Part shown: positions 1 to 40,971 of the stretch, piece by piece
Position numbering within the stretch: position 1 is the first letter of the stretch
How the letters are laid out: each line of letters starts with the position of its first letter
Virus record (IMG/VR): IMGVR_UViG_3300044976_000016
Location: 1 to 40,971 of that record
Length of the DNA: 40,971 nucleotides
DNA from: a virus
Lineage: Duplodnaviria; Caudoviricetes
Direction: 5' to 3' (one strand)
Program-made: the position numbers and the translations under genes
Notes under the pieces: generated by a model
The model's database searches: none
What the model was told of the DNA's origin: nothing
What the model saw: the letters and a program-made list of their open reading frames with translations, nothing else

Positions 1-71
1 GGCGCGCTGGCGCCTGTCGGGACGGGTGACGATTGGCTCAGTAACGGACTGCTAGGGATGGCGACGGGGGG
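1..71. repeat. Terminal direct repeat, copy 1 (identical to 40901-40971); circular-assembly overlap
   Basis: First 71 nt are identical to the last 71 nt, and an ORF reads in frame across the join. Confidence 0.95.
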
Positions 72-1197
72 CGGCGTGGCGGGCGGGTCAAAACTCGCTG
101 GGGGGTTGCTCGCCCCTACTGCTACGCCGAAGGCTCAAGCTCTCGCGCAGCAAGGCATGACGCTCACGCCTGGGCAGCAATTGGGAGGCGCATACCAGCG
201 CATCGAGCAGGCGGCAGAAAGCATCCCGGCCCTAGGCGACGCAATCCGCGCGGCGCGGAGGCGTTCATTCGAGTCCTTCAATGCTGCGGTTGCCAACGAC
301 GCTTTGAAGCCTATCGGGCGCACGATCCCCAAGGGCATCACGGGGCACGATGCGGTGCAGTACGTCGATGACGCCATTGGAAGCGTCTATGACTCGGCAC
401 TGAAGCGCATCAATGCTGTGCAGGCCGATTCGCAGATGGCCTCGGAGTTGTCGCAGCTCAAGTCGATGGTGCGCGGCAGCCCCATGCCGCAGGCCGTCAA
501 AGAGCAGTTCGATTCTGTGCTTCAGAACCAGATCACCGGCAAGCTGCAGGGCCAGAACGCCATGACGGCGCAGACGTTCAAGGGCGCCGATAGCGAGATC
601 GGGCGACTTGCCGCCAAGTACGGCGCCGACGCCAGCGCGGACAAGCAGCTTCTAGGGGATGCGCTGCAAGAAACGCAGGCGATCATGCGTCGCTGGCTCC
701 AGCGTGCCGCGCCTCCTGACGCTGCGGCTGATGTTGCTGCGGCGAATTCCGCGTGGGCTAAGTACGTGCGGATGCAGACGGCGGCAGGCCGTCAGACATC
801 GGCCGATGGCGTGTTTACGCCGGAAGCCTACCGAGCCGCTGTCCGCGGCGCTGACAAGTCACTGCGCAAGGGTGACTTCGCACGAGGCGAGGCTCTTGGT
901 CAGGGGATGGCCGAGGACGCCGTTTCAGTGCTCGGCAAGACAGTTCCTGACTCAGGGACGGCGCTGCGAACGGCGGTCAATCACCCGCTGCAAACCGCAC
1001 TGCTGGGCGCCGCGACGGCGCCTGTGTCGGCGGTCTATGCCTCGCCAAAGCTATCTGCTTACGCGCAACTACTTCTAAGCGGGACACGCCCGCCGCTGGC
1101 TACGAAGGCGGCAGCCGAGCTTGAGATGATGGCGCCGTACCTGTCGGGCCTCGGGATTTCCACCGCGAACGCATATCAGCGAGGCGCCGTTCGATGA
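1..1197 (+). CDS. C-terminal part of a large DNA ejection/internal virion protein (starts at 40469, ~542 aa in total)
   Basis: Frame is open from base 1 into ORF 58..1197 and continuous with 40469-40900; Ala/Gly/Gln-rich helical; last of the ejection-protein genes before the tail fibres. Confidence 0.7.
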   Translation, partial: GALAPVGTGDDWLSNGLLGMATGGGVAGGSKLAGGLLAPTATPKAQALAQQGMTLTPGQQLGGAYQRIEQAAESIPALGDAIRAARRRSFESFNAAVANDALKPIGRTIPKGITGHDAVQYVDDAIGSVYDSALKRINAVQADSQMASELSQLKSMVRGSPMPQAVKEQFDSVLQNQITGKLQGQNAMTAQTFKGADSEIGRLAAKYGADASADKQLLGDALQETQAIMRRWLQRAAPPDAAADVAAANSAWAKYVRMQTAAGRQTSADGVFTPEAYRAAVRGADKSLRKGDFARGEALGQGMAEDAVSVLGKTVPDSGTALRTAVNHPLQTALLGAATAPVSAVYASPKLSAYAQLLLSGTRPPLATKAAAELEMMAPYLSGLGISTANAYQRGAVR

Positions 1198-1279
1198 GGG
1201 CCGCAAACGGCTTCACGCCGAAGCGGTAGAGCAGGAACGCCAGCGCAATCCCAATAGCCCTTAGCCACGCTTCATCCAT
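1100..1279 (-). CDS. Putative small antisense membrane protein (MDEAWLRAIGIALAFLLYRFGV...)
   Basis: 59-aa ORF with one hydrophobic helix, covering the gap between ejection and tail fibre genes. Confidence 0.35.
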   Translation of the reverse strand: MDEAWLRAIGIALAFLLYRFGVKPFAALIERRLADMRSRWKSRGPTGTAPSSQARLPPS

Positions 1280-1928
1280 GCCTGTACCTGCCTCGATCAA
1301 CGACCTATCCACCACGGTCGGAAGCAACAGCCCGAGCGGGTCTGAGTCTCCGGGTGATGGGGACAACTACATCCGTAGCTTAAGCGCGTTCATCGCCACG
1401 CTGCGGGATAAGCTCAACGGCACCTCGGATACCGGAACGCTCAAGAACGCCACGTTCTCCGGGACGATGGCCGGGGCGGCAGCCTGGGCGGCTCTCCAGA
1501 CATTCGCCGCGGGCATCAAGCTCGGCACGGGCAGCACACTTGCCAACTACGTAACAGGCACCTTTACCCCGGTTGTCGAGGGTACGGGGACAGCCGGCAC
1601 AGGCACCTACACCACGCAATCCGGCACCTACACCCGCATCGGGAATCGGGTGTTTGTCTCTTTCAAGGTGGCGTGGTCCGCTCATACAGGCGTCGGAAAC
1701 CTGTTCATCACTGGACTACCAGTAACCGGCGCCAGCGCAACGGCGCGGCTAGACGGGTCTTGTGCGGTTGGGGCATATGAAGTGCCTGCCTTCGTGAACC
1801 TCGCAACCTCGGGTGCCAAGACCGGGAATCTGAACATCTTCGACGCTAGCGCGCTTAATCCTGCGTACACAACCCCTACCTTTTGGGGCGCCGGGTCCAT
1901 CTCGATGTCCGGCCACTACGACGTCTAA
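1278..1928 (+). CDS. Short tail fibre / receptor-binding protein 1
   Basis: N-terminal anchor (DLSTT..SNSPSGSESP..GDNYIR) shared with the next gene; 'GTFTP...GTYTRIGNRVFV...GNLFITGLP' is a typical fibre C-terminal module. Confidence 0.75.
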   Translation: MPVPASINDLSTTVGSNSPSGSESPGDGDNYIRSLSAFIATLRDKLNGTSDTGTLKNATFSGTMAGAAAWAALQTFAAGIKLGTGSTLANYVTGTFTPVVEGTGTAGTGTYTTQSGTYTRIGNRVFVSFKVAWSAHTGVGNLFITGLPVTGASATARLDGSCAVGAYEVPAFVNLATSGAKTGNLNIFDASALNPAYTTPTFWGAGSISMSGHYDV

Positions 1929-1931
1929 GCC

Positions 1932-3146
1932 ATGCCGATTCCAAGCACCATTGCCGACCTGAGCACGACGGCTGCTTCTAACAGCCCGTCAGGTAGTGAT
2001 TCACCGACCGAGGGCGATAACTACCTGAGAGCAATTCAGGCGATCCTGCGTCAGACGTATGACGATCTGCTACCGGGTGGGAACCTGTGGAGTTCGGCCA
2101 TTTCGGCCGCGCCTTCTTCGCTTGGCAATCACGACAGCATCGTTACGGCCTTCGACGGTGACATCAGCAAAATCCTGTTCCCCGTGGATCACCGGATCAC
2201 CGGGGCCGCGACTCTCGGCCAGCCGACCACGGGCTACACCTACACCCCAGAGGCTTATCCACACTACACCTACCTGTACAACTCGTCTGGATACAACCAC
2301 GACACGGCAGGCAACACTGGCCGCACGTCAGCGGTTGCGTACAGGACGAAGGTATTCAACACCGGGCAAGGCGACTGCGTGGCCTACAACGCAAGCGGTT
2401 TCGTCACTGGCACCAGAGCGGGTTCTACGCACTTTTTGGCCAATCCGGCTGTGACGCTGTTCAACGGCGATGTGACGGCCGGAGCGGCGGGAACGTACCT
2501 CAACCCATACGAAACGATCCTGCACGATGGCGGCTATGACGTGGCGGCCATCGGCGCTGTGTACAACATGGACCGCACCGTTTCGACTGGCGCGAAAAGC
2601 GCGATATGGCTCGGTCTGCGGCTGCAAAGCATCGGTGCCGCATACTGCGATGCGCTGATGTCTGCCACCGGAAAATGGAAAGTCGGCCTGTCGTTTTCTC
2701 AAGACGCGCTGGACCTGTCCAGTAATGTCGCGGTTGCCCTCAAGTCCGGGCAGCGTATCGCCTTCAATGACAACAGCGACGCCAGCGGGGCGACTGAAAA
2801 TGGATGGTATGCCACTGGACATAATGGAGACTACATCGCGCACACGACGAGCGGTTTCACGGGGCTGAATTTCGTCATCAGTGGCACGAGCCGTTTGCAG
2901 TTAAGCGCGACGCAGGCGACGCTCGCAGACATCCCGCTCGCCGTCAGCATCGGCGGCGCGGTGGCCTACGTCCGAGGGTTGCAGAGCGGGTTTGCCCTGC
3001 CGACCGGCACAGCGAATACAGCTACGTTCAACGTGGACGCCATCGCCACTGTCGCTGACTGCAAACGCGCATTTCAGTGGTTCCTGGGGCTGGCGCAGCG
3101 CCTGCACTCCAGCACATCCGGCGCGCATGCGCTGATCGGCGTATGA
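1932..3146 (+). CDS. Tail fibre/spike, receptor-binding protein 2
   Basis: Same N-terminal anchor; Gly/Thr/Ser/Asn-rich beta-type body. Confidence 0.7.
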   Translation: MPIPSTIADLSTTAASNSPSGSDSPTEGDNYLRAIQAILRQTYDDLLPGGNLWSSAISAAPSSLGNHDSIVTAFDGDISKILFPVDHRITGAATLGQPTTGYTYTPEAYPHYTYLYNSSGYNHDTAGNTGRTSAVAYRTKVFNTGQGDCVAYNASGFVTGTRAGSTHFLANPAVTLFNGDVTAGAAGTYLNPYETILHDGGYDVAAIGAVYNMDRTVSTGAKSAIWLGLRLQSIGAAYCDALMSATGKWKVGLSFSQDALDLSSNVAVALKSGQRIAFNDNSDASGATENGWYATGHNGDYIAHTTSGFTGLNFVISGTSRLQLSATQATLADIPLAVSIGGAVAYVRGLQSGFALPTGTANTATFNVDAIATVADCKRAFQWFLGLAQRLHSSTSGAHALIGV

Positions 3147-3340
3147 AGCTGGAAGACTACCTCGTGACGCAGCGCAATCAAGCGCTCGACGCGCTGGCGA
3201 CCGTGAGTGCGCAGCGGGACCACGCGGCGGCGGTCGTTGAAGCGGCCTTCGCTGCGCTCGCTCGATGCCTGACCGATGGTGTCGATGCGGTGGAAGTCGA
3301 AAAGGTGCCTGGGTTCGCACAGTGGCGGGACGCAAGATGA
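3143..3340 (+). CDS. Small helical protein, possible fibre chaperone (MKLEDYLVTQRNQALD...)
   Basis: ATGA overlap with the fibre gene stop; coiled-coil character. Confidence 0.5.
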   Translation: MKLEDYLVTQRNQALDALATVSAQRDHAAAVVEAAFAALARCLTDGVDAVEVEKVPGFAQWRDAR

Positions 3341-3468
3341 AACAGACCATAGCTCGACTGCTCCGGTTCTTGGCCCGCAGTGGCGACGCGATGCGCCGCT
3401 GGGCCGACACGCTGGACCCGCCGACCACATCGGGAGGCGGCGGCCCTCCCCCAGTTCCTCCCGTGTGA
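3337..3468 (+). CDS. Small hypothetical protein (MKQTIARLL...GGGGPPPVPPV)
   Basis: ATGA-coupled to the previous gene. Confidence 0.45.
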   Translation: MKQTIARLLRFLARSGDAMRRWADTLDPPTTSGGGGPPPVPPV

Positions 3469-3472
3469 TCGT

Positions 3473-3664
3473 GTGGAGCAGAACAAGAAGGGGTTCTCGG
3501 ACTCGGACCGGGCGGCTCTCGATCAAATCGTCAAGGATCGAGAGCACCGTCAATGGTTGATCGACGGCGTCAAGCGCTGGGCGCAGTGGATAGCAGCGGT
3601 GATTATTGGCGTCAAGTTCGCGTGGGATGCTCTCGCGGATTTGGTCCGGAAGCTATTGCCATGA
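3473..3664 (+). CDS. Small membrane protein, holin-like candidate
   Basis: Charged N-terminus then one TM helix (WAQWIAAVIIGVKFAW); lies after the tail genes; start uncertain. Confidence 0.45.
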   Translation: MEQNKKGFSDSDRAALDQIVKDREHRQWLIDGVKRWAQWIAAVIIGVKFAWDALADLVRKLLP

Positions 3665-4134
3665 CTGCCTTTCGCTGGCTCGACCATTTCGCCGAAACCC
3701 TCATTTGGGTGCCCCGTCTGGTTCTGCTGTTCTCGCTCGCGGCTCTGCTCTACTACGCTTCAGACAGACAGGCGCCTTATGAAGTCATCAGTAATGATGC
3801 AGCAGAGGGCCGGCCTGGTGAGCGGGTCGTCCTGCACGCTCGGGTCCGGCGGGACATGAGCAGATCCTGTGAAGTCAGGCTCTCGCGGCAGATTGTCGAT
3901 GCGACGGGCGTTGTGCATTCATCCGATGACGCTCATTTATCCGCGGTTGCTCTCGCGGAGCTGGAGGCAAGATCGCCGGGCAAGGCTCACATCGCAATCG
4001 ACATCCCGGCTAACGCTGCGAGCGGGCCGGCTGTGTTGTTGACCTCGCGGCACTACGTCTGCAACAAGGTCCATCGTCTATGGCCCATCACCCACACCAC
4101 CGCCATGCCGTTTATGGTGTTGCCGCGCTCGTAG
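3661..4134 (+). CDS. Membrane-anchored hypothetical protein
   Basis: ATGA-coupled; N-terminal TM helix, soluble domain with two Cys. Confidence 0.55.
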   Translation: MTAFRWLDHFAETLIWVPRLVLLFSLAALLYYASDRQAPYEVISNDAAEGRPGERVVLHARVRRDMSRSCEVRLSRQIVDATGVVHSSDDAHLSAVALAELEARSPGKAHIAIDIPANAASGPAVLLTSRHYVCNKVHRLWPITHTTAMPFMVLPRS

Positions 4135-4451
4135 GGTTGGCTGTGAGGCACTACGGCTATTACCTCGCTCCTCCCGAGCTGCGGGGGCACGTCTATAACC
4201 TGCTCACCAGCGCGATGCTGCTGATTGCGGTGGCGTGGCTGGCTTTCCAGTTGCGGGGGTGGTTTGTCATTCCCGCCGCTTGGTGGGTGGCCGAGGAAGG
4301 CATGGTTGTCGGCTGCACGTCGATCTACCTTGTCAGACCGTGGCCGCTTGGCGGTGATCAGTGCTCGTCGCTGGTGGGGTTTGACCTGTCGCTGATTGGC
4401 GCGGCGGTTATCTCGGCCATTGCTCTATGGTTGGCGGACAAAACCTACTAG
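4080..4451 (+). CDS. Multi-pass membrane protein
   Basis: 3-4 hydrophobic segments in 123 aa. Confidence 0.5.
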   Translation: MAHHPHHRHAVYGVAALVGLAVRHYGYYLAPPELRGHVYNLLTSAMLLIAVAWLAFQLRGWFVIPAAWWVAEEGMVVGCTSIYLVRPWPLGGDQCSSLVGFDLSLIGAAVISAIALWLADKTY

Positions 4452-4496
4452 GTTTGATAGCTAGACGCAGAGGCGAAATCATGGCAGTGTTACAAG

Positions 4497-4619
4497 ATGA
4501 AAGCCATCCGCTGCTATCGTCGGGCTCCTACGGCGGTCCAAGTCGCGGCCATTGCCGCTGTTGTGATTGCGGCGGTTGCGCTGCTGGCGGAACTGTGGCG
4601 GTGGTTGCGGGTGCCGTGA
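4497..4619 (+). CDS. 40-aa single-TM peptide (MKAIRCYRRAPTAVQVAAIAAVVIAAVALLAELWRWLRVP)
   Basis: Read manually; below the ORF-track cutoff; fills the gap before 4631. Confidence 0.35.
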   Translation: MKAIRCYRRAPTAVQVAAIAAVVIAAVALLAELWRWLRVP

Positions 4620-4630
4620 AGGGGTGAGGA

Positions 4631-5695
4631 ATGGGCAACGCGATCACCGACCTCCTGCAAGGCGCAAGTAACGCTGCGGCGTCCAACGTCAGCGGCCCGG
4701 TTGACCTGTTCGCTGCTGCGCTTCGTGCTCTTGGCGTGCCTGTTCCTGAGAACGCGCTTCTCGGCTCGAAGTGGATGGAGGAGCGTGGGCTGACGAAGAA
4801 GCCGCAGAATGCGCTGATGGGCCTGCTGGGTGAGGCTGCCGGGCTGTCTGCTCCGATTGCCGCAGCGGCGAAGGCGCCGCAGATCGCGGCGGGGCTGCTG
4901 AAGCACGCTGACCAGTTCCAAGCCTACAACAAGGCTCTAGGGCCTGCTGGCGCTTCTCAGGCTGTGGTGTGGCACGGTTCGCCGCACAAGTTCGACAAGT
5001 TCGACTCTGCGCACATTGGGAAGGGCGAGGGGGCGCAGGCGTATGGGCATGGGCTGTATCTGGCTGAGTCGCCTGGGGTGGCTGGTTCATATGCAAAGAT
5101 GAACCCTGCGAGCACGGTAAAAGTTCAGCGCGTTTGGCCGTCGCGCGAACACCCAAACGGGGCGTATGAGGCGCTCATGGTGCGTGATAGCGGCCCCCTT
5201 GAAGAGCTTGGGGTGTTTGCGTCAAGGGCAGAAGCTGAAGCCGCGGCGCAGGCCGCCCGTGAATCTGCCAGCAACATCTACAAAGTAGACCTCCCCGACC
5301 CCCTAATAGCGCGGATGCTCGATTGGGATAAGCCGCTGCACAAACAGTCTGCGGAAGTGCAGCAGGCGATCAAAGATTTTGAGCCGATGCTGAAGGCGGC
5401 CGGCATGACAGACCCAAATGGCGGAACGTCTGGATTGCTTGGGAAAGGACTGTATGAGGCTCTTGGCTATGCGATGCGCAGCAAGGCGATAGAGCGCGGC
5501 ACTACGGCTGGCACGACATTGCAGCAGATGCAGGACAACTCATCCCGCGCACTACGGGCGGCCGGCATCCCCGGCATTCGCTACCTAGACAGCGGCAGCA
5601 GAGGCGCAGGCGCAGGCACTAGCAATTTCGTCGTCTTCCCGGGCGAGGAGAACGCGCTGCGCATCTTGGAGCGCAACGGTAGGCCGCTGCCATGA
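4631..5695 (+). CDS. Protein with ADP-ribosyltransferase-like domain of polyvalent proteins (ART-PolyVal-like)
   Basis: Motifs VWHGSPHKFDKF, GEGAQAYGHGLYLAE, IYKVDL, GIPGIRYLD..SR...NFVVF; SD GAGG upstream. Confidence 0.7.
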   Translation: MGNAITDLLQGASNAAASNVSGPVDLFAAALRALGVPVPENALLGSKWMEERGLTKKPQNALMGLLGEAAGLSAPIAAAAKAPQIAAGLLKHADQFQAYNKALGPAGASQAVVWHGSPHKFDKFDSAHIGKGEGAQAYGHGLYLAESPGVAGSYAKMNPASTVKVQRVWPSREHPNGAYEALMVRDSGPLEELGVFASRAEAEAAAQAARESASNIYKVDLPDPLIARMLDWDKPLHKQSAEVQQAIKDFEPMLKAAGMTDPNGGTSGLLGKGLYEALGYAMRSKAIERGTTAGTTLQQMQDNSSRALRAAGIPGIRYLDSGSRGAGAGTSNFVVFPGEENALRILERNGRPLP

Positions 5696-5937
5696 TGCCG
5701 CACCCGACGCGCTTGTATTGGGACGGCGCCAAGGGTTCGGCGTGGTTTCGCGGCACCGGTGTAAAGCTGCATGAACCGCCGGCCCCGTGGGGTGAGCCGC
5801 TTGCTTATGTGGAATACACCCCGCTAGGAAGCTCCACGATTGCAGAAGTGCGAGACCGGGCGATTGACTCTGTGCGACAAATGCGGCAGGACGAGATTGC
5901 GAAGGTGCTGCTGTTCCTCGGCAAGTTGTGCGGGTAG
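5692..5937 (+). CDS. Hypothetical protein; last gene of the rightward operon
   Basis: ATGA-coupled 81-aa ORF. Confidence 0.55.
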   Translation: MMPHPTRLYWDGAKGSAWFRGTGVKLHEPPAPWGEPLAYVEYTPLGSSTIAEVRDRAIDSVRQMRQDEIAKVLLFLGKLCG

Positions 5938-5943
5938 ACCTTG

Positions 5944-5962
5944 CGGCCAATCCTCGTTGGGC
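5944..5962 (+). mobile_element. attI-like simple site 1 (CGGCCAA-TCCTC-GTTGGGC)
   Basis: GTTRRRY core with no attC hairpin; preceded by a 16-bp motif repeated at 6483. Confidence 0.4.
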
Positions 5963-6175
5963 GTCATTCGAGGCAAGGCACAGCCAACGGGTACGCCCTT
6001 TGAACTTTCGCCAGATCGAAGGGGGCTCCAGGGTTCCCCACCCACTCAAAGTGAGCCTTGCGCAGTCTGTTGCGAGTCACGCGCACAAGCTGCGTTTTAA
6101 TCCACGGCAGCGACTAGATCGCCAAGCCGGGCAAAGCGGGTGCAGGTCACCCCTCGGCTTGCCCCTTGCCTGCTC

Positions 6176-6194
6176 TGTCTAGAACGTGTTAGCC
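6176..6194 (+). mobile_element. attI-like simple site 2 (TGTCTAG-AACGT-GTTAGCC)
   Basis: GTT core contains the TAA stop of the minus-strand gene; L-like box resembles that of site 4. Confidence 0.45.
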
Positions 6195-6461
6195 AAGCCG
6201 GCGCCACGGGCGATCCGCCCACCAAGCGCCAAGGCAAAACAGGACGCTGGTTCGACCATGCCGCTCGAAGACAGCTTCTCCTTCTTGCTGCCACTCAACT
6301 ACGCGATCCACGTCGTCCGCCAGCCTCTCGATTGCGTCTGCCGCTTCGCTCAGTGCAACGCTGTGCGGGTCGTCCTGCCCACTAGCAAGGAATCGCAGAC
6401 GTTCCACCAATGCCCGATCTGGCTCCGTGGGCCTGCGGTCGTCTTCCGTCTTCTCATCCAT
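6189..6461 (-). CDS. Hypothetical protein (MDEKTEDD...EAADAIERL)
   Basis: ORF with phage-type coiled-coil motif; stop lies within a GTT core. Confidence 0.55.
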   Translation of the reverse strand: MDEKTEDDRRPTEPDRALVERLRFLASGQDDPHSVALSEAADAIERLADDVDRVVEWQQEGEAVFERHGRTSVLFCLGAWWADRPWRRLG

Positions 6462-6502
6462 CGTCAGCCCTTTCGCGTGTAACGGGTAGACCTTGCGGGA
6501 TC

Positions 6503-6521
6503 GGTTCAACCCCTGTTCGGC
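6503..6521 (+). mobile_element. attI-like simple site 3 (GGTTCAA-CCCCT-GTTCGGC)
   Basis: GTT core at a gene end (…GPNRG*); preceded by the 16-bp repeat. Confidence 0.4.
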
Positions 6522-6880
6522 CCTATGGCCGCAGCAGCGAGCCTGTACATGCGCCGCGCTAGCTCTATTGCGTACGCTTCTTGTGCATGCACTGGCTCGC
6601 CGCATTCAGCGCCGGCCCACTCCTCTGCAATCTCGTGCAGCGCGCGGCGCAGCCGCTCTATCTCGGCCTTTGCATCGCGCAGCATGGCGGGGCTCGGCAT
6701 GTGATCGCCCCTAGCCGCCTCCGCTGCTGGGCGCCACCGCTCGCGCTCTGCGGCCATGGCGGAATCGAGCGCGGCTTGGTCGTACACCGGCCCCCATTCG
6801 CTGACGCTACTGTGGCTTGGCACGCGCTTGCGGAAGATCCAGCTATCTAGCCAGCGCCACCCGCAGGGCTGTACGTTCAT
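6506..6880 (-). CDS. Hypothetical protein (MNVQPCGWRW...AAERERW...EIERLR)
   Basis: SD-like GAAGGGG before ATG; phage early-region motifs. Confidence 0.6.
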   Translation of the reverse strand: MNVQPCGWRWLDSWIFRKRVPSHSSVSEWGPVYDQAALDSAMAAERERWRPAAEAARGDHMPSPAMLRDAKAEIERLRRALHEIAEEWAGAECGEPVHAQEAYAIELARRMYRLAAAAIGPNRG

Positions 6881-6890
6881 GTGATCCCCT

Positions 6891-7181
6891 TCATTGCAGC
6901 GCCCGGCTTCCGAGATGGTGAGGAACTTGGCGCGAAAGCCAGCGCAAGCACTGCTTGAGCGTGCCGCAGTATTCGACCTCGCCTGTCTCCATGTCCCGCA
7001 GCCGGCACGATGTGTAGCCAAGGCGCGGCTCGATCTGCCACTCCCGCCCACCGTGATGGCGAAGGTCAAGCGGTATCACGTCGCGCTCGTCGATGATTGG
7101 CTCGCGGTCTGGGATGCCGATGGAACGCTCATAGTCGGCGCGGTGCTCGGCCCAGCGGAGGGGGCGTTTGGGATTATGCAT
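6891..7181 (-). CDS. Hypothetical protein
   Basis: 96-aa ORF fitting between neighbours on the operon strand. Confidence 0.55.
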   Translation of the reverse strand: MHNPKRPLRWAEHRADYERSIGIPDREPIIDERDVIPLDLRHHGGREWQIEPRLGYTSCRLRDMETGEVEYCGTLKQCLRWLSRQVPHHLGSRALQ

Positions 7182-7202
7182 GGCGGCAAAGTTGCGCGAC
7201 GT

Positions 7203-7221
7203 TGCCTAAAACACGTTAGGC
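7203..7221 (+). mobile_element. attI-like simple site 4 (TGCCTAA-AACAC-GTTAGGC), heading the attC array
   Basis: Resembles the class 1 attI core CCCTAAAACAAAGTT (one base shorter); its R end matches R'' of the next attC at 9/10. Confidence 0.55.
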
Positions 7222-7646
7222 CCGCTTCTCTTGCGAGCCGCCAAGTCTATGAACGCTTGGCAGTTCGTCGCGTCGCACGGCGTGTGATGCCTATGATCCG
7301 GGTCTTCAATCTCCACGCACGCGCCTTGGCCGTCTTCGCACTTGTGCGCGCACTGCACGATGGTTTGCCACCGCTCGCGCTCTGCGGCCACGGCTTCATC
7401 TATCCGGCGTTGCCACTCAATCGGGTGTCCGACCGCCTCAAGTGCGCCAGAGCACTCGCCCAGTTCGGAGCGCAGGCGGTCAATCTCGTCTGCAGCTGCG
7501 TCGGCCTCATCAATCAGCACTTGCAGCGCGTGCATGGCCGGGCGCGTGTTCGTGAACGTGTAGCGCATCACCTCGTTCACGGCTTCGCGCAACGGGCCCA
7601 ACCCGTCAGTCAACCGGACCTTGGCCGGCGTTGCTTGGTCAGTCAT
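7206..7646 (-). CDS. Cassette A hypothetical protein (MTDQATPAKVRLTDGLGP...GPNVF)
   Basis: SD AGGAG and ATG lie in the loop of attC 7596-7690. Confidence 0.65.
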   Translation of the reverse strand: MTDQATPAKVRLTDGLGPLREAVNEVMRYTFTNTRPAMHALQVLIDEADAAADEIDRLRSELGECSGALEAVGHPIEWQRRIDEAVAAERERWQTIVQCAHKCEDGQGACVEIEDPDHRHHTPCDATNCQAFIDLAARKRSGPNVF

Positions 7647-7690
7647 CGTTGCTCCTGTTGCGGCCAAGGCCGGTTACTTCTACGTTGTGC
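7596..7690 (+). mobile_element. attC-like site 1
   Basis: GCCCAAC-CCGTC-AGT(C)AACCGG(A)CCTTGGCCG...CGGCCAAGGCCGGTTACT-TCTAC-GTTGTGC. Confidence 0.85.
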
Positions 7691-7697
7691 CCCAGCC

Positions 7698-8552
7698 TTA
7701 CGCCACTGCCAGGACATGCCCACGCGGCACCTTGAAACCGGCCGCCTTGGCGTGCCCACCACCGCCGTACTGCTTCGCCACCTCCGACACGTCCACGCCT
7801 TCGTCGGTGGCGCGCAGGCCGAACACGCGGCCCTCGGCCGTGTCCCAGTAGCAGGCCGCGAACGGCTCGCCCTGCGCCATTAGGTGCGCCGCGTCGCTCA
7901 CCAGCGTGTAGGGCAGGCTGGCCACCGGCACGTCATAGGCGCCGATCACCATGCGCCGCTTGCACACCGCGACCAGCTCGGCCACATCCTTGTGGTGCTT
8001 GCGCTCGATGGCGGCGCCCGCCGCGGTCATCTTCAGCAGTTCCACCTGATCGGCGCTCATCAGCTTGTCCCACAACTCGAAGCTGTATTCGTGCGAGAAC
8101 ACGAACGCCTGAATCTCGCGCGTGCCCGGCAGCTTGAAGCGCCACAGGTCGCGGTCCTCCACATGGCCCAGCAGCAGCGGGCGGTCTTCGCCGGGGAAAA
8201 GGTAGTCCCAGGCCAGCGTGGCGCCGCTGCGGTTCAGGTCGGTGAAATGCGCCAGTTGCTTCGGCTCGCCGGTCCACGAGTCCTGCATGAACAGCGGCTG
8301 CAGGTCTTCGATGGCGGTCTTGTGGTGGTCGATCAGGCACACGCTGTTGGCCTCGGCCAGCATGCGCTCCACCACCGCGCGCTTGTAGCTGAAGTCCACC
8401 AAGAACACGTCGCGCCCGCGCACGTCGGGCGGGTCTTGCTGGTACACGCCGGCCACGTAGTCAGCGCCGGTGCCGTACTTCCGCCAGAAGCACCAGGCGG
8501 CGCTGAAGCCGTCCGCGCAGTTGCCGTGGTAGATCACAAGGGGTCGGTTCAC
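7698..8552 (-). CDS. DHH/DHHA1-family phosphoesterase (NrnB/oligoribonuclease-like), cassette B
   Basis: Motifs YHGNCADG, LVDF, IDHH, EDRDLW, GGGGH..AAGF; SD AAGGA before GTG. Confidence 0.85.
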   Translation of the reverse strand: MNRPLVIYHGNCADGFSAAWCFWRKYGTGADYVAGVYQQDPPDVRGRDVFLVDFSYKRAVVERMLAEANSVCLIDHHKTAIEDLQPLFMQDSWTGEPKQLAHFTDLNRSGATLAWDYLFPGEDRPLLLGHVEDRDLWRFKLPGTREIQAFVFSHEYSFELWDKLMSADQVELLKMTAAGAAIERKHHKDVAELVAVCKRRMVIGAYDVPVASLPYTLVSDAAHLMAQGEPFAACYWDTAEGRVFGLRATDEGVDVSEVAKQYGGGGHAKAAGFKVPRGHVLAVA

Positions 8553-8582
8553 TCGTCTTTCCTTTGGCTTCGGGTGAGAGGG

Positions 8583-8640
8583 GCACAACCCCTCAGTCAA
8601 CGCGACGGCCTACGGCCGCGCGTTACTTCGATCGTTAGGC
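8583..8640 (+). mobile_element. attC-like site 2 (58 bp)
   Basis: GCACAAC-CCCTC-AGT(C)AACGCG(A)CGGCC-TAC-GGCCGCGCGTTACT-TCGATC-GTTAGGC; same architecture as aadA-type 59-base elements. Confidence 0.9.
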
Positions 8641-8642
8641 GT

Positions 8643-8840
8643 CTATTCGTCCTGCATAGATTTCAGCCCCATCGATTCGCGCAGCATCCGTTCCACCTGA
8701 AACAGTGCTTCACGAACCGCGCCAATTTCGTCCACGCTGTACGTCACCAAGTGGCTGGCGTCTTTGTAGCCTTCCCACTTGACCGTGCCGGAGTCAAGGC
8801 GGCGGCGCTTTCCAGTGCGAATCTGAATTTCAATGTCCAT
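8643..8840 (-). CDS. Cassette C hypothetical protein (MDIEIQIRTGKRRR...)
   Basis: Single ORF filling the cassette; stop 2 bp from R'. Confidence 0.6.
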   Translation of the reverse strand: MDIEIQIRTGKRRRLDSGTVKWEGYKDASHLVTYSVDEIGAVREALFQVERMLRESMGLKSMQDE

Positions 8841-8869
8841 CGTCGTTTTCCGTGTTCGTTCACCAAGAC

Positions 8870-8932
8870 GCCTAACTGTCGCTTCGAGCGGACGGCCCCC
8901 AAGGGGCCGCGCGCTCAAGCTAATCGTTAGGC
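8870..8932 (+). mobile_element. attC-like site 3
   Basis: GCCTAAC-TGTC-GCTT(C)GAGCGG(A)CGGCCCC-CAA-GGGGCCGCGCGCTCAAGC-TAATC-GTTAGGC. Confidence 0.88.
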
Positions 8933-8940
8933 CACGCAAT

Positions 8941-9138
8941 TCAGTAGTCGCGCGCCCGTGCCGCAGCTTCGCGGCTCTCTTTGGTGCTCGTCAGCGCCTG
9001 GGAATACATAGCCGCGTACCCATTGGATGCCGGCTCCACAGCAACGCCTCCGGCCGGCGTCCAGCCGCGATCCAGCAACTCATTCACCTTCAGCTCAAGC
9101 TCGCTTGGCCCGTAGCCGGTAGCAATCTGGTAGTCCAT
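8941..9138 (-). CDS. Cassette D small protein, DUF1737-like
   Basis: Pattern Y.I.....L...VNE.L..GW...GG....Y.QA; SD AGGAG. Confidence 0.6.
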   Translation of the reverse strand: MDYQIATGYGPSELELKVNELLDRGWTPAGGVAVEPASNGYAAMYSQALTSTKESREAAARARDY

Positions 9139-9165
9139 CGTTCTCTCCTTCGGCCACCATGCGTG

Positions 9166-9252
9166 GCCTAACCCGTCACTCCAAGCGGACGCCCGGCGGC
9201 ATCCGCGCCCTTCGGCCCTGCCGTGCAGGCGCCGCTTAGTTCTGCGTTCGGC
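9166..9252 (+). mobile_element. attC-like site 4
   Basis: GCCTAAC-CCGTC-ACT(CC)AAGCGG(A)CGCC...GGCGCCGCTTAGT-TCTGC-GTTCGGC. Confidence 0.85.
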
Positions 9253-9253
9253 T

Positions 9254-9633
9254 TCACTTCTGCGCGCCGACGCTCATGAACGGCACAGGGTGCTAGGCAC
9301 GATGGAATAGCGCACGGTTAGGCTTGTCTTCACGGGTTGCGTGTCGCTCGTGGCGCCGTCCGCCTCCTTAACGTCTGCCTGTTCGGCGCGGATGTTGAAA
9401 ATGCTCAGTGCCTGCCAGGGCGCGATGAGCGTGAACCCATCGTTCTCGATGCCCTTGATCGCTCCCCCGACGGTGATGACGCCGCGGTGCCCTGTCGGCA
9501 CGGTGCGAATCGGCCAGAACATCACCAGCAGGACCAGCAGCACGAACACAGCCATGCCGTCGCGCACCAACGGGAATACGCGAACGGCATTCCCGCGCGG
9601 GGTTGCTTCAAGGTATCGATTCAGAAAGCTCAT
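9254..9633 (-). pseudogene. SPFH/prohibitin (band 7) gene with apparent internal deletion, cassette E
   Basis: TM helix then TVPTGHRGV...APWQ...TSDTQPV...VRY breaks off at ~110 aa; an out-of-frame tail PVPFMSVGAQK* ends next to R'. Confidence 0.65.
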
Positions 9634-9667
9634 TCATTCCTCCAGTTGTGGCTTCGTTGTGGGTGAA

Positions 9668-9724
9668 GCCGAACCCATCGCTGAACGGGACGCCTAGCGG
9701 CGCCCGTTAGCTCCACCGTTAGGC
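9668..9724 (+). mobile_element. attC-like site 5 (57 bp)
   Basis: GCCGAAC-CCATC-GCT(G)AACGGG(A)CGCC-TAGC-GGCGCCCGTTAGC-TCCACC-GTTAGGC. Confidence 0.9.
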
Positions 9725-9964
9725 GTCGAAGTCATCGCGCGCCGGTTTGTTGATTTGACGCTCCGCTTTGTGGGTGCGCCGCTTGTGGTGCTTCCCGCCT
9801 CGTGGCGACAAAGTGCCGCCCGCCTTGTTGTAGGGCCGCGCGCTCCAGTATTCGTAGCCGGTGCCTTTGGGCTCCTTGCAGGTGCGTTTCCTCGCGCTCA
9901 CGACGCCTAACCTTTCGCTCAAGGGCGACCCAGCACGGCGGGTCGCGTTGTCACGCTTCGGCAC
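9719..9964 (-). CDS. Cassette F small basic protein (…KGTGYEYWSARP…HKAERQ)
   Basis: TAA stop inside R' of site 5; start uncertain (GTG in the attC 6 loop or near 9901). Confidence 0.55.
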   Translation of the reverse strand: MPKRDNATRRAGSPLSERLGVVSARKRTCKEPKGTGYEYWSARPYNKAGGTLSPRGGKHHKRRTHKAERQINKPARDDFDA

Positions 9965-10006
9965 GGCCCGTGCGCCGTGCTGATCGCCTTAGCTCAATCG
10001 TTAGGC
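9905..10006 (+). mobile_element. attC-like site 6
   Basis: GCCTAAC-CTTTC-GCT(C)AAGGGCGACCCAGCACGGCG...CGCCGTGCTGATCGCCTTAGC-TCAATC-GTTAGGC. Confidence 0.85.
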
Positions 10007-10375
10007 CCGCTCCAGCCATCGGCTAGCCAGAAACGCCACCGCTGCGGCCTTGTGCTCGTGCTTTGGCGCGAAGGAGCCCTGAATCACCTGCAGGTGCCGC
10101 ATCGCCTTCCGCAGGTCGATTCCCGCCCTCGGCGTCGGCGCTTGCTTCAGTCCGCAGTAAAACCACTCAGCCTGCCATTGCGCCCACGGGTGCGCGCTGC
10201 ACTTGAACTCGTCAGGAATCTGGCTGTACTCAGGCATCAGTTTCAGGGCGCGCGCCGGGAACGCGCAGTCGGCATCTGTCACATCATGCGGCGTGTCAAA
10301 GTCCGCGCGCTCCGGCTCCAGCCGCCCAACCCCTCGGTGAACGGCGACGCCCGCCGGCTGGTCACTCTTGCTCAT
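10001..10375 (-). CDS. Cassette G phage-type hypothetical protein (…SFAPKHEHKAAAVAFL)
   Basis: SD AGGAGG and ATG in the attC 7 loop; TAA stop in R' of site 6. Confidence 0.7.
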   Translation of the reverse strand: MSKSDQPAGVAVHRGVGRLEPERADFDTPHDVTDADCAFPARALKLMPEYSQIPDEFKCSAHPWAQWQAEWFYCGLKQAPTPRAGIDLRKAMRHLQVIQGSFAPKHEHKAAAVAFLASRWLERA

Positions 10376-10425
10376 CTGCCACCTCCTGCGCGGCCGTCGG
10401 TCGCGCGTTACCTCGAACGTTGGGC
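10324..10425 (+). mobile_element. attC-like site 7 (imperfect inner stem)
   Basis: GCCCAAC-CCCTC-GGT(G)AACG...CGTTACC-TCGAAC-GTTGGGC. Confidence 0.75.
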
Positions 10426-10622
10426 GTCTTACTGCGCACCGACTCAAGCGCTCCGCAACGCGGGCAGAGCTCATCGGCGGCGCCGTATGCTGCGCGGCAG
10501 TGCGCGCACTCGTATCCAGTAACCTGCTTACTGGTTTGCGGCTTATCCAGCAACCCAGGTTGCTGCCTTGCGGCCTGCCGTGCGGCATCGCGCCGCGCGT
10601 GATCTGTGGTGTACCAGCTCAT
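10362..10622 (-). CDS. Zinc-ribbon protein (CAHC...CPRC); C-terminus reads through the attC 7 right arm
   Basis: Two CxxC pairs; ATGA-coupled to the upstream gene; ends KTPNVRGN... Confidence 0.6.
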   Translation of the reverse strand: MSWYTTDHARRDAARQAARQQPGLLDKPQTSKQVTGYECAHCRAAYGAADELCPRCGALESVRSKTPNVRGNARPTAAQEVADEQE

Positions 10623-10807
10623 GTGTCGTCCCATTCCAGCATCCAGTGCGGCATTGCCACTCGCGCCATCATCCACTCCGGCCACGCCCGCACTTCGCGC
10701 TGCGCTGCCGTTATCTGCGCCAGTAGAGCCGCGCGCTTCGGACACGGCCGCCCAACACGCCGTTCGAGCCGAGGCGCAACGGCAGCTTTTCGCTTCGGGT
10801 CAGTCAT
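10619..10807 (-). CDS. Cassette H hypothetical protein (MTDPKRKAAVAPRLERRVGRP...)
   Basis: ATG in the loop of attC 8; N-terminus encoded by the attC arm. Confidence 0.55.
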   Translation of the reverse strand: MTDPKRKAAVAPRLERRVGRPCPKRAALLAQITAAQREVRAWPEWMMARVAMPHWMLEWDDT

Positions 10808-10837
10808 CGCGCGCCCGGCTCAACGGCAACGTTGGGC
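10750..10837 (+). mobile_element. attC-like site 8
   Basis: GCCCAAC-ACGC-CGTT(C)GAGCCG(A)GGCGC...GCGCCCGGCTCAACG-GCAAC-GTTGGGC. Confidence 0.85.
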
Positions 10838-10977
10838 GTCTTGCTGCACACGGCCCGCGCCACGTTAAGCGCTCTGAGCTTCGCGTCGATGTCGGCAACC
10901 GGCTCGCGCATGAAGTCGATGGTGATGCCGTGCTCATGGCCCTGCGCTTCCGGGTCGCGGCAAGCCGCGCCGTGCAA

Positions 10978-10996
10978 CTTAGCTCCCACGTTAGGC
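10978..10996 (+). mobile_element. attC right half-site (L' CTTAGC-TCCCAC-R' GTTAGGC); left arm missing
   Basis: Same L'/R' spacing as sites 5 and 6; contains the TAA of gene 10991..11218. Confidence 0.6.
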
Positions 10997-11218
10997 CCTG
11001 CGCACTGCGGCTGTGCAGTCCCATCCCACATTTTCACTGGGCTTCACTCCGCGCCGTCTGCACTCTGTCATGTAGTGCGCAAGCGCCTGGTCTGCAGCAT
11101 GGTCGAGTGCCGCCTGCCAGCAGCGGCGCAATCGCCGCGTCTCTAGGTCGTCGTCGCTCGGCAGGTACTTTCCACCGCGACACTCTGCTTCCCACTTAGC
11201 CCACTCATCAAATTTCAT
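10991..11218 (-). CDS. Hypothetical protein (MKFDEWAKWE...RCWQAAL)
   Basis: SD GAGGA; stop lies in the R' box. Confidence 0.6.
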   Translation of the reverse strand: MKFDEWAKWEAECRGGKYLPSDDDLETRRLRRCWQAALDHAADQALAHYMTECRRRGVKPSENVGWDCTAAVRRA

Positions 11219-11258
11219 GTTGTCCTCGCTGTAGGTGCGCTGTTAAGCGGACTGCCTG

Positions 11259-11281
11259 CGTTAACATTGCGCTCAAGCGGA
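11259..11281 (+). mobile_element. attC left half-site (CGTTAAC-ATTGC-GCT(C)AAGCGG(A)); right arm missing
   Basis: R''/L'' spacing as in site 6; lies within a 31-aa minus-strand ORF 11215..11310 (MSEPTQAVGAPLERNV...). Confidence 0.5.
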
Positions 11282-11313
11282 GCACCAACGGCCTGGGTAG
11301 GTTCACTCATTTC

Positions 11314-11532
11314 TCAGGCCTTCAATTCAAAGCGCAATCGGTCAACGAAGTCTGCGCACTCGTTTCTGTAGCGCGCCCATCCCGCGTAAGGCGTGGGAGG
11401 CTGCTTGGGAAGCGCTTGCAAAATGCGCGTCACCAACGGGCGATCGTCTTCCTGTAGTGGGCGCACTTCCGCGCGCTCCGGCGCCAGGCCGAACCCTGCG
11501 TTCGAGCCGTTCAGCAGCATCGGGCGCTTCAC
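11314..11532 (-). CDS. Hypothetical protein
   Basis: GTGA-coupled chain in the early-left operon. Confidence 0.5.
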   Translation of the reverse strand: MKRPMLLNGSNAGFGLAPERAEVRPLQEDDRPLVTRILQALPKQPPTPYAGWARYRNECADFVDRLRFELKA

Positions 11533-11699
11533 GAAAACATCCCTCGCTCGATCGGCAAGCCTTCTTCTACCATGCGCGCAGCCTCGCGCAGCGCCCAGGC
11601 AATCGCGGCGCGGTCGTCTTTGCTGCTCCCGGCGTCACTCACGCTCACGTCCAGTTCGCCATCGTCGTCGTGCTGAATCACTACCGTGTACGTGCTCAT
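11529..11699 (-). CDS. Hypothetical protein (MSTYTVVIQHDDDG...)
   Basis: Purine-rich RBS; coupled to neighbours. Confidence 0.55.
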   Translation of the reverse strand: MSTYTVVIQHDDDGELDVSVSDAGSSKDDRAAIAWALREAARMVEEGLPIERGMFS

Positions 11700-11713
11700 G
11701 TTTTCTCTCTTCG

Positions 11714-12160
11714 TTACGCCCGCTGGCTCAGGTGATGCTTTGACCACGGCCCGCGGATCATCCTCTCGAATCTCTCGCGCGCCTCGGGATTGTGGTCGAT
11801 GTCGGCGCGGCTATCGACTCCGCAGATCATGCGAACGACACATGCTGCGCGGTCTGCACCGCTGCCGGCTTGGAATGCGTGCGTAACCTCCTCGCACGCT
11901 TCCAGATATGTGTCCGACAGCCACAACTGAAACTCCAGCTCGTTGCACCGCATGCCGAGCCATTTGGAAATCTCGCCGCCCTTCGGCTTCTCGGGCTTTT
12001 CAACGACGGTAAGCAGCCGCGCGAGAGCGATAGGCGTTCCGGGGGCGCCGAATAGCCGGAAGCCGTCCTGCGCGTGGCGCGGCTCGATGTCGCAGACGAT
12101 CCTAAGCGTTCCGTCGGCCATCGTCTGAAGGCGCACGGTGGAGGCTTCGATTGCGCTCAT
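11714..12160 (-). CDS. Phage hypothetical protein (…TMADGTLRIVCDIEP…CGVDSRADID)
   Basis: ATGA-coupled; composition typical of lambdoid early proteins. Confidence 0.65.
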   Translation of the reverse strand: MSAIEASTVRLQTMADGTLRIVCDIEPRHAQDGFRLFGAPGTPIALARLLTVVEKPEKPKGGEISKWLGMRCNELEFQLWLSDTYLEACEEVTHAFQAGSGADRAACVVRMICGVDSRADIDHNPEARERFERMIRGPWSKHHLSQRA

Positions 12161-12429
12161 GGCATCGGCCTTTCGGGACGCATGCACTTCCCGGCGTGAG
12201 AGCAGTGCGGTTGCCATATGCAATCGTGTTCACTCGCGCATTTGCGGCTGCTCTCGATGGCGAGCGCATCGCGCAATCGCTCAATCTCCGCGTCTGCTGA
12301 CAGCGTCAGTTCGGCCGCAGCGTGGCGGGCGTCTCGGTGGCCGTACTTGTAGCCACGGCAGAAGGCGTCGGATTCAGCGCCAGCATCCACATTGTCCGGC
12401 AGGTTCATGATCTGTCTGTGAAGGCTCAT
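12157..12429 (-). CDS. Hypothetical protein (MSLHRQIMNL…GHRDARHAAAE)
   Basis: ATGA-coupled. Confidence 0.6.
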   Translation of the reverse strand: MSLHRQIMNLPDNVDAGAESDAFCRGYKYGHRDARHAAAELTLSADAEIERLRDALAIESSRKCASEHDCIWQPHCSHAGKCMRPERPMP

Positions 12430-12728
12430 GTCTGCACCATCGCAGCAGCAGCGCGCACGATTGCGCGGCGTGTGGCGGCGCCGACGTTCTCCGCGCCTTT
12501 AAATGGCTCTTGAACTTCGACCGCTTCACATTGCGTATCCTTGCCGGGGTAGCCCCATACCTCTGTGTATCGGCTATGCCCGATGTCCACAGTAAGGCTC
12601 AGTTCCACCGCAAGACGCAGCGCATCACCGTCGTCGGTTAGCGGGTTCCACTTGCCGTGCGACAGGAGATTCTCGTACTCCACGCCAGCCGCCTTAGCGG
12701 CCCTCTCCAGCAGTTCGCGGTCTGTCAT
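12426..12728 (-). CDS. Phage hypothetical protein (MTDRELLERAAKAAG…WNPLTDDGDALRLAV…ATRRAIVRAAA)
   Basis: Recognisable widespread phage motif set; SD GGAG. Confidence 0.75.
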   Translation of the reverse strand: MTDRELLERAAKAAGVEYENLLSHGKWNPLTDDGDALRLAVELSLTVDIGHSRYTEVWGYPGKDTQCEAVEVQEPFKGAENVGAATRRAIVRAAAAMVQT

Positions 12729-12763
12729 AACTTCATCTCCCCGATAACGACGAGGCTTGGGCA

Positions 12764-13096
12764 TCACGCCACCATCGCCTGCATGGCCTGCTGCAGCGCC
12801 TTCGCGCGCTCGCGGTGCCTGCTCTGCCGCTCGGCATGCGTTCGCGGTGCGGGCCGGGGCGCGTTGCGTCCCTTGCCCAGCTTGTACGCCCGGAGCGTCC
12901 GTCGGCCTCGGGTGTCCTCGTGCCACGCGGCAACATGGATCAGCCCGCGAGCGAACAACGTGGCGATGTAGCGCCGCGTCGTGGTGTAGCTGACGCCTGT
13001 CTCGTCGCTGATGTCCACCACCGACACGGGTCCGTGCATCAGGGCTTCGATCATGATGGCCGACGACAGGTGATTGAGAGTTGACGGTCGTTTCAT
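12764..13096 (-). CDS. Winged-helix DNA-binding protein
   Basis: SVVDISDETGVSYTTTRRYI HTH followed by IHVAAW…YKLG wing. Confidence 0.65.
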   Translation of the reverse strand: MKRPSTLNHLSSAIMIEALMHGPVSVVDISDETGVSYTTTRRYIATLFARGLIHVAAWHEDTRGRRTLRAYKLGKGRNAPRPAPRTHAERQSRHRERAKALQQAMQAMVA

Positions 13097-13803
13097 GCCG
13101 CCTCTTTCGCCGGATTGGCCTTGATGAACGCCCGCAAGCGGGACTCAGGTGTGGAACCGCCGCCGGGGCCTTTCAGGAAGCCCCACACACACATCTTTTC
13201 CTCGTTCGTCGGCAGCGAGTAGTAGCCCTTCGCGGCTTCCAGTTCGCGGCCGGATGTGAACAGGTCCAGCATGTCGGCGGCGTACACCTCAAGCTCGTCA
13301 ACACGCTCCTGAGTCAAGCCGTCCATGCGCTCGATGCGCTCCTGATCCCGCCAGTGCTTGTCAGCGGACGCGACGTACTTGGAGTCATCCCACATGCCCG
13401 AGAAGATGTCGCCAGCGAAGCCGAGGTAACTCGCGCACTTCACCAGCGCGTCGGTGACGGACTTCTTTGGCGCGTCCTCGTCCACCATCAGCCCGCCGTC
13501 GCTTTTCTTGTACGTGGCCTTCGTCTGCCCGATCTGCTGCAACTCCCCGCGCTTGCCGTCGAGCACGTACCAAAGCGACACGACGGCGATGTGCAGGGTG
13601 TCGGTGTCGGTCAGGCGCTCCATGCGCTCACTGGCGATCTGGAAGCCCCAGCCGATGCCGCATGGCCCGAACTCGTCGGTCAGGCGCTCGACGATCCAGT
13701 ACGGTTTCGGACTGTTGCCCTTGTACTGCTTGCCGGTGATCGGCTTTACCGCCTTCGGGTCGGTGGTGAAGGCGCGTTCCCACAGTGCCTTATTCGGGTT
13801 CAC
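13093..13803 (-). CDS. Rad52/Sak-like single-strand annealing protein
   Basis: Motifs LTDEFGPCGIGWG, DEDAPKKSVTDALVKCASYLGFAGDIF, DDSKY. Confidence 0.75.
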   Translation of the reverse strand: MNPNKALWERAFTTDPKAVKPITGKQYKGNSPKPYWIVERLTDEFGPCGIGWGFQIASERMERLTDTDTLHIAVVSLWYVLDGKRGELQQIGQTKATYKKSDGGLMVDEDAPKKSVTDALVKCASYLGFAGDIFSGMWDDSKYVASADKHWRDQERIERMDGLTQERVDELEVYAADMLDLFTSGRELEAAKGYYSLPTNEEKMCVWGFLKGPGGGSTPESRLRAFIKANPAKEAA

Positions 13804-13921
13804 GCATGCTCTCCTGTTGCTCGCACTGAGCAGTGATGATTGCCTCGCGCTGGTATTCCTCGGCCAGCACATCTAGGATGGATTCGAGCGCCGCTTCGAC
13901 GGCTTCGTCTTCGTCGTTCAT
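13790..13921 (-). CDS. Small acidic protein (MNDEDEAVEAALES…)
   Basis: ATGA-coupled; very acidic. Confidence 0.45.
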   Translation of the reverse strand: MNDEDEAVEAALESILDVLAEEYQREAIITAQCEQQESMREPE

Positions 13922-14145
13922 TGCCACGCCCACCGCGCCCACTCGAAGAGGCGCCACAGCCCAGCGACGGCCAGCACCACGCCGCAGACAGCGAAGGGCC
14001 AGACAATCGCGCCGCGACCTTCGACGGGATCGTCCTGGCCGATGTCCGTAGCAGCCTCGGCGTAGCACTGGCCGGGGCTCTGGCACTCGGTGCGGCCTTG
14101 CCAGCAGTCGCCGCGGCAGCCTGTGAAGCGCATGGCCGGGCTCAC
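13918..14145 (-). CDS. Small Cys-containing membrane protein
   Basis: CxxxCxQGRxxC motif plus C-terminal TM helix; coupled. Confidence 0.5.
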   Translation of the reverse strand: MSPAMRFTGCRGDCWQGRTECQSPGQCYAEAATDIGQDDPVEGRGAIVWPFAVCGVVLAVAGLWRLFEWARWAWQ

Positions 14146-14321
14146 GACAGCCACCCCACAGCGACAGCAGCGAGGACAGCGACGAGGCCGACAGCGATGA
14201 GCAGATCGGTAATCGCGTGGCGGCGCTCGAAGCTATAGACGGCATAGGCGCTATCGACCGTGCTGGCTCCGGTGCGAGGCGCATAGCGCCAGCGCCTCCA
14301 GTGCGTGTCCTTGGGGCTCAT
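14142..14321 (-). CDS. Small membrane protein (MSPKDTHWRRWRY…LLIAVGLVAVLAAVAVGWLS)
   Basis: Read manually; overlapping stop/start at both ends. Confidence 0.5.
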   Translation of the reverse strand: MSPKDTHWRRWRYAPRTGASTVDSAYAVYSFERRHAITDLLIAVGLVAVLAAVAVGWLS

Positions 14322-14545
14322 TGCTTGCCCTCCGCTTTGGCGATGGCATACCGTGCCATTTCGGCCATGTTCTCAGCCAGCAACTCGGCCAACTGCTCGC
14401 ACAGATCGCGCAGTGCTTCGCACTCTGTGGGTCCGCGACCGGTGGGGCCGTTTGCCTCGCCCTCATCGGCCTTGAGATATGCCATCCAGTCGTACATCGT
14501 GGTAGGCACGGGAGGGCGCACGTAGGATGTGACGATGAGGCTCAT
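14318..14545 (-). CDS. Hypothetical protein (…PPVPTTMYDWMA…G.GPTE.EAL.DL)
   Basis: SD GGAGG, ATGA coupling; phage-type motif. Confidence 0.65.
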   Translation of the reverse strand: MSLIVTSYVRPPVPTTMYDWMAYLKADEGEANGPTGRGPTECEALRDLCEQLAELLAENMAEMARYAIAKAEGKQ

Positions 14546-14745
14546 TGCTTGCCCTCCGCTATCTCGCACTGATCCGTTGCGTCGAGCAGCATCTGCGCCA
14601 GCGCTCGCGCCTTCGCGGGCGGTAGCCGCACGCCTCCGCTCATCGGGCCGGCGAACAGGTGAAACCAAACGGTCTTGTTGTCAGGCCTGGCGGAGAAGTC
14701 CCATTCGACTTCGTGGGGCAGATTGATAATGATGTGCTTCGTCAT
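14542..14745 (-). CDS. Hypothetical protein
   Basis: ATGA-coupled. Confidence 0.55.
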   Translation of the reverse strand: MTKHIIINLPHEVEWDFSARPDNKTVWFHLFAGPMSGGVRLPPAKARALAQMLLDATDQCEIAEGKQ

Positions 14746-15299
14746 GCCGCCCCCTGGTCTTCCGCTGCGCTGATCGCCGCCTCTTCCGCGGCCTCGGCTG
14801 CCTCGCCTTCGAGCCGGAGCGTGATCGCATCGACCAGTTCATCGGCCAGCGTATCGCCAGCGTTGTCCCCGAAGGCCTCCGCGGGCGCCATCCACTCGCC
14901 ACCGAACCAGATCAGCAGGTCATCGATCTCGCTGCTCGTGCGACCGTGCAGGTCTTCGTCCACGTAGAACGACACGAGCACGTGCATGTCGGCCTTGCCG
15001 AGCGTGACGGTGTGGCGCTCGTAGTGCTGCCACCGCGGCCCGATGGGCTTCGGCGGGTGCTTCATCGCGTCCAACTCCGCGCGGAGGTGGCGGGCTTCGG
15101 CGGTCATCTCCCCGACCGTGCCTGCGAGCCGCGCGATGCGCTGGGCGTCGCTCTCGACGTGCGCGGGGTACTGAGCCCGCTCGCCGGTCAGCGGCGGAAC
15201 CTGCGCCCAGCGGTGCTCCAGCATGCGGGCGCTGCCGGTGGGCTCGTTGCCAGGAATGTCGGCGGTTGTGACGCCGGGCGGCATGTTCCAGGTGCTCAT
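14742..15299 (-). CDS. First gene of the early-left operon (MSTWNMPPGVT..DIPGN), acidic C-terminus
   Basis: SD GGAGG; directly downstream of the pL-like promoter. Confidence 0.65.
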   Translation of the reverse strand: MSTWNMPPGVTTADIPGNEPTGSARMLEHRWAQVPPLTGERAQYPAHVESDAQRIARLAGTVGEMTAEARHLRAELDAMKHPPKPIGPRWQHYERHTVTLGKADMHVLVSFYVDEDLHGRTSSEIDDLLIWFGGEWMAPAEAFGDNAGDTLADELVDAITLRLEGEAAEAAEEAAISAAEDQGAA

Positions 15300-15357
15300 C
15301 GCTGCATCCCTCCGCGCCGCTGACTCCCACGAGCCACATTGCGACGCGATGGAAGAG

Positions 15358-15386
15358 ATTAGACAAGGCTGACCAAGGCTTGTCAA
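15358..15386 (-). promoter_or_regulatory. pL-like sigma70 promoter (TTGACA-17-TCTAAT) with TTAGACA/TGTCTAA operator-like boxes
   Basis: Perfect -35 and 17-bp spacer; TTAGACA recurs inverted at ~15396 and at ~15723 in pR. Confidence 0.7.
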
Positions 15387-15435
15387 TACAAAACTGTCTA
15401 ATCCCGACAAAAATACAAGGGATTGCGGGGCCTAC

Positions 15436-15741
15436 TCAAGGCGCCCGGTACAGCAGTTCCCACGCCCGCAGGCCGCATCCTGCCGCAATTTCTTCCAGCT
15501 TGTCCAGCGTCACGGCATGCTGGCCTTTCGCGGCCCTGGCGATCAGCCGCACATCAAGCCCGCGAGCCATGGCCCAGGCACGCACGCTAGGGCGCTTCCC
15601 ACGCGGTGTGTCGGCCGCGATCATCCGCCGCAAATTTGCGGCAAGAATGGCTCGAGCCGACTCGTGATGCAGAAAAAGACCGCGCGGCTTAGTATGGTAT
15701 GAATGTTGAAAAACTTGCACTCTTAGACAGGATTGCCGCAC
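15436..15741 (-). CDS. Short XRE-family HTH repressor (CI-like); start uncertain
   Basis: ILAANLRRM…VTLDKLEEIAAGCGLRAWELL; divergent from the cro-like gene; no peptidase domain. Confidence 0.7.
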   Translation of the reverse strand: MRQSCLRVQVFQHSYHTKPRGLFLHHESARAILAANLRRMIAADTPRGKRPSVRAWAMARGLDVRLIARAAKGQHAVTLDKLEEIAAGCGLRAWELLYRAP

Positions 15742-15744
15742 AAT
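15715..15744 (+). promoter_or_regulatory. pR-like promoter (TTGCAC-18-CACAAT), probably giving a leaderless cro mRNA
   Basis: -10 ends 6 nt before ATG 15751; no SD; TTAGACA box in the spacer. Confidence 0.55.
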
Positions 15745-15750
15745 GCTCCC

Positions 15751-15948
15751 ATGTTGACACGAGAGTCTTTGGCCGATCTGTTGCGCGATGTGCGCGTCAT
15801 TGATGTTGCCCGCGAAGCCGCGGTCTGCACGAAGACGATCTATCGCCTACGGCACCAGGCACACGCGCCCACCCTCACCACGCTGGAGCGTGTGCTCAAG
15901 GCAGTTGAGCGCGTCAAAGAGCGCAAGGCCGCGCCTGATGCTGCTTGA
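15751..15948 (+). CDS. Cro-like HTH protein
   Basis: VIDVAREAAVCTKTIYRLR…PTLTTLERV. Confidence 0.75.
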   Translation: MLTRESLADLLRDVRVIDVAREAAVCTKTIYRLRHQAHAPTLTTLERVLKAVERVKERKAAPDAA

Positions 15949-16165
15949 CGCCATGGCCCCGTGCCAGGGTCGTCACATCGCTGTGAGCAATCGGCATGCC
16001 GGTATCTGCATCGGCTGCGCACGCTGGCACCCGCGCACGCGCTCGCCGCGAGCGATCGAGCCCGCAGCGGCCCAAGACGCGGAAGGCGTCTATCAGTGCA
16101 TCAACAGGCGCAGCAGTGGACATCCGGTCACTGTGGACCTCGAACAGTCGGCGTCACATCCCTAA
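15938..16165 (+). CDS. Small Cys-rich hypothetical protein
   Basis: Overlaps the cro stop; C…CxxCxR…C pattern. Confidence 0.45.
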   Translation: MLLDAMAPCQGRHIAVSNRHAGICIGCARWHPRTRSPRAIEPAAAQDAEGVYQCINRRSSGHPVTVDLEQSASHP

Positions 16166-16207
16166 CTCTCGGCATGTGGCAATAAACAGCATTCGGAGAA
16201 GTCGGGA

Positions 16208-16441
16208 ATGGTCGAACTCAAGCCTTGCCCCTTCTGCGCCGCCGATGGCGAGTGGATGATGGACCTGTTTGACACGTTCGACGCCGGCCACATCGCATAC
16301 GTCCGATGCGGTCGATGCGACTCCGCTGGGCCGAGCAAGTATTCCGAGGTCAGCGCGCAGGACGCGGCCAATGAAGCGCGGGTCATGTGGAACCGGAGGT
16401 GCCGTAGGCAATCCTCGTGCCCTCCGCTTTCCTGTCGTTGA
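16208..16441 (+). CDS. Lar-family (restriction alleviation-like) zinc-ribbon protein
   Basis: ELKPCPFC…VRCGRC…GP…A…WNRR signature. Confidence 0.7.
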   Translation: MVELKPCPFCAADGEWMMDLFDTFDAGHIAYVRCGRCDSAGPSKYSEVSAQDAANEARVMWNRRCRRQSSCPPLSCR

Positions 16442-16453
16442 GATGAGGGCAGC

Positions 16454-16660
16454 ATGAACCGCTACGCAACCCAAGGCCGGCTGCTCATCGAGGCGATCCG
16501 CAATCGCCCGATGACGTATCAAGAAATGCTCAAGGTCGGCATCTCGACGGCGCCCTGGAAGCGCGTGGCCGAAAGCCTCGGCCCGCAAGAACGCATCAGC
16601 AAGGGCGTGCGGGTCGTCGGCGGGCGCTCTCTCGTGACGTGGCGGGTGGTGCGGGCGTGA
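16454..16660 (+). CDS. Small putative DNA-binding protein
   Basis: SD GAGG; GTGA-coupled to the initiator gene. Confidence 0.6.
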   Translation: MNRYATQGRLLIEAIRNRPMTYQEMLKVGISTAPWKRVAESLGPQERISKGVRVVGGRSLVTWRVVRA

Positions 16661-17469
16661 TCGAACATCCAGATCCATTGGTCACGTCCGACGTTGACTG
16701 CACAGACCTCGACGGCTTCATGCTAAACGTCGAGCGGCTGATGGCATCGGAGTTGGTCGCGCTGTCTTCGCACGAGGTGATCGGCGCGGCTCTGCTGCTC
16801 TGGTGCCGAGCGTGGAAACAGCGCCCAGCGGCCAGCCTGCCCAACGACGACAAGGTGAACGCGGCATTCGCGCGAATGCCGTTGGCGCGCTTCCGCAAGC
16901 TGCGCGCCGAGGTGCTGCGCGGTTTCGTGCTGTGTTCAGACGGCAGGCTTTATCACGCGACGCTAGCTAAGGAAGCGGCGAACGCGTACGCGCGCAAGGT
17001 CGCGTTTCAGCACAAGCGCGAAACAGATGCAGAACGCCTGCGGAAATGGCGTAACAGTACGCGGCATGAAACGCATGGCGAAACGCCACCTGAAACGCGT
17101 TTCGTCGCGGAAGGACAGGGACAGGGACAGGGACAAGAAATACATTCCGAAGCTATCGCTTCGGGCGGCAAGCCGCCGCCGCCCACAGACCGTGACCTCG
17201 TGTTCGCCAACGGCGTCCCGCTGCTCACCGCTGCCGGCGTGAGGGAGAGCAACGCCCGAAGTTTCCTGGCGGCTCAGTGCAAGTCCCACGGGGAAAGGGC
17301 GGTTGTCGAGGCACTGGCGACATGCGCAAGGGAAAGCCCCGTGCAGCCGGTGCCGTGGCTGCAGACCGCGCTGGCCGGCAAGCCCAAGCCTCGCAGGTCC
17401 GAGGCGCTGATGGACGGAAACATCGCCGCGGTACGGCGCTACCTCGAAGCCACGGGAGAAGCCCAATGA
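16657..17469 (+). CDS. Replication initiator (DUF1376/YdaU-like, lambda O analogue)
   Basis: FMLNVERLMASE…LWCRAW…ASLPNDD…DGRLYH; internal repeats and GQGQGQ linker. Confidence 0.75.
   Translation: MIEHPDPLVTSDVDCTDLDGFMLNVERLMASELVALSSHEVIGAALLLWCRAWKQRPAASLPNDDKVNAAFARMPLARFRKLRAEVLRGFVLCSDGRLYHATLAKEAANAYARKVAFQHKRETDAERLRKWRNSTRHETHGETPPETRFVAEGQGQGQGQEIHSEAIASGGKPPPPTDRDLVFANGVPLLTAAGVRESNARSFLAAQCKSHGERAVVEALATCARESPVQPVPWLQTALAGKPKPRRSEALMDGNIAAVRRYLEATGEAQ
17066..17136. repeat. Putative origin iterons: three GAAACGC at 12-bp spacing followed by GGACA(G) repeats
   Basis: atGAAACGCatg gcGAAACGCcac ctGAAACGCgtt inside the initiator gene, as for lambdoid origins. Confidence 0.5.
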
Positions 17470-17930
17470 TCGACCGAAAACGCCTCGCCGCGAGCCTCGC
17501 AGGAGCCTACGGGTTCTACGGCCAGGAGCTGACCGAATTTGCCATGCGCGTATGGGCTGACGCCCTGGACGGCATCGACGCAGACACCATCGACGCGGCA
17601 TTCTCGCGGCACCTGCGCGACATCGATGCTGGGCGCTGGTGCCCCAAGCCGGCGGACATCCTGCGGCAGATTCGCGGCGATGTGGCCGAGCAGGCGCTGA
17701 TTGCCTGGGGTGAGGTGATTTCGGCGGCGCGCTCCGGTGGCGGTGTGTTCGATGGACCCACGCAGCGGGCCATCGACAGCATGGGCGGGATGGGTCGTTT
17801 GAGGCTGGCGCGCGAGGACGAGAACGGCTTTCTGCAGCGGCAATTTGTCGCGGCTTACAAGGCATTCAGGGCGCGCGAGGAATCGCCTCCGCTGCTGGAG
17901 ACTGATGCGGTCAAGAGGCTTACGGCATGA
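17466..17930 (+). CDS. Putative helicase loader / P-like replication protein
   Basis: Follows the initiator; W…L…AF..H…PKPADI…AW…MGG…F..AY pattern. Confidence 0.6.
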   Translation: MIDRKRLAASLAGAYGFYGQELTEFAMRVWADALDGIDADTIDAAFSRHLRDIDAGRWCPKPADILRQIRGDVAEQALIAWGEVISAARSGGGVFDGPTQRAIDSMGGMGRLRLAREDENGFLQRQFVAAYKAFRAREESPPLLETDAVKRLTA

Positions 17931-18115
17931 CACCTCACTGCATGGGCGGCTGGTGCGATTTCCGCCACCGCTGCCACGATCACCTCAAGGAAGACAGGAC
18001 CATCGTGGTCGAGCGGTTGTGCAAAAAGGGCCAGGAGATGCCGACGACGCCCTATGACAGCGACCCAAGGTTCGCTCAGTGGGTGGCAGCGAGAAGGCCG
18101 GAGAAAGTTTCGTGA
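17927..18115 (+). CDS. Small Cys-rich protein (CMGGWC..R..C)
   Basis: ATGA-coupled. Confidence 0.55.
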   Translation: MTPHCMGGWCDFRHRCHDHLKEDRTIVVERLCKKGQEMPTTPYDSDPRFAQWVAARRPEKVS

Positions 18116-18681
18116 GCCGAGTTAGTTTCAGCACCTACGCGCGCTTGATTCTCGCGCTGCCTGGTACGGCCGAGGAAGTCGCCGGAAGGTCAGGCATGAC
18201 CACGACGTGCACTCGGCGCCTGCTGCGGCAGTTTTGGTCATTGCGGCTCGTCCACCCGGGCGCCGTCCTCGCACAGGGTAAGACTCGCACTGCGATATGG
18301 CTTGCTGGGGACGGGCAAGTCGCCACCGGAGCGCGGGTCGGGAAGAAGCTCCGGCCCCTGATCATGCACATCACGTTCGCGCATGCGTGGCGCGGGCTCG
18401 ATCTAGGCGCCACGGTGCCAGACCTGTCGGAGCAATGCGGCATCTACCGAAGTGTGCTCTATCGGATGCTAAAAACCATGCGCAAGCAGTGTGCCGTGCA
18501 TGTATGCGGCTGGGAGCGCGATGCGCTGGGCCGGTACGTCGCTGTCTGGACGCTGGGGGAAGGCAAAGATGCCAGGAAACCGCCGCCGCTTCCGAGGGAC
18601 GGCACCATGCGCATGAAGCGCACCGCTACGAACAAGGCAATGTCACTGCTTACAGCCGACGCATGGAGAGAGGCGGCATGA
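18112..18681 (+). CDS. Tandem winged-helix DNA-binding protein
   Basis: Two HTH-wing repeats; the second resembles 12764..13096. Confidence 0.6.
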   Translation: MSRVSFSTYARLILALPGTAEEVAGRSGMTTTCTRRLLRQFWSLRLVHPGAVLAQGKTRTAIWLAGDGQVATGARVGKKLRPLIMHITFAHAWRGLDLGATVPDLSEQCGIYRSVLYRMLKTMRKQCAVHVCGWERDALGRYVAVWTLGEGKDARKPPPLPRDGTMRMKRTATNKAMSLLTADAWREAA

Positions 18682-18687
18682 AGGTGG

Positions 18688-19098
18688 CTAGGTTGGTATT
18701 GACCGAGCAGCGTTCGCGCCACCACGGGCCGGGGAGGTGGCTTGCCGGGGCGGGCGAAACCACAGCGCGAACTCCAGCCGCACATACGGCAGGCACCAGT
18801 CTCCCGGCGGCACATACGAGCCGCGCTCCGGTGATCCGACCATGAGCGCGAGGCAGAGTAGCTCCATGCTCGATGGCGGGATCTGACGGTGGCAGGGGTC
18901 CGCAGGCTTGCGGCGCCAGTTGCGCCACGTCTGCACGCCAGCGCGGCAGAGCGATGCCATCTGCGCGTCGGTGAGGCCGGCACGGGCCTGCAGGTCGATC
19001 AGGACGTCCGGGGTCGCTGGCTGCGAGCCCAGTGGCAGCGATGGCGTGACGACGGCCAGGGCGCGAGGCCCCGGCTTGCGGCCGGGGTGGTTGGGCAT
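18688..19098 (-). CDS. XRE-type HTH protein (MPNHPGR…AGLTDAQMASLCRAGVQTWRNW)
   Basis: HTH signature; antisense to flanking genes. Confidence 0.65.
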   Translation of the reverse strand: MPNHPGRKPGPRALAVVTPSLPLGSQPATPDVLIDLQARAGLTDAQMASLCRAGVQTWRNWRRKPADPCHRQIPPSSMELLCLALMVGSPERGSYVPPGDWCLPYVRLEFALWFRPPRQATSPARGGANAARSIPT

Positions 19099-19099
19099 G

Positions 19100-19312
19100 T
19101 CAGCGGGCCGAGTGCGTTGCTGGCAGGTAGTCATAGACGGCGCCGACATGCGCGCGTGCGCCGGCCGCCTTGCGAGCGGCGCTTATCGCCGCTTGCCGCG
19201 TTGTGTGCCTCGTGAACCGCCGGATCACCGGCGCAGGCGCCGGAAGCCCGCCACTTTGTTCGCTTGGCTTTTCGTCGCCGAGTTCGACCGCCACCCAATG
19301 CTTTGCAGACAT
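19100..19312 (-). CDS. Hypothetical protein co-transcribed with the HTH gene
   Basis: SD GGAG; stop 1 bp before the HTH ATG. Confidence 0.5.
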   Translation of the reverse strand: MSAKHWVAVELGDEKPSEQSGGLPAPAPVIRRFTRHTTRQAAISAARKAAGARAHVGAVYDYLPATHSAR

Positions 19313-19373
19313 TCTGTTATCTCCCGCCCACTGCCCGGGGCCCGGGTCGCAGCACCGTGCTGCGATGTGTTGC

Positions 19374-19402
19374 ACTATATCCCATTGGGATGTTATGCGC
19401 AA
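19374..19402 (-). promoter_or_regulatory. Sigma70 promoter TTGCGC-17-TATAGT with palindromic operator ATCCCA-T-TGGGAT (19379-19391)
   Basis: AT-rich island; palindrome lies in the spacer and abuts the -10. Confidence 0.65.
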
Positions 19403-19459
19403 CCCCCTAAACATGGGGGGGTGTCGCATGAGACAAGGCAATGAAGCATGGAGGGGTGG

Positions 19460-19672
19460 ATGATGGAAGTGAAAGCTGAGTTCAAGAATGGTGCGTGCCG
19501 TCTTCACTTGGTGCCCGCCGACGAGTGGGAAAAGTTGCTACTTGGCGCGGTGGCAAAGGGTGGCGAGACGTTGAGCGCGGTTGTTACGTACAAGTCTGAA
19601 GGGCATTTCACGTACGGCAAATGCGAGGCTGTGCATGTGCTGCTAGAGGCCGGCGGCGTAAGTCAGCCATGA
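19460..19672 (+). CDS. Hypothetical protein
   Basis: SD GGAGG; ATGA-coupled to the nuclease gene. Confidence 0.55.
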   Translation: MMEVKAEFKNGACRLHLVPADEWEKLLLGAVAKGGETLSAVVTYKSEGHFTYGKCEAVHVLLEAGGVSQP

Positions 19673-19962
19673 GACGCGCCGCCCGCACCGACGACAACCA
19701 CGCGGACATCGTGCAGGCCCTGCGATCTGCTGGCGCTGCCGTTCAGTCTCTCGCCGCAATCGGCGACGGATGCCCGGATCTGCTCATCGGATACGCAGGC
19801 AGGACTGCGGTGGTGGAAATCAAAGACGGAAGCAAGCCCCCAAGCCGGCAGCGACTGACTCCAGCCGAAAGCGCCTGGCACGCAGGATGGACCGGCGGCA
19901 CTCTCGCTATCGTCAGCGATGTGGAATCGGCAATGAGACTTCTGAGAGTGATGGCAGCGTGA
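19669..19962 (+). CDS. PD-(D/E)xK nuclease (VRR-NUC / resolvase-like)
   Basis: RAARTDDNH…G.PDLL……VEIKDG…LT..E..W. Confidence 0.8.
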   Translation: MRRAARTDDNHADIVQALRSAGAAVQSLAAIGDGCPDLLIGYAGRTAVVEIKDGSKPPSRQRLTPAESAWHAGWTGGTLAIVSDVESAMRLLRVMAA

Positions 19963-20168
19963 CAAGGGACGAACAGGTTTTCAGGCTATGGCGCCTGCTG
20001 GACGACATCGACACGCTGGACGACATGTGCAGGTTTGATGACGAAAGATTCCGCGACATGGCGCGAGAGGTGCAGCGGCAGCGGTTCGCAATCCTGAGCG
20101 GCGAGGACTTCGAGGAGCTTTGGCGGAAGTACGAAAATCCGTCAGACGGGATGGTGCGCAATGCTTGA
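19959..20168 (+). CDS. Hypothetical protein (LWRLLDDIDTLDD)
   Basis: GTGA-coupled. Confidence 0.55.
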   Translation: MTRDEQVFRLWRLLDDIDTLDDMCRFDDERFRDMAREVQRQRFAILSGEDFEELWRKYENPSDGMVRNA

Positions 20169-20189
20169 AGAATTGCAGGTGATGGCAGC

Positions 20190-20444
20190 ATGAAAGACCA
20201 AGAAGCCCTTATCGAAGAAGCTAAGGCAGCAGGCTTGTGGCTGAACTGCCATGACCTTTGGTTTCCCCCCGAAGACCTGCAGAACCTGAACAAAGCCGGC
20301 AGGTTTCGATGGGGAGCATCAAACTGGACATTGCGCGACCCAATGGAGCGCCTAGCGGAAATCGACGCCCACATTTCCCGTGTCCATGCCGAGCGCGAAG
20401 CATTTGCAGCACGAATTGCAGCGGCAACACAAGTAAGCGGATAA
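20190..20444 (+). CDS. Hypothetical protein (WFPPEDL…GRFRWGASNWTLRDP)
   Basis: Well-formed ORF with SD-like AGGTG. Confidence 0.6.
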   Translation: MKDQEALIEEAKAAGLWLNCHDLWFPPEDLQNLNKAGRFRWGASNWTLRDPMERLAEIDAHISRVHAEREAFAARIAAATQVSG

Positions 20445-20454
20445 TCACACTTAC

Positions 20455-20880
20455 ATGGCGATCAGTCAGGAAATCAGGGATCGAATCTGCGAGGAAATCG
20501 CCGCAGGACGAAGCCTGCGCGAAATCGTCAAGGAAGATTGGGCGCCGCATCGACGCGACGTTCACAAGGAATTGATTGCCGACGCTGCGTTTGCCGACCA
20601 GTACGCGCGCGCGCGGGAAGCGCAGGCCGACGTGCTGTTTGACGAGATTCAGGAGATTGCCGACGACGCGCGCAACGATTGGATGGAGCGCAACGGGCAA
20701 GATGCGGCCGGTTGGCAACTAAACGGCGAGCATGTACAGCGTTCTAGACTGCGGATTGATGCGCGCAGGTGGATGGCCGGCAAGCTCAGGCCGAAGAAGT
20801 ATGGCGAGCGGCTGGATATCGACGCCAAGGTCGAGCATGTTGGTCTAGCCGATGCACTCAAGCAGCTCCGATCTGGTTAA
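20455..20880 (+). CDS. terS: Terminase small subunit (Sf6/P22-like)
   Basis: ICEEIAAGRSLREI…YARAREAQAD…EIADD…RLRIDARRW…L.PKKYG. Confidence 0.9.
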   Translation: MAISQEIRDRICEEIAAGRSLREIVKEDWAPHRRDVHKELIADAAFADQYARAREAQADVLFDEIQEIADDARNDWMERNGQDAAGWQLNGEHVQRSRLRIDARRWMAGKLRPKKYGERLDIDAKVEHVGLADALKQLRSG

Positions 20881-22237
20881 CATCATCCGCGGCTGGCGCA
20901 AGGCCGGTCCTGCGGAGTGGGCGCGCGAGGTGCTAGGCGTCACGCCAACGGCCCAGCAGTGCGAAGCCGGCAAAGCGATCGTGGAAAAGCGCCGGGTGTC
21001 GATCCGCTCGGGCCACGGCACTGGCAAGAGCACGTTCATGGCGTGGTCGGTGCTGTGGTTTTTGAGCTGCTACTTCCCGAGCAAGATCCCATGCACAGCC
21101 CCGACGGGGCACCAGCTTGATGACATTCTGTGGGCTGAGCTAGCCAAGTGGCTCTCGGTGATGAAAGACCGCGTGCCTCAGCTCGCCGCGGAGTTTGAGT
21201 GGAAGTCGGAAACCATCGAGCTTAAGGCGGCGCCGCGGGAGTCCTTCGCTGTCGCCCGGACCTCACGCCCGGAGCGTCCCGAGGCCCTGCAAGGCTTCCA
21301 CAGCGAGAACATTCTGTTCGTCATTGACGAGGCCAGCGGCATCCCTGACGAGGTTTTCCAGGTGGCCGAGGGTGCTTTATCCACGGATGGGGCATTCGTC
21401 CTGATGGCGGCCAACCCGACCCGCATGGATGGGTACTTCTACGACAGCCACCACAAGATGCGGGCCCGCTGGGCGGCGCTGCACTGGAACGGCGAAGACT
21501 CACCGATGGTCAGCCGCGATTACGTCGCGGACATGGCGGCGAAGTACGGGGTTGAGTCCGCGATCTACCGTATCCGGGTCCGTGGCGACTTTGCCGGCAA
21601 CCCGGACGGCATCATCCCGCTAGACCTGATCGAAGCCGCACAGCGCCGAGATGTGAAGGATTTTGGGGATGAGGTGTGGGGATTGGACGTTGCCCGCTTT
21701 GGTGAGGACCGCACAGCCCTGTGCAAGCGCAGGAAGAACGCCATGCGGGTTCCGGTCGAATCCTGGCGTGGCAAAGACACGATGCAGACCGCCGGCCTGG
21801 TGAAACTGCGCTATGACGCGGCGCCGAAGAAGCCGGAAGCGATCTACGTGGACGTGATCGGCCTCGGGGCGGGTGTCGTGGACCGGATGAAGGAATTGGG
21901 GCTCCCCGTGGTCGGGGTCAACGTGGCCGAATCTCCCAGCGCAAACGACAAATACATGAGGCTCAGGGACGAACTATGGTTCAAGGCGCGGGAGTGGTTT
22001 GCGGCGCGGGATGTGGCTATCTGCGAAGACGATCCGCTAGTCGCGGAACTGACCCTACCGACGTACAAAGTGACATCGGCGGGGAAGATTCAGGTCGAGA
22101 GCAAAGACGACATGAAGCGCCGCGGTGTGATAAGCCCGGACCTTGCAGATTCGTTTTGCCTGACGTTCGCTCAAGGTAGGCCGATGTCTAAGAGTTGGAA
22201 TAGGCCGCTGGTGTATCCGAAGGGCGGCGTGATATGA
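20852..22237 (+). CDS. terL: Terminase large subunit
   Basis: Walker A RSGHGTGKS, Walker B FVIDEASG, motif III ANP, nuclease GLDVARFGED…SPDLAD. Confidence 0.95.
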   Translation: MHSSSSDLVNIIRGWRKAGPAEWAREVLGVTPTAQQCEAGKAIVEKRRVSIRSGHGTGKSTFMAWSVLWFLSCYFPSKIPCTAPTGHQLDDILWAELAKWLSVMKDRVPQLAAEFEWKSETIELKAAPRESFAVARTSRPERPEALQGFHSENILFVIDEASGIPDEVFQVAEGALSTDGAFVLMAANPTRMDGYFYDSHHKMRARWAALHWNGEDSPMVSRDYVADMAAKYGVESAIYRIRVRGDFAGNPDGIIPLDLIEAAQRRDVKDFGDEVWGLDVARFGEDRTALCKRRKNAMRVPVESWRGKDTMQTAGLVKLRYDAAPKKPEAIYVDVIGLGAGVVDRMKELGLPVVGVNVAESPSANDKYMRLRDELWFKAREWFAARDVAICEDDPLVAELTLPTYKVTSAGKIQVESKDDMKRRGVISPDLADSFCLTFAQGRPMSKSWNRPLVYPKGGVI

Positions 22238-22395
22238 CGATGCGCTCGGTGAACGCCGAGATTGCTGCTTTGCGGCAAACCCTCGAAGAAATGCGGCGTG
22301 GAATGGCCGATTTGCAGGCGCGGTTATTGGCATTAGAATCGCGCCCGTGGCAAACGAAACCCTACTCGCGGCAATCGAGAGGCACGAAACCCTAG
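22234..22395 (+). CDS. Small coiled-coil protein
   Basis: Read manually; ATGA-coupled to terL. Confidence 0.4.
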   Translation: MTMRSVNAEIAALRQTLEEMRRGMADLQARLLALESRPWQTKPYSRQSRGTKP

Positions 22396-24713
22396 CCGAT
22401 TCCTACGGCAGCCTGTCCGAAGACCGCGCCGAGGCGCTTGACCGCTATCTAGGCAAGCCCTACGGCAACGAGATTGAGGGCCGCTCGGCGGTTGTCTCTC
22501 GTGACGTATGGGATACCGTCGAGTGGATCAAGCCGCAGATTGCCGACGTTTTCTGTGGCGGTGAGCAGGTTGTCGCCTTCAGCCCAACCGGCCCGCAGGA
22601 CGTAAAGGCCGCGGAGCAGGAAACCGAGGTCGTTAACCACATCGTTACCGAGAAGAACGAGTGGTTCACATTGTTCGGCGGCTGGCAGCACGATGCGCTG
22701 CTCCAAAAGGTCGGCTATGTGCTGGCCTACTGGGACGAGAAGGAAGACAGGACGGTAGAGCAGTACAAGTGTCTGTCTGCCGACGAGTTGGCGATGATCC
22801 TGTCGGATTCCTCGGTCAGTGTCACAGAGGCAGAGATTGAGGAAGGGCCGTACGGGCGCGAATACTCGATCAAGCTGCAGCGGGTCAAGAACTACGGCTG
22901 TGTCCGCATCGAGAACGTCGCGCCCGAGAAGGTGCTTGTCTCGCACAACGCCCGCAATCTGAGCCTGCAAGACCCGCGGCTCGATTTCGTCGAGTACATC
23001 GAGCACAAGACCATTTCCGAGCTTCGCGACGAGGGTTTCAAGGTCGAGGACGACCTGAGCGACCACGCTTCGACAACGCAGGATTGGGCCGACAACGAGC
23101 GGGACGAGGCGAACCCATTCCGGAATCAGGAGGACGGCGAGTCTTCTCCTGCTTCTAGAAGGCTCAAGGTCCGCAACGTCTGGATTCGCCACGACAGCGA
23201 CGACGACGGAAGGACCGAGCTGCGGCGGGTTGTGGTTGTTGGAACGACGATCCTGCTGGATGAGGACGCCGATCAGGTCACGCTGGTAGCCCTGTGCCCG
23301 ATCATGCTGCCGCACCAGCACAGCGGGCAGTCTGTTGCCGATGCGGTGATGGACTTGGAGAAGATCAAGACGGCGCTCCTTCGGGGCGCTCTCGATAACG
23401 TTTACCTCGCAAACAACGGCCGGCATGCGATCAATGTAAAGAACGTCAACCTAGACGACATGCTGGTTAGTCGTCCTGGTGGCGTGGTTCGCGTTGACGG
23501 AGTGCCTGGCGAAAACATCTTACCGCTACAGCACTCCACGACAGGGCAGGTTGCCATCCCGATGTTGGAGTACGTTGACCGGATCGCGCAGAAGCGCACC
23601 GGGGTCAGCGAGGCGATGCAGGGCCTGAACCCAAACGCGCTGAACAACTCGATGGGCGCGCAGACCAATATGGCGATGGTCACGGCTGCTCAGCAGCGGA
23701 TCAAGTTCATCGCCCGGACGTTCGCGGAAACCGGGGTCAAGAGCCTATATCGCATCGTCCATGCGCTGACCTCGAAGCACGCCAAGCAGCCGATGACGCT
23801 GCAACTGCGCGAGCAGTGGGTCGCTGTCGATCCCAGGGAGTGGGTCAAGCGCGAGGATTTCTCAATTTCCATCGACAACGGCGACAGAGGGACGGCCGTG
23901 GCGATGCTCGAAAAGGTGATGATGGCGCAGATGCAGGCGATGGCCGCCGGGCTGACATCCCCCCCGAAGATGTTCAACGCTTTGAAGCGGTGGACGCAAA
24001 AGATGGGCTACCGCGACCCGCTGGAGTTTTGGGACGACCCGGCCACGAAGCCGCCAGCCCCGCCGCAGCCGCCCATTGAACTGCTCAAAGTGCAGGCGCA
24101 GGGCCAACAACAGGCGCAAATCGAGCAGATGCGCCTACAGGCCGAAGCGCAACTCAAGGCGCGCGAGCACGACCTCAAGATGCGCGAGATCGAAGCGAAT
24201 CTCGCCCTGCAGCAGTCCAACGACATCCGCGACAGCCAGCGCGAGCAGATGAAAGCCGAGGTTCAGGCGATGCTTGAGCGCGAGCGGATTCAACTCGATC
24301 AGTGGAAGGCGCAGCTAGAGGCCGCAGTGACGCAGCAGACCACGGAGCAGAACAACGCCACCAAGCTCCAGATTGCCGGCATCCAGCAGGAAGCGCAGGC
24401 GCAGTCCGAGGTTCTGAGGATCGGCCACGAGGCCACGCAGAAGCACGAGGACAGGGCGCATCAATTGATGCAGTCAGAGAAGCAAGCGCAGCAGCAGGAT
24501 AAGCAGGCCAAGCAGGAGGCCGAAGTGAGCAATCCGGAGCCGGACCCGCGTGTCGAGCAACTTATCGAAATGATGCGCCAGATGCAAGAGGAAATGAACG
24601 CGCCGGCCGAGATTGTCAGGGACGCGCTTGGCAAGGCTGTAGGCGTCAAGCGGGGCTCGCGCACGCGCGAGGTGGTGAGGGACGAGAGCGGTCGGGCCAT
24701 TGGGCTCGCCTGA
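22347..24713 (+). CDS. Portal protein (P22-like, long Gln-rich C-terminal coiled coil)
   Basis: GNEIEGRS.VVS.DV.DTVEW…DALLQKVG…RTGVS; position after terL. Confidence 0.9.
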   Translation: MANETLLAAIERHETLADSYGSLSEDRAEALDRYLGKPYGNEIEGRSAVVSRDVWDTVEWIKPQIADVFCGGEQVVAFSPTGPQDVKAAEQETEVVNHIVTEKNEWFTLFGGWQHDALLQKVGYVLAYWDEKEDRTVEQYKCLSADELAMILSDSSVSVTEAEIEEGPYGREYSIKLQRVKNYGCVRIENVAPEKVLVSHNARNLSLQDPRLDFVEYIEHKTISELRDEGFKVEDDLSDHASTTQDWADNERDEANPFRNQEDGESSPASRRLKVRNVWIRHDSDDDGRTELRRVVVVGTTILLDEDADQVTLVALCPIMLPHQHSGQSVADAVMDLEKIKTALLRGALDNVYLANNGRHAINVKNVNLDDMLVSRPGGVVRVDGVPGENILPLQHSTTGQVAIPMLEYVDRIAQKRTGVSEAMQGLNPNALNNSMGAQTNMAMVTAAQQRIKFIARTFAETGVKSLYRIVHALTSKHAKQPMTLQLREQWVAVDPREWVKREDFSISIDNGDRGTAVAMLEKVMMAQMQAMAAGLTSPPKMFNALKRWTQKMGYRDPLEFWDDPATKPPAPPQPPIELLKVQAQGQQQAQIEQMRLQAEAQLKAREHDLKMREIEANLALQQSNDIRDSQREQMKAEVQAMLERERIQLDQWKAQLEAAVTQQTTEQNNATKLQIAGIQQEAQAQSEVLRIGHEATQKHEDRAHQLMQSEKQAQQQDKQAKQEAEVSNPEPDPRVEQLIEMMRQMQEEMNAPAEIVRDALGKAVGVKRGSRTREVVRDESGRAIGLA

Positions 24714-24723
24714 AGGGAAGACG

Positions 24724-24876
24724 ATGAGCGACGAACAGAAACCGGCCGATCTGCAGGCGCAACCGGCCGTCTTGACGGCCACGATCCAGATCGTGCGCGC
24801 GAAGACCGGCGGGGTCGAGACATACGAGATTGTCGGCACGCCGATTGAGCAACCGAAACCGAAGGAGGCCGAGTAA
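24724..24876 (+). CDS. Small hypothetical protein (MSDEQKPADLQ…)
   Basis: Read manually; RBS present; TAATG coupling. Confidence 0.5.
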   Translation: MSDEQKPADLQAQPAVLTATIQIVRAKTGGVETYEIVGTPIEQPKPKEAE

Positions 24877-25262
24877 TGGCCGTCACCCACTCCACGGCGA
24901 TGCGCAACACGTTTGCCGATGCCGTCACGACTGCGCTCGGGACTTCCCCGAAACTCAAGTTCCGCCTATCCGGCACCGTTGCATCGCCTGGCACGGCTGC
25001 GGCGACGCTGACCATGAGTGCGACGCCATTTCCGGGTGCGTCAGGCGGGGCGATGACGGCCAACGCGATCACCAGCGACACGAACGCAACAGGGAACGCG
25101 ACGGCGGTTGCGAACGCGACGCTCGAAACGTCGGCTGGCACGGTGGTTGTTCACTGCGCGGTGGCCGCGAGTTCGAGCGACATCAACATGACGGGCGGGC
25201 TCACCATCGGAGCGGGCGATACGGTGTCGTGCTCGTCGCTGACTTACACGGCTTGTCCGTAG
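24876..25262 (+). CDS. Putative virion accessory/decoration protein
   Basis: Thr/Ala/Ser-rich beta protein; SD AGGAGG. Confidence 0.6.
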   Translation: MAVTHSTAMRNTFADAVTTALGTSPKLKFRLSGTVASPGTAAATLTMSATPFPGASGGAMTANAITSDTNATGNATAVANATLETSAGTVVVHCAVAASSSDINMTGGLTIGAGDTVSCSSLTYTACP

Positions 25263-25273
25263 GGGGGGGCGCC

Positions 25274-25813
25274 ATGATCCGCCGCATCATCCTCTCTGCT
25301 CTCCTGCTGCTGGCGCTGCCGGCGTGGGCGCAGCTCACCTCGGCGCAGCTTGCGACGCTGAAGACTGCGATTCTTGCGGACCCTGCGCTCTCGTCGCAGC
25401 CGCTGACCTCGGCCGGTGCGCAGACGATTGCCGATGCGTTCAACGCGCAGGCATCCCCGGCGTTCACGGTCTGGAAGACCAGCGTTACGGTTCGTGAAAC
25501 CGGACAAGTCTTCGACGGCACCGAATGGGCCGGCATGACGAGCGCCAATCACACACGCCTGCAGACGGTGGCTCAGTACCTCGCGTCCTACAACGCGGGC
25601 GTTGCAGGCATCCGGGCGATGTTCAATGACATTTGGTCGGGTGCCGGTGGGACGAACACCCGTGCGGCGCTGCTGGTGCTGTGGAAGCGCACGGCCACGC
25701 GAGCCGAGAAGTTGTTTGCCACGGGGACGGGATCGGACGCAGCGCCGGCAACGCTGGTCTTCGAGGGTCGGCTGTCCTCTGACACCGTGCAGGCCGCGCG
25801 AGAACTGCCGTAA
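25274..25813 (+). CDS. Hypothetical protein with signal-peptide-like N-terminus
   Basis: MIRRIILSALLLLALPAWA|QLTSAQLATLK…KRTATRAEKLFATGTG. Confidence 0.65.
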   Translation: MIRRIILSALLLLALPAWAQLTSAQLATLKTAILADPALSSQPLTSAGAQTIADAFNAQASPAFTVWKTSVTVRETGQVFDGTEWAGMTSANHTRLQTVAQYLASYNAGVAGIRAMFNDIWSGAGGTNTRAALLVLWKRTATRAEKLFATGTGSDAAPATLVFEGRLSSDTVQAARELP

Positions 25814-25822
25814 GGGGGCGAC

Positions 25823-26347
25823 ATGGCCGGCAACATCACGATCAACTATGCGGCCAGTTCGGCTCTAACGGTCACGAACCTGCACAGCCTCGCGTCGTCG
25901 CAGGATTGGACGGCCGGGTGGACAAGCGCGAGCACGGTCAACACGTCGAACAAGTACCTCGACTATGCCTATGGCATGACGTTCACCACGCATGCCTCGA
26001 ATCGTCAGGCAGGCACGATCAATATCTACGTCATCGCCTCGCTGAACGACACGCCGACCTGGCCGGCGACGGCCTCGGGCACCATCGGCACCGAGGGTGC
26101 GCTGTCCTTTACCGACACCGAAGAACGCGACACCCTATGTCGGCTGCTCGGCTCAATCACGGTGGACAACACCGCGAGCGCGATCTACACATTCCCTCAG
26201 ACGGGCATCGCGCAGTTGTTCGGCGGCATCGTGCCGACGCATCACGCGATCTACATCGCGCAGAACTGCTCAACCACGACAACGGCGGGCTTCGCGTCGT
26301 CGGGGAGCGCGGTCTATCAGACCCCGGTCTTCGCGGCCTACACCTGA
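25823..26347 (+). CDS. Putative virion accessory protein
   Basis: Thr/Ser-rich beta protein within the head module. Confidence 0.6.
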   Translation: MAGNITINYAASSALTVTNLHSLASSQDWTAGWTSASTVNTSNKYLDYAYGMTFTTHASNRQAGTINIYVIASLNDTPTWPATASGTIGTEGALSFTDTEERDTLCRLLGSITVDNTASAIYTFPQTGIAQLFGGIVPTHHAIYIAQNCSTTTTAGFASSGSAVYQTPVFAAYT

Positions 26348-26366
26348 CCTAAACGGCTGACGCGCC

Positions 26367-27758
26367 GTGACGCTCATCCTACAGCGGCCATGGACGCGGC
26401 AGCCACAGACGCCTGTCGGCGTCAACTGGCGTAGCCCACTCGCGCGGGCTTTGGTGCTGGCGTGGACGCCTACGGGCGGTGACGTAGCCAGAGGCTCCAC
26501 AGCTCTCACGCTCAACGGTAACGCGGCCCGAAAGGCTGGCCCCGCCGGCATCGCCGTGTCCGGAATCACGGCAATCAACGACTTCCTGGCGCTGCCCGAC
26601 ATGACGGGCGTCCTGGGTAGCCGTTGGTCGGTTGCGATGGTGCTGCGGACGGCCAGCACGAACAATCAGGGCTTCGGCGATATGTCGTCGGTGCATGCTT
26701 CGGCAGAGCACTATCCATTCAGCGGCGACCCCTACATCACTTTTGGATCAGAAACTAGGTTTCAGGTCACGTTTCCAAGCGGCGTGGCATTGACTAGTCC
26801 CCACTGCCTTGTGGGGGCAATGGATGCCAACGGTGTCGGGAACAATGCTTATGCCTACGTGAACGGCGCCGCGTGTAACCTGAATGGATACACGCCTGGG
26901 GGCACAAACCACGCCTGGACGTCCGGTCGATATATCGGATACAAGACCGGAGACTTTGCGGCGTGGGATGGTGAGGTCTATGCCATCTTCGCGTGGAACC
27001 GGCAGTTGCCTACAAGTGAGGCGATAGAGGTTTCACGGAACCCTTGGCAACTATTCGTTCCGCTCAGGCGCCGCTTGTGGGTGCCGAGCGCTGGCGGTGC
27101 CGCAACGCACACGACGACAGGGGCGCTTGCCGCTGATGCGGCGACAGTAGCCGGCACCGCGACGCACCTGACGCTGCACGCGACAACCGGGGCGCTGGCA
27201 GCACAAGCGGCCACGGTATCAGGCACATCGGTTCACCCGCACACTACGACGGGCGCTCTGACGGCGCAGGCGGCAACGCTGTCAGGCACCGCCGCGCACG
27301 CGACGCTGCACACCACGACTGGCGCGCTTTCGGCTGCCGCGGCGACTGTTGCGGGCGCAGCGGTTCATCCCCACACGACGACCGGCGCCCTTGCCGCTGA
27401 TGCCGCGACTGTCGCAGGCACGGCGGGCCACACCGCGACCACACACCCGACGACGGGCGCTTTGCAGGCGGGGGAAGCGCAGATCAGCGGCACGGCGGCG
27501 CACGTAGGCGCCAGCACGGCCCGCGGCGGATATTTCAGGTTTGCCCGTCGCCGCAATTACATCATCGCCGGCAAGCGATACCACGACCTCACCCCCGAGG
27601 AAGTCGCGCAGATCGTGGCCGAATTGAGCCTGGTCCGGGAAGAAGTCAAAGTCGTTCCCGCGGCCAAGAAACCGCACGTCGTCAGCAAGGCCCAATGGGC
27701 CGAAATCAAGGCTGTCGAGGTGTATGACGACGACGAGGACGTTTTGCTACTTCTATGA
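26367..27758 (+). CDS. Putative head fibre: LamG/ConA-like domain plus H-T-T-T-G-A-L repeat stalk
   Basis: AYVNG…IG…WDGEV…AWNRQL…NPWQLF lectin-like pattern; ~7 repeats of H.TTGAL.A.AAT..G. Confidence 0.65.
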   Translation: MTLILQRPWTRQPQTPVGVNWRSPLARALVLAWTPTGGDVARGSTALTLNGNAARKAGPAGIAVSGITAINDFLALPDMTGVLGSRWSVAMVLRTASTNNQGFGDMSSVHASAEHYPFSGDPYITFGSETRFQVTFPSGVALTSPHCLVGAMDANGVGNNAYAYVNGAACNLNGYTPGGTNHAWTSGRYIGYKTGDFAAWDGEVYAIFAWNRQLPTSEAIEVSRNPWQLFVPLRRRLWVPSAGGAATHTTTGALAADAATVAGTATHLTLHATTGALAAQAATVSGTSVHPHTTTGALTAQAATLSGTAAHATLHTTTGALSAAAATVAGAAVHPHTTTGALAADAATVAGTAGHTATTHPTTGALQAGEAQISGTAAHVGASTARGGYFRFARRRNYIIAGKRYHDLTPEEVAQIVAELSLVREEVKVVPAAKKPHVVSKAQWAEIKAVEVYDDDEDVLLLL

Positions 27759-28045
27759 CACCAGACGACGAACTGAGGCGCGCCGAGCGTGCAGAGCGGC
27801 TTTTCAACGACCCGCTGATGCAGGAGGCGCTAAAGCACCTCGAATCCGAGTGCGTGCGCCTGTTTCACGAGTGCCCGCCATCGGACGCTCAGACCCTCGC
27901 TGCGGTGAAGTCCATGGATTACTTCAGGGTCAAATTCGAAGCGTTTTTCCGGCAGGCGCTGGCTAATGGCAAGCTGGCAAAGGCCGAAATCGAGCGGAAA
28001 TCGCTCGCACAACGCGCGAAAGATGTAATTCGCCGCGTTTCCTGA
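27755..28045 (+). CDS. Small protein preceding the scaffold gene
   Basis: RAERAERLFNDPL pattern; usual position in podovirus head modules. Confidence 0.65.
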   Translation: MTPDDELRRAERAERLFNDPLMQEALKHLESECVRLFHECPPSDAQTLAAVKSMDYFRVKFEAFFRQALANGKLAKAEIERKSLAQRAKDVIRRVS

Positions 28046-28058
28046 TAGGATTTGAGTT

Positions 28059-29021
28059 ATGGACCAAACGACCACGCCGGAAACGGAAGTCGGCCCCCTT
28101 GACGAACAAGGGGCGGTTAATGAATTGCTCAGGCGGTGGTCAAAGCCTGAGCCGGAAGCGGTAGAGAGGCCGGAAGCAACACCGGAACCCGAGCAGGCGC
28201 AAGCCGACGCTCCGGTCGAGGCAGATGCGCCGGAAGAACCCGCTGCCGAGGCCGATTTCGAGTTTGACGTTGGGGGCAAGAAATTCAAGCTCCCCAAAGC
28301 TCTCGAAGAAACGCTTCGTCCCATTTCGGCGACGGTCAAAGAGATCGAAGCCGGCGCGACGCGGAAGTTTCAAGAAGCCGCCGATGCTCGAAAGGCCGTA
28401 GAAGCCGAGAGGGCCGCTGTCGCCCAGATGCGCAAGATCGCCGAGACGCAAGCCGATTTGCTTGCCGATCACAAGGCGATTGCGCGGCGCATGCAGGCCA
28501 TCGAGGAAGTCGATATCCACGCCACGGATGCCGACACCCTAGCCCGCCACAACGCGGAATACACCCGCCTCAGCGCTGCCAGGCAGCGGATCGAAGCGGC
28601 TTTCCACCACGGTGTTCAAACGATGCAGCAGCAGGAAGCCCAGGCTCTCCGTGCGCGGCAGGAGCACGCTGAACGTGTGGTAAGCCAGCGGATCAAGGGG
28701 TGGGGGCCTGACCTGCAAAAGGAACTGGCCGAGTACGCAGTGAGTCGCGGGGCGCCTGTGGAGGCGTTGAACTCGATCACCGAGCCATGGATGGTGGAAA
28801 TCCTCGCGGATGCCTCATACGGCCGGAAGATGCGGGAGCACAAAGCCACGGTTGAAAAGCGCGTCGTGCAGACGCAACCGACGCTGCGCCCAGGCGCGGC
28901 GGCATCACAACCTAGGGCTGAGAAACAGGCCGCGGAAGCGATGGACCGACTGAAGAAGTCCGGTCATCCCGACGATGCAGTCGCCGCGCTTCTGGCTCGG
29001 TCCATGAATCGAAGGAAATGA
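28059..29021 (+). CDS. Capsid scaffolding protein
   Basis: Acidic Pro/Glu N-terminus, helical body, RLKKSG..DDA C-terminus; directly before the capsid gene. Confidence 0.8.
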   Translation: MDQTTTPETEVGPLDEQGAVNELLRRWSKPEPEAVERPEATPEPEQAQADAPVEADAPEEPAAEADFEFDVGGKKFKLPKALEETLRPISATVKEIEAGATRKFQEAADARKAVEAERAAVAQMRKIAETQADLLADHKAIARRMQAIEEVDIHATDADTLARHNAEYTRLSAARQRIEAAFHHGVQTMQQQEAQALRARQEHAERVVSQRIKGWGPDLQKELAEYAVSRGAPVEALNSITEPWMVEILADASYGRKMREHKATVEKRVVQTQPTLRPGAAASQPRAEKQAAEAMDRLKKSGHPDDAVAALLARSMNRRK

Positions 29022-29024
29022 ATC

Positions 29025-30008
29025 ATGGCTCAAGCAGCCGGTACTACCGACACCTATGACCTCGTAGGTCTCGCGGAAGACGTTGAAGACGTGATCTTCA
29101 ACATCTCCCCCACCGAAACGCCCCTGTTGTCGGGCTTCAAGCGCGAAAAGGCGACGGCGACGCTGCACCAGTGGCAGACAGACAGCCTGGCATCGGCCGG
29201 CGCGAACAAGTTCGCCGAGGGTGACGACAGCACGTATGCGACGGCGACGCCGACGACCATGCTGACGAACCAGCTGCAAATCTCGAAGAAGACCGTCATG
29301 GTCTCCGGGACTGCAGACGCGGTGCGCAAGTACGGCCGCAAGGAAGAATTCGCGTACCAGCTCACCAAGCGCGGACGCGAACTGAAGCGCGACATCGAGT
29401 ACACGATCAGCCGCGATCAGGCGTCGTCCTCGGGCTCGGCGAACCAGACTCGCCAGATGGCTGGCATCGAGGCGATGATCGCCGGCAACCGCATTGTGTC
29501 CTCGGGCAACACCACGGGCACGACCCCCGGTTACGCCTCGGGAGCGTGGGGCGCGGTCACTGACGGCACCTCTGGCAACCTGGACGAAACGACGTTCCTG
29601 TCGGCCCTGGAAGCGGCCTGGGTGGACGGCGGCGACCCGAGCGAGGTGTACTGCGGTTCGTTCCAGAAGCGCAAGATCGCCGCCTTCTCTGGCGCGACGA
29701 AGTATGCGGGCGTCAGCGTCAACCAAGACCGCAGCGGCCGGCAGTCGCAGGGCGTGATCGTCGGCGGCATCGACCTGTACATCTCCGACTTCGGGGAGCA
29801 CAAGATCATGTTGCATCGGTACATGAAGACGAACACGATCCTGTGTCTCGACCCCGACTACTGGGCGACGGCATGGCTGCGGCCGATCCGGTTCGAAGAG
29901 CGGGCCAAGACGGGCGACGCGACGCGGGGCGAACTGCTCTGCGAGTGGACGCTTGTGGGCCGCAACCCGGACAGTTCGGCCAAGGTGCAGGGCCTGCAGG
30001 CTTCCTGA
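29025..30008 (+). CDS. Major capsid protein (DUF5309/SU10-like)
   Basis: EDV.DVI.NISPTETP…HQWQTDSL…EG.D…N..QI…ELKRDIE…Y.SDFG…KTGD. Confidence 0.9.
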   Translation: MAQAAGTTDTYDLVGLAEDVEDVIFNISPTETPLLSGFKREKATATLHQWQTDSLASAGANKFAEGDDSTYATATPTTMLTNQLQISKKTVMVSGTADAVRKYGRKEEFAYQLTKRGRELKRDIEYTISRDQASSSGSANQTRQMAGIEAMIAGNRIVSSGNTTGTTPGYASGAWGAVTDGTSGNLDETTFLSALEAAWVDGGDPSEVYCGSFQKRKIAAFSGATKYAGVSVNQDRSGRQSQGVIVGGIDLYISDFGEHKIMLHRYMKTNTILCLDPDYWATAWLRPIRFEERAKTGDATRGELLCEWTLVGRNPDSSAKVQGLQAS

Positions 30009-30042
30009 TCTCCTCCCCCTGCCTGCAATGGGCAGTTGCCAC

Positions 30043-30076
30043 AAGGGGCCGGGCCAACAACTCGGCCCCTTTTTTT
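30043..30076 (+). terminator. Rho-independent terminator after the capsid gene
   Basis: AGGGGCCGGG-CCAACAA-CTCGGCCCCT followed by a T run. Confidence 0.8.
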
Positions 30077-30077
30077 A

Positions 30078-30404
30078 ATGAAGATCGCAGAGAGCACGAT
30101 CAGCGACACTGGCCTGAAAACGACCATCGGGTTTCAGGACGAAAAGCTCGTTGTTTCATACGAGCAGGATGTCGAGCCGTCGCTTGACTACGCAACCGCT
30201 TTGCGGAATTCGACCGACTACAGTAAGCAGGGCATCAAGGATGGCCTGTGGCATACGGTCCACATTCCAGAGAGCGTGTGCCTGCAAATGATGGTCGAGG
30301 ACGGATTCGACCCGTACAAGAGCCCGGCCAGCGAACTTAGAAAGTTCCTCGTTCGCAACCGGGCCAAGTATTCGCGGCTGTTCACCACGGGGGGCAAGGT
30401 TTGA
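30078..30404 (+). CDS. Phage protein following the capsid gene
   Basis: QDVEP…HIPES…; usual position. Confidence 0.65.
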   Translation: MKIAESTISDTGLKTTIGFQDEKLVVSYEQDVEPSLDYATALRNSTDYSKQGIKDGLWHTVHIPESVCLQMMVEDGFDPYKSPASELRKFLVRNRAKYSRLFTTGGKV

Positions 30405-30640
30405 GCGAGTACGAGCTAATTCACGTATCGCCGTCAGACGACGATTCGCGGCTTATTGAGGCGCTGAAACAGTACAAGGCAGCCGAATCGTTTGAACAGG
30501 AGTTGGCAGCCATTGACATGATTTCTTCGTTGATTCGCAGGAGCGCTTACGAGCGTTGCGCGGCCATCGCAGAGGATTACGACTCGTGGGACGTAAATCC
30601 TGCAAGCAACATTGCAGACAGAATCCGCGCACTGAAATGA
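30401..30640 (+). CDS. Small hypothetical protein (ERCAAIAE…IADRIRALK)
   Basis: Overlaps both neighbours by 4 bp. Confidence 0.5.
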   Translation: MSEYELIHVSPSDDDSRLIEALKQYKAAESFEQELAAIDMISSLIRRSAYERCAAIAEDYDSWDVNPASNIADRIRALK

Positions 30641-32097
30641 GCGAGTACGCCGAACTTTCCAAGCTGATTGACGATGACCCGGACGAGGCGGTCAAGCTGG
30701 CAACCGACAAGCTCAACGAGAACCCAGACGATGCCTTGAGCCTGTTCGTGATCGCGGAGGCGTATTCACGAGCCGAGCGGTTTGGGCTCGCGGCGAATCT
30801 GTACCAGCGGATCACGCAACTCCGACCGGATCGGCTGGAGCCGTGGAACAACCTCGGGATGTGCTATTCCGGGCTCAATCTGGATCACAAGGCCCGCGAA
30901 GCGTTCATGCAGGCGCACCGGGTGGACCCGGCCAGCCACCTCCCTACGGCAAACCTCGCGATGGCGGCTTTCCAGGCCGGGGACATCCCGCAGGCAATCA
31001 GTTGGTGCAAGAAGACGCTTGCCATTGAACCGGAGTCTCGGGCCGCGCAGTCAACCCTGTCCCTGTGCCAGCTCTCCAGAGGCGAATGGGAGGATGGTTT
31101 CAGGAACTACCAAGCCAGTTTGGGCGGCAAGTTCCGCAAGATCAACAAGTATCGGCCCGGCGACGATAACGAACCGTTTTGGGATGGCACTCCCGGTAAA
31201 TCGGTGGTGGTTTATGGGGAGCAGGGTATCGGCGACGAAATCATGTTCTCGTCGTGCATTCTTGATGCAGAGAAAACCTGCTCGACGGTGATTCTGGAAT
31301 GCGACCACAGGCTTACAAACCTGTTCAAGCGGTCATTCCCGAATGTCCACGTTTACGGAACGCGCCGGCAAAAGGAAGGCGTGACGTGGATTGCCGAGGA
31401 AACGATTGACTACTCAATTCCAATTGGGCAGTTGCCTCAGTTTTTCAGAAAGTCCCCGCAGGACTGCCCAGGAATGCCTTACCTGACGGCCGATCCCGAA
31501 AGGCGCACGCAATGGCGTGCTTTGTTCGATTCGTGGGGGCCGAAACCGAAAATCGGCATTTGCTGGTCAGGCGGCACAAAAGCGAACAGGCTTAAAGAAA
31601 GAGCAATCGGGTTGCAGGCATTTAAGCCGCTGTTCGAGGCAATTGACGCCGATTGGGTAAGCCTGCAATACAAAGACCCGACGAAGGAAATTCGTGAGTC
31701 GGGGTTTCACGTGAAGCACTTCAAACGCGCATGTGAAACCGACGACTATGACGATACCGCGGCGTTGATCGCGGAACTGGATATGGTGATTGGCGTACAC
31801 ACTGCCGCGCACCATATGGCCGGGGCTCTAGGAGTCCCGGGGATCGTACTCGTGCCCTCTAAGACGATCTGGATTTACGAGCTTGACTCCTTGCCTTGGT
31901 ACAGGTCGGCCACCTTGTGCAAACAGAAGAAAGGCGAGACGTGGCCACAGACGTTAAAGAGGCTTGCAAATGATCCCTGTTTGGGTGGGCTACGATCCCA
32001 GAGAGGCGGTGGCGTTCCACGTCTTCACCCAGTCGCTGATTCAGCACGCAACGAAACCCGTATCGGTCAAACCGATGGCGTTGCACTTGCTGCGTGA
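30637..32097 (+). CDS. TPR-repeat protein with GT-B (GT9-like) glycosyltransferase domain
   Basis: TPRs (PWNNLGMCY…), then EQGIGDEIMF, IGICWSGG, WVSLQY, DTAALIAELDMVI…HMAGALG, PWY. Confidence 0.8.
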   Translation: MSEYAELSKLIDDDPDEAVKLATDKLNENPDDALSLFVIAEAYSRAERFGLAANLYQRITQLRPDRLEPWNNLGMCYSGLNLDHKAREAFMQAHRVDPASHLPTANLAMAAFQAGDIPQAISWCKKTLAIEPESRAAQSTLSLCQLSRGEWEDGFRNYQASLGGKFRKINKYRPGDDNEPFWDGTPGKSVVVYGEQGIGDEIMFSSCILDAEKTCSTVILECDHRLTNLFKRSFPNVHVYGTRRQKEGVTWIAEETIDYSIPIGQLPQFFRKSPQDCPGMPYLTADPERRTQWRALFDSWGPKPKIGICWSGGTKANRLKERAIGLQAFKPLFEAIDADWVSLQYKDPTKEIRESGFHVKHFKRACETDDYDDTAALIAELDMVIGVHTAAHHMAGALGVPGIVLVPSKTIWIYELDSLPWYRSATLCKQKKGETWPQTLKRLANDPCLGGLRSQRGGGVPRLHPVADSARNETRIGQTDGVALAA

Positions 32098-32650
32098 CTA
32101 CGAAGAAACGCACACCGACGGCTCCAACCAGTTCATTTACTCTCGGTTTCTTGTCCCATACATGATGGGGTTCAAGGGCTGGGCGGTGTTTTGCGATGGC
32201 GATATGGTCGTCAAGGACGACATTGCAAAACTTTGGGCGCTGCGCTCCGACGAGTATGGGGCCATGGTTGTAAAGCACGATTACCAGTCGAAGCACAGGA
32301 CAAAGTATGTCGGCACTTCGATGGAAACCATCAATCCGAATTACCCGCGGAAGAACTGGTCATCGGTGATCCTGTGGAACTGCGAGCACCCGGCAAACCT
32401 GATTCTGACTCCTGAATATGTCCGGGCGCATCCTGGATCGGTGCTGCACCGGTTCTCGCATTTGCTGGAGTCGGAACTCGGAGAACTGCCGAAGGAATGG
32501 AACTGGCTTGTCGGTGAGTATCCCGAAAACCCCGATGCCAAGCTGATTCATTACACGCTCGGGATTCCGGCAATCGAGGCGTACAAGGATTGCGAGCACG
32601 CGCGGGAATGGCGTGAGGCGATGAAGGCCGCGACGGAGGTGCAAACGTGA
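31970..32650 (+). CDS. GT-A fold glycosyltransferase (GT8-like)
   Basis: GYDPRE…SRFLVP…FCDGDM (DxD)…KNWSSV…EWNWLV…HYTLG.P. Confidence 0.8.
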   Translation: MIPVWVGYDPREAVAFHVFTQSLIQHATKPVSVKPMALHLLRDYEETHTDGSNQFIYSRFLVPYMMGFKGWAVFCDGDMVVKDDIAKLWALRSDEYGAMVVKHDYQSKHRTKYVGTSMETINPNYPRKNWSSVILWNCEHPANLILTPEYVRAHPGSVLHRFSHLLESELGELPKEWNWLVGEYPENPDAKLIHYTLGIPAIEAYKDCEHAREWREAMKAATEVQT

Positions 32651-33573
32651 TTACTGATCGCATCGACGCCATTACGCTGATTCCGCCGTCGCATCGGTCT
32701 GAAGTTTGTCCATCCCCTAAGTCGGTCAAAATCGAGTTGACTGCAACCTGCAATTACTCGTGCTCTTTCTGCGTCAAATCGCTCCGAAAGGACGATGGGC
32801 ACATGGACCGGGCTTTGTATAGCCGGATCATTCGGGAACTGCGGCAATCCGGCGTTGAGGAACTAGGCGTTTTCTACATCGGCGAGTCGTTTACCTGCAA
32901 ATGGCTCCCGGATGCGATTGCCGAGGCCAAGGAAGTCGGATTCCCGTATGTGTTCCTGACGACCAACGGCAGCGCGGCGACGCCGGCCCGTGTGCGTGCG
33001 TGCATGGAAGCGGGGCTCGACAGCCTGAAGTTCTCGATCAACTTCGACACGCCCGAGCAGCTTGCCGCGGTCGCGCAGGTGTCGCCGACCTACTGGCGCA
33101 AGGCCATCGACAACCTCAAGGCCGCGCGCGAAATCAGGGACGACGGTCAGTATCAGTGCGGCCTGTACGCATCGTCGATCCAGTTCGACGGCGAACAGGG
33201 CGAGCGCATGCGCGCCGTCATCGAAGAGATTCGGCCCTTCGTGGACGAGTCGTATTTTCTTCCTCTTTATGGCATGAGCGGGGCAAGCAAGGCAGCGGGC
33301 TGGAAGCCACAGCCCGGGAATCCTGGCCGGCTCGATGCCATGCGCGACCCGCTGCCATGCTGGGCCGCCTTCACCGAGGGGCACGTTACCAAGGATGGGC
33401 TTTTGGCCGCATGCTGCTTCGGTACGGGGTCTGATGGCGACCTCATCATGGCCGACCTGAAGCAGGTCAGCTTCATGGAAGGCTGGAACTCGCTGGCGTA
33501 CCGGAGCCTGCGCAGGGCTCACCTGAAGCGCGATGTCTCGAAGACCGCGTGCGCGGGGTGTGCTGCGGCATGA
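32647..33573 (+). CDS. Radical SAM protein with SPASM/twitch-like C-terminus
   Basis: CNYSCSFC (CxxxCxxC), GES, TTNG, C…CC…CAGC. Confidence 0.9.
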   Translation: MITDRIDAITLIPPSHRSEVCPSPKSVKIELTATCNYSCSFCVKSLRKDDGHMDRALYSRIIRELRQSGVEELGVFYIGESFTCKWLPDAIAEAKEVGFPYVFLTTNGSAATPARVRACMEAGLDSLKFSINFDTPEQLAAVAQVSPTYWRKAIDNLKAAREIRDDGQYQCGLYASSIQFDGEQGERMRAVIEEIRPFVDESYFLPLYGMSGASKAAGWKPQPGNPGRLDAMRDPLPCWAAFTEGHVTKDGLLAACCFGTGSDGDLIMADLKQVSFMEGWNSLAYRSLRRAHLKRDVSKTACAGCAAA

Positions 33574-34358
33574 GGGTCACCTTCAAGCGGTGGTCGCCGG
33601 AACTGGCATCGACCCGATACCGCTCAATCATGCCCGAGCGGTGGCTGAGGGATCAAGGCGTCAGCGTGGGGACAGATTGGCTCGTGATCGGCAAACACGG
33701 CTGGTCGTGGCCGCAGGAAACCGAGGGCTTCGCTCGGGTCTGCTTCGACGTGTGCGACGACCATTTCGACTCCGAGAAGTGGGGCAGTCACTATCACGTC
33801 GGTTGTCGGGAAGCCGCCATCGTGACCTGCAACAGCCCGGAAATGGCGCGCGTCATCAAGGCGCAGACCGGCAAAGAGGCTGTCGTGATTCCGGATCCCT
33901 ACGAACAGCCGGAGATGGACCCGCGAATCTCCGACCGGCTGCTGTGGTTCGGGCACGGATCAAACCTGCCAGATTTGCTGCCGTGGCTGCCGAAGATTGG
34001 CGAGGTTGAGATTGTCTCGAACATCGCCAATCACCGGGTTACACCGTGGACGCACGCCAACATGGACGCTGCGTTTTCTCGGTCTGGCCTGGTGGTGATC
34101 CCCACTGGCAAAAGCATGGCGAAGTCGGGCAACCGGGCGATTGAGTCACTGCGCAGGGGCCTGTTCCCCGTGTGCGGATTCCTGCCCGCCTATGCCGACC
34201 TCGGGGTTTGGATAGGTGACATCGCTGACGGGGTGGATTGGGCGCTGAATCACCGTGGCGAGGCCATGAAGCGCATCAAGGCGTCGCAGGACTACATCAG
34301 GCATCAGTACAGCATCGACCGGATCGGAAGTCTATGGCTCCGCGCGCTTCGCCAGTAG
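33570..34358 (+). CDS. Putative glycosyltransferase-like protein
   Basis: AS.RYR…FDVCDDHF…VIPDPYE…LWFGH..N…KS.NR GT-B-like pattern. Confidence 0.6.
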   Translation: MRVTFKRWSPELASTRYRSIMPERWLRDQGVSVGTDWLVIGKHGWSWPQETEGFARVCFDVCDDHFDSEKWGSHYHVGCREAAIVTCNSPEMARVIKAQTGKEAVVIPDPYEQPEMDPRISDRLLWFGHGSNLPDLLPWLPKIGEVEIVSNIANHRVTPWTHANMDAAFSRSGLVVIPTGKSMAKSGNRAIESLRRGLFPVCGFLPAYADLGVWIGDIADGVDWALNHRGEAMKRIKASQDYIRHQYSIDRIGSLWLRALRQ

Positions 34359-34529
34359 CTCGATCTGTTCAGGAATGGTTCGCATTCCAAACATGGAAGC
34401 CAGATATTCGGCCAGGTCCATCATCCGCCCGTCTGTCCGCAGCGACGCTGGCAGTGGCACGCCGTAGCAGGCATGCAGCAAGAGGTCAACGATCCCCTCG
34501 GCTTCGTGCCGCGATAGGTCGATCTTCAT
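34332..34529 (-). CDS. Putative small antisense gene (MKIDLSRHEAEGIVDLL…)
   Basis: 65-aa ORF spanning the only gap in the late operon here. Confidence 0.4.
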   Translation of the reverse strand: MKIDLSRHEAEGIVDLLLHACYGVPLPASLRTDGRMMDLAEYLASMFGMRTIPEQIELLAKRAEP

Positions 34530-34536
34530 GACGGAC

Positions 34537-35052
34537 ATGGTACGCCTGAATCTCGGCTGTGGGAACAAGATTCTGCCCGGCTGGGTGAATGTCGATGTGG
34601 CTTCAAAGCGGCAACCGCCGGATGTCATTGCAGACGTTACCAAACCGCTCCCATTCGCGGATAATCACGCTGACGCGATTCAGGCGATCCACCTAATCGA
34701 GCACATGAACCGCTGGGACGTTCACGACATCCTGACCGACTGGTTCCGTGTACTGAAGCCGGGCGGACAACTTGTGCTTGATATGCCGTGCCTGGACAAG
34801 ATCATGAGGATGTATGCCCACTGCCTCATTGATGGCAAGACGTTGGATTGGCGATTGTGCGTCATGGGGCTGTTTGGCGATCCTCGGCACTGCGACGAGC
34901 TGATGATGCATCGCTGGTGCTATTCGACAGCGGAAATCAAGCAAACGCTAAAGCTGGTCGGATTCGAGAAGATCGAGATATCTGAGCCGACAACGCATAT
35001 CCCATTGCGAGACATGAGGGTGACAGGATGGCGACCAACTACACCGGGCTAA
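34537..35052 (+). CDS. Class I SAM-dependent methyltransferase
   Basis: LNLGCG…NVD…LPF…IHLIEH…RVLKPGG. Confidence 0.85.
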   Translation: MVRLNLGCGNKILPGWVNVDVASKRQPPDVIADVTKPLPFADNHADAIQAIHLIEHMNRWDVHDILTDWFRVLKPGGQLVLDMPCLDKIMRMYAHCLIDGKTLDWRLCVMGLFGDPRHCDELMMHRWCYSTAEIKQTLKLVGFEKIEISEPTTHIPLRDMRVTGWRPTTPG

Positions 35053-35621
35053 AAACCGAGATTCAGGGCTTCATCGAAAGGTCTGACCTTTCGACGGTGG
35101 TCGATACGTTCATCGACCTTTGCGAGTCCGAGATGCAGCGTTCGGTGAAGATTCTGGAATTCGAGACGACGGGAACGGTGACGATCACGGACGGCGCCGG
35201 GAGTCTCCCGACAGGGTTTGTGGGGGCTCGGTCCGTGTCGTGGGAGACGAGTCCTGAAAGGCTCCTGCGGTACGTCCCGCCCGATGAGCTGTTGAAGCTG
35301 AACGCTGGCGATCCGTCAACGGTCAATTACTACACAGTTACCGGCAGCGAAATCAAGGTGGCCGACGACCAATCTGGAACGCTGAATGTCACTTACATGG
35401 CGCGTTTCACGCCGCTGTCTGACTCGGCGCCCACAAATGCAATCCTGACGAATCACCCGGCAGCGTACCTGTACGGCTCCCTTGTCCACGCGGCGGTTTA
35501 CTGCAAGGACTTCGAGGGCGCAATTGCTTATCAAGCCCTGTTCCAAAAGCAGATTGACGAGATCAACGCCGACAACAAGGACCGGAAGTACCCGGGCCAA
35601 CTGGTGCAGAGGCCGGCGTGA
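35028..35621 (+). CDS. Head-tail adaptor / tail tubular protein A-like
   Basis: NY..LK..I…RSDL…FI.L.E…LP..F…N.IL..HP..YLYGSL. Confidence 0.8.
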   Translation: MATNYTGLKTEIQGFIERSDLSTVVDTFIDLCESEMQRSVKILEFETTGTVTITDGAGSLPTGFVGARSVSWETSPERLLRYVPPDELLKLNAGDPSTVNYYTVTGSEIKVADDQSGTLNVTYMARFTPLSDSAPTNAILTNHPAAYLYGSLVHAAVYCKDFEGAIAYQALFQKQIDEINADNKDRKYPGQLVQRPA

Positions 35622-37075
35622 TCCCGCTTCTCGGCTTCCTTCCTGACGCCGACCCGGCTACCCCTGGGGCCATCATTGACTGCGTGCAGATGGTCCCTAC
35701 CGAAAGGGGGATGAAGGCCGCTCCATCGGCCGTTTCGATTTCTGGCCTAGGCGCGCTAGCGGCTGCCTGCAGGGGTGCGGCGGTGGTGCAAAAGACCGCT
35801 GGCACGCGGAGGACGCTCGCCGGGACGCAAACGCGGCTGTATGAGCTTTCTTCTGGGACGTGGGGGGCTGTCAGCGCCACATACAACGGCGGCGCGGATT
35901 CGCGGTGGATGTTTGCCCAGTTCGGGGACGTGACGCTGGCCACGAACGACGCTGATCAGATCCAGTACGCAACGGCCACGACGTTCGGCGCTGTCGCGGG
36001 AGCCCCCAAGGCTCGAATCCTCATCACGACTAAGGATTTTGCCATCGCGTTCGACACGAACGACGCGACGGCCGCAGCTACCTACGGGGACGCCCCGGAT
36101 CGGTGGTGGTGCTCGGCGTTTCAGGACTGCACGAGCTGGACGCCCAACGTTGATTTGCAGGCGGCCACAGGAAGGCTCATTGGTGGCGGTGGCGCCATCG
36201 TCGCTGCTGCGCCTCTAGGGTCTGGTGCGGTGGCCTACAAGTCACGAGAGATGTTCCTCGGGGTCTATGTCGGACCTCCCTCGGTGTTCGATTGGCAAAA
36301 GGTTCCGGGTGAGCAGGGTTGTGTAGGCCCGGATGCTGTGGTCGATATCGGGCAGGCTCACATCTTCGTCGGTGAGGACAACATATGGCTGTATGACGGG
36401 TCACGCCCGGTCCCGATTGCTCAGGGTGAAGTCCGGCAGTGGTTCCTCAACGACACGTCACCGACGTATCGTTATCGCACCATCGTCACCTATGACCGGA
36501 ACAACGGTCTGGTGTGGATTTTCTACCCGTCCACCATCAGCACGGGCGACCCTGATTCAGCGCTCGTCTATCACCTGGCCTCGAAGAAATGGGGGCGGGC
36601 CAATCGGACGATCCAAGCGGCGATGAACTACGTAACTCCGGGTGTGACGTGGGATACGCTTTCGTCGGTCGCTTCTACGTGGGACACGCTGCCCACGTCA
36701 CCGTGGGATTCTCAGGCGTGGCAGGCATCGGGTAGAGCACTTGCGATTTTCGATTCGTCCAACAACCTCAAGACGCTTACCGGGTCGGGCGAGGATTCGG
36801 GGCTGACGACCGGGTACTTTGGAGATGACGAGGCCGTTTCTTTTTGCCGTGGTGTTCGGCTTAGATTTTTCACCGAGCCGACGACTGCCACGGTGACGGG
36901 AGGAACAAAGGCCAACATCGGCGATATCGCGGCGGCCGCAGGGTCTGGTACGTTCTCAAATCACAAGTTCGACATGAGACAGTCGGGACGCTGGCACCGC
37001 TTCTCGTTCCGGTTCACAGGGAACGTCGAGGTGGGCGGCGTGCAGCCTACGCTCGTGAAGGCCGGTTCACGGTGA
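35618..37075 (+). CDS. Tail tubular / head-closure protein (P22 gp10-like)
   Basis: Beta-rich 485 aa after the adaptor; W.FAQFG, GC..PD.V motifs. Confidence 0.75.
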   Translation: MIPLLGFLPDADPATPGAIIDCVQMVPTERGMKAAPSAVSISGLGALAAACRGAAVVQKTAGTRRTLAGTQTRLYELSSGTWGAVSATYNGGADSRWMFAQFGDVTLATNDADQIQYATATTFGAVAGAPKARILITTKDFAIAFDTNDATAAATYGDAPDRWWCSAFQDCTSWTPNVDLQAATGRLIGGGGAIVAAAPLGSGAVAYKSREMFLGVYVGPPSVFDWQKVPGEQGCVGPDAVVDIGQAHIFVGEDNIWLYDGSRPVPIAQGEVRQWFLNDTSPTYRYRTIVTYDRNNGLVWIFYPSTISTGDPDSALVYHLASKKWGRANRTIQAAMNYVTPGVTWDTLSSVASTWDTLPTSPWDSQAWQASGRALAIFDSSNNLKTLTGSGEDSGLTTGYFGDDEAVSFCRGVRLRFFTEPTTATVTGGTKANIGDIAAAAGSGTFSNHKFDMRQSGRWHRFSFRFTGNVEVGGVQPTLVKAGSR

Positions 37076-37353
37076 AAGTAAACGAGGACATTCAAGTCCC
37101 GCTGTCCATCACCGGACAGGTCAGGGCCTTCTTGTTCGATACGCTGCGACTGTTTGCTCGTGCGCTGAACAGGCGTCCGATTCTGAATTCTGTTGACCGG
37201 ATTACGGTAGGGGCCGACTCTACAGATGATCTGATCGTGGACGCCAGCGCAAAAGGGGTTGTGCTCAAGTCGCCAAACGGTCATTATTGGCGCGTGTCTG
37301 TAAGCAATGCCGGGGCATTGAGCACGGCGGACCTTGGAACGGCTAAGCCGTGA
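37072..37353 (+). CDS. Small tail-associated protein
   Basis: VLKSPNG.YWR..VSN.G.L motif; coupled. Confidence 0.6.
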   Translation: MKVNEDIQVPLSITGQVRAFLFDTLRLFARALNRRPILNSVDRITVGADSTDDLIVDASAKGVVLKSPNGHYWRVSVSNAGALSTADLGTAKP

Positions 37354-37784
37354 AGATTGTTCACATTCCACCGTCACACATTGACCGGGCGTGGAATGAC
37401 GGGGCGAATAAGCTCGCGGAAGCGACAAAATGGGCCGCTAGGGAAATAACCCCGGATCAGCTTAAAATGCTGCTGTCGCGTGGCGAACGACAGTTGCTAG
37501 CCCTGCAAGAGGGCAGCGAATTCAAAGCCTGGGCGGCTGTACAGGTGCAGCAGCTTCCCAACATACGTGTTCTGCACGTTTACGCGATCTACGCGCCGGG
37601 ATCGACTGGTCCAGAAGCCTTTCAGCTTCTTGCAGATCTCGCCCGGTCGGAAGGTTGTTCATCCATCCGTGGCGCTTGCGTCGAGCAAGTTGCGAGGCTT
37701 TGGGAGCGAAAACTCCGAGCCAGGCGCCTATACAACGTGATGGAGATCGACCTTGAGCGGTGGAACCGAGACAACCCAGGTTAA
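37350..37784 (+). CDS. GNAT-fold-like tail/ejection-module protein
   Basis: Position before the ejection genes; A…GC..I.G…ARLW pattern. Confidence 0.55.
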   Translation: MKIVHIPPSHIDRAWNDGANKLAEATKWAAREITPDQLKMLLSRGERQLLALQEGSEFKAWAAVQVQQLPNIRVLHVYAIYAPGSTGPEAFQLLADLARSEGCSSIRGACVEQVARLWERKLRARRLYNVMEIDLERWNRDNPG

Positions 37785-38496
37785 CAACGTCCCGGATTGG
37801 GCGGTCCCCTATGCTCAGAATTACATGGGGTTCGCTCAACAGGTGGCGGACACCCCCTACACCCCGTACACCGGGGCGACGGTCGCGCAGCTAAACCCGT
37901 ACCAGACGGGCGCGCTCGATGCGATGGCCGCGAGGGCCTATCAGGGCTCTCCCGTCAGCGATGCCGCGTCGAGCGAGCTGACCAAGACTCTCCAAGGCGG
38001 CTACCTCGGCGACAACCCGTACCTGAGCGGCCAGATTGATCTGGCGAGCCGGGACGTGATGCGCAACATGGACGCGCTGAACGCTCGTTCTGGGTCGTTC
38101 GGCAACTCCGGTATCCAGCAAGCGACTGCCAGAGGCATCGGTGACATCGCCACGACGATGAGGGGGAATGCGTACAACGCCGAGCGCGGCCGGATGATGG
38201 CCGGTGTTGGGATGGCCCCGCAGATTGCAAATCAGGACTACACCGACGCGCAGCAACTTCTGAACGCCGGGCAGGCATATCAGGGCCAGGAGCAAGCCAA
38301 CCTGGGGGACACCTACAGACGGTTTACCGAGGCGCGTGACTACCCACAGCAGCAGCTTGCCACGATGGGCAAGGGCCTTGGGATCAACCTGGGGTCTAGC
38401 ACCACTGGGCCGGGCGCGAACCCGTGGGCGCAGGCTATCGGCACCGGGCTGGCTCTCTATGGCGGGTATAGGGGCGGCGCTGGGGGCGGCAAATGA
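37753..38496 (+). CDS. DNA ejection/pilot protein (gp7-like)
   Basis: MSGGTETTQ..VPDWA.PY…Y.G..VA…NPYL…GSFGNS; Gln/Gly-rich. Confidence 0.7.
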   Translation: MSGGTETTQVNNVPDWAVPYAQNYMGFAQQVADTPYTPYTGATVAQLNPYQTGALDAMAARAYQGSPVSDAASSELTKTLQGGYLGDNPYLSGQIDLASRDVMRNMDALNARSGSFGNSGIQQATARGIGDIATTMRGNAYNAERGRMMAGVGMAPQIANQDYTDAQQLLNAGQAYQGQEQANLGDTYRRFTEARDYPQQQLATMGKGLGINLGSSTTGPGANPWAQAIGTGLALYGGYRGGAGGGK

Positions 38497-39215
38497 GCGG
38501 CGGCGTGCAATCGCGCAGCGCGCCGATGCAGGGCGGATATCAGAACCCGTACGGCACCCCATATCGACCGGCCGGCTACGGAAACAGCGGTATCGGGCGG
38601 TTCAACCCGATGTTCGGCAGCTTGCAGAACCCATATCAGCCTGCTGTGTTCGCGCCGCCGATTCTCGGGCCGCGCAGGACGTTTGGACCTGCTGGCGGCC
38701 CCGCTGGTGGCCTGCTTGGTCAGTCGCCCGTCCAAGGTGGCGGAGACGCCAGCGGCTCCGGGCCGACAGGCGGTCCCGGGATTGGCGCCAGCGGCAACGC
38801 CATCGGCATCGGTGGCGTTCCGGGCAGCACAGGCGTCCCTGGAAGCGTTGCAGGGGCCATTGCGGGCCTTGCGATGGGCAACCCGGCTCTAGGGGCCATC
38901 GCGGCGAATGCGATGGGCATCGGCCCAATCGGCGCGGTTCCCGGTGTGATCGGCACTGCGCCCAACATCGGAACGATTTCCGCTCCGCAGGCGGACCTGG
39001 GCATGGTTGGACAAATCGGCGGCGACACAGGATCAGGAATCGGAGGCATGGACGGGGTTGGCTCAGGCATCGGTGGAAGCGTCGGCATGGATGGAATCGG
39101 CGGCGGCATCAGCGGCATCGGCACCGGCATCGGAGAGGGCATCGGCGGCATGGACGGTATCGGCGGAATCGGCGGCTCTGCCGATGGCGGCGGTGGCGGC
39201 GGGAGCGGAAAGTAA
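38493..39215 (+). CDS. Gly-rich low-complexity protein
   Basis: GIGG/GMDG repeats; abuts both neighbours. Confidence 0.55.
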   Translation: MSGGVQSRSAPMQGGYQNPYGTPYRPAGYGNSGIGRFNPMFGSLQNPYQPAVFAPPILGPRRTFGPAGGPAGGLLGQSPVQGGGDASGSGPTGGPGIGASGNAIGIGGVPGSTGVPGSVAGAIAGLAMGNPALGAIAANAMGIGPIGAVPGVIGTAPNIGTISAPQADLGMVGQIGGDTGSGIGGMDGVGSGIGGSVGMDGIGGGISGIGTGIGEGIGGMDGIGGIGGSADGGGGGGSGK

Positions 39216-40469
39216 ATGGGCTTCTTCGACCAATTCCTGAACAGCGGCGATCCCGAAAAAGACGCTGCCACTGCTCGCGGTCTGCTAAATGCCGGCCTCG
39301 CCCTCATGCAAAGCAAGGGCAAGCTATTCCCCGCGCTGGGGCAGGCGGGGATGGTGGGCATTCAGTCTGCGGACCAGATGAGGATGCAGCAGCAGGCGCA
39401 GAAGGACGCGCTGCAAAAGCGCCAGATGACGCAGTACCAGATTGACGAGGCGAAGCGCCAGCAGGAGATTGCACAGCTCGGGCAGCAGTTCTACCGCGCG
39501 CCGAGTGCGCCGGCCGTGGACGCGACCGGTGGCATGGAAACGGCAGCCGAAGCGCCGAACAACGCGAGTGGTACTGGCGGATTCGACGTGCAGGGTTACA
39601 TCCAGGCCCTTATGGCGAAGTCTCCGATGCAGGCGCTTCAGATGCAGGCGGCGATGCAGAAAGAGGTTCCCAAGCCGTTCGAGCACGACCCGGCAAAAAA
39701 CCTTCTTGTGCCGGATGGCCGCGGCGGGGTGAAGCCGTTGATTCCGGCGCAGGCAAAGCCCGAGTTGTCGGACGACATCAAGGAGTTCAACTTCGCCTTG
39801 GCGCGCGGCGACATCAAGCCGGGGACGACCTTTACGCAATGGATGCGGGACAACAAGAAGGCCGGCGCGACGCAGGTAAGCGTGCCGGTGACGATGGACA
39901 AGACCTATGGCGGCGCCATAGCCAAGAGTCTCGCGGATCAAGACGCCGGCTACATCGAGGCGGCGCGCGCTGCTCCTGACAGGATCAGGACGGCCCGCGA
40001 CGTTAAGCGCATTCTGACCACGCAAGCGCCGATCACCGGAACAGCTGCCGAGACGCGGCTGGCTGTGCAGAAAGCGCTATCCACGGCGGGCCTGATTGAC
40101 GGCACGAACGTCACTTCGACGGAAGACCTTGCAAGTCTTTTGGCAAACCAGACCCTTGACGCCATCAAGACAAGCGGCCTTGGATCTGGCCAGGGCTTTA
40201 CCGACAAGGATCGCCAGTTCCTGCAAGACGCCAAGTCTGGCCGCATCGACCTGAACGCGGGCACTCTGCGGCGAATCGCGGACCTGAACGAAAAGGCCGC
40301 GATTGCTGCCGTTGAACGCGGCAATGCCGTAATGCGGCGCCTTCGCAAAGACCCGACCTTCTCGGGTTCTGTAGCGAATGGCTTGGAGGAAATCGCCATT
40401 CCTGACGCAGTGCGGATGCCATCAGCCGCCGACATCGAGGCGGAAGCGCGGCGCAGGGGGCTTAGGTGA
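39216..40469 (+). CDS. DNA ejection protein (gp20-like)
   Basis: MGFFD..L…GLL.AG.ALM start; Gln-rich; GFTDKD..FL. Confidence 0.7.
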   Translation: MGFFDQFLNSGDPEKDAATARGLLNAGLALMQSKGKLFPALGQAGMVGIQSADQMRMQQQAQKDALQKRQMTQYQIDEAKRQQEIAQLGQQFYRAPSAPAVDATGGMETAAEAPNNASGTGGFDVQGYIQALMAKSPMQALQMQAAMQKEVPKPFEHDPAKNLLVPDGRGGVKPLIPAQAKPELSDDIKEFNFALARGDIKPGTTFTQWMRDNKKAGATQVSVPVTMDKTYGGAIAKSLADQDAGYIEAARAAPDRIRTARDVKRILTTQAPITGTAAETRLAVQKALSTAGLIDGTNVTSTEDLASLLANQTLDAIKTSGLGSGQGFTDKDRQFLQDAKSGRIDLNAGTLRRIADLNEKAAIAAVERGNAVMRRLRKDPTFSGSVANGLEEIAIPDAVRMPSAADIEAEARRRGLR

Positions 40470-40971
40470 TGGACCTGTCCAAACTCACCGATGCGGACTT
40501 CCAGGCGCTGCGGGCCGGCAACCTGTCTGCGCTTTCTGATGCCGGTTTCTCAGAGGTGATGAAGGCGAACGCTGCATCCACGCCGAGGTCTGTAAAAGAT
40601 GACCGCGTAAGGCAGCAGATGGCGAAGGACTACGCTCCCACAGTGGGTATGTCCGCGCCTTCTCTCTTGGCTGCTGGCGCCGGCAAGGCGGTAACAGACA
40701 TTGGCCGCGCTGTTTCGCAGGCCACCGGCAACCTGACGCGCGAGCAGGTTGACGAAATCAAGCGGCGCGATGCCCCGCTGATGAACACGGCGGCGGGGCG
40801 CACTGGGTATGTCGGCGGGATTGCCGGCCCAGGACTTATTGCCTCAATGCTCCCGGGCGCAGGAACGGTGCTCGGCGCATCGGCGCTGGGCTTCACACAG
40901 GGCGCGCTGGCGCCTGTCGGGACGGGTGACGATTGGCTCAGTAACGGACTGCTAGGGATGGCGACGGGGGG
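40469..40971 (+). CDS. N-terminal part of the large ejection protein (continues to 1197 across the join)
   Basis: TGATG coupling; MDLSKLTDADFQAL…; open to the end of the window and in frame with base 1. Confidence 0.75.
   Translation, partial: MDLSKLTDADFQALRAGNLSALSDAGFSEVMKANAASTPRSVKDDRVRQQMAKDYAPTVGMSAPSLLAAGAGKAVTDIGRAVSQATGNLTREQVDEIKRRDAPLMNTAAGRTGYVGGIAGPGLIASMLPGAGTVLGASALGFTQGALAPVGTGDDWLSNGLLGMATG
40901..40971. repeat. Terminal direct repeat, copy 2
   Basis: Identical to 1-71. Confidence 0.95.

What the first reader, a model, noticed from the sequence alone, without database searches (positions are those of the whole stretch)
7203..11281. Integron-type attC cassette array built into a phage early operon, with no integron integrase
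Seen: eight complete hairpins (7596-7690, 8583-8640, 8870-8932, 9166-9252, 9668-9724, 9905-10006, 10324-10425, 10750-10837) separate 1-2-gene units. Each has a ..AAC R'' box, a 4-5 bp spacer, an L'' box with an unpaired base, a variable loop, L', a 5-6 bp spacer and a GTT R' box. Six also have a second unpaired A further into the stem. Established: this is attC architecture, and unpaired top-strand C and A correspond to the bottom-strand extrahelical G and T read by IntI. The sites share structure but little sequence, as attC sites do. The cargo looks like phage early genes, and no tyrosine recombinase is visible in this apparently complete genome. Inference: the phage uses a host IntI in trans to acquire, excise and reorder accessory genes. 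I cannot confirm from here whether this has been described.
Basis: partly seen in the sequence, partly recalled or inferred. Interest (0 to 1): 0.92.

Follow-up and report, generated by a model that had tools for sequence, protein, structure and literature searches.

The report
Backwards integron cassette array in phage
This complete phage genome keeps eight small gene units between integron-type DNA hairpins, with the genes facing the opposite way to bacterial cassettes, behind a fixed entry site; it has no integrase, but other phages with the same layout carry their own, so it likely swaps accessory genes with a borrowed enzyme.

Summary
The eight hairpins are real attC sites. A model trained only on bacterial attC sites hits all eight at the stated coordinates (43-54 bits; next best 17). 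The genome has no tyrosine recombinase.

(1) Cargo genes lie antisense to the sites (7 of 7 scored here; 131 against 1 in other viral contigs), and three start inside the hairpin loop. (2) Position 7204-7221 is a fixed entry site: in 7 related loci similarity stops just after its G|TT and the first cassette differs. (3) Unit ends match each other as in circular cassettes (118 against 19). (4) Other temperate phages carry the same backwards arrays beside a full integron integrase, next to xis and int; these integrases form their own clade.

One attC with its built-in start codon is fused to 13 unrelated genes, which bears on how cassettes are made. Recombination itself is untested. Phage attC clusters are published (Qi 2023); the inverted layout, entry site and phage integrase clade were not found in print. 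This scan noted antisense arrays and entry sites before, on other DNA.

The parts
6177..6194 (+). Second entry-like site (same CTA-N6-G|TT geometry); holds the stop codon of gene 6189-6461
   Evidence: one exact match elsewhere, without an array; role not shown
6891..7181 (-). Conserved 96-aa gene in the position that intI holds in an integron; function unknown
   Evidence: 35 homologs at 59-78% identity; no Pfam or PHROG match; model pLDDT 83.5 without a clear fold match
7179..7221 (+). Entry platform: 33 bp between the start codon of the 96-aa gene and the crossover G at 7215; attI-like core at 7204-7221; no hairpin
   Evidence: conserved in 7 of 7 homologous loci; similarity ends at 7221-7226 and the first cassette differs; same 16-mer in 6 other viral contigs; geometry as in host attI sites
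7206..7646 (-). Cargo gene of unit 1 (146 aa); ribosome-binding site and ATG inside the loop of attC 7596-7690; stop codon inside the entry site
7596..7690 (+). attC 1 (95 nt, long class); the same site with its 17-codon leader is fused to unrelated genes in other phages
   Evidence: 50.6 bits
7698..8552 (-). Cargo gene of unit 2: DHH phosphoesterase; same cassette ends in L032, L035 and L036 with other neighbours
   Evidence: phrog_4771 E 1e-103
8583..8640 (+). attC 2 (58 nt)
   Evidence: 52.7 bits
8643..8840 (-). Cargo gene of unit 3 (65 aa, no family match)
8870..8932 (+). attC 3 (63 nt)
   Evidence: 43.0 bits
8941..9138 (-). Cargo gene of unit 4 (65 aa, DUF1737-like, just under the cut-off)
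9166..9252 (+). attC 4 (87 nt)
   Evidence: 53.9 bits
9274..9633 (-). Cargo gene of unit 5: SPFH/Band 7 protein cut short at its C-terminus
   Evidence: PF01145 profile positions 2-73 of 176
9668..9724 (+). attC 5 (57 nt)
   Evidence: 50.1 bits
9719..9901 (-). Cargo gene of unit 6 (60 aa); stop codon in the R' box
   Evidence: phrog_7399 E 1e-7
9905..10006 (+). attC 6 (102 nt)
   Evidence: 53.3 bits
10001..10375 (-). Cargo gene of unit 7 (124 aa); starts in the loop of attC 7 and stops in the R' box of attC 6
   Evidence: phrog_36680 E 7e-25
10324..10425 (+). attC 7 (102 nt)
   Evidence: 48.0 bits
10362..10807 (-). Two cargo genes of unit 8: 10619-10807 (starts in the loop of attC 8) and 10362-10622 (zinc-ribbon-like; reads into attC 7 and stops in its loop, over the next start)
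10750..10837 (+). attC 8 (88 nt)
   Evidence: 46.8 bits
10934..10996 (+). Decayed ninth site: right arm (L' to R', 10977-10996) intact, left arm lost
   Evidence: 11.7 bits; 10830-10950 shared with L213 from the G|TT on
11259..11292 (+). Left half of an attC (R'', L'', start of stem) without a right arm; 22 nt identical to attC sites of a Rubrivivax chromosomal array
11488..11507 (+). Further left half-site remnant

Best explanation
The region is an integron-type cassette array built backwards into the leftward early gene block of a phage that has no integrase gene, and it likely gains and loses cassettes at a fixed entry site with an integron integrase borrowed from the host cell. SHOWN: eight attC sites on one strand; genes on the other strand, co-oriented with the phage early genes; a conserved hairpin-free site at 7204-7221 where related phages join different first cassettes; unit ends that pair as in a circular cassette; other phages with the same layout plus intI, xis and int. 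INFERRED: IntI binds the folded bottom strands, excises units as circles (attC x attC) and inserts circles at the entry site (attC x attI). New cassettes would enter at the promoter-far end, and the oldest would decay at the promoter-near end (half-sites at 10977-11507). The genes would be read by run-through transcription from the early promoter near 15.4 kb; long attC loops would supply ribosome-binding site, start codon and a short leader, and the R' box often supplies the stop. The layout likely arose because intI was placed in line with the early transcript, which points attI and the array against it; this lineage would then have lost or replaced intI. The enzyme source is likely the host's chromosomal IntI (about 55 in 100, because the entry core resembles host attI) or an IntI-bearing prophage (about 45 in 100).
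For: attC identity. Unpaired bases in 268 distinct phage sites: L'' base C 235, G 28, other 5; second bulge A in 160 of 161; neither identity was scored by the detector. This fits G16 and T23/24 of the bottom strand (PMC5027507, passages). Orientation: window 7 of 7 scored units antisense; 157 units of 47 viral loci give 131 antisense, 1 sense, 25 uncalled. 31 of 115 antisense protein families hit PHROGs; 0 of 13 sense-strand ORFs of the window hit Pfam. Own-end match: R'' plus flank fits the unit's own left end better than the R' beside it in 118 of 157 units, worse in 19, tie in 20; bacterial control 13 better, 1 worse, 2 ties of 16. In the window the circle form folds better for 6 of 8 units, the same for 1, worse for 1. 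Entry site; among 33 unselected motif hits in viral loci, 20 have a same-strand attC within 1.5 kb downstream and 2 have an opposite-strand attC that near. Breaks at G|TT in near-identical pairs: L110/L113 (99.93% over 6,035 nt), L186/L220, L179/L219, L244/L245. IntI-bearing phages: of 56 loci with at least 1.5 kb upstream, 35 have at least one attC; all 92 sites lie in integron polarity; units 38 antisense, 1 sense, 14 uncalled. 12 of 12 tested IntI pass the TIGR02249 cut-off; 5 of 5 tested downstream genes match excisionase families; 10 of 12 near-complete records have a second tyrosine recombinase. One sits at a tRNA-Leu in a Burkholderiales genome. An intermediate with an internally deleted intI exists. 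IntI1 recombines attC sites of other phages (PMC9892861).
Against: No recombination was tested. No excision joint in the one run, which is held as contigs. Not every break is at G|TT: L054/L055 part about 28 nt before an R'' inside a repeated stretch, and a unit shared by L186/L220 differs in its first 20 nt. Unit 7 of the window fits the neighbouring R' better than its own end, and unit 8 ties. The entry core differs from most phage attI sites beside intI, so descent from an intI-bearing phage is inferred, not shown. The same short site also ends a cassette in the middle of a Rubrivivax chromosomal array and of one phage array, so it is not always an array head. The orientation caller was trained on this phage's late genes and is weak on bacterial genes: controls gave 7 sense, 1 antisense (a phage contig), 8 uncalled, and 6 sense, 2 antisense, 10 uncalled of 18 (my reading, L322 left out). 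No sigma-70 promoter match was found for the early transcript. The host is unknown. 44 of the loci were fetched with an attC-like pattern and some are near-duplicates, so counts are not prevalence.
Confidence: 0.72

Rival explanations
1. Frozen relic: the array was built when an ancestor still had intI and no longer recombines; the sites persist because they now hold start codons, stop codons and leaders.
For: No intI in the genome; decayed half-sites on the right; a truncated SPFH gene; no joints in the run.
Against: All eight sites keep boxes and unpaired bases. The non-coding entry platform has 31 invariant columns of 71 among loci whose proteins are about 70% identical. Near-identical contigs differ by whole units at G|TT; those records show no IntI match but are only 24-29% complete in 3 of 4 cases.
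Confidence: 0.14
2. The hairpins are short homology linkers used by the phage's own single-strand annealing or exonuclease system (13093-13872) or by RecA, like boundary sequences of lambdoid phages (recalled, no call), without IntI.
For: A recombination-type gene lies in the same operon; one pair of relatives breaks inside a repeat and not at G|TT; some attC sites are 90% or more alike between phages.
Against: Pairing is kept while the letters change in L-box pairs, and the unpaired bases are those that IntI reads. Own-end complementarity, a hairpin-free entry site and linked intI in other phages are not predicted by homology-driven exchange. It may still act as a second route.
Confidence: 0.07
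3. The entry site serves mainly as the phage's attachment site: the phage has a repressor-cro-like switch but no integrase and uses host IntI to insert its whole genome into a chromosomal cassette array.
For: The site lies where attP lies in lambdoid layouts (recalled); 8 of 10 near-complete array-bearing, IntI-less records have no tyrosine recombinase; a cro-like gene is present; a Vibrio prophage excises between two attC sites (PMC9892861).
Against: No such prophage was found inside a bacterial array; IntI-bearing relatives have a separate int and integrate at tRNA genes; in 7 of 7 homologous loci the site is followed by phage-type sequence, with antisense arrays where enough DNA is held.
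Confidence: 0.05

Closest known systems
Phage CALINs and phage-borne integrons (Qi et al. 2023, PMC9892861; parts 1-4 of 7 of the text and part 1 of 2 of the supplement read)
   Same: attC clusters without integrase in phage genomes; 17 CALINs, 3 complete integrons and 1 In0 in 10,705 genomes; 5 of 6 tested phage attC sites recombine with attI1.
   Different: There the CALINs have 2-4 sites in the tables I saw, and the layouts described are canonical or mixed. In the two records I checked, genes and attC share a strand (M16-3, TJE1). Here there are 8 sites, all genes antisense, starts inside attC loops, a conserved entry site, and relatives with a phage clade of IntI. Their annotation file on Dryad was not seen.
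Sedentary chromosomal integrons of Burkholderiales (intI, attI, attC array)
   Same: Same attC type; same own-end complementarity; attI core with the same CTA-N6-G|TT spacing beside intI; one attC family on many unrelated genes.
   Different: Cassette genes there mostly lie in the attC direction and are read from Pc next to attI (PMC8946536, PMC5027507, passages). Here they are read towards the entry site from the far side. None of 14 long bacterial sites has a bottom-strand start signal, against 83 of 142 long phage sites.
CALIN elements of bacterial genomes (Cury et al. 2016, PMC4889954, passages)
   Same: At least two attC sites on one strand within 4 kb and no intI nearby; use by an integrase in trans was proposed there.
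   Different: No antisense cargo, entry site or phage context in the passages read.
Delta-attI-type cassettes (PMC12901181, abstract) and attG insertion (bioRxiv 10.1101/2022.09.11.507474, passages)
   Same: Cassettes bounded by attI-derived short sites, and IntI-driven insertion at simple double-stranded sites, show that such a site can be used and can end up inside an array.
   Different: Those concern mobile integrons and scattered chromosomal targets; here one site is fixed beside one gene across phages.

Membership tests
attC site | R'' (RYYYAAC) and R' (GTTRRRY) boxes with invariant AAC and GTT | tested here: met
   8 of 8; outer positions deviate in some, as the neighbour supplies R'
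attC site | L''/L' pairing with an extrahelical base at position 16, usually G on the bottom strand | tested here: met
   7 of 7 pairs in the 7 detected sites; bottom-strand G in six sites, C in two; 9166 has two extra bases; definition from PMC5027507
attC site | Second extrahelical T at position 23 or 24 of the bottom strand | tested here: met
   6 of 8 in the window; 160 of 161 bulges in other phage sites
attC site | Length 57-141 nt, spacers of 5-6 nt | tested here: met
   57-102 nt; 5/6 or 5/5 spacers
attC site | Hit by an attC covariance model | tested here: met
   own model from 27 bacterial sites, 8 of 8 at 43-54 bits; the IntegronFinder model was not available and Rfam gave no such family
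attC site | Bottom strand recombined by IntI | not testable with these tools
   needs a recombination assay
integron gene cassette | Unit moves as a whole, with breaks at G|TT | tested here: met
   DHH unit in L032, L035, L036; pairs; two exceptions
integron gene cassette | Unit ends rebuild a paired attC in the circular form | tested here: met
   6 of 8 better, 1 equal, 1 worse; 118 against 19 of 157 elsewhere
integron gene cassette (canonical) | Gene on the attC top strand, ahead of its attC | tested here: not met
   7 of 7 scored units antisense, and unit 1 likewise
CALIN | At least two attC sites on one strand within 4 kb | tested here: met
   definition
CALIN | No intI nearby | tested here: met
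   on a complete record
complete integron | intI gene next to the array | tested here: not met
   absent in the window and over the cut-off in 0 of 45 array-bearing records fetched through other features; met in other phages
complete integron | attI: hairpin-free site at the array head where cassettes enter | tested here: inconclusive
   position, conservation and change of first cassette fit; core spacing as in host attI; insertion not tested
complete integron | Pc promoter reading from attI into the array | tested here: inconclusive
   no sigma-70 match in 5600-16300; gene direction implies that Pc is not used

The most novel reading that the evidence does not exclude
Temperate phages of Burkholderiales run their own integron system: a phage-specific IntI clade placed before xis-int, backwards cassettes read by the early transcript, and integrase-less phages like this one that borrow the enzyme. 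New cassettes are made inside phages when a ready-made attC module, carrying ribosome-binding site, start codon and leader, is joined in frame to a captured piece of a phage gene, with one end copied into the other. That would expose the step of cassette creation that is unexplained for all integrons.
Probability: 0.4. Interest if true: 0.93.

Novelty: new variant of a known kind. Interest (0 to 1): 0.8.

Why it matters
Integrons are known as bacterial devices, and how a gene first becomes a cassette is called 'largely unknown' (PMC5371416, passage). Here ordinary phage genes occur both with and without cassette ends (DHH gene: attC beside it in 11 of 38 loci shown, with at least three different ends). 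One attC with its own start codon heads 13 unrelated gene bodies. That gives natural before-and-after pairs for testing cassette creation. It also names a site-specific mechanism for the mosaicism of phage early regions, whose cargo includes DNA methyltransferases, Mom-like and Lar-like genes. Finally it points to an IntI lineage that lives on phages and can be assayed in laboratory E. coli.

Tried and rejected
Rfam: no relevant family. GenBank phages: no close relative of the region; only DHH homologs; no match to attC 1. Reads: one run, possibly the source, contigs only, no joint at a G|TT; this cannot show absence. attC 1 was not found in 301 genomes of the Rubrivivax family (no positive control, so weak). 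The 96-aa gene as a recombinase or known fold: no family, Atlas hits at most 0.84, best Z 4.5, best Foldseek E 0.098; other arrays have other genes at that place, so it is not treated as a required part. Idea that a new cassette copies its neighbour's attC: 1 of 177 adjacent pairs at least 85% alike against 73 of 29,004 between arrays; single cases exist (L095, L179, L220) but no general rule. Idea that intI doubles as prophage integrase: rejected, as 10 of 12 near-complete records have a second tyrosine recombinase; a motif scan found no tRNA half within 900 nt of intI in 33 loci. Terminase check of IntI-bearing records was weak: 5 of 25 hit phrog_2; their viral nature rests on IMG/VR, excisionase hits and the tRNA-linked case. 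Virus Rctr41k has an IntI-like gene but another layout. Of 8 matches of the entry 18-mer in bacterial genomes, 4 were ordinary genes without attC and were set aside as chance. Lagging-strand explanation of the orientation: cumulative GC skew turns near 16.2 kb and 6 kb, which would put the bottom strand on the lagging template, where recombination is favoured (PMC5371416); the skew also follows gene direction, so this stays a possibility only. Promoter and terminator scans were uninformative.


Full report
Setting. The window is a complete 40,971-base IMG/VR virus record with a 71-nt terminal repeat. It has terminase, portal, scaffold, head and ejection genes on the + strand and a leftward block of small genes on the - strand from about 15.7 kb down to 6.2 kb, with a cro-like gene at the switch. 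No tyrosine recombinase or integron integrase is found in six frames, and no tRNA. GenBank phages hold no close relative.

My geometry detector finds 7 of the 8 and at most 1 site per shuffled genome (20 shuffles). Six sites have the second unpaired A. In 268 distinct sites from viral loci, the unpaired L'' base is C in 235 and G in 28, and the second bulge is A in 160 of 161. These are the bottom-strand G and T that IntI reads (PMC5027507, passages).

The genes are backwards. In integrons the gene lies on the attC top strand so that Pc can read it. Here all cargo genes lie on the other strand: 7 of 7 units between two attC sites, and unit 1 too. Five of the nine cargo genes match a family (DHH phosphoesterase, DUF1737-like just under its cut-off, SPFH fragment, two unnamed PHROGs), and a sixth has weak zinc-ribbon hits; none of 13 sense-strand ORFs does. 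In 157 distinct units from 47 other viral loci the count is 131 antisense, 1 sense, 25 uncalled, and 31 of 115 antisense families match PHROGs. The caller uses this phage's codon usage and is weak on bacterial genes (controls). Three window genes start inside an attC loop (7646, 10375, 10807), and three stop in an R' box. A ribosome-binding motif plus in-frame ATG lies in the loop on the bottom strand in 83 of 142 long phage sites, against 0 of 142 on the top strand, 0 of 126 short sites and 0 of 14 long bacterial sites.

The units behave as cassettes. If a unit was once a circle, its R'' should pair with the G|TT end at its own left border and not with the R' that now follows it. This holds for 118 of 157 viral units against 19 (20 ties), as in a bacterial control (13 against 1 of 16). 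In the window the circular junction folds better for 6 units, equally for 1 and worse for 1. The DHH unit recurs in L032, L035 and L036 with the same left end and other neighbours. Near-identical contigs part at G|TT: L110/L113 after 6,035 bases at 99.93%, L186/L220 and L179/L219 at their entry sites, L244/L245 right after a shared DHH cassette. Two breaks do not fit: L054/L055 part in a repeat before an R'', and one unit shared by L186/L220 differs in its first 20 bases. The one public run shows no excision joint.

The array has an entry site. The left end, 7204-7221, has no hairpin. Its 16-mer occurs in 6 other viral contigs; in 5 of them (2 nearly identical) a same-strand attC follows within 750 bases, and L112 has none detected. 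All 7 loci that carry a homolog of the adjoining 96-aa gene (two are the same sequence) keep the 33-base spacer and the core; similarity to the window stops at 7221-7226, the first cassette differs each time, and 1 to 11 attC sites follow in the 5 loci with enough DNA. Among 33 motif hits not selected by that pattern, 20 have a same-strand attC within 1.5 kb downstream. Seven of 32 bacterial loci show a core with the same spacing 130-175 bases from intI, and IntI is common in that family (65 of 151 genomes). The same short site also closes a cassette inside a Rubrivivax array, like the attI-derived cassette ends reported for mobile integrons (PMC12901181, abstract).

Where the integrase is. 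None of 45 array-bearing records fetched through cargo or site patterns has IntI over the cut-off, and 8 of the 10 near-complete ones have no tyrosine recombinase at all. One phage-like contig has an internally deleted intI beside its entry site, next to a tRNA fragment. That led to a search for IntI in viral contigs: 440 hits, 80 fetched. Of the 56 with at least 1.5 kb upstream, 35 have attC sites and 25 have two or more; all 92 sites lie in integron polarity, and the units are 38 antisense, 1 sense, 14 uncalled. Twelve of 12 tested proteins pass the IntI cut-off. The order is cassettes, attI, intI, excisionase-like gene (5 of 5 tested), and a second recombinase in 10 of 12 near-complete records. 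In a FastTree tree of 131 IntI, 54 of 68 viral sequences form one clade (support 0.999) with a single sequence from a bacterial genome, and that one is itself a prophage at tRNA-Leu in a Burkholderiales genome. Fourteen of the 15 distinct IntI with called antisense arrays fall in the clade. The closest bacterial IntI in 401 genomes of the order is 60% identical to the phage query. Bacterial sampling covers one order only. IntI-bearing and IntI-less phages share a DHH cassette type and long attC families (9 of 32 long sites at least 75% alike, against 0 of 14 bacterial).

How it likely works. IntI from elsewhere in the cell would excise units and insert circles at 7215; new units would sit furthest from the early promoter, and old ones would decay on the promoter side, where half-sites remain. 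In an integron intI points away from the array. If intI is laid in line with the early transcript, the array must face against it, and only backwards genes are expressed; this is my inference for the layout. The window's entry core is closer to host attI cores than to the usual phage attI, and attI and IntI are thought to co-evolve (PMC8946536, passage), so the host enzyme is slightly favoured for this phage. A 22-base half-site at 11271-11292 is identical to Rubrivivax attC sites, which fits a Burkholderiales host; the host is not identified.

A lead on cassette creation. The first attC, with its start signal and 17-codon leader, recurs at 77-97% identity in 15 other loci. Thirteen give full proteins; after the leader only one pair is homologous, so with the window there are 13 unrelated bodies. 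In most of them the two ends pair for a few bases beyond the shared box, with different letters in each (my reading). These loci were fetched with a pattern on the first 24 bases of the site, so the left arm is selected, the loop and right arm are not. The DHH gene has an attC beside it in 11 of the 38 loci displayed (38 of 80 fetched), with at least three different ends, and none in the rest. This suggests repeated conversion of phage genes into cassettes; the mechanism is not shown.

Known and new. Qi et al. 2023 (PMC9892861) describe phage CALINs and integrons and show that IntI1 uses phage attC sites. The text I read does not describe antisense arrays, loop start codons, a phage entry site or a phage IntI clade. 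Nine literature searches (listings and abstracts) showed no such report; the library lacks most subscription papers, and Qi's annotation file was not seen. Earlier notes of this scan describe antisense arrays in at least 13 other genomes and entry sites in several; a search for IntI beside excisionase returned no finding with all the words. I class it as a CALIN by definition and as a new variant of the integron: confirmed structure, strong comparative evidence of mobility, untested chemistry.

Noticed in passing
G003:C6 (L233:16270-17000): Phage-like contig with a tRNA 3' fragment, an ORF made of an IntI N-terminus fused to an integrase-like tail, an attI and antisense cassettes; it looks like an intermediate in loss of intI.
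   Followed up: partly
L345:1-6461 (G581:C13): Prophage edge in a Burkholderiales genome: antisense cassettes, attI, intI, excisionase-like gene, convergent integrase, tRNA-Leu, then host hpnC/D/E and thrC.
   Followed up: yes
L134 and L131 (Rubrivivax-type chromosomal arrays): A conserved cassette gene ends in the same short hairpin-free site as the window's entry site, in the middle of an array.
   Followed up: partly
L335: An integron outside the phage IntI clade has a first unit that scores strongly antisense and phage-like; it may show flow of phage cassettes into a bacterial array, or another prophage.
   Followed up: no
L017, L025: Arrays on both sides of the early region point in mirror directions, each against its own operon.
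   Followed up: partly
L095; L179; L220: Identical or near-identical attC copies flank single units (a DHH cassette in L095); not a general rule.
   Followed up: partly
window 9274-9633: The SPFH/Band 7 gene is cut short at the C-terminus inside an otherwise intact cassette.
   Followed up: no
window 6503-6521 and 16160-16180: Further box-like remnants: an L'-R'-like end left of the entry site, and an inverted R'-like box in the rightward operon.
   Followed up: no
window 15436-15948: Divergent repressor-like ORF (no family match) and cro-like gene, although the genome has no integrase or excisionase match; life style unclear.
   Followed up: partly
window 30556-35052 and 4631-5695: Late region holds a TPR protein, a radical SAM/SPASM protein and a methyltransferase between head and virion genes, and an ADP-ribosyltransferase-like domain (ART-PolyVal, under the cut-off).
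   Followed up: no
window 16208-16441: Lar-like restriction alleviation gene in the rightward operon, without attC; related genes are cassette cargo in other phages.
   Followed up: no
L314 (KX853513, Virus Rctr41k): IntI-like gene annotated xerD with four long attC-like sites downstream in the gene direction: a different phage-borne layout.
   Followed up: partly

What the first reader, a model, noticed from the sequence alone, without database searches (positions are those of the whole stretch)
7215..10756. Each cassette's two ends are complementary: footprint of real excision/integration events
Seen: the sequence from each GTT onward is the reverse complement of the sequence ending at the NEXT site's AAC. 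Pairs: GTTGTGCCCC(7684)/GGGGCACAAC(8589), 10 bp; GTTAGGCGTCT(8634)/AGACGCCTAAC(8876), 11 bp; GTTAGGCCACGCA(8926)/TGCGTGGCCTAAC(9172), 13 bp; GTTCGGCTTCAC(9246)/GTGAAGCCGAAC(9674), 12 bp; GTTAGGCGTCG(9718)/CGACGCCTAAC(9911), 11 bp; GTTGGGCG(10419)/CGCCCAAC(10756), 8 bp; 7215/7602 match at 9/10. The 10000/10330 pair is weaker. Non-consensus cores (GTTGTGC, GTTCGGC) co-vary with the partner hundreds of bases away rather than with their own hairpin. Established: this is expected when a circular cassette is opened at G|TT. Inference: cassette bounds are 7216-7684, 7685-8634, 8635-8926, 8927-9246, 9247-9718, 9719-10000, 10001-10419 and 10420-10831.
Basis: partly seen in the sequence, partly recalled or inferred. 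Interest (0 to 1): 0.85.

Follow-up and report, generated by a model that had tools for sequence, protein, structure and literature searches.

The report
Backwards integron cassette array in phage
The matching ends are real but are the normal signature of integron gene cassettes; the unusual part is that this phage holds eight such cassettes with their genes facing backwards, ending at a fixed site that other phages fill with different cassettes, likely moved by an integron integrase that this phage lacks but some other phages carry.

Summary
Confirmed: 6 of 8 end pairs are exact (one uninformative), one matches 9/10, one fails (permutation 4/40,320). The pairing is generic to integron cassettes: 107 of 134 bacterial control cassettes show it, out to about 12 bp. 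It marks the unit, not a recent excision. The bounds hold: homologous cassettes in other phages stop at G|TT with new neighbours. The context is what matters. The window is a complete phage without integrase. Its eight canonical attC sites have their top strand on +, but all cassette genes lie on -, several starting inside the attC loop. Viral arrays: 212 reverse, 12 forward, 33 unclear of 257; bacterial: 6, 73, 55 of 134. Site 7215 is an attI-like dock: 15 of 15 loci of the adjacent 96-aa gene carry it, with changing first cassettes. Other phages hold a true IntI at that position (26 reverse, 0 forward, 9 unclear). Phage attC arrays are in print (Qi 2023, forward example); I found no paper on the inverted layout. 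New variant of a known kind.

The parts
6891..7181 (-). 96-aa conserved gene at the position that intI takes in other phage arrays ('dock gene'); function unknown
   Evidence: 35 other relatives at 59-78%, 51 representatives by profile; no Pfam/PHROG family at useful E; model pLDDT 89, helix + 4 strands + helix; no fold match
7182..7221 (+). attI-like docking site, no hairpin; inverted L-like box 5 nt before G|TT, crossover 7215|7216
   Evidence: 15 of 15 loci of the gene family have GTT 33-34 nt from the start codon, conserved to the G and variable after the core; BLAST homology with the window ends at 7221-7226
7216..7684 (.). cassette 1; gene 7206-7646 (-) starts with SD+ATG inside its attC (7596-7690) and reads through G|TT
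7685..8634 (.). cassette 2; DHH phosphoesterase gene 7698-8552 (-); attC 8583-8640
   Evidence: phrog_4771 E 1e-103; same ends with other neighbours in L008 and L009, damaged right site in L005
8635..8926 (.). cassette 3; 65-aa gene 8643-8840 (-); attC 8870-8932
   Evidence: 8 relatives at 65-88%
8927..9246 (.). cassette 4; DUF1737-like gene 8941-9138 (-); attC 9166-9252 with two adjacent extra bases in L''
   Evidence: PF08410 E 4e-5, 23.7 bits against cut-off 24
9247..9718 (.). cassette 5; truncated SPFH/Band 7 gene 9274-9633 (-); attC 9668-9724
   Evidence: PF01145 positions 2-73 of 176
9719..10000 (.). cassette 6; gene ending 9719 (-), stop codon is the TTA of the core, start uncertain (9901 or 9964); attC 9905-10006
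   Evidence: phrog_7399 E 1e-7
10001..10419 (.). cassette 7 (ends do not pair; likely chimera); gene 10001-10375 (-) starts with SD+ATG inside its attC 10324-10425, stops in the core
   Evidence: phrog_36680 E 2e-25 for residues 29-122; relatives in 23 cultured phage records
10420..10831 (.). cassette 8; two coupled genes, 10619-10807 (-, starts inside attC 10750-10837) and 10362-10622 (-, Com-like zinc ribbon, reads through G|TT and stops over the start of the cassette 7 gene)
   Evidence: PF10122 E 1e-4, below cut-off
10832..11530 (.). decayed continuation: right arm only at 10990, left arms only at 11263 and 11494 with gene starts inside them
   Evidence: sequence; 10832-10875 matches a cassette end in L136
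6160..6196 (+). probable second attI-like site; gene 6189-6461 (-) stops in its core
   Evidence: resembles array ends of L091 and L146 by eye; not tested further

Best explanation
This phage carries eight integron-type cassettes whose genes lie on the strand opposite to those of bacterial cassettes, stacked against a fixed docking site at 7215, and the cassettes are likely cut and joined at G|TT by an integron integrase (IntI) supplied from outside, since the genome encodes none. Shown: attC anatomy, end pairing, reverse genes, the docking site with changing first cassettes, sharp G|TT bounds in other phages, and true IntI genes at the same position in other phages. Inferred: the folded bottom strand is the substrate, as for known attC; IntI comes from the host or a co-infecting phage; the genes are read by the phage's leftward early transcript, which enters from the old end of the array and runs on through the dock into the 96-aa gene (or intI), so no integron promoter is needed and the newest cassette is the last read. 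In this layout each cassette's own attC lies at the 5' end of its gene and can hold the ribosome site and start codon, while the core supplies the stop codon.
For: Canonical sites and pairing. Reverse gene calls for all 8 window cassettes, 7 with clear scores. Viral arrays: 126 reverse, 1 forward, 20 unclear of 147 and 86, 11, 13 of 110 with a second pattern; bacterial control with the first pattern: 6, 73, 55 of 134; by locus 81 reverse, 4 forward, 7 undecided of 92 viral against 1, 23, 8 of 32 bacterial. Mirror anatomy: commonest viral stop at G+1 (51 cassettes) or G+8 (22), commonest bacterial stop at C-1 (25) or C-8 (7). SD+ATG inside long attC on the bottom strand: 77 of 220 viral, 3 of 144 bacterial. 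Same cassette, new neighbours at G|TT: L084/L156, L136/L149, L093/L142, window/L008. Dock: 15 of 15 loci. IntI: 6 of 7 recombinases beside viral arrays that I scanned pass TIGR02249 (360-466 bits, cut-off 265); 34 viral IntI loci give 26 reverse, 0 forward, 9 unclear of 35 cassettes, and the same intI and attI with different first cassettes (L479/L480; L486/L487/L497); tail or lysis genes in 3 of 5 such loci scanned. Phage attC sites are IntI1 substrates (PMC9892861).
Against: No recombination was tested; no integrase in the window, so the enzyme is inferred. The dock of this family differs in sequence from the attI beside phage IntI. Cassette 7 breaks the pairing; 19 of 147 and 13 of 110 viral cassettes pair better with the wrong end. 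Most DHH relatives have no attC, and the attC bodies of window, L008 and L009 differ much more than their genes, so other processes (deletion, homologous exchange) also act. Gene direction comes from my own ORF scoring, trained on this phage, with 13-41% unclear; loci overlap and are not independent; 18 of the 147 cassettes come from loci fetched with the DHH gene. The published phage array in TJE1 is forward, as is L358. No sigma-70 promoter was found for the supposed transcript.
Confidence: 0.8

Rival explanations
1. A fossil: a block of cassettes taken once from a bacterial integron or from an IntI-bearing phage, now changing only by deletion and homologous recombination between similar hairpins.
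For: No integrase in the window; half sites at 10990, 11263, 11494, a truncated gene in cassette 5 and a chimeric cassette 7; attC-less close relatives of the DHH gene and a left-over core in L016/L029.
Against: The dock is conserved across 43-78% identical relatives of the 96-aa gene and has a different first cassette in most of them; junctions are exact at G|TT, where homologous exchange would cross over anywhere in the hairpin; bacterial arrays have the other polarity; no viral cassette matched a bacterial one in my small sample.
Confidence: 0.1
2. A recombinase other than IntI, or the 96-aa protein acting with a host enzyme, serves this dock.
For: The 96-aa gene replaces intI at the same position in 15 of 15 loci; a second family of about 100 aa sits at that position in 5 other arrays and is weakly similar (hhalign E 3e-4, probability 38%); earlier scan notes claim non-IntI enzymes for other phage arrays (not checked by me).
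Against: The attC sites have the extra-base pattern that IntI reads (PMC5027507, passages); true IntI heads arrays of the same polarity and attC type, one with a DHH cassette (L486-L488); 96 aa is too short for a tyrosine recombinase and lacks its motif.
Confidence: 0.07
3. The units are small transposon-like elements with 10-13-bp terminal inverted repeats, and the hairpins between them are separate inserts or RNA signals.
For: Each unit from GTT to AAC has inverted ends; in the DHH unit, similarity on the right fades soon after AAC.
Against: Other shared cassettes keep an identical or near-identical hairpin up to the G (L084/L156, L136/L149); the ends differ between units; the same pairing profile holds in bacterial integrons; no transposase in the window.
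Confidence: 0.03

Closest known systems
Integron gene cassettes and attC sites (cassette definition in PMC2674596; strand choice in Nivina 2016, PMC5027507; both seen as passages)
   Same: Cassette runs from the T after G to the next G; the site that belongs to a cassette is that of the circular form; R/L boxes, extra bases, 57-102 bp; end pairing to about position 12 in both bacteria and phages.
   Different: Genes lie on the attC bottom strand, attC at the 5' end of its gene, often holding the start codon; no promoter space beside the dock.
Phage-borne CALINs and integrons (Qi et al. 2023, PMC9892861; parts 2-4 of 7 read, supplement searched)
   Same: attC arrays without integrase in phage genomes; sites shown to recombine with IntI1.
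   Different: Their TJE1 example is forward by my check; the text I read reports no systematic inversion, no phage-specific dock, and complete integrons only as pieces captured from hosts or class 1; 21 of 10,705 genomes, whereas one pattern alone hit about 210 IMG/VR stretches.
Inverted-integrase integrons (Spirochaetes; definition in PMC13323075 and 10.1101/2022.02.06.479319, passages)
   Same: intI read in the same direction as the cassette genes.
   Different: There intI is flipped relative to attC; here intI keeps the regular orientation to attC and the cargo genes are flipped.
SALINs and attG insertion (Loot et al., 10.1101/2022.09.11.507474, passages)
   Same: Cassettes placed by IntI outside a complete integron; later loss of hairpins fixes the gene.
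   Different: Here insertion stacks at one conserved site tied to one gene family, with one polarity.
PeSL-bounded modules of T4-type phages (PMC2839356, PMC4122927; search listing and abstract start only)
   Same: Repeated elements that organise shuffling of small accessory phage genes.
   Different: PeSLs are promoter-terminator motifs; these are attC sites with a fixed G|TT crossover.

Membership tests
attC site | R''(AAC) - spacer - L'' ... L' - spacer - R'(GTT) imperfect palindrome | tested here: met
   8 of 8 sites; my detector finds 7 of 8 and 2 hits in 1.28 Mb of shuffled DNA
attC site | extrahelical bases on the L'' arm that set the recombined strand | tested here: met
   extra base at L'' position 4 on the + strand in 7 sites, two adjacent in site 4
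attC site | folded bottom strand recombined by IntI | not testable with these tools
   needs a recombination assay
integron cassette | unit from G|TT to G|TT, mobile as a whole, R' and R'' complementary in the circle | tested here: met
   6 exact and one 9/10 of 8; shared cassettes with new neighbours; cassette 7 fails
integron cassette (textbook form) | gene on the attC top strand, followed by its attC | tested here: not met
   all window genes on the bottom strand
complete integron | intI gene beside the array | tested here: not met
   none in the window; present in other phages with the same layout
complete integron | attI site at the head of the array | tested here: inconclusive
   position, no hairpin, conserved up to G|TT, variable first cassette in 15 of 15 loci; IntI binding not tested
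complete integron | Pc promoter reading into the cassettes from the attI side | tested here: inconclusive
   0 sigma-70-type sites in 5600-17000; genes point towards the dock, so such a promoter would read them antisense
CALIN | two or more attC sites with no intI nearby | tested here: met
   8 sites, no intI in a complete 41-kb genome (71-nt terminal overlap)
inverted-integrase integron | intI on the same strand as the attC top strand | tested here: not met
   no intI here; in 34 viral IntI loci no attC was found on intI's strand

The most novel reading that the evidence does not exclude
Phages run their own mirror-image integron: a class with a phage IntI clade and compact attI, plus integrase-free satellites whose dock is tied to a dedicated 96-aa factor that brings an IntI from the host or a co-infecting phage to it. 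Ordinary phage genes are turned into cassettes by gaining an attC over their ribosome site and start codon and a core over their stop codon, so near-identical gene pairs with and without attC (DHH, 97% identical) would show cassette birth and domestication directly.
Probability: 0.2. Interest if true: 0.9.

Novelty: new variant of a known kind. Interest (0 to 1): 0.66.

Why it matters
How cassettes are first made is described as largely unknown (PMC5371416, passage). Here the same phage gene exists with and without attC ends at up to 97% protein identity, and a third of long viral attC sites contain the gene's own start, which makes birth-versus-loss testable. It also suggests that many phage accessory genes are shuffled by site-specific recombination rather than only by illegitimate exchange, that phages use the enzyme family bacteria use to collect anti-phage genes, and that these backward cassettes would be silent in a bacterial integron (and bacterial ones silent in the phage), keeping two gene pools apart on one chemistry. 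The finding as first written (matching ends) is ordinary.

Tried and rejected
Rfam: 0 matches. Cultured phages: only the DHH gene matches the array by DNA (31 records); one attC as query gave 3 chance rows; the two dock-gene families have no match among 50,697 records. Single-protein scans of viral contigs for cassettes 7 and 4 found nothing, so bounds were tested directly only for cassette 2 and the dock. DHH tree (quick, careful search unfinished): cassette and plain forms are mixed; it cannot order gain and loss. IntI tree (quick): 30 of 31 viral rows fall on one side of a branch at SH-aLRT 94, but with only 4 bacterial rows and a search seeded by one viral IntI, so a phage clade is not shown. 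Fold searches for the 96-aa protein: no Foldseek match at E 0.001, best VIA-align Z 4.3, Atlas best 0.84; first profile comparison with the second family was empty. Sequencing runs: no RNA holder listed; contigs of the probable source run match the window with no circle joint seen, which is no evidence either way; two contigs of other runs end at 7682 and 7684. Promoter scan empty. PH101 and P12002L arrays of Qi 2023 were not checked for polarity (only bases 1-1000 of PH101 fetched). A Chi-like octamer (motif recalled) beside R'' in 12 of 479 viral and 1 of 238 bacterial sites was not followed. A likeness of the dock to class 1 attI is recalled, not tested. No complex prediction was sent.
Full report
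Observation. Each GTT end pairs with the next AAC end for 3, 10, 11, 13, 12, 11, 3 and 8 nt, against 4, 3, 7, 3, 3, 7, 8, 8 for the AAC of its own hairpin; 4 of 40,320 permutations do as well. Five pairs are strongly informative, one (8 nt) is not, and 10000/10330 is contrary. Closing each unit at G|TT improves the bottom-strand fold in 6 of 8 sites, leaves one unchanged and worsens site 7. All eight sites have canonical attC anatomy with the extra L'' base on the + strand, so + is the top strand (anatomy as in PMC5027507, passages).

Is the pairing special? No. A cassette is defined from the T after G to the next G, and its own attC is that of the circle (PMC2674596, passages). With a detector of my own (7 of 8 window sites, 2 hits in 1.28 Mb shuffled) on loci from one pattern scan of bacterial genomes, 107 of 134 cassettes pair better with their own far end, 4 worse, 23 equal; viral loci give 100, 19, 28 of 147 and 73, 13, 24 of 110. 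In both groups the excess over random pairing lasts to about position 12 and then vanishes. So the 10-13-bp extension is generic.

Context. The window is a complete phage genome (71-nt terminal overlap; terminase, portal, head and ejection genes). No integrase was found among 72 ORFs by PHROGs, 41 by Pfam, by motif over all six frames or by tblastn with an IntI. The array lies at the far end of a leftward block that includes an exonuclease (13093-13872). All cassette genes are on the - strand, that is on the attC bottom strand. Stops fall in or near the core; cassettes 1, 7 and 8 start inside their own attC loop; genes without a stop at the core read into the next attC and end over the next start.

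This polarity is a phage trait. By an amino-acid model applied alike to both strands: viral set 1 (loci L001-L207; 147 distinct cassettes in 54 loci, 18 of them from DHH-seeded loci) 126 reverse, 1 forward, 20 unclear; bacterial set (L208-L346; 134 in 32 loci) 6, 73, 55; viral set 2 (second pattern, 118 stretches; 110 cassettes in 38 loci) 86, 11, 13, with 9 of the 11 forward ones on one contig that also holds an IntI and that I treated as bacterial later. A codon model gave 112, 1, 34 and 4, 50, 80. Cassettes shorter than 80 or longer than 1,300 nt were dropped; loci overlap, so counts are not independent. The commonest stop offsets mirror each other (viral G+1 and G+8, bacterial C-1 and C-8). 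A ribosome site plus ATG inside a long attC, open for 30 or more codons beyond it on the bottom strand, occurs in 77 of 220 viral and 3 of 144 bacterial sites. Against generality: the published TJE1 array is forward, as is L358.

For the DHH cassette, 80 viral loci were fetched. In 3 of 80 (L005, L008, L009) homology starts at 7682-7683 and the same ends recur with other neighbours; about 8 more carry other attC ends (L017, L021, L022, L068, L076-L079), and most, including the closest (97%, 94%), are plain phage genes; L016/L029 keep only a core of the L146 form (part was cut from view, one search lists 75 left ends). The attC bodies of window, L008 and L009 are far more diverged than the genes. 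Among other viral arrays, shared cassettes stop at G|TT on both sides, with identical or near-identical attC in L084/L156 and L136/L149. Scans for cassettes 4 and 7 found no loci.

The dock. 7215 has no hairpin. The ORF 6891-7181 (-) is a conserved 96-aa protein. All 7 loci fetched with close relatives (L505 and L506 are the same sequence) and all 8 with distant ones have GTT 33-34 nt from its start codon, conserved up to the G and variable after the core; a few share related first cassettes (L510, L512, L514). In 12 of 15 an attC is in view; the dock GTT pairs with the first detected far end for 9-13 nt in 8, 7-8 nt in 3 and 3 nt in 1; every cassette that could be called there is reverse. The protein folds confidently but matches nothing. 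A second family of about 100 aa sits at the same spot in 5 arrays and is weakly similar.

The enzyme. Six of seven recombinases beside viral arrays that I scanned are true IntI by TIGR02249. One of them fetched 34 viral loci: intI follows a compact attI-like site within some 35-70 nt, in the regular orientation to attC but in the same direction as the cargo genes (26 reverse, 0 forward, 9 unclear of 35; own-end pairing better in 32), and the same intI with the same site has different first cassettes. Three of five loci scanned have tail or lysis genes, the other two other phage-type genes; one array holds a distant DHH cassette. A phage IntI clade is hinted but not shown.

Mechanism. Shown: anatomy, polarity, bounds, dock, phage IntI elsewhere. 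Inferred: IntI acting from outside excises and inserts at G|TT through the folded bottom strand; the leftward phage transcript reads the array from its old end into the dock gene; loss of hairpins fixes genes (half sites at 10990, 11263, 11494). Confidence 0.8. Rivals: inert fossil 0.1, non-IntI or 96-aa-dependent route 0.07, transposon-like units 0.03.

Known and new. Phage attC arrays and their activity with IntI1 are in print (PMC9892861). My searches and passages of PMC8618304, PMC9024848, PMC13323075 and 10.1101/2022.02.06.479319 showed no report of systematically reversed genes, of a phage dock gene or of phage IntI read in line with its cassettes; subscription papers are not covered and bioRxiv supplements were closed. 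Earlier notes of this scan describe inverted phage arrays and docks on other DNA; I saw them, and a look-up with the 96-aa protein found none.

Noticed in passing
window 9274-9633 (-): Cassette 5 holds only the first 73 of 176 positions of an SPFH/Band 7 domain, yet its ends pair perfectly (12 nt).
   Followed up: partly
window 10930-11530: Half attC sites (right arm at 10990; left arms at 11263 and 11494) with gene starts inside them: the old end of the array is decaying into ordinary genes.
   Followed up: partly
window 6160-6196; 5925-5965; 6469-6523: A probable second attI-like site at 6190, and two damaged attC-like stretches sharing a 16-nt repeat at the junction of the early and late gene blocks.
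   Followed up: partly
window 10302-10330, 10729-10756, 11468-11494: Three units share a leader of 20-28 nt (82-95% alike) just inside R'', giving similar N-terminal peptides; a possible route to chimeric cassettes such as cassette 7.
   Followed up: no
L467-L500: 34 viral contigs with a true IntI directly behind a compact attI-like site and reversed cassettes; DNA methyltransferase, PAPS-reductase-like, Mom-like and Sie-like genes lie on the array side in the loci scanned.
   Followed up: partly
L091, L146, L355, L374, L415: A second family of about 100-aa proteins sits behind attI-like array ends, weakly similar to the window's 96-aa protein.
   Followed up: partly
viral attC set: A Chi-like octamer (recalled motif) lies beside R'' in 12 of 479 viral sites and 1 of 238 bacterial ones.
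   Followed up: no
window 4631-5695 (+): Gene with a weak ART-PolyVal (ADP-ribosyltransferase-like) match, 29.3 bits against cut-off 31.2, at the end of the late block.
   Followed up: no
L347 (NC_019930) 250-1513: The published TJE1 array has forward genes and the same paired cassette ends.
   Followed up: yes

What the first reader, a model, noticed from the sequence alone, without database searches (positions are those of the whole stretch)
7206..11218. All cassette genes are inverted relative to attC polarity
Seen: the extrahelical bases are on the left arm of the + strand, so + is the attC top strand, yet every cassette ORF is on the - strand. Stops fall in or beside the R' box (TAA of CCTAAC at 9719, 10001, 10991; stops at 8643 and 9254). 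Established: in typical integrons genes are on the top strand and end near R''. Inference: this is a distinct phage-adapted cassette class read from the phage pL-like promoter (15358-15386). Such cassettes would be antisense to Pc, and so silent, if they landed in a host integron.
Basis: partly seen in the sequence, partly recalled or inferred. Interest (0 to 1): 0.75.

Follow-up and report, generated by a model that had tools for sequence, protein, structure and literature searches.

The report
Phage early operon built from cassettes
This complete 41-kb phage genome carries a row of small genes separated by integron-type recombination hairpins and ending in a predicted docking site, with every gene facing the opposite way to bacterial integron genes, as in dozens of other phages, many of which encode their own integron integrase and likely use it to swap genes in and out of their early operon.

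Summary
Confirmed. Eight attC sites (7596-10837) have + as top strand, while all genes are on the - strand. The polarity call holds on host arrays and on the published phage TJE1, both canonical. In other viral contigs 111 of 144 inter-attC segments carry a bottom-strand gene and 0 a top-strand gene only (hosts: 4 versus 30 of 94). 281 viral stretches encode IntI relatives. In the best 80, attC polarity is canonical towards intI but 70 of 77 cassette genes run with intI. Near-identical phages differ exactly at the G^TT crossover, and the DHH cassette recurs with other neighbours. One phage cassette sits reversed in a host chromosomal integron (84% aa). Likely mechanism: IntI supplied in trans inserts cassettes at the operon's distal end, and the phage early promoter reads them. 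Recombination and expression are untested. Ten literature searches found no description; this scan found the same class before on other genomes.

The parts
6504..6521 (+). second, weaker attI-like or secondary site (R box GTTCGGC 6515-6521); gene 6506-6880 reads through it
   Evidence: similar sequence left of the DHH cassette junction in L305; not otherwise tested
6506..6880 (-). 124-aa ORF of unknown function, ends GPNRG* across the 6515 site
6891..7181 (-). 96-aa ORF of unknown function in the place that intI holds in related phages; 72% identical homologue in the same place in L002
   Evidence: no Pfam, NCBIfam or PHROG hit
7204..7221 (+). predicted attI site, crossover G7215^T7216
   Evidence: same 18-mer heads arrays of 5-9 attC in 4 of 6 viral loci; 12 of 14 core bases match the site next to phage intI in L182 and 11 of 14 a host site
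7206..7646 (-). cassette 1 gene, 146 aa; RBS and ATG lie in the loop of attC1, stop lies in the attI L box
7596..7690 (+). attC1 (top strand +), 98% identical to an attC that fronts an unrelated gene in L141
7698..8552 (-). cassette 2 gene, DHH/DHHA1 phosphoesterase
   Evidence: phrog_4771, PF02272; cassette ends shared with L011, L014, L015
8583..8640 (+). attC2
8643..8840 (-). cassette 3 gene, 65 aa, unknown
8870..8932 (+). attC3
8941..9138 (-). cassette 4 gene, 65 aa, DUF1737-like (just under the Pfam cut-off)
9166..9252 (+). attC4 (two extra bases in L'')
9254..9633 (-). cassette 5 gene, SPFH/band 7 family, broken: main frame stops at 9274, a short piece in another frame stops at 9254
   Evidence: PF01145, phrog_200
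9668..9724 (+). attC5
9719..9901 (-). cassette 6 gene, about 60 aa, phrog_7399; stop is the TAA in R' of attC5
9905..10006 (+). attC6
10001..10375 (-). cassette 7 gene, 124 aa, phrog_36680; RBS and ATG in the loop of attC7, stop in R' of attC6
10324..10425 (+). attC7
10362..10553 (-). cassette 8, second ORF, Com-like zinc ribbon (start uncertain); reads through R' of attC7 and stops in its loop, overlapping the next start
10619..10807 (-). cassette 8, first ORF, 62 aa; ATG in the loop of attC8, overlapping the upstream stop (ATGA)
10750..10837 (+). attC8
10804..11037 (-). ORF of cassette 9, 5' end probably lost with the left arm of its attC; stops in the loop of attC8
   Evidence: loss is inferred
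10977..10996 (+). right arm only (L', R') of an eroded attC
10991..11218 (-). 75-aa gene, stop is the TAA in the R' box at 10990-10996
11215..11310 (-). 31-codon leader ORF running through the left arm at 11259, coupled to the ATG at 11218
11259..11278 (+). left arm only (R'', L'') of an eroded attC
11488..11507 (+). left arm (R'', L'') of an eroded attC, R' lost
15358..15386 (-). predicted early leftward promoter (TTGACA, 17 nt, TCTAAT)
   Evidence: sequence shown; not passed by the consensus scan; untested

Best explanation
The region is the distal part of the phage's leftward gene run, built from cassettes bounded by attC sites with the genes on the attC bottom strand, and it likely works as an integrase-less phage integron served by an IntI supplied in trans. 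A cassette runs from one G^TT crossover to the next on the + strand and carries the attC on its right, which here lies in front of its gene. IntI, from a co-resident phage of the IntI-bearing group or from the host chromosome, would fold-recognise the - strand hairpins, excise cassettes and insert new ones at the attI-type site at 7215. Because the genes are reversed, they would be read by the phage early promoter at 15386 and need no Pc; in IntI-bearing relatives intI is the next gene of the same run. Some attC loops supply RBS, start codon and the first 15-25 residues, and place a stop next to that start, which would couple translation of whichever gene lands upstream. New cassettes would enter far from the promoter; the eroded half-sites at 10977, 11259 and 11488 would be older cassettes becoming fixed genes. 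Shown: anatomy, polarity, gene strand, exchange at G^TT between genomes, IntI beside such arrays. Inferred: the enzyme acting here, transcription, coupling, age gradient.
For: attC anatomy and shuffle control. Gene strand: 111 reverse, 0 forward, 1 both, 32 uncalled of 144 viral segments against 4, 30, 1, 59 of 94 host segments; PHROG hits 17 of 70 bottom-strand and 0 of 70 top-strand ORFs (70 drawn from 125 segments). Functional polarity: among near-identical attC bodies 11 pairs share only the R''-side flank, 0 only the R'-side. R'' matches the upstream R' in 124 of 146 neighbours, 54 when shuffled; 6 of 8 in the window. DHH cassette alignments found by protein begin at 7682-7683 in L011, L014, L015 with other neighbours. 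L003/L006 and L165/L168/L169 part exactly at a crossover. Phage IntI passes TIGR02249 at 466 bits, cut-off 265; 281 of 312 viral stretches encode relatives; in the best 80, 78 upstream attC have canonical polarity to intI, 1 not, and 70 of 77 segments run with intI. Start inside attC in 46 of 287 viral sites; a stop in the read-through frame lies within -12..+20 nt of it in 37 of 46, against 8 of 46 in the control frame.
Against: No recombinase gene was found in this genome, so activity here cannot be shown; the one sequencing run that holds it shows no joint lacking a cassette. The plain longest-ORF test is less clean: 105 reverse to 58 forward of 163 viral segments, probably from open shadow frames in GC-rich DNA. 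The codon model was trained on this phage's own genes. Two of 8 window junctions have R''/R' mismatches. 47 pairs of near-identical attC share neither flank, which single R' crossovers do not explain. The promoter fails the consensus scan. The age gradient was seen only here and not tested across loci.
Confidence: 0.82

Rival explanations
1. The hairpins act mainly as shared boundary sequences at which the phage's own annealing protein swaps genes by homologous recombination; IntI is no longer involved.
For: No integrase found in the genome. A predicted recombination protein lies at 13093-13803 (PHROG 'exonuclease'; annealing function is my inference). 47 pairs of near-identical attC front unrelated genes. 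DHH genes with and without attC interleave on a tree.
Against: Flank sharing is one-sided, 11 to 0; exchange points fall at G^TT; window attC bodies are too unlike each other for easy homologous exchange (42% mean column identity); hairpins and both extrahelical bases are kept.
Confidence: 0.08
2. A recombinase other than IntI, or one that prefers the top strand, serves these sites, so the genes are not reversed for their own enzyme.
For: Earlier scan notes report non-IntI recombinases beside arrays in other phages (e1-9705115, e1-5950201; not checked here). Phage IntIs lie on their own side of a well-supported branch, so their strand choice is unmeasured.
Against: The enzyme beside these arrays passes the IntI model; the attC travels with its R''-side flank, as for bottom-strand cutting; 9 of 284 viral attC are at least 80% identical to host attC of the same length; a phage cassette sits in a host array with its attC in canonical polarity.
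Confidence: 0.05
3. The array is a piece of a host integron captured by chance, and the reversed genes are a rare host subset.
For: Host arrays hold some reversed cassettes (L286, L293); the same attI-like 18-mer occurs inside two host arrays (L098, L092); published phage integrons are captured host arrays (PMC9892861).
Against: Host arrays are mostly forward and TJE1 and M16-3 are forward, whereas viral arrays are reversed almost without exception; cargo hits phage families; the DHH cassette was seen only in phage-like runs of bottom-strand genes.
Confidence: 0.04

Closest known systems
Bacterial integrons (IntI, attI, attC cassettes, Pc); attC anatomy as in Nivina et al. 2016, PMC5027507 (passages read)
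   Same: attC boxes, extrahelical bases, purine-rich bottom spacers, G^TT crossover, attI at the array head, and intI on the opposite strand to the attC top strand in the IntI-bearing relatives.
   Different: Genes are on the bottom strand, attC precedes its gene and can encode its start, intI (where present) follows attI in the same direction as the genes, and expression would come from a phage promoter at the far end, not from Pc.
Phage-borne integrons and CALINs, Qi et al. 2023, PMC9892861 (parts 2-4 of 7 read, which cover results and discussion; supplement searched; figures not seen)
   Same: attC clusters without integrase in phage genomes; methyltransferase cargo; attC sites of phages recombined by IntI1 with bottom-strand preference.
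   Different: The two examples I checked, TJE1 and M16-3, are canonical in gene direction. The text I read does not describe reversed genes, attC-encoded starts or a phage group of IntI. PH101, P12002L and the other CALINs were not checked.
Inverted integron-integrase group (Treponema and others), Cury et al. 2016, PMC4889954 (passages read)
   Same: intI runs in the same direction as the cassette genes.
   Different: There intI is flipped against normal cassettes; here intI-attI-attC polarity is normal and the genes are flipped inside the cassettes.
Delta-attI-type cassettes, Gonzales Machuca et al. 2026, PMC12901181 (abstract only)
   Same: A unit closed by an attI-type site in place of attC, as 6516-7215 may be and as seen in host loci L098 and L092.
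   Different: Described for resistance cassettes of mobile integrons in normal orientation.

Membership tests
attC site | R''-L''-loop-L'-R' inverted boxes with AAC/GTT core, 57-141 bp, folding as a hairpin | tested here: met
   8 sites of 57-102 bp
attC site | extrahelical bases on the L'' arm (usually G, then T, on the bottom strand) | tested here: met
   G in 6 of 8, C in 2 of 8; T candidate in 8 of 8
attC site | recombined by IntI on the bottom strand | not testable with these tools
   indirect only: flank sharing 11 to 0
CALIN | two or more same-strand attC less than 4 kb apart, no intI nearby | tested here: met
complete integron | intI gene beside the array | tested here: not met
   no PF00589 match in the complete genome; met in relatives such as L085
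complete integron | attI at the head of the array | tested here: inconclusive
   position, recurrence and likeness to sites next to intI fit; no assay. Likeness to class 1 attI1 is recalled and was not tested
complete integron | cassette genes on the top strand, read from Pc | tested here: not met
   genes are on the bottom strand
gene cassette | moves as a unit with ends at G^TT, found with other neighbours | tested here: met
   shown for cassette 2; not shown for the other window cassettes
inverted integron-integrase group | [quoted passage not shown] | tested here: not met
   78 of 79 upstream attC point away from intI

The most novel reading that the evidence does not exclude
Temperate-type phages of Betaproteobacteria run their own integron economy and are cassette factories: attC-plus-leader modules are grafted onto ordinary phage genes, a phage lineage of IntI trades the resulting reversed cassettes at the end of the early operon, integrase-less phages such as this one hitch on it, and cassettes leak into host integrons. 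The window would hold a snapshot: attC1 with its 18-codon leader fronts a different gene in L141, and the body of its gene stands free with its own ATG in L018.
Probability: 0.45. Interest if true: 0.9.

Novelty: new variant of a known kind. Interest (0 to 1): 0.76.

Why it matters
Integron biology assumes that strand selectivity exists to put genes behind Pc. A large phage pool with the opposite gene direction shows the same chemistry used with another expression logic, and offers a site-specific explanation for the variable small-gene runs of phage early operons. How cassettes are first made is an open question (my knowledge; PMC8352920 speaks of 'cassette genesis' without a mechanism in the passages read). 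Here the same gene occurs with and without attC, and the same attC fronts unrelated genes, which makes the question testable by comparison and by assay. It also means that many odd N-termini of phage hypothetical proteins are translated attC arms.

Tried and rejected
Rfam and tRNA scans: nothing. GenBank phages: only the DHH gene matches, in Caulobacter and Brevundimonas phages. Exact attI 18-mer in bacterial genomes: 12 loci, 3 with attC found nearby (L088, L096, L098), L092 with attC parts seen by eye, the rest probably chance; the 14-mer in 1 of 301 family genomes; the two Rubrivivax-type intI genes do not have it next to them. LexA-box count did not separate viral from host intI (4 of 59, 4 of 30), so no claim on SOS control. 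The idea that secondary-site insertion bias makes reversed cassettes was dropped: no strand or replication bias in 10.1101/2022.09.11.507474 (section 31). Lagging-template placement of the bottom strand (PMC5371416, abstract and section 6) fits the GC skew of -0.068 left and +0.060 right, but the skew may only follow gene direction and the replication mode is unknown. DHH tree: automatic cassette labels were noisy and not clustered, so capture versus loss of attC is undecided. Reverse cassette L286: no phage homologue (weak PHROG hits only; 7 proteins without context). The 4 host reverse calls look like chance frames; L286 and L293 fell outside that test. Relatives of cassette 7 (2 loci) have no attC. 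No RNA holder listed. One DNA run, possibly the source, shows no joints. Rctr41k has an intI-like gene in a one-direction gene run but no attC by my scan. One search added nothing. No structure or complex prediction was run.
Full report
Setting. The window is a whole virus record with direct terminal repeats, 100% complete by CheckV. It has terminase, portal, scaffold, major head and ejection genes on the + strand and a leftward run of small genes from about 15300 to 6500. Searches for tyrosine and serine recombinases found none (Pfam scan of 52 ORFs). A divergent pair of small ORFs with promoter-like sites near 15400-15750 suggests a repressor/Cro switch (sequence; inference).

The observation. 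Seven attC sites score on the + strand, none on the - strand, none in 20 shuffled genomes; an eighth is 9166-9252. The extra base in L'' is G on the - strand in 6 of 8 and C in 2 of 8, a second candidate T follows in 8 of 8, and the - strand spacers hold 65 purines to 23 pyrimidines. PMC5027507 (passages) gives these as marks of the recombining bottom strand. Six - strand ORFs hit families, five long + strand ORFs do not. The polarity call was checked on outside cases. A Rubrivivax array scores 16 attC on + with genes on +. The TJE1 primer listed in the supplement of PMC9892861 for the bottom-strand construct (my reading of which strand it gives) has the same box order as the window's - strand, and in TJE1 it lies opposite the genes. 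M16-3 is also canonical.

(1) The array ends in GCCTAAAACAC^GTTAGGC, with the crossover after G7215. The exact 18-mer occurs in 6 viral contigs; 4 have 5-9 same-polarity attC directly after it, 1 has one, 1 runs off the contig. It matches the site next to phage intI in L182 at 12 of 14 core bases and a host site at 11 of 14. (2) The start codons at 7646, 10375 and 10807 lie inside attC loops, two with a clear RBS. Across loci 46 of 287 viral attC have this against 0 of 69 host sites; the host zero is partly built into the test, which asks for a bottom-strand gene. In 37 of the 46 the frame that reads through R' stops within -12..+20 nt of that start, against 8 in the control frame. (3) Half-sites remain at 10977, 11259 and 11488, on the promoter side.

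Generality. With a codon model trained on 19 window genes outside the array, 159 of 163 viral segments are reversed and 1 forward; hosts give 5 and 27 of 48. The bare longest-ORF test gives 105 to 58 for viruses and 4 to 43 for hosts. A strand-neutral test that asks for an RBS gives 111 reverse, 0 forward, 1 both, 32 uncalled of 144 viral segments, and 4, 30, 1, 59 of 94 segments from 61 host loci. In 70 segments drawn from 125, PHROG hit 17 bottom-strand and 0 top-strand ORFs; hits include DNA methyltransferases, Mom-like proteins, an HNH nuclease and a PAPS reductase. These loci were gathered by my own patterns and queries and include related phages, so the counts are not a census.

Mobility. 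R'' of a site matches R' of its left neighbour in 124 of 146 pairs, 54 after shuffling; this marks cassettes but is symmetric and does not fix polarity. Polarity is fixed by what travels with an attC: 11 pairs of near-identical sites share only the R''-side flank, 0 only the R'-side, 47 neither (pairs not independent). The DHH cassette, found by protein search, aligns from 7682-7683 in L011, L014 and L015, each with another left neighbour. A 22-nt junction pattern found 15 metagenome and 5 viral loci, some duplicates; all differ from the window left of the GTT, one (L307) goes on into another gene, none has an IntI hit, and the ten mapped have bottom-strand gene runs. L003 and L006 share flanks and first cassettes and part at an R' box.

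The enzyme. A DHH locus, L085, carries a 338-aa protein right after an attI-type site; it scores 466 bits on TIGR02249, cut-off 265. Five contigs have it at 100% identity with three different sequences left of the same crossover; L168 also has a separate phage integrase, SSB and lysozyme. A profile search gave 281 confirmed viral stretches, of which 80 were returned. In these, 78 upstream attC point away from intI and 1 does not; of 77 segments 70 genes run with intI, 1 against it (L192, a class 1-type intI), 6 uncalled; 39 of 55 loci with at least 1.5 kb upstream have an attC. On a quick, unrooted tree of 98 proteins a branch with SH-aLRT 100 separates 58 viral rows from 31 host plus 9 viral rows; the careful search did not finish, one row (L230) was mis-extracted, and both sets were picked by score. 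IntI over the cut-off is in 61 of 151 genomes of the order of G001, so a host enzyme is also likely at hand. The host of this phage is unknown; a betaproteobacterial host is inferred from site likeness only.

Leakage into hosts. One of 111 viral reversed-cassette proteins hits a host array: L119:6074-6439, in a RecT/YqaJ early region, is 84% identical in protein and 86% in DNA to the first cassette at attI in L293, a chromosomal integron flanked by succinate dehydrogenase genes, where it faces against its neighbours. L286:15765-15980 is a second reversed cassette without a shown phage homologue. Nine of 284 viral attC are at least 80% identical to same-length host attC. Silence in the host is untested.

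Hints on cassette making. attC1 is 98% identical to a site in L141 that gives the same 18-residue start to an unrelated gene, and the body of the window gene occurs in L018 with its own ATG and no attC in front. 28 of 33 attC families front two or more unrelated flanks. DHH genes at 94-97% protein identity have no attC (L007, L008). The direction of these events is not decided.

Literature. Ten searches found no paper on reversed phage cassettes or a phage group of IntI; the library lacks most subscription papers and preprint supplements are closed. Closest is PMC9892861 (parts 2-4 of 7 and a supplement search; figures not seen). Others seen: PMC4889954, PMC5027507, PMC8352920, 10.1101/2022.02.06.479319 (passages); PMC5371416 (abstract, section 6); 10.1101/2022.09.11.507474 (passages, section 31); PMC12901181 (abstract). 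This scan has noted the class on other genomes; those notes are not counted as support. One of them names a non-IntI recombinase, which my loci do not bear out for this site family.

Verdict. The finding is real and its reading holds. The array is a CALIN with a predicted attI, a member of a phage variant of the integron in which genes are reversed inside otherwise normal cassettes. It is not a complete integron. Recombination, expression and coupling are inferred and need the assays listed.

Noticed in passing
window 6891-7181 (-): A 96-aa gene of no known family sits where intI sits in relatives; the same gene follows the same attI in L002, and unrelated genes of about 95-103 aa follow it in L003 and L004.
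   Followed up: partly
L098 4794-5286; L092 41-535: In two host arrays a unit with a related gene of about 120 codons ends in the same attI-like 18-mer in place of an attC.
   Followed up: partly
window 8563-8576, 10732-10740, 10776-10787; many loci: A recurring leader motif CCGAAGCG(AAAGGA) on the gene strand near R'', often running into the RBS; may be part of a shared attC-plus-leader module.
   Followed up: no
window 9254-9633 (-): SPFH/band 7 gene is broken: short, with its probable C-terminal piece in another frame.
   Followed up: partly
window 6733-6760 and 7367-7394: 28-nt direct repeat at 96% identity shared by the genes 6506-6880 and 7206-7646 (AAERERW motif).
   Followed up: no
window 15358-15386 and 15720-15745: Divergent promoter-like sites with a short inverted repeat, around small HTH-like ORFs, in a complete genome with no integrase found; lifestyle unclear.
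   Followed up: no
window 30556-35052 (+): TPR protein, radical SAM/SPASM protein and SAM methyltransferase among the virion genes; possible virion or DNA modification cluster.
   Followed up: no
window 4631-5695 (+): Weak ART-PolyVal (ADP-ribosyltransferase of polyvalent proteins) hit, under the Pfam cut-off, in the last gene of the ejection-protein run.
   Followed up: no
L318 (KX853513.1) 4680-5678: GenBank virus Rctr41k has an IntI-like gene annotated xerD inside a one-direction gene run; no attC found by my scan.
   Followed up: partly
L302 4001; L305 935: The DHH cassette is inserted at sites that are not attC (secondary or attI-like sites).
   Followed up: no

What the first reader, a model, noticed from the sequence alone, without database searches (positions are those of the whole stretch)
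7596..10837. attC loops double as translation-initiation modules and attC arms are translated
Seen: the longer sites carry gene starts in their loops. Site 1 has AGGAG-N5-ATG (7646) and site 7 has AGGAGG-N6-ATG (10375). Site 8 has an ATGA stop/start overlap (10804-10807), and site 6 has a possible GTG (9964). The arms therefore encode recurring peptide ends: N-terminal VRLTDGLG, SPLSERLG, VAVHRGVG, PRLERRVG, APLERNV and C-terminal GPNVF, KTPNVRGN, KTPNVAVE, GPNRG. Inference: the recombination site also supplies the RBS and translational coupling, so shuffled cassettes stay expressed in a polycistronic mRNA despite the strong hairpins.
Basis: partly seen in the sequence, partly recalled or inferred. 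Interest (0 to 1): 0.72.

Follow-up and report, generated by a model that had tools for sequence, protein, structure and literature searches.

The report
Phage attC loops supply gene starts
A complete phage genome carries eight integron-type recombination hairpins in front of its small accessory genes instead of behind them, and three of the long hairpins hold a start codon (two with a ribosome-binding motif) that likely begins the next protein, so the hairpin would work as a swappable start module for whichever gene is joined behind it.

Summary
Mostly confirmed, with corrections. Eight attC sites lie at 7596-10837 of a complete 40.9-kb phage that has no integron integrase; an attI-like core heads the array. 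All genes run antisense to attC polarity, so each site precedes the gene of its own cassette. Loop ATGs at 7646 and 10375 (with Shine-Dalgarno motifs) and 10807 (no motif, ATGA overlap) are supported by homologues; the GTG at 9964 is not (likely start 9901, past R''). Among 126 long phage sites, 64 have a loop SD+ATG opening at least 40 codons past R'' (3.1 expected, 0 on the other strand, 1 of 104 bacterial sites), and such sites mostly lack a downstream start (13 of 69 against 90 of 129 short sites). Near-identical copies of site 1 head eight different cargo genes. Stop/start coupling is a minority (11 of 61). The unit usually moved is site plus gene, crossing at R'; sites are also re-joined to new cargo at R''. 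No expression or recombination was shown. Phage attC clusters are published (PMC9892861); I found no paper on this inverted, start-donating layout. This scan reported it before on other DNA. New variant of a known kind.

The parts
7201..7221 (+). attI-like core at the 5' end (top-strand sense) of the array; no intI beside it
   Evidence: same layout and spacing as the site next to intI in L094 and L145 and L304; pattern built after seeing these sites, 0.085 hits per shuffled genome
7206..7646 (-). 146-aa cargo gene of cassette 1; first 17 codons come from site 1, C-terminus crosses the attI-like core
   Evidence: L370 has the same cargo with its own ATG at the position of R''
7596..7690 (+). 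attC site 1 (95 bp, top strand +); loop holds AGGAG (7656-7652) and ATG 7646 on the - strand
   Evidence: family of 8 copies with 8 different cargos
7698..8552 (-). DHH phosphoesterase, cargo of cassette 2; GTG start with SD motif downstream of R''
   Evidence: phrog_4771 E 1e-103; same cassette ends in L023 and L024
8583..8640 (+). attC site 2 (58 bp, short, no loop start)
8643..8840 (-). 65-aa cargo gene of cassette 3, start outside the hairpin
8870..8932 (+). attC site 3 (63 bp, short, no loop start)
8941..9138 (-). 65-aa DUF1737-like cargo gene, AAGGAG-led start outside the hairpin
   Evidence: Pfam E 4e-5, just under the cut-off
9166..9252 (+). attC site 4 (87 bp, two extra bases in L''); loop ATG stops within the arm, so no working loop start
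9274..9633 (-). short (119 aa) Band 7/SPFH-domain gene, start outside the hairpin
   Evidence: Pfam PF01145 E 9e-9
9668..9724 (+). attC site 5 (57 bp, short)
9719..9901 (-). 60-aa basic protein (phrog_7399); likely start GTG 9901 just past R'', with an SD-like AAGG in the L''-R'' spacer
9905..10006 (+). attC site 6 (102 bp); no loop ATG; GTG 9964 unsupported
10001..10375 (-). 124-aa cargo (phrog_36680); first 17 codons from site 7; stop is the TAA in R' of site 6
10324..10425 (+). attC site 7 (102 bp); loop holds AGGAGG (10387-10382) and ATG 10375; upstream gene stops 14 nt past this ATG
10362..10622 (-). 86-aa second gene of cassette 8 (two CxxC motifs); reads across the R' crossover of site 7 and stops in its loop
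   Evidence: no family found; weak coding score
10619..10807 (-). 62-aa first gene of cassette 8; first 19 codons from site 8
   Evidence: 8 of 8 homologues have an arm-type leader
10750..10837 (+). attC site 8 (88 bp); ATG 10807 without SD motif, in the predicted stem, overlapped by the upstream stop (ATGA)
10804..10976 (-). 5'-truncated gene remnant that reads across R' of site 8 and stops on the ATGA
   Evidence: 62% identity to the middle of a longer gene in L102
10977..10996 (+). half site: L'-spacer-R' only
11259..11285 (+). half site: R''-spacer-L'' only; encodes APLERNV in the 31-codon ORF 11215-11310
11488..11509 (+). half site: R''-spacer-L'' only; lies in the N-terminal part of ORF 11314-11532

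Best explanation
This phage carries an integrase-less array of integron cassettes whose genes run antisense to the attC sites, so each hairpin sits in front of its own gene, and in long sites the loop holds an SD motif and ATG that likely start translation and add a 17-19-residue leader encoded by the L''-R'' arm. Shown in sequence: site anatomy and polarity, gene strand, SD+ATG excess, frame bias, missing downstream starts, sharp sequence break at the R' crossover, one site family on many cargos. Inferred: (1) IntI from the host or a co-infecting phage inserts or excises [site + gene] units at R' on the bottom strand, so a cassette brings its own start; (2) transcription comes from a phage early promoter on the far side, making the attC bottom strand the mRNA; (3) the purine-rich loop stays open enough for the 30S subunit and the elongating ribosome melts the 3' arm; (4) about a third of upstream genes read across the crossover in one fixed phase and some stop on the loop ATG, giving occasional coupling; (5) more rarely a site core is joined to new cargo at or just after the GTT of R'', by top-strand IntI recombination, by cassette formation, or by homologous recombination in the arms.
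For: Sites beyond chance; cassette-end inverted repeats match neighbours, 10 of 5040 permutations, and 7.14 of 10 against 5.04 shuffled in 178 phage cassettes, as in 91 bacterial ones. Cargo strand: phage 211 bottom, 2 top, 51 unclear; bacterial genomes 65 top, 6 bottom, 93 unclear. Loop SD+ATG open 40 codons or more past R'': 64 of 126 long phage sites, 3.1 after loop shuffling, 0 on the top strand, 0 of 122 short phage sites, 1 of 104 long bacterial sites; 18 of 55 loop families against 1 of 44. Open loop ATGs fall in two phases (66 and 38) and almost never the third (1). Downstream SD+start within 60 nt: 13 of 69 loop-start sites (6 in frame) against 90 of 129 short sites, Fisher p 5e-12. 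Site 7 cargo has an invariant Pro29 upstream of the first downstream GTG; site 1 cargo is conserved from the first codons after R''; 8 of 8 site 8 homologues keep an arm-type leader. SD region and ATG predicted less paired (0.49, 0.68) than the site mean (0.36) in 64 sites. Gene keeps the site in front (10 of 26 pairs at 70% core identity or more) and not the one behind (1 of 17; random 4%); identity falls to random exactly at the AAC of R'. Two viral contigs carry a full IntI co-oriented with inverted cargo.
Against: No expression, N-terminal or recombination data. No IntI in this complete genome, and half or collapsed sites at 6476, 10977, 11259 and 11488 show decay and non-IntI rearrangement. 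62 of 126 long phage sites lack the SD+ATG signature, and only 18 of 55 loop families have it. Site 8's ATG has no SD motif, is predicted paired (0.06) and depends on a truncated upstream ORF. Homologue N-termini are gene-caller output, not experiments. 16 of 26 cargo-homologous pairs do not share a similar site. Site pairs and families are not independent, and 93 of 164 bacterial orientations were unclear. No sigma-70-like promoter was found by the consensus scan of 5600-18500.
Confidence: 0.72

Rival explanations
1. The loop starts are real, but the sites are integron relics no longer used by IntI; they persist as short conserved boundary sequences at which phage homologous recombination (a Rad52-like annealing protein) swaps genes and leaders.
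For: No IntI in the genome; half sites that keep only the coding arm; a hybrid site in L015 with the site 7 leader behind an unrelated 5' arm, and L374 likewise for site 1; the R''-side break is spread over about 6 nt; ORF 13093-13872 has a Rad52-family look-alike at score 0.95, family on 11% of members, a lead only.
Against: Sharp break at the AAC of R'; paired arms with extra bases kept on one strand in 8 of 8 sites; arm changes that keep pairing in the DHH cassette's site in L023 and L024; phage contigs with intact IntI and attI-like cores; a site 1-type inverted cassette inside an otherwise forward array in L245.
Confidence: 0.15
2. One reading: each site belongs to the gene before it (as in bacterial cassettes) and donates RBS, start and coupling to whichever cassette is shuffled in behind it.
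For: Same site with different downstream cargo in 43 of 45 long-site pairs with similar cores; site 7 cargo carries different arm-type leaders; top-strand recombination at R'' is a documented minor reaction (PMC5027507, passages).
Against: Extra bases put the preferred crossover at R', upstream of the loop on the mRNA; the site behind a gene is random (1 of 17) while the site in front is partly kept (10 of 26); coupling in only 11 of 61 sites.
Confidence: 0.08
3. The loop SD+ATG motifs are by-products of the purine-rich attC bottom strand and true starts lie downstream of R''.
For: True for site 6; bottom strands of attC sites carry a nucleotide skew (PMC5027507, abstract passage); 52 of 104 long bacterial loops also have a bottom-strand ATG.
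Against: Composition-preserving shuffles give 3.1 against 64; bacterial sites give 1 of 104; downstream starts are missing where loop starts exist; conserved residues lie upstream of the first downstream start codon.
Confidence: 0.05

Closest known systems
Phage-borne CALINs (clusters of attC sites lacking an integrase), Qi et al. 2023, PMC9892861 (read parts 1-4 of 7 of the text and searched passages; supplements and figures not seen)
   Same: Several attC sites in one orientation in a phage genome without intI; that paper showed 5 of 6 phage attC sites recombine with attI1 via IntI1, bottom strand preferred.
   Different: The paper calls the arrays typical; the words opposite, antisense, start codon and ribosom* do not occur in its main text. 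Here genes are antisense to the sites, start inside the loops, and an attI-like core heads the array. Its supplementary annotations, which I did not see, could show the same layout unremarked.
Sedentary chromosomal integron cassette arrays
   Same: Same attC anatomy, same cassette-end inverted repeats, same R' crossover, similar attC sites on unrelated genes (about 80% identity within an array; PMC5371416, passages).
   Different: Bacterial cargo is on the top strand (65 against 6), the site follows the gene, and long loops lack the SD+ATG signature (1 of 104).
Translation through or inside att sites in class 1 integrons: small ORFs in attC (Jacquier et al. 2009, seen only as cited in PMC11511950, passages), the gcuF1-blaOXA-28 fusion read through attC (PMC3375312, passages), ORF-11 in attI1 (recalled; also named in an earlier finding)
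   Same: Ribosomes cross an att hairpin and affect or supply expression of the next gene.
   Different: Those are top-strand cases, described as exceptions; here the site's bottom strand carries the gene's own SD, ATG and N-terminus, in about half of long phage sites.

Membership tests
integron attC site | R''/R' boxes with conserved AAC/GTT, 5-nt and 5-6-nt spacers, paired L''/L' boxes | tested here: met
   8 of 8 sites, L pairing 7 of 7, R pairing 5-7 of 7
integron attC site | extrahelical bases on the L'' arm giving strand polarity | tested here: met
   extra base(s) in L'' on the + strand in all 8 (C in 6, G in 2); no site scores on the - strand
integron attC site | single strand folds into the hairpin | tested here: met
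   predicted DNA folds for 6 sites and RNA folds for 4; prediction only
integron attC site | recombined by IntI on the bottom strand at G/TT of R' | tested here: inconclusive
   comparative break at the AAC of R' fits; no assay possible
CALIN | two or more attC sites within a few kb and no intI | tested here: met
   8 sites in 3.2 kb; TIGR02249 absent from the complete genome
complete integron | intI gene beside the array | tested here: not met
   present in related viral contigs L094 and L145
complete integron | attI site at the head of the array | tested here: inconclusive
   attI-like core at 7201-7221 by a pattern made after the fact
canonical gene cassette | gene on the top strand, followed by its attC, expressed from Pc near attI | tested here: not met
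   7 of 8 window cassettes called bottom strand, 1 unclear
canonical gene cassette | R'' complementary to the R' at the cassette's other end | tested here: met
   10 of 5040 permutations; cassette 7 matches poorly (3 of 10)
known structured RNA families (Rfam) | match above gathering score | tested here: not met
   0 matches in the window

The most novel reading that the evidence does not exclude
Phages run their own inverted integron system and make cassettes de novo: an attC core with built-in SD, ATG and leader is an autonomous start module that is joined at R'' to ordinary phage genes (replacing their native start), after which IntI moves the new unit at R', also into bacterial arrays. Phage populations would then be a visible cassette factory.
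Probability: 0.3. Interest if true: 0.85.

Novelty: new variant of a known kind. Interest (0 to 1): 0.64.

Why it matters
It changes what an attC site can be: one sequence serving as single-strand recombination substrate, ribosome-loading site and protein N-terminus. It suggests that phages use integron recombination for their own accessory genes, with a layout that standard integron annotation would misread. Near-identical site cores on unrelated phage genes, whose homologues also exist without any site, give a concrete junction (R'') at which to test how cassettes are made, a process described as largely unknown (PMC5371416, passage).

Tried and rejected
Rfam scan: nothing. Cultured-phage collection: only DHH-gene matches in Caulobacter and Brevundimonas phages, no match to the sites, so no cultured carrier was found. 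First two-arm pattern was too strict (8 loci). Promoter/terminator scan uninformative. Sequencing runs: no RNA holder listed; contigs of run X1, which may be the source, agree with the window over the eight sites and break at 8694-8718 and 8902-8928 with lower depth, which I could not interpret. No LexA-box match printed for 5500-19000. GTG 9964 rejected as a start. 'ATGA' alone rejected as a sign of coupling: 63 of 126 long sites have it simply because second codons often begin with A; only stops of real upstream ORFs were counted. Top-strand translation of the arms rejected (0 of 126). Pfam, PHROGs and NCBIfam gave no function for most cargo. Searches of earlier findings by place and by sequence gave nothing. 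No structure prediction or complex job was run, as none bears on the claim.
Full report
Setting. The window is a complete 40,971-base phage genome (71-nt terminal repeat; virus record with direct terminal repeats) with SU10-type portal and capsid genes and a terminase. The finding lies in a leftward block of small accessory genes.

The sites. A polarity-aware scan finds eight sites between 7596 and 10837 and none elsewhere; 40 shuffled genomes gave no hit at score 24 or more (the scan was loosened after one search missed sites 5 and 7). All have R'' (AAC), a 5-nt spacer, an L'' with extra base(s), a paired stem, L', a 5-6-nt spacer and R' (GTT) on the + strand. The two ends of each cassette are inverted repeats of one another more than of other cassettes (10 of 5040 permutations). 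The same holds in 178 phage cassettes (7.14 of 10 against 5.04 shuffled) and 91 bacterial ones (7.31 against 5.11). At the head of the array, 7201-7221 resembles the core next to intI in L094, L145 and L304 (pattern made after the fact). No IntI is in the genome. Half or collapsed sites lie at about 6476-6521, 10977-10996, 11259-11285 and 11488-11509.

Polarity. The extra bases make + the top strand, but the genes are on -. After removing near-duplicates there were 276 viral sites (109 of 226 loci) and 173 bacterial sites (77 of 143 loci). With a self-trained codon model, cargo was bottom-strand in 211, top-strand in 2 and unclear in 51 viral sites; top-strand in 65, bottom in 6 and unclear in 93 bacterial sites (sites with under 270 nt of flank left out). 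The phage cassettes are inverted: on the mRNA the site comes before its gene.

Starts in the loops. AGGAG-N5-ATG (7646), AGGAGG-N6-ATG (10375) and the ATGA at 10804-10807 are as described. Of 126 long (80-130 bp) viral sites with 200-nt flanks, 64 have an SD match of 4 or more bases, an ATG in the loop and at least 40 open codons past R''; shuffling each loop gives 3.1, the top strand 0, 122 short viral sites 0, and 104 long bacterial sites 1. By loop family the figures are 18 of 55 and 1 of 44, so the trait is common, not universal. Open ATGs fall in two phases (66, 38) and once in the third; these give the LSxxLG and VERxVR peptide types. Predicted unpaired probability in 64 sites is 0.49 for the SD region and 0.68 for the ATG against 0.36 for the whole site; in the window 0.74 (site 1), 0.54 (site 7), 0.26 (site 6 GTG), 0.06 (site 8).

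Site by site. Site 1: a homologue in L370 starts with its own ATG where the window has R'', and conservation begins at the next codons; the window's downstream starts have no SD. Site 7: 16 of 17 hits were aligned; Pro29 is invariant and precedes the first downstream GTG (Val32); seven homologues have other arm-type leaders and three have very short native N-termini. None of the 14 viral loci with this cargo had a detected site. Site 8: 8 of 8 homologues keep an arm-type leader, but there is no SD motif and the overlapping upstream ORF is a 5'-truncated remnant of a longer gene. Site 6: 15 of 16 homologues start at or after Val22 (GTG 9901) and none at the loop GTG, so this start is rejected. 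These N-termini are gene-caller output.

Read-through and coupling. Upstream genes cross the R' crossover at 34 of 102 long and 29 of 109 short sites, in one phase in 63 of 66 cases (three mid-length sites included), which yields the PN motif. Among 61 loop-ATG sites with a callable upstream gene, 46 have an SD motif; the upstream stop overlaps the ATG in 11 (exact ATGA in 6), and in only 2 of the 15 without SD. Coupling is real at some junctions, including sites 7 and 8 here, but depends on the neighbour.

What moves. Where two sites share the cargo's 5' end, their cores are 70% alike or more in 10 of 26 pairs; where they share the upstream gene's 3' end, in 1 of 17; random pairs 4%. The DHH cassette keeps the same ends in L023 and L024 and similarity breaks at the AAC of R'. 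In same-site pairs identity drops to random just outside that AAC. So the usual unit is site plus gene, as IntI bottom-strand recombination predicts (PMC5027507, passages). Yet site 1 is 83-91 of 95 identical to six copies in five other loci, and its family of 8 has 8 different cargos and 8 different upstream neighbours (L371-L375 were found through the leader peptide). On this side identity stays near 1.0 through the GTT of R'' and reaches random within about 6 nt (pairs not independent). Cores are therefore also joined to new cargo at R''. Top-strand IntI recombination, cassette formation and homologous recombination in the arms all fit, and I cannot separate them. Hybrid sites in L015 and L374 show that exchange inside the site also happens.

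Source of integrase. Two viral loci carry a full IntI (466 and 462 bits, cut-off 265) just past an attI-like core and on the same strand as inverted cargo; L094 also has the DHH gene. L245, a 2.8-kb contig of a bacterial MAG, has a site 1-type site and two antisense genes among 110-bp sites with one forward gene. Whether any IntI acts on this phage today is not shown.

Literature. Phage CALINs and IntI1 activity on phage attC sites are published (PMC9892861; parts 1-4 of 7 and passages; supplements unseen). Small ORFs in attC are cited as anecdotal exceptions (PMC11511950, passages), and read-through of an attC gives a fusion protein in one class 1 integron (PMC3375312, passages). Ten searches showed no paper on inverted phage cassettes or loop starts; the library lacks most subscription papers. 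This scan has reported the inverted layout in at least 40 genomes and loop starts in at least 5; those notes are not independent evidence, and I had stated the inverted reading before looking.

Verdict. It works like an integron cassette array and meets the CALIN definition, fails the canonical cassette orientation, and is not a complete integron. New variant of a known kind; interest 0.64.

Noticed in passing
window 7201-7221: attI-like core heading the array, with no intI beside it; L015 has a similar core at the end of its array.
   Followed up: partly
L094 8434-9450 and L145 3766-4788: Viral contigs with a full integron integrase on the same strand as inverted cargo, directly past an attI-like core: complete inverted integrons in phage DNA.
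   Followed up: partly
L245 1777-1872 and 2155-2264: A site 1-type site and antisense phage-like genes inside an array of 110-bp sites with a forward gene, on a short bacterial MAG contig; may show uptake of phage cassettes by a host integron.
   Followed up: partly
window 11259-11285, 11488-11509, about 6790-6810: Sites that lost one arm keep the R''-L'' arm, the one that codes for the N-terminus; ORF 6506-6880 matches a cassette gene in L135/L153 and lies beyond the attI-like core.
   Followed up: partly
L108 421, L150 2545, L118 3561, L372 4316: Cassettes whose 5' part looks like a sigma-70 promoter on the bottom strand, possibly promoter cassettes for the inverted array.
   Followed up: no
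window 9274-9633: Band 7/SPFH gene only 119 aa, covering profile positions 2-73 of 176; probably truncated; an R'-like word lies inside it at 9317.
   Followed up: no
window 5931-5946 and 6483-6498: 16-bp direct repeat, the second copy inside the collapsed site at 6476-6521.
   Followed up: no
window 13093-13872: Probable single-strand annealing protein (Rad52-family look-alike, lead only; PHROGs call it exonuclease).
   Followed up: partly
downstream of R'' in many phage sites, e.g. window 10306-10323: A short conserved stretch (peptide type RLEPER or LVNEAKE) follows R'' in unrelated cargos, and in some sites the loop ORF stops a few codons later as a leader peptide.
   Followed up: no
window 4631-5695: Weak match to an ADP-ribosyltransferase domain of polyvalent proteins (PF18760, under the cut-off).
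   Followed up: no
window 27108-27425: Five copies of a 54-nt coding repeat in the 26367-27758 gene.
   Followed up: no
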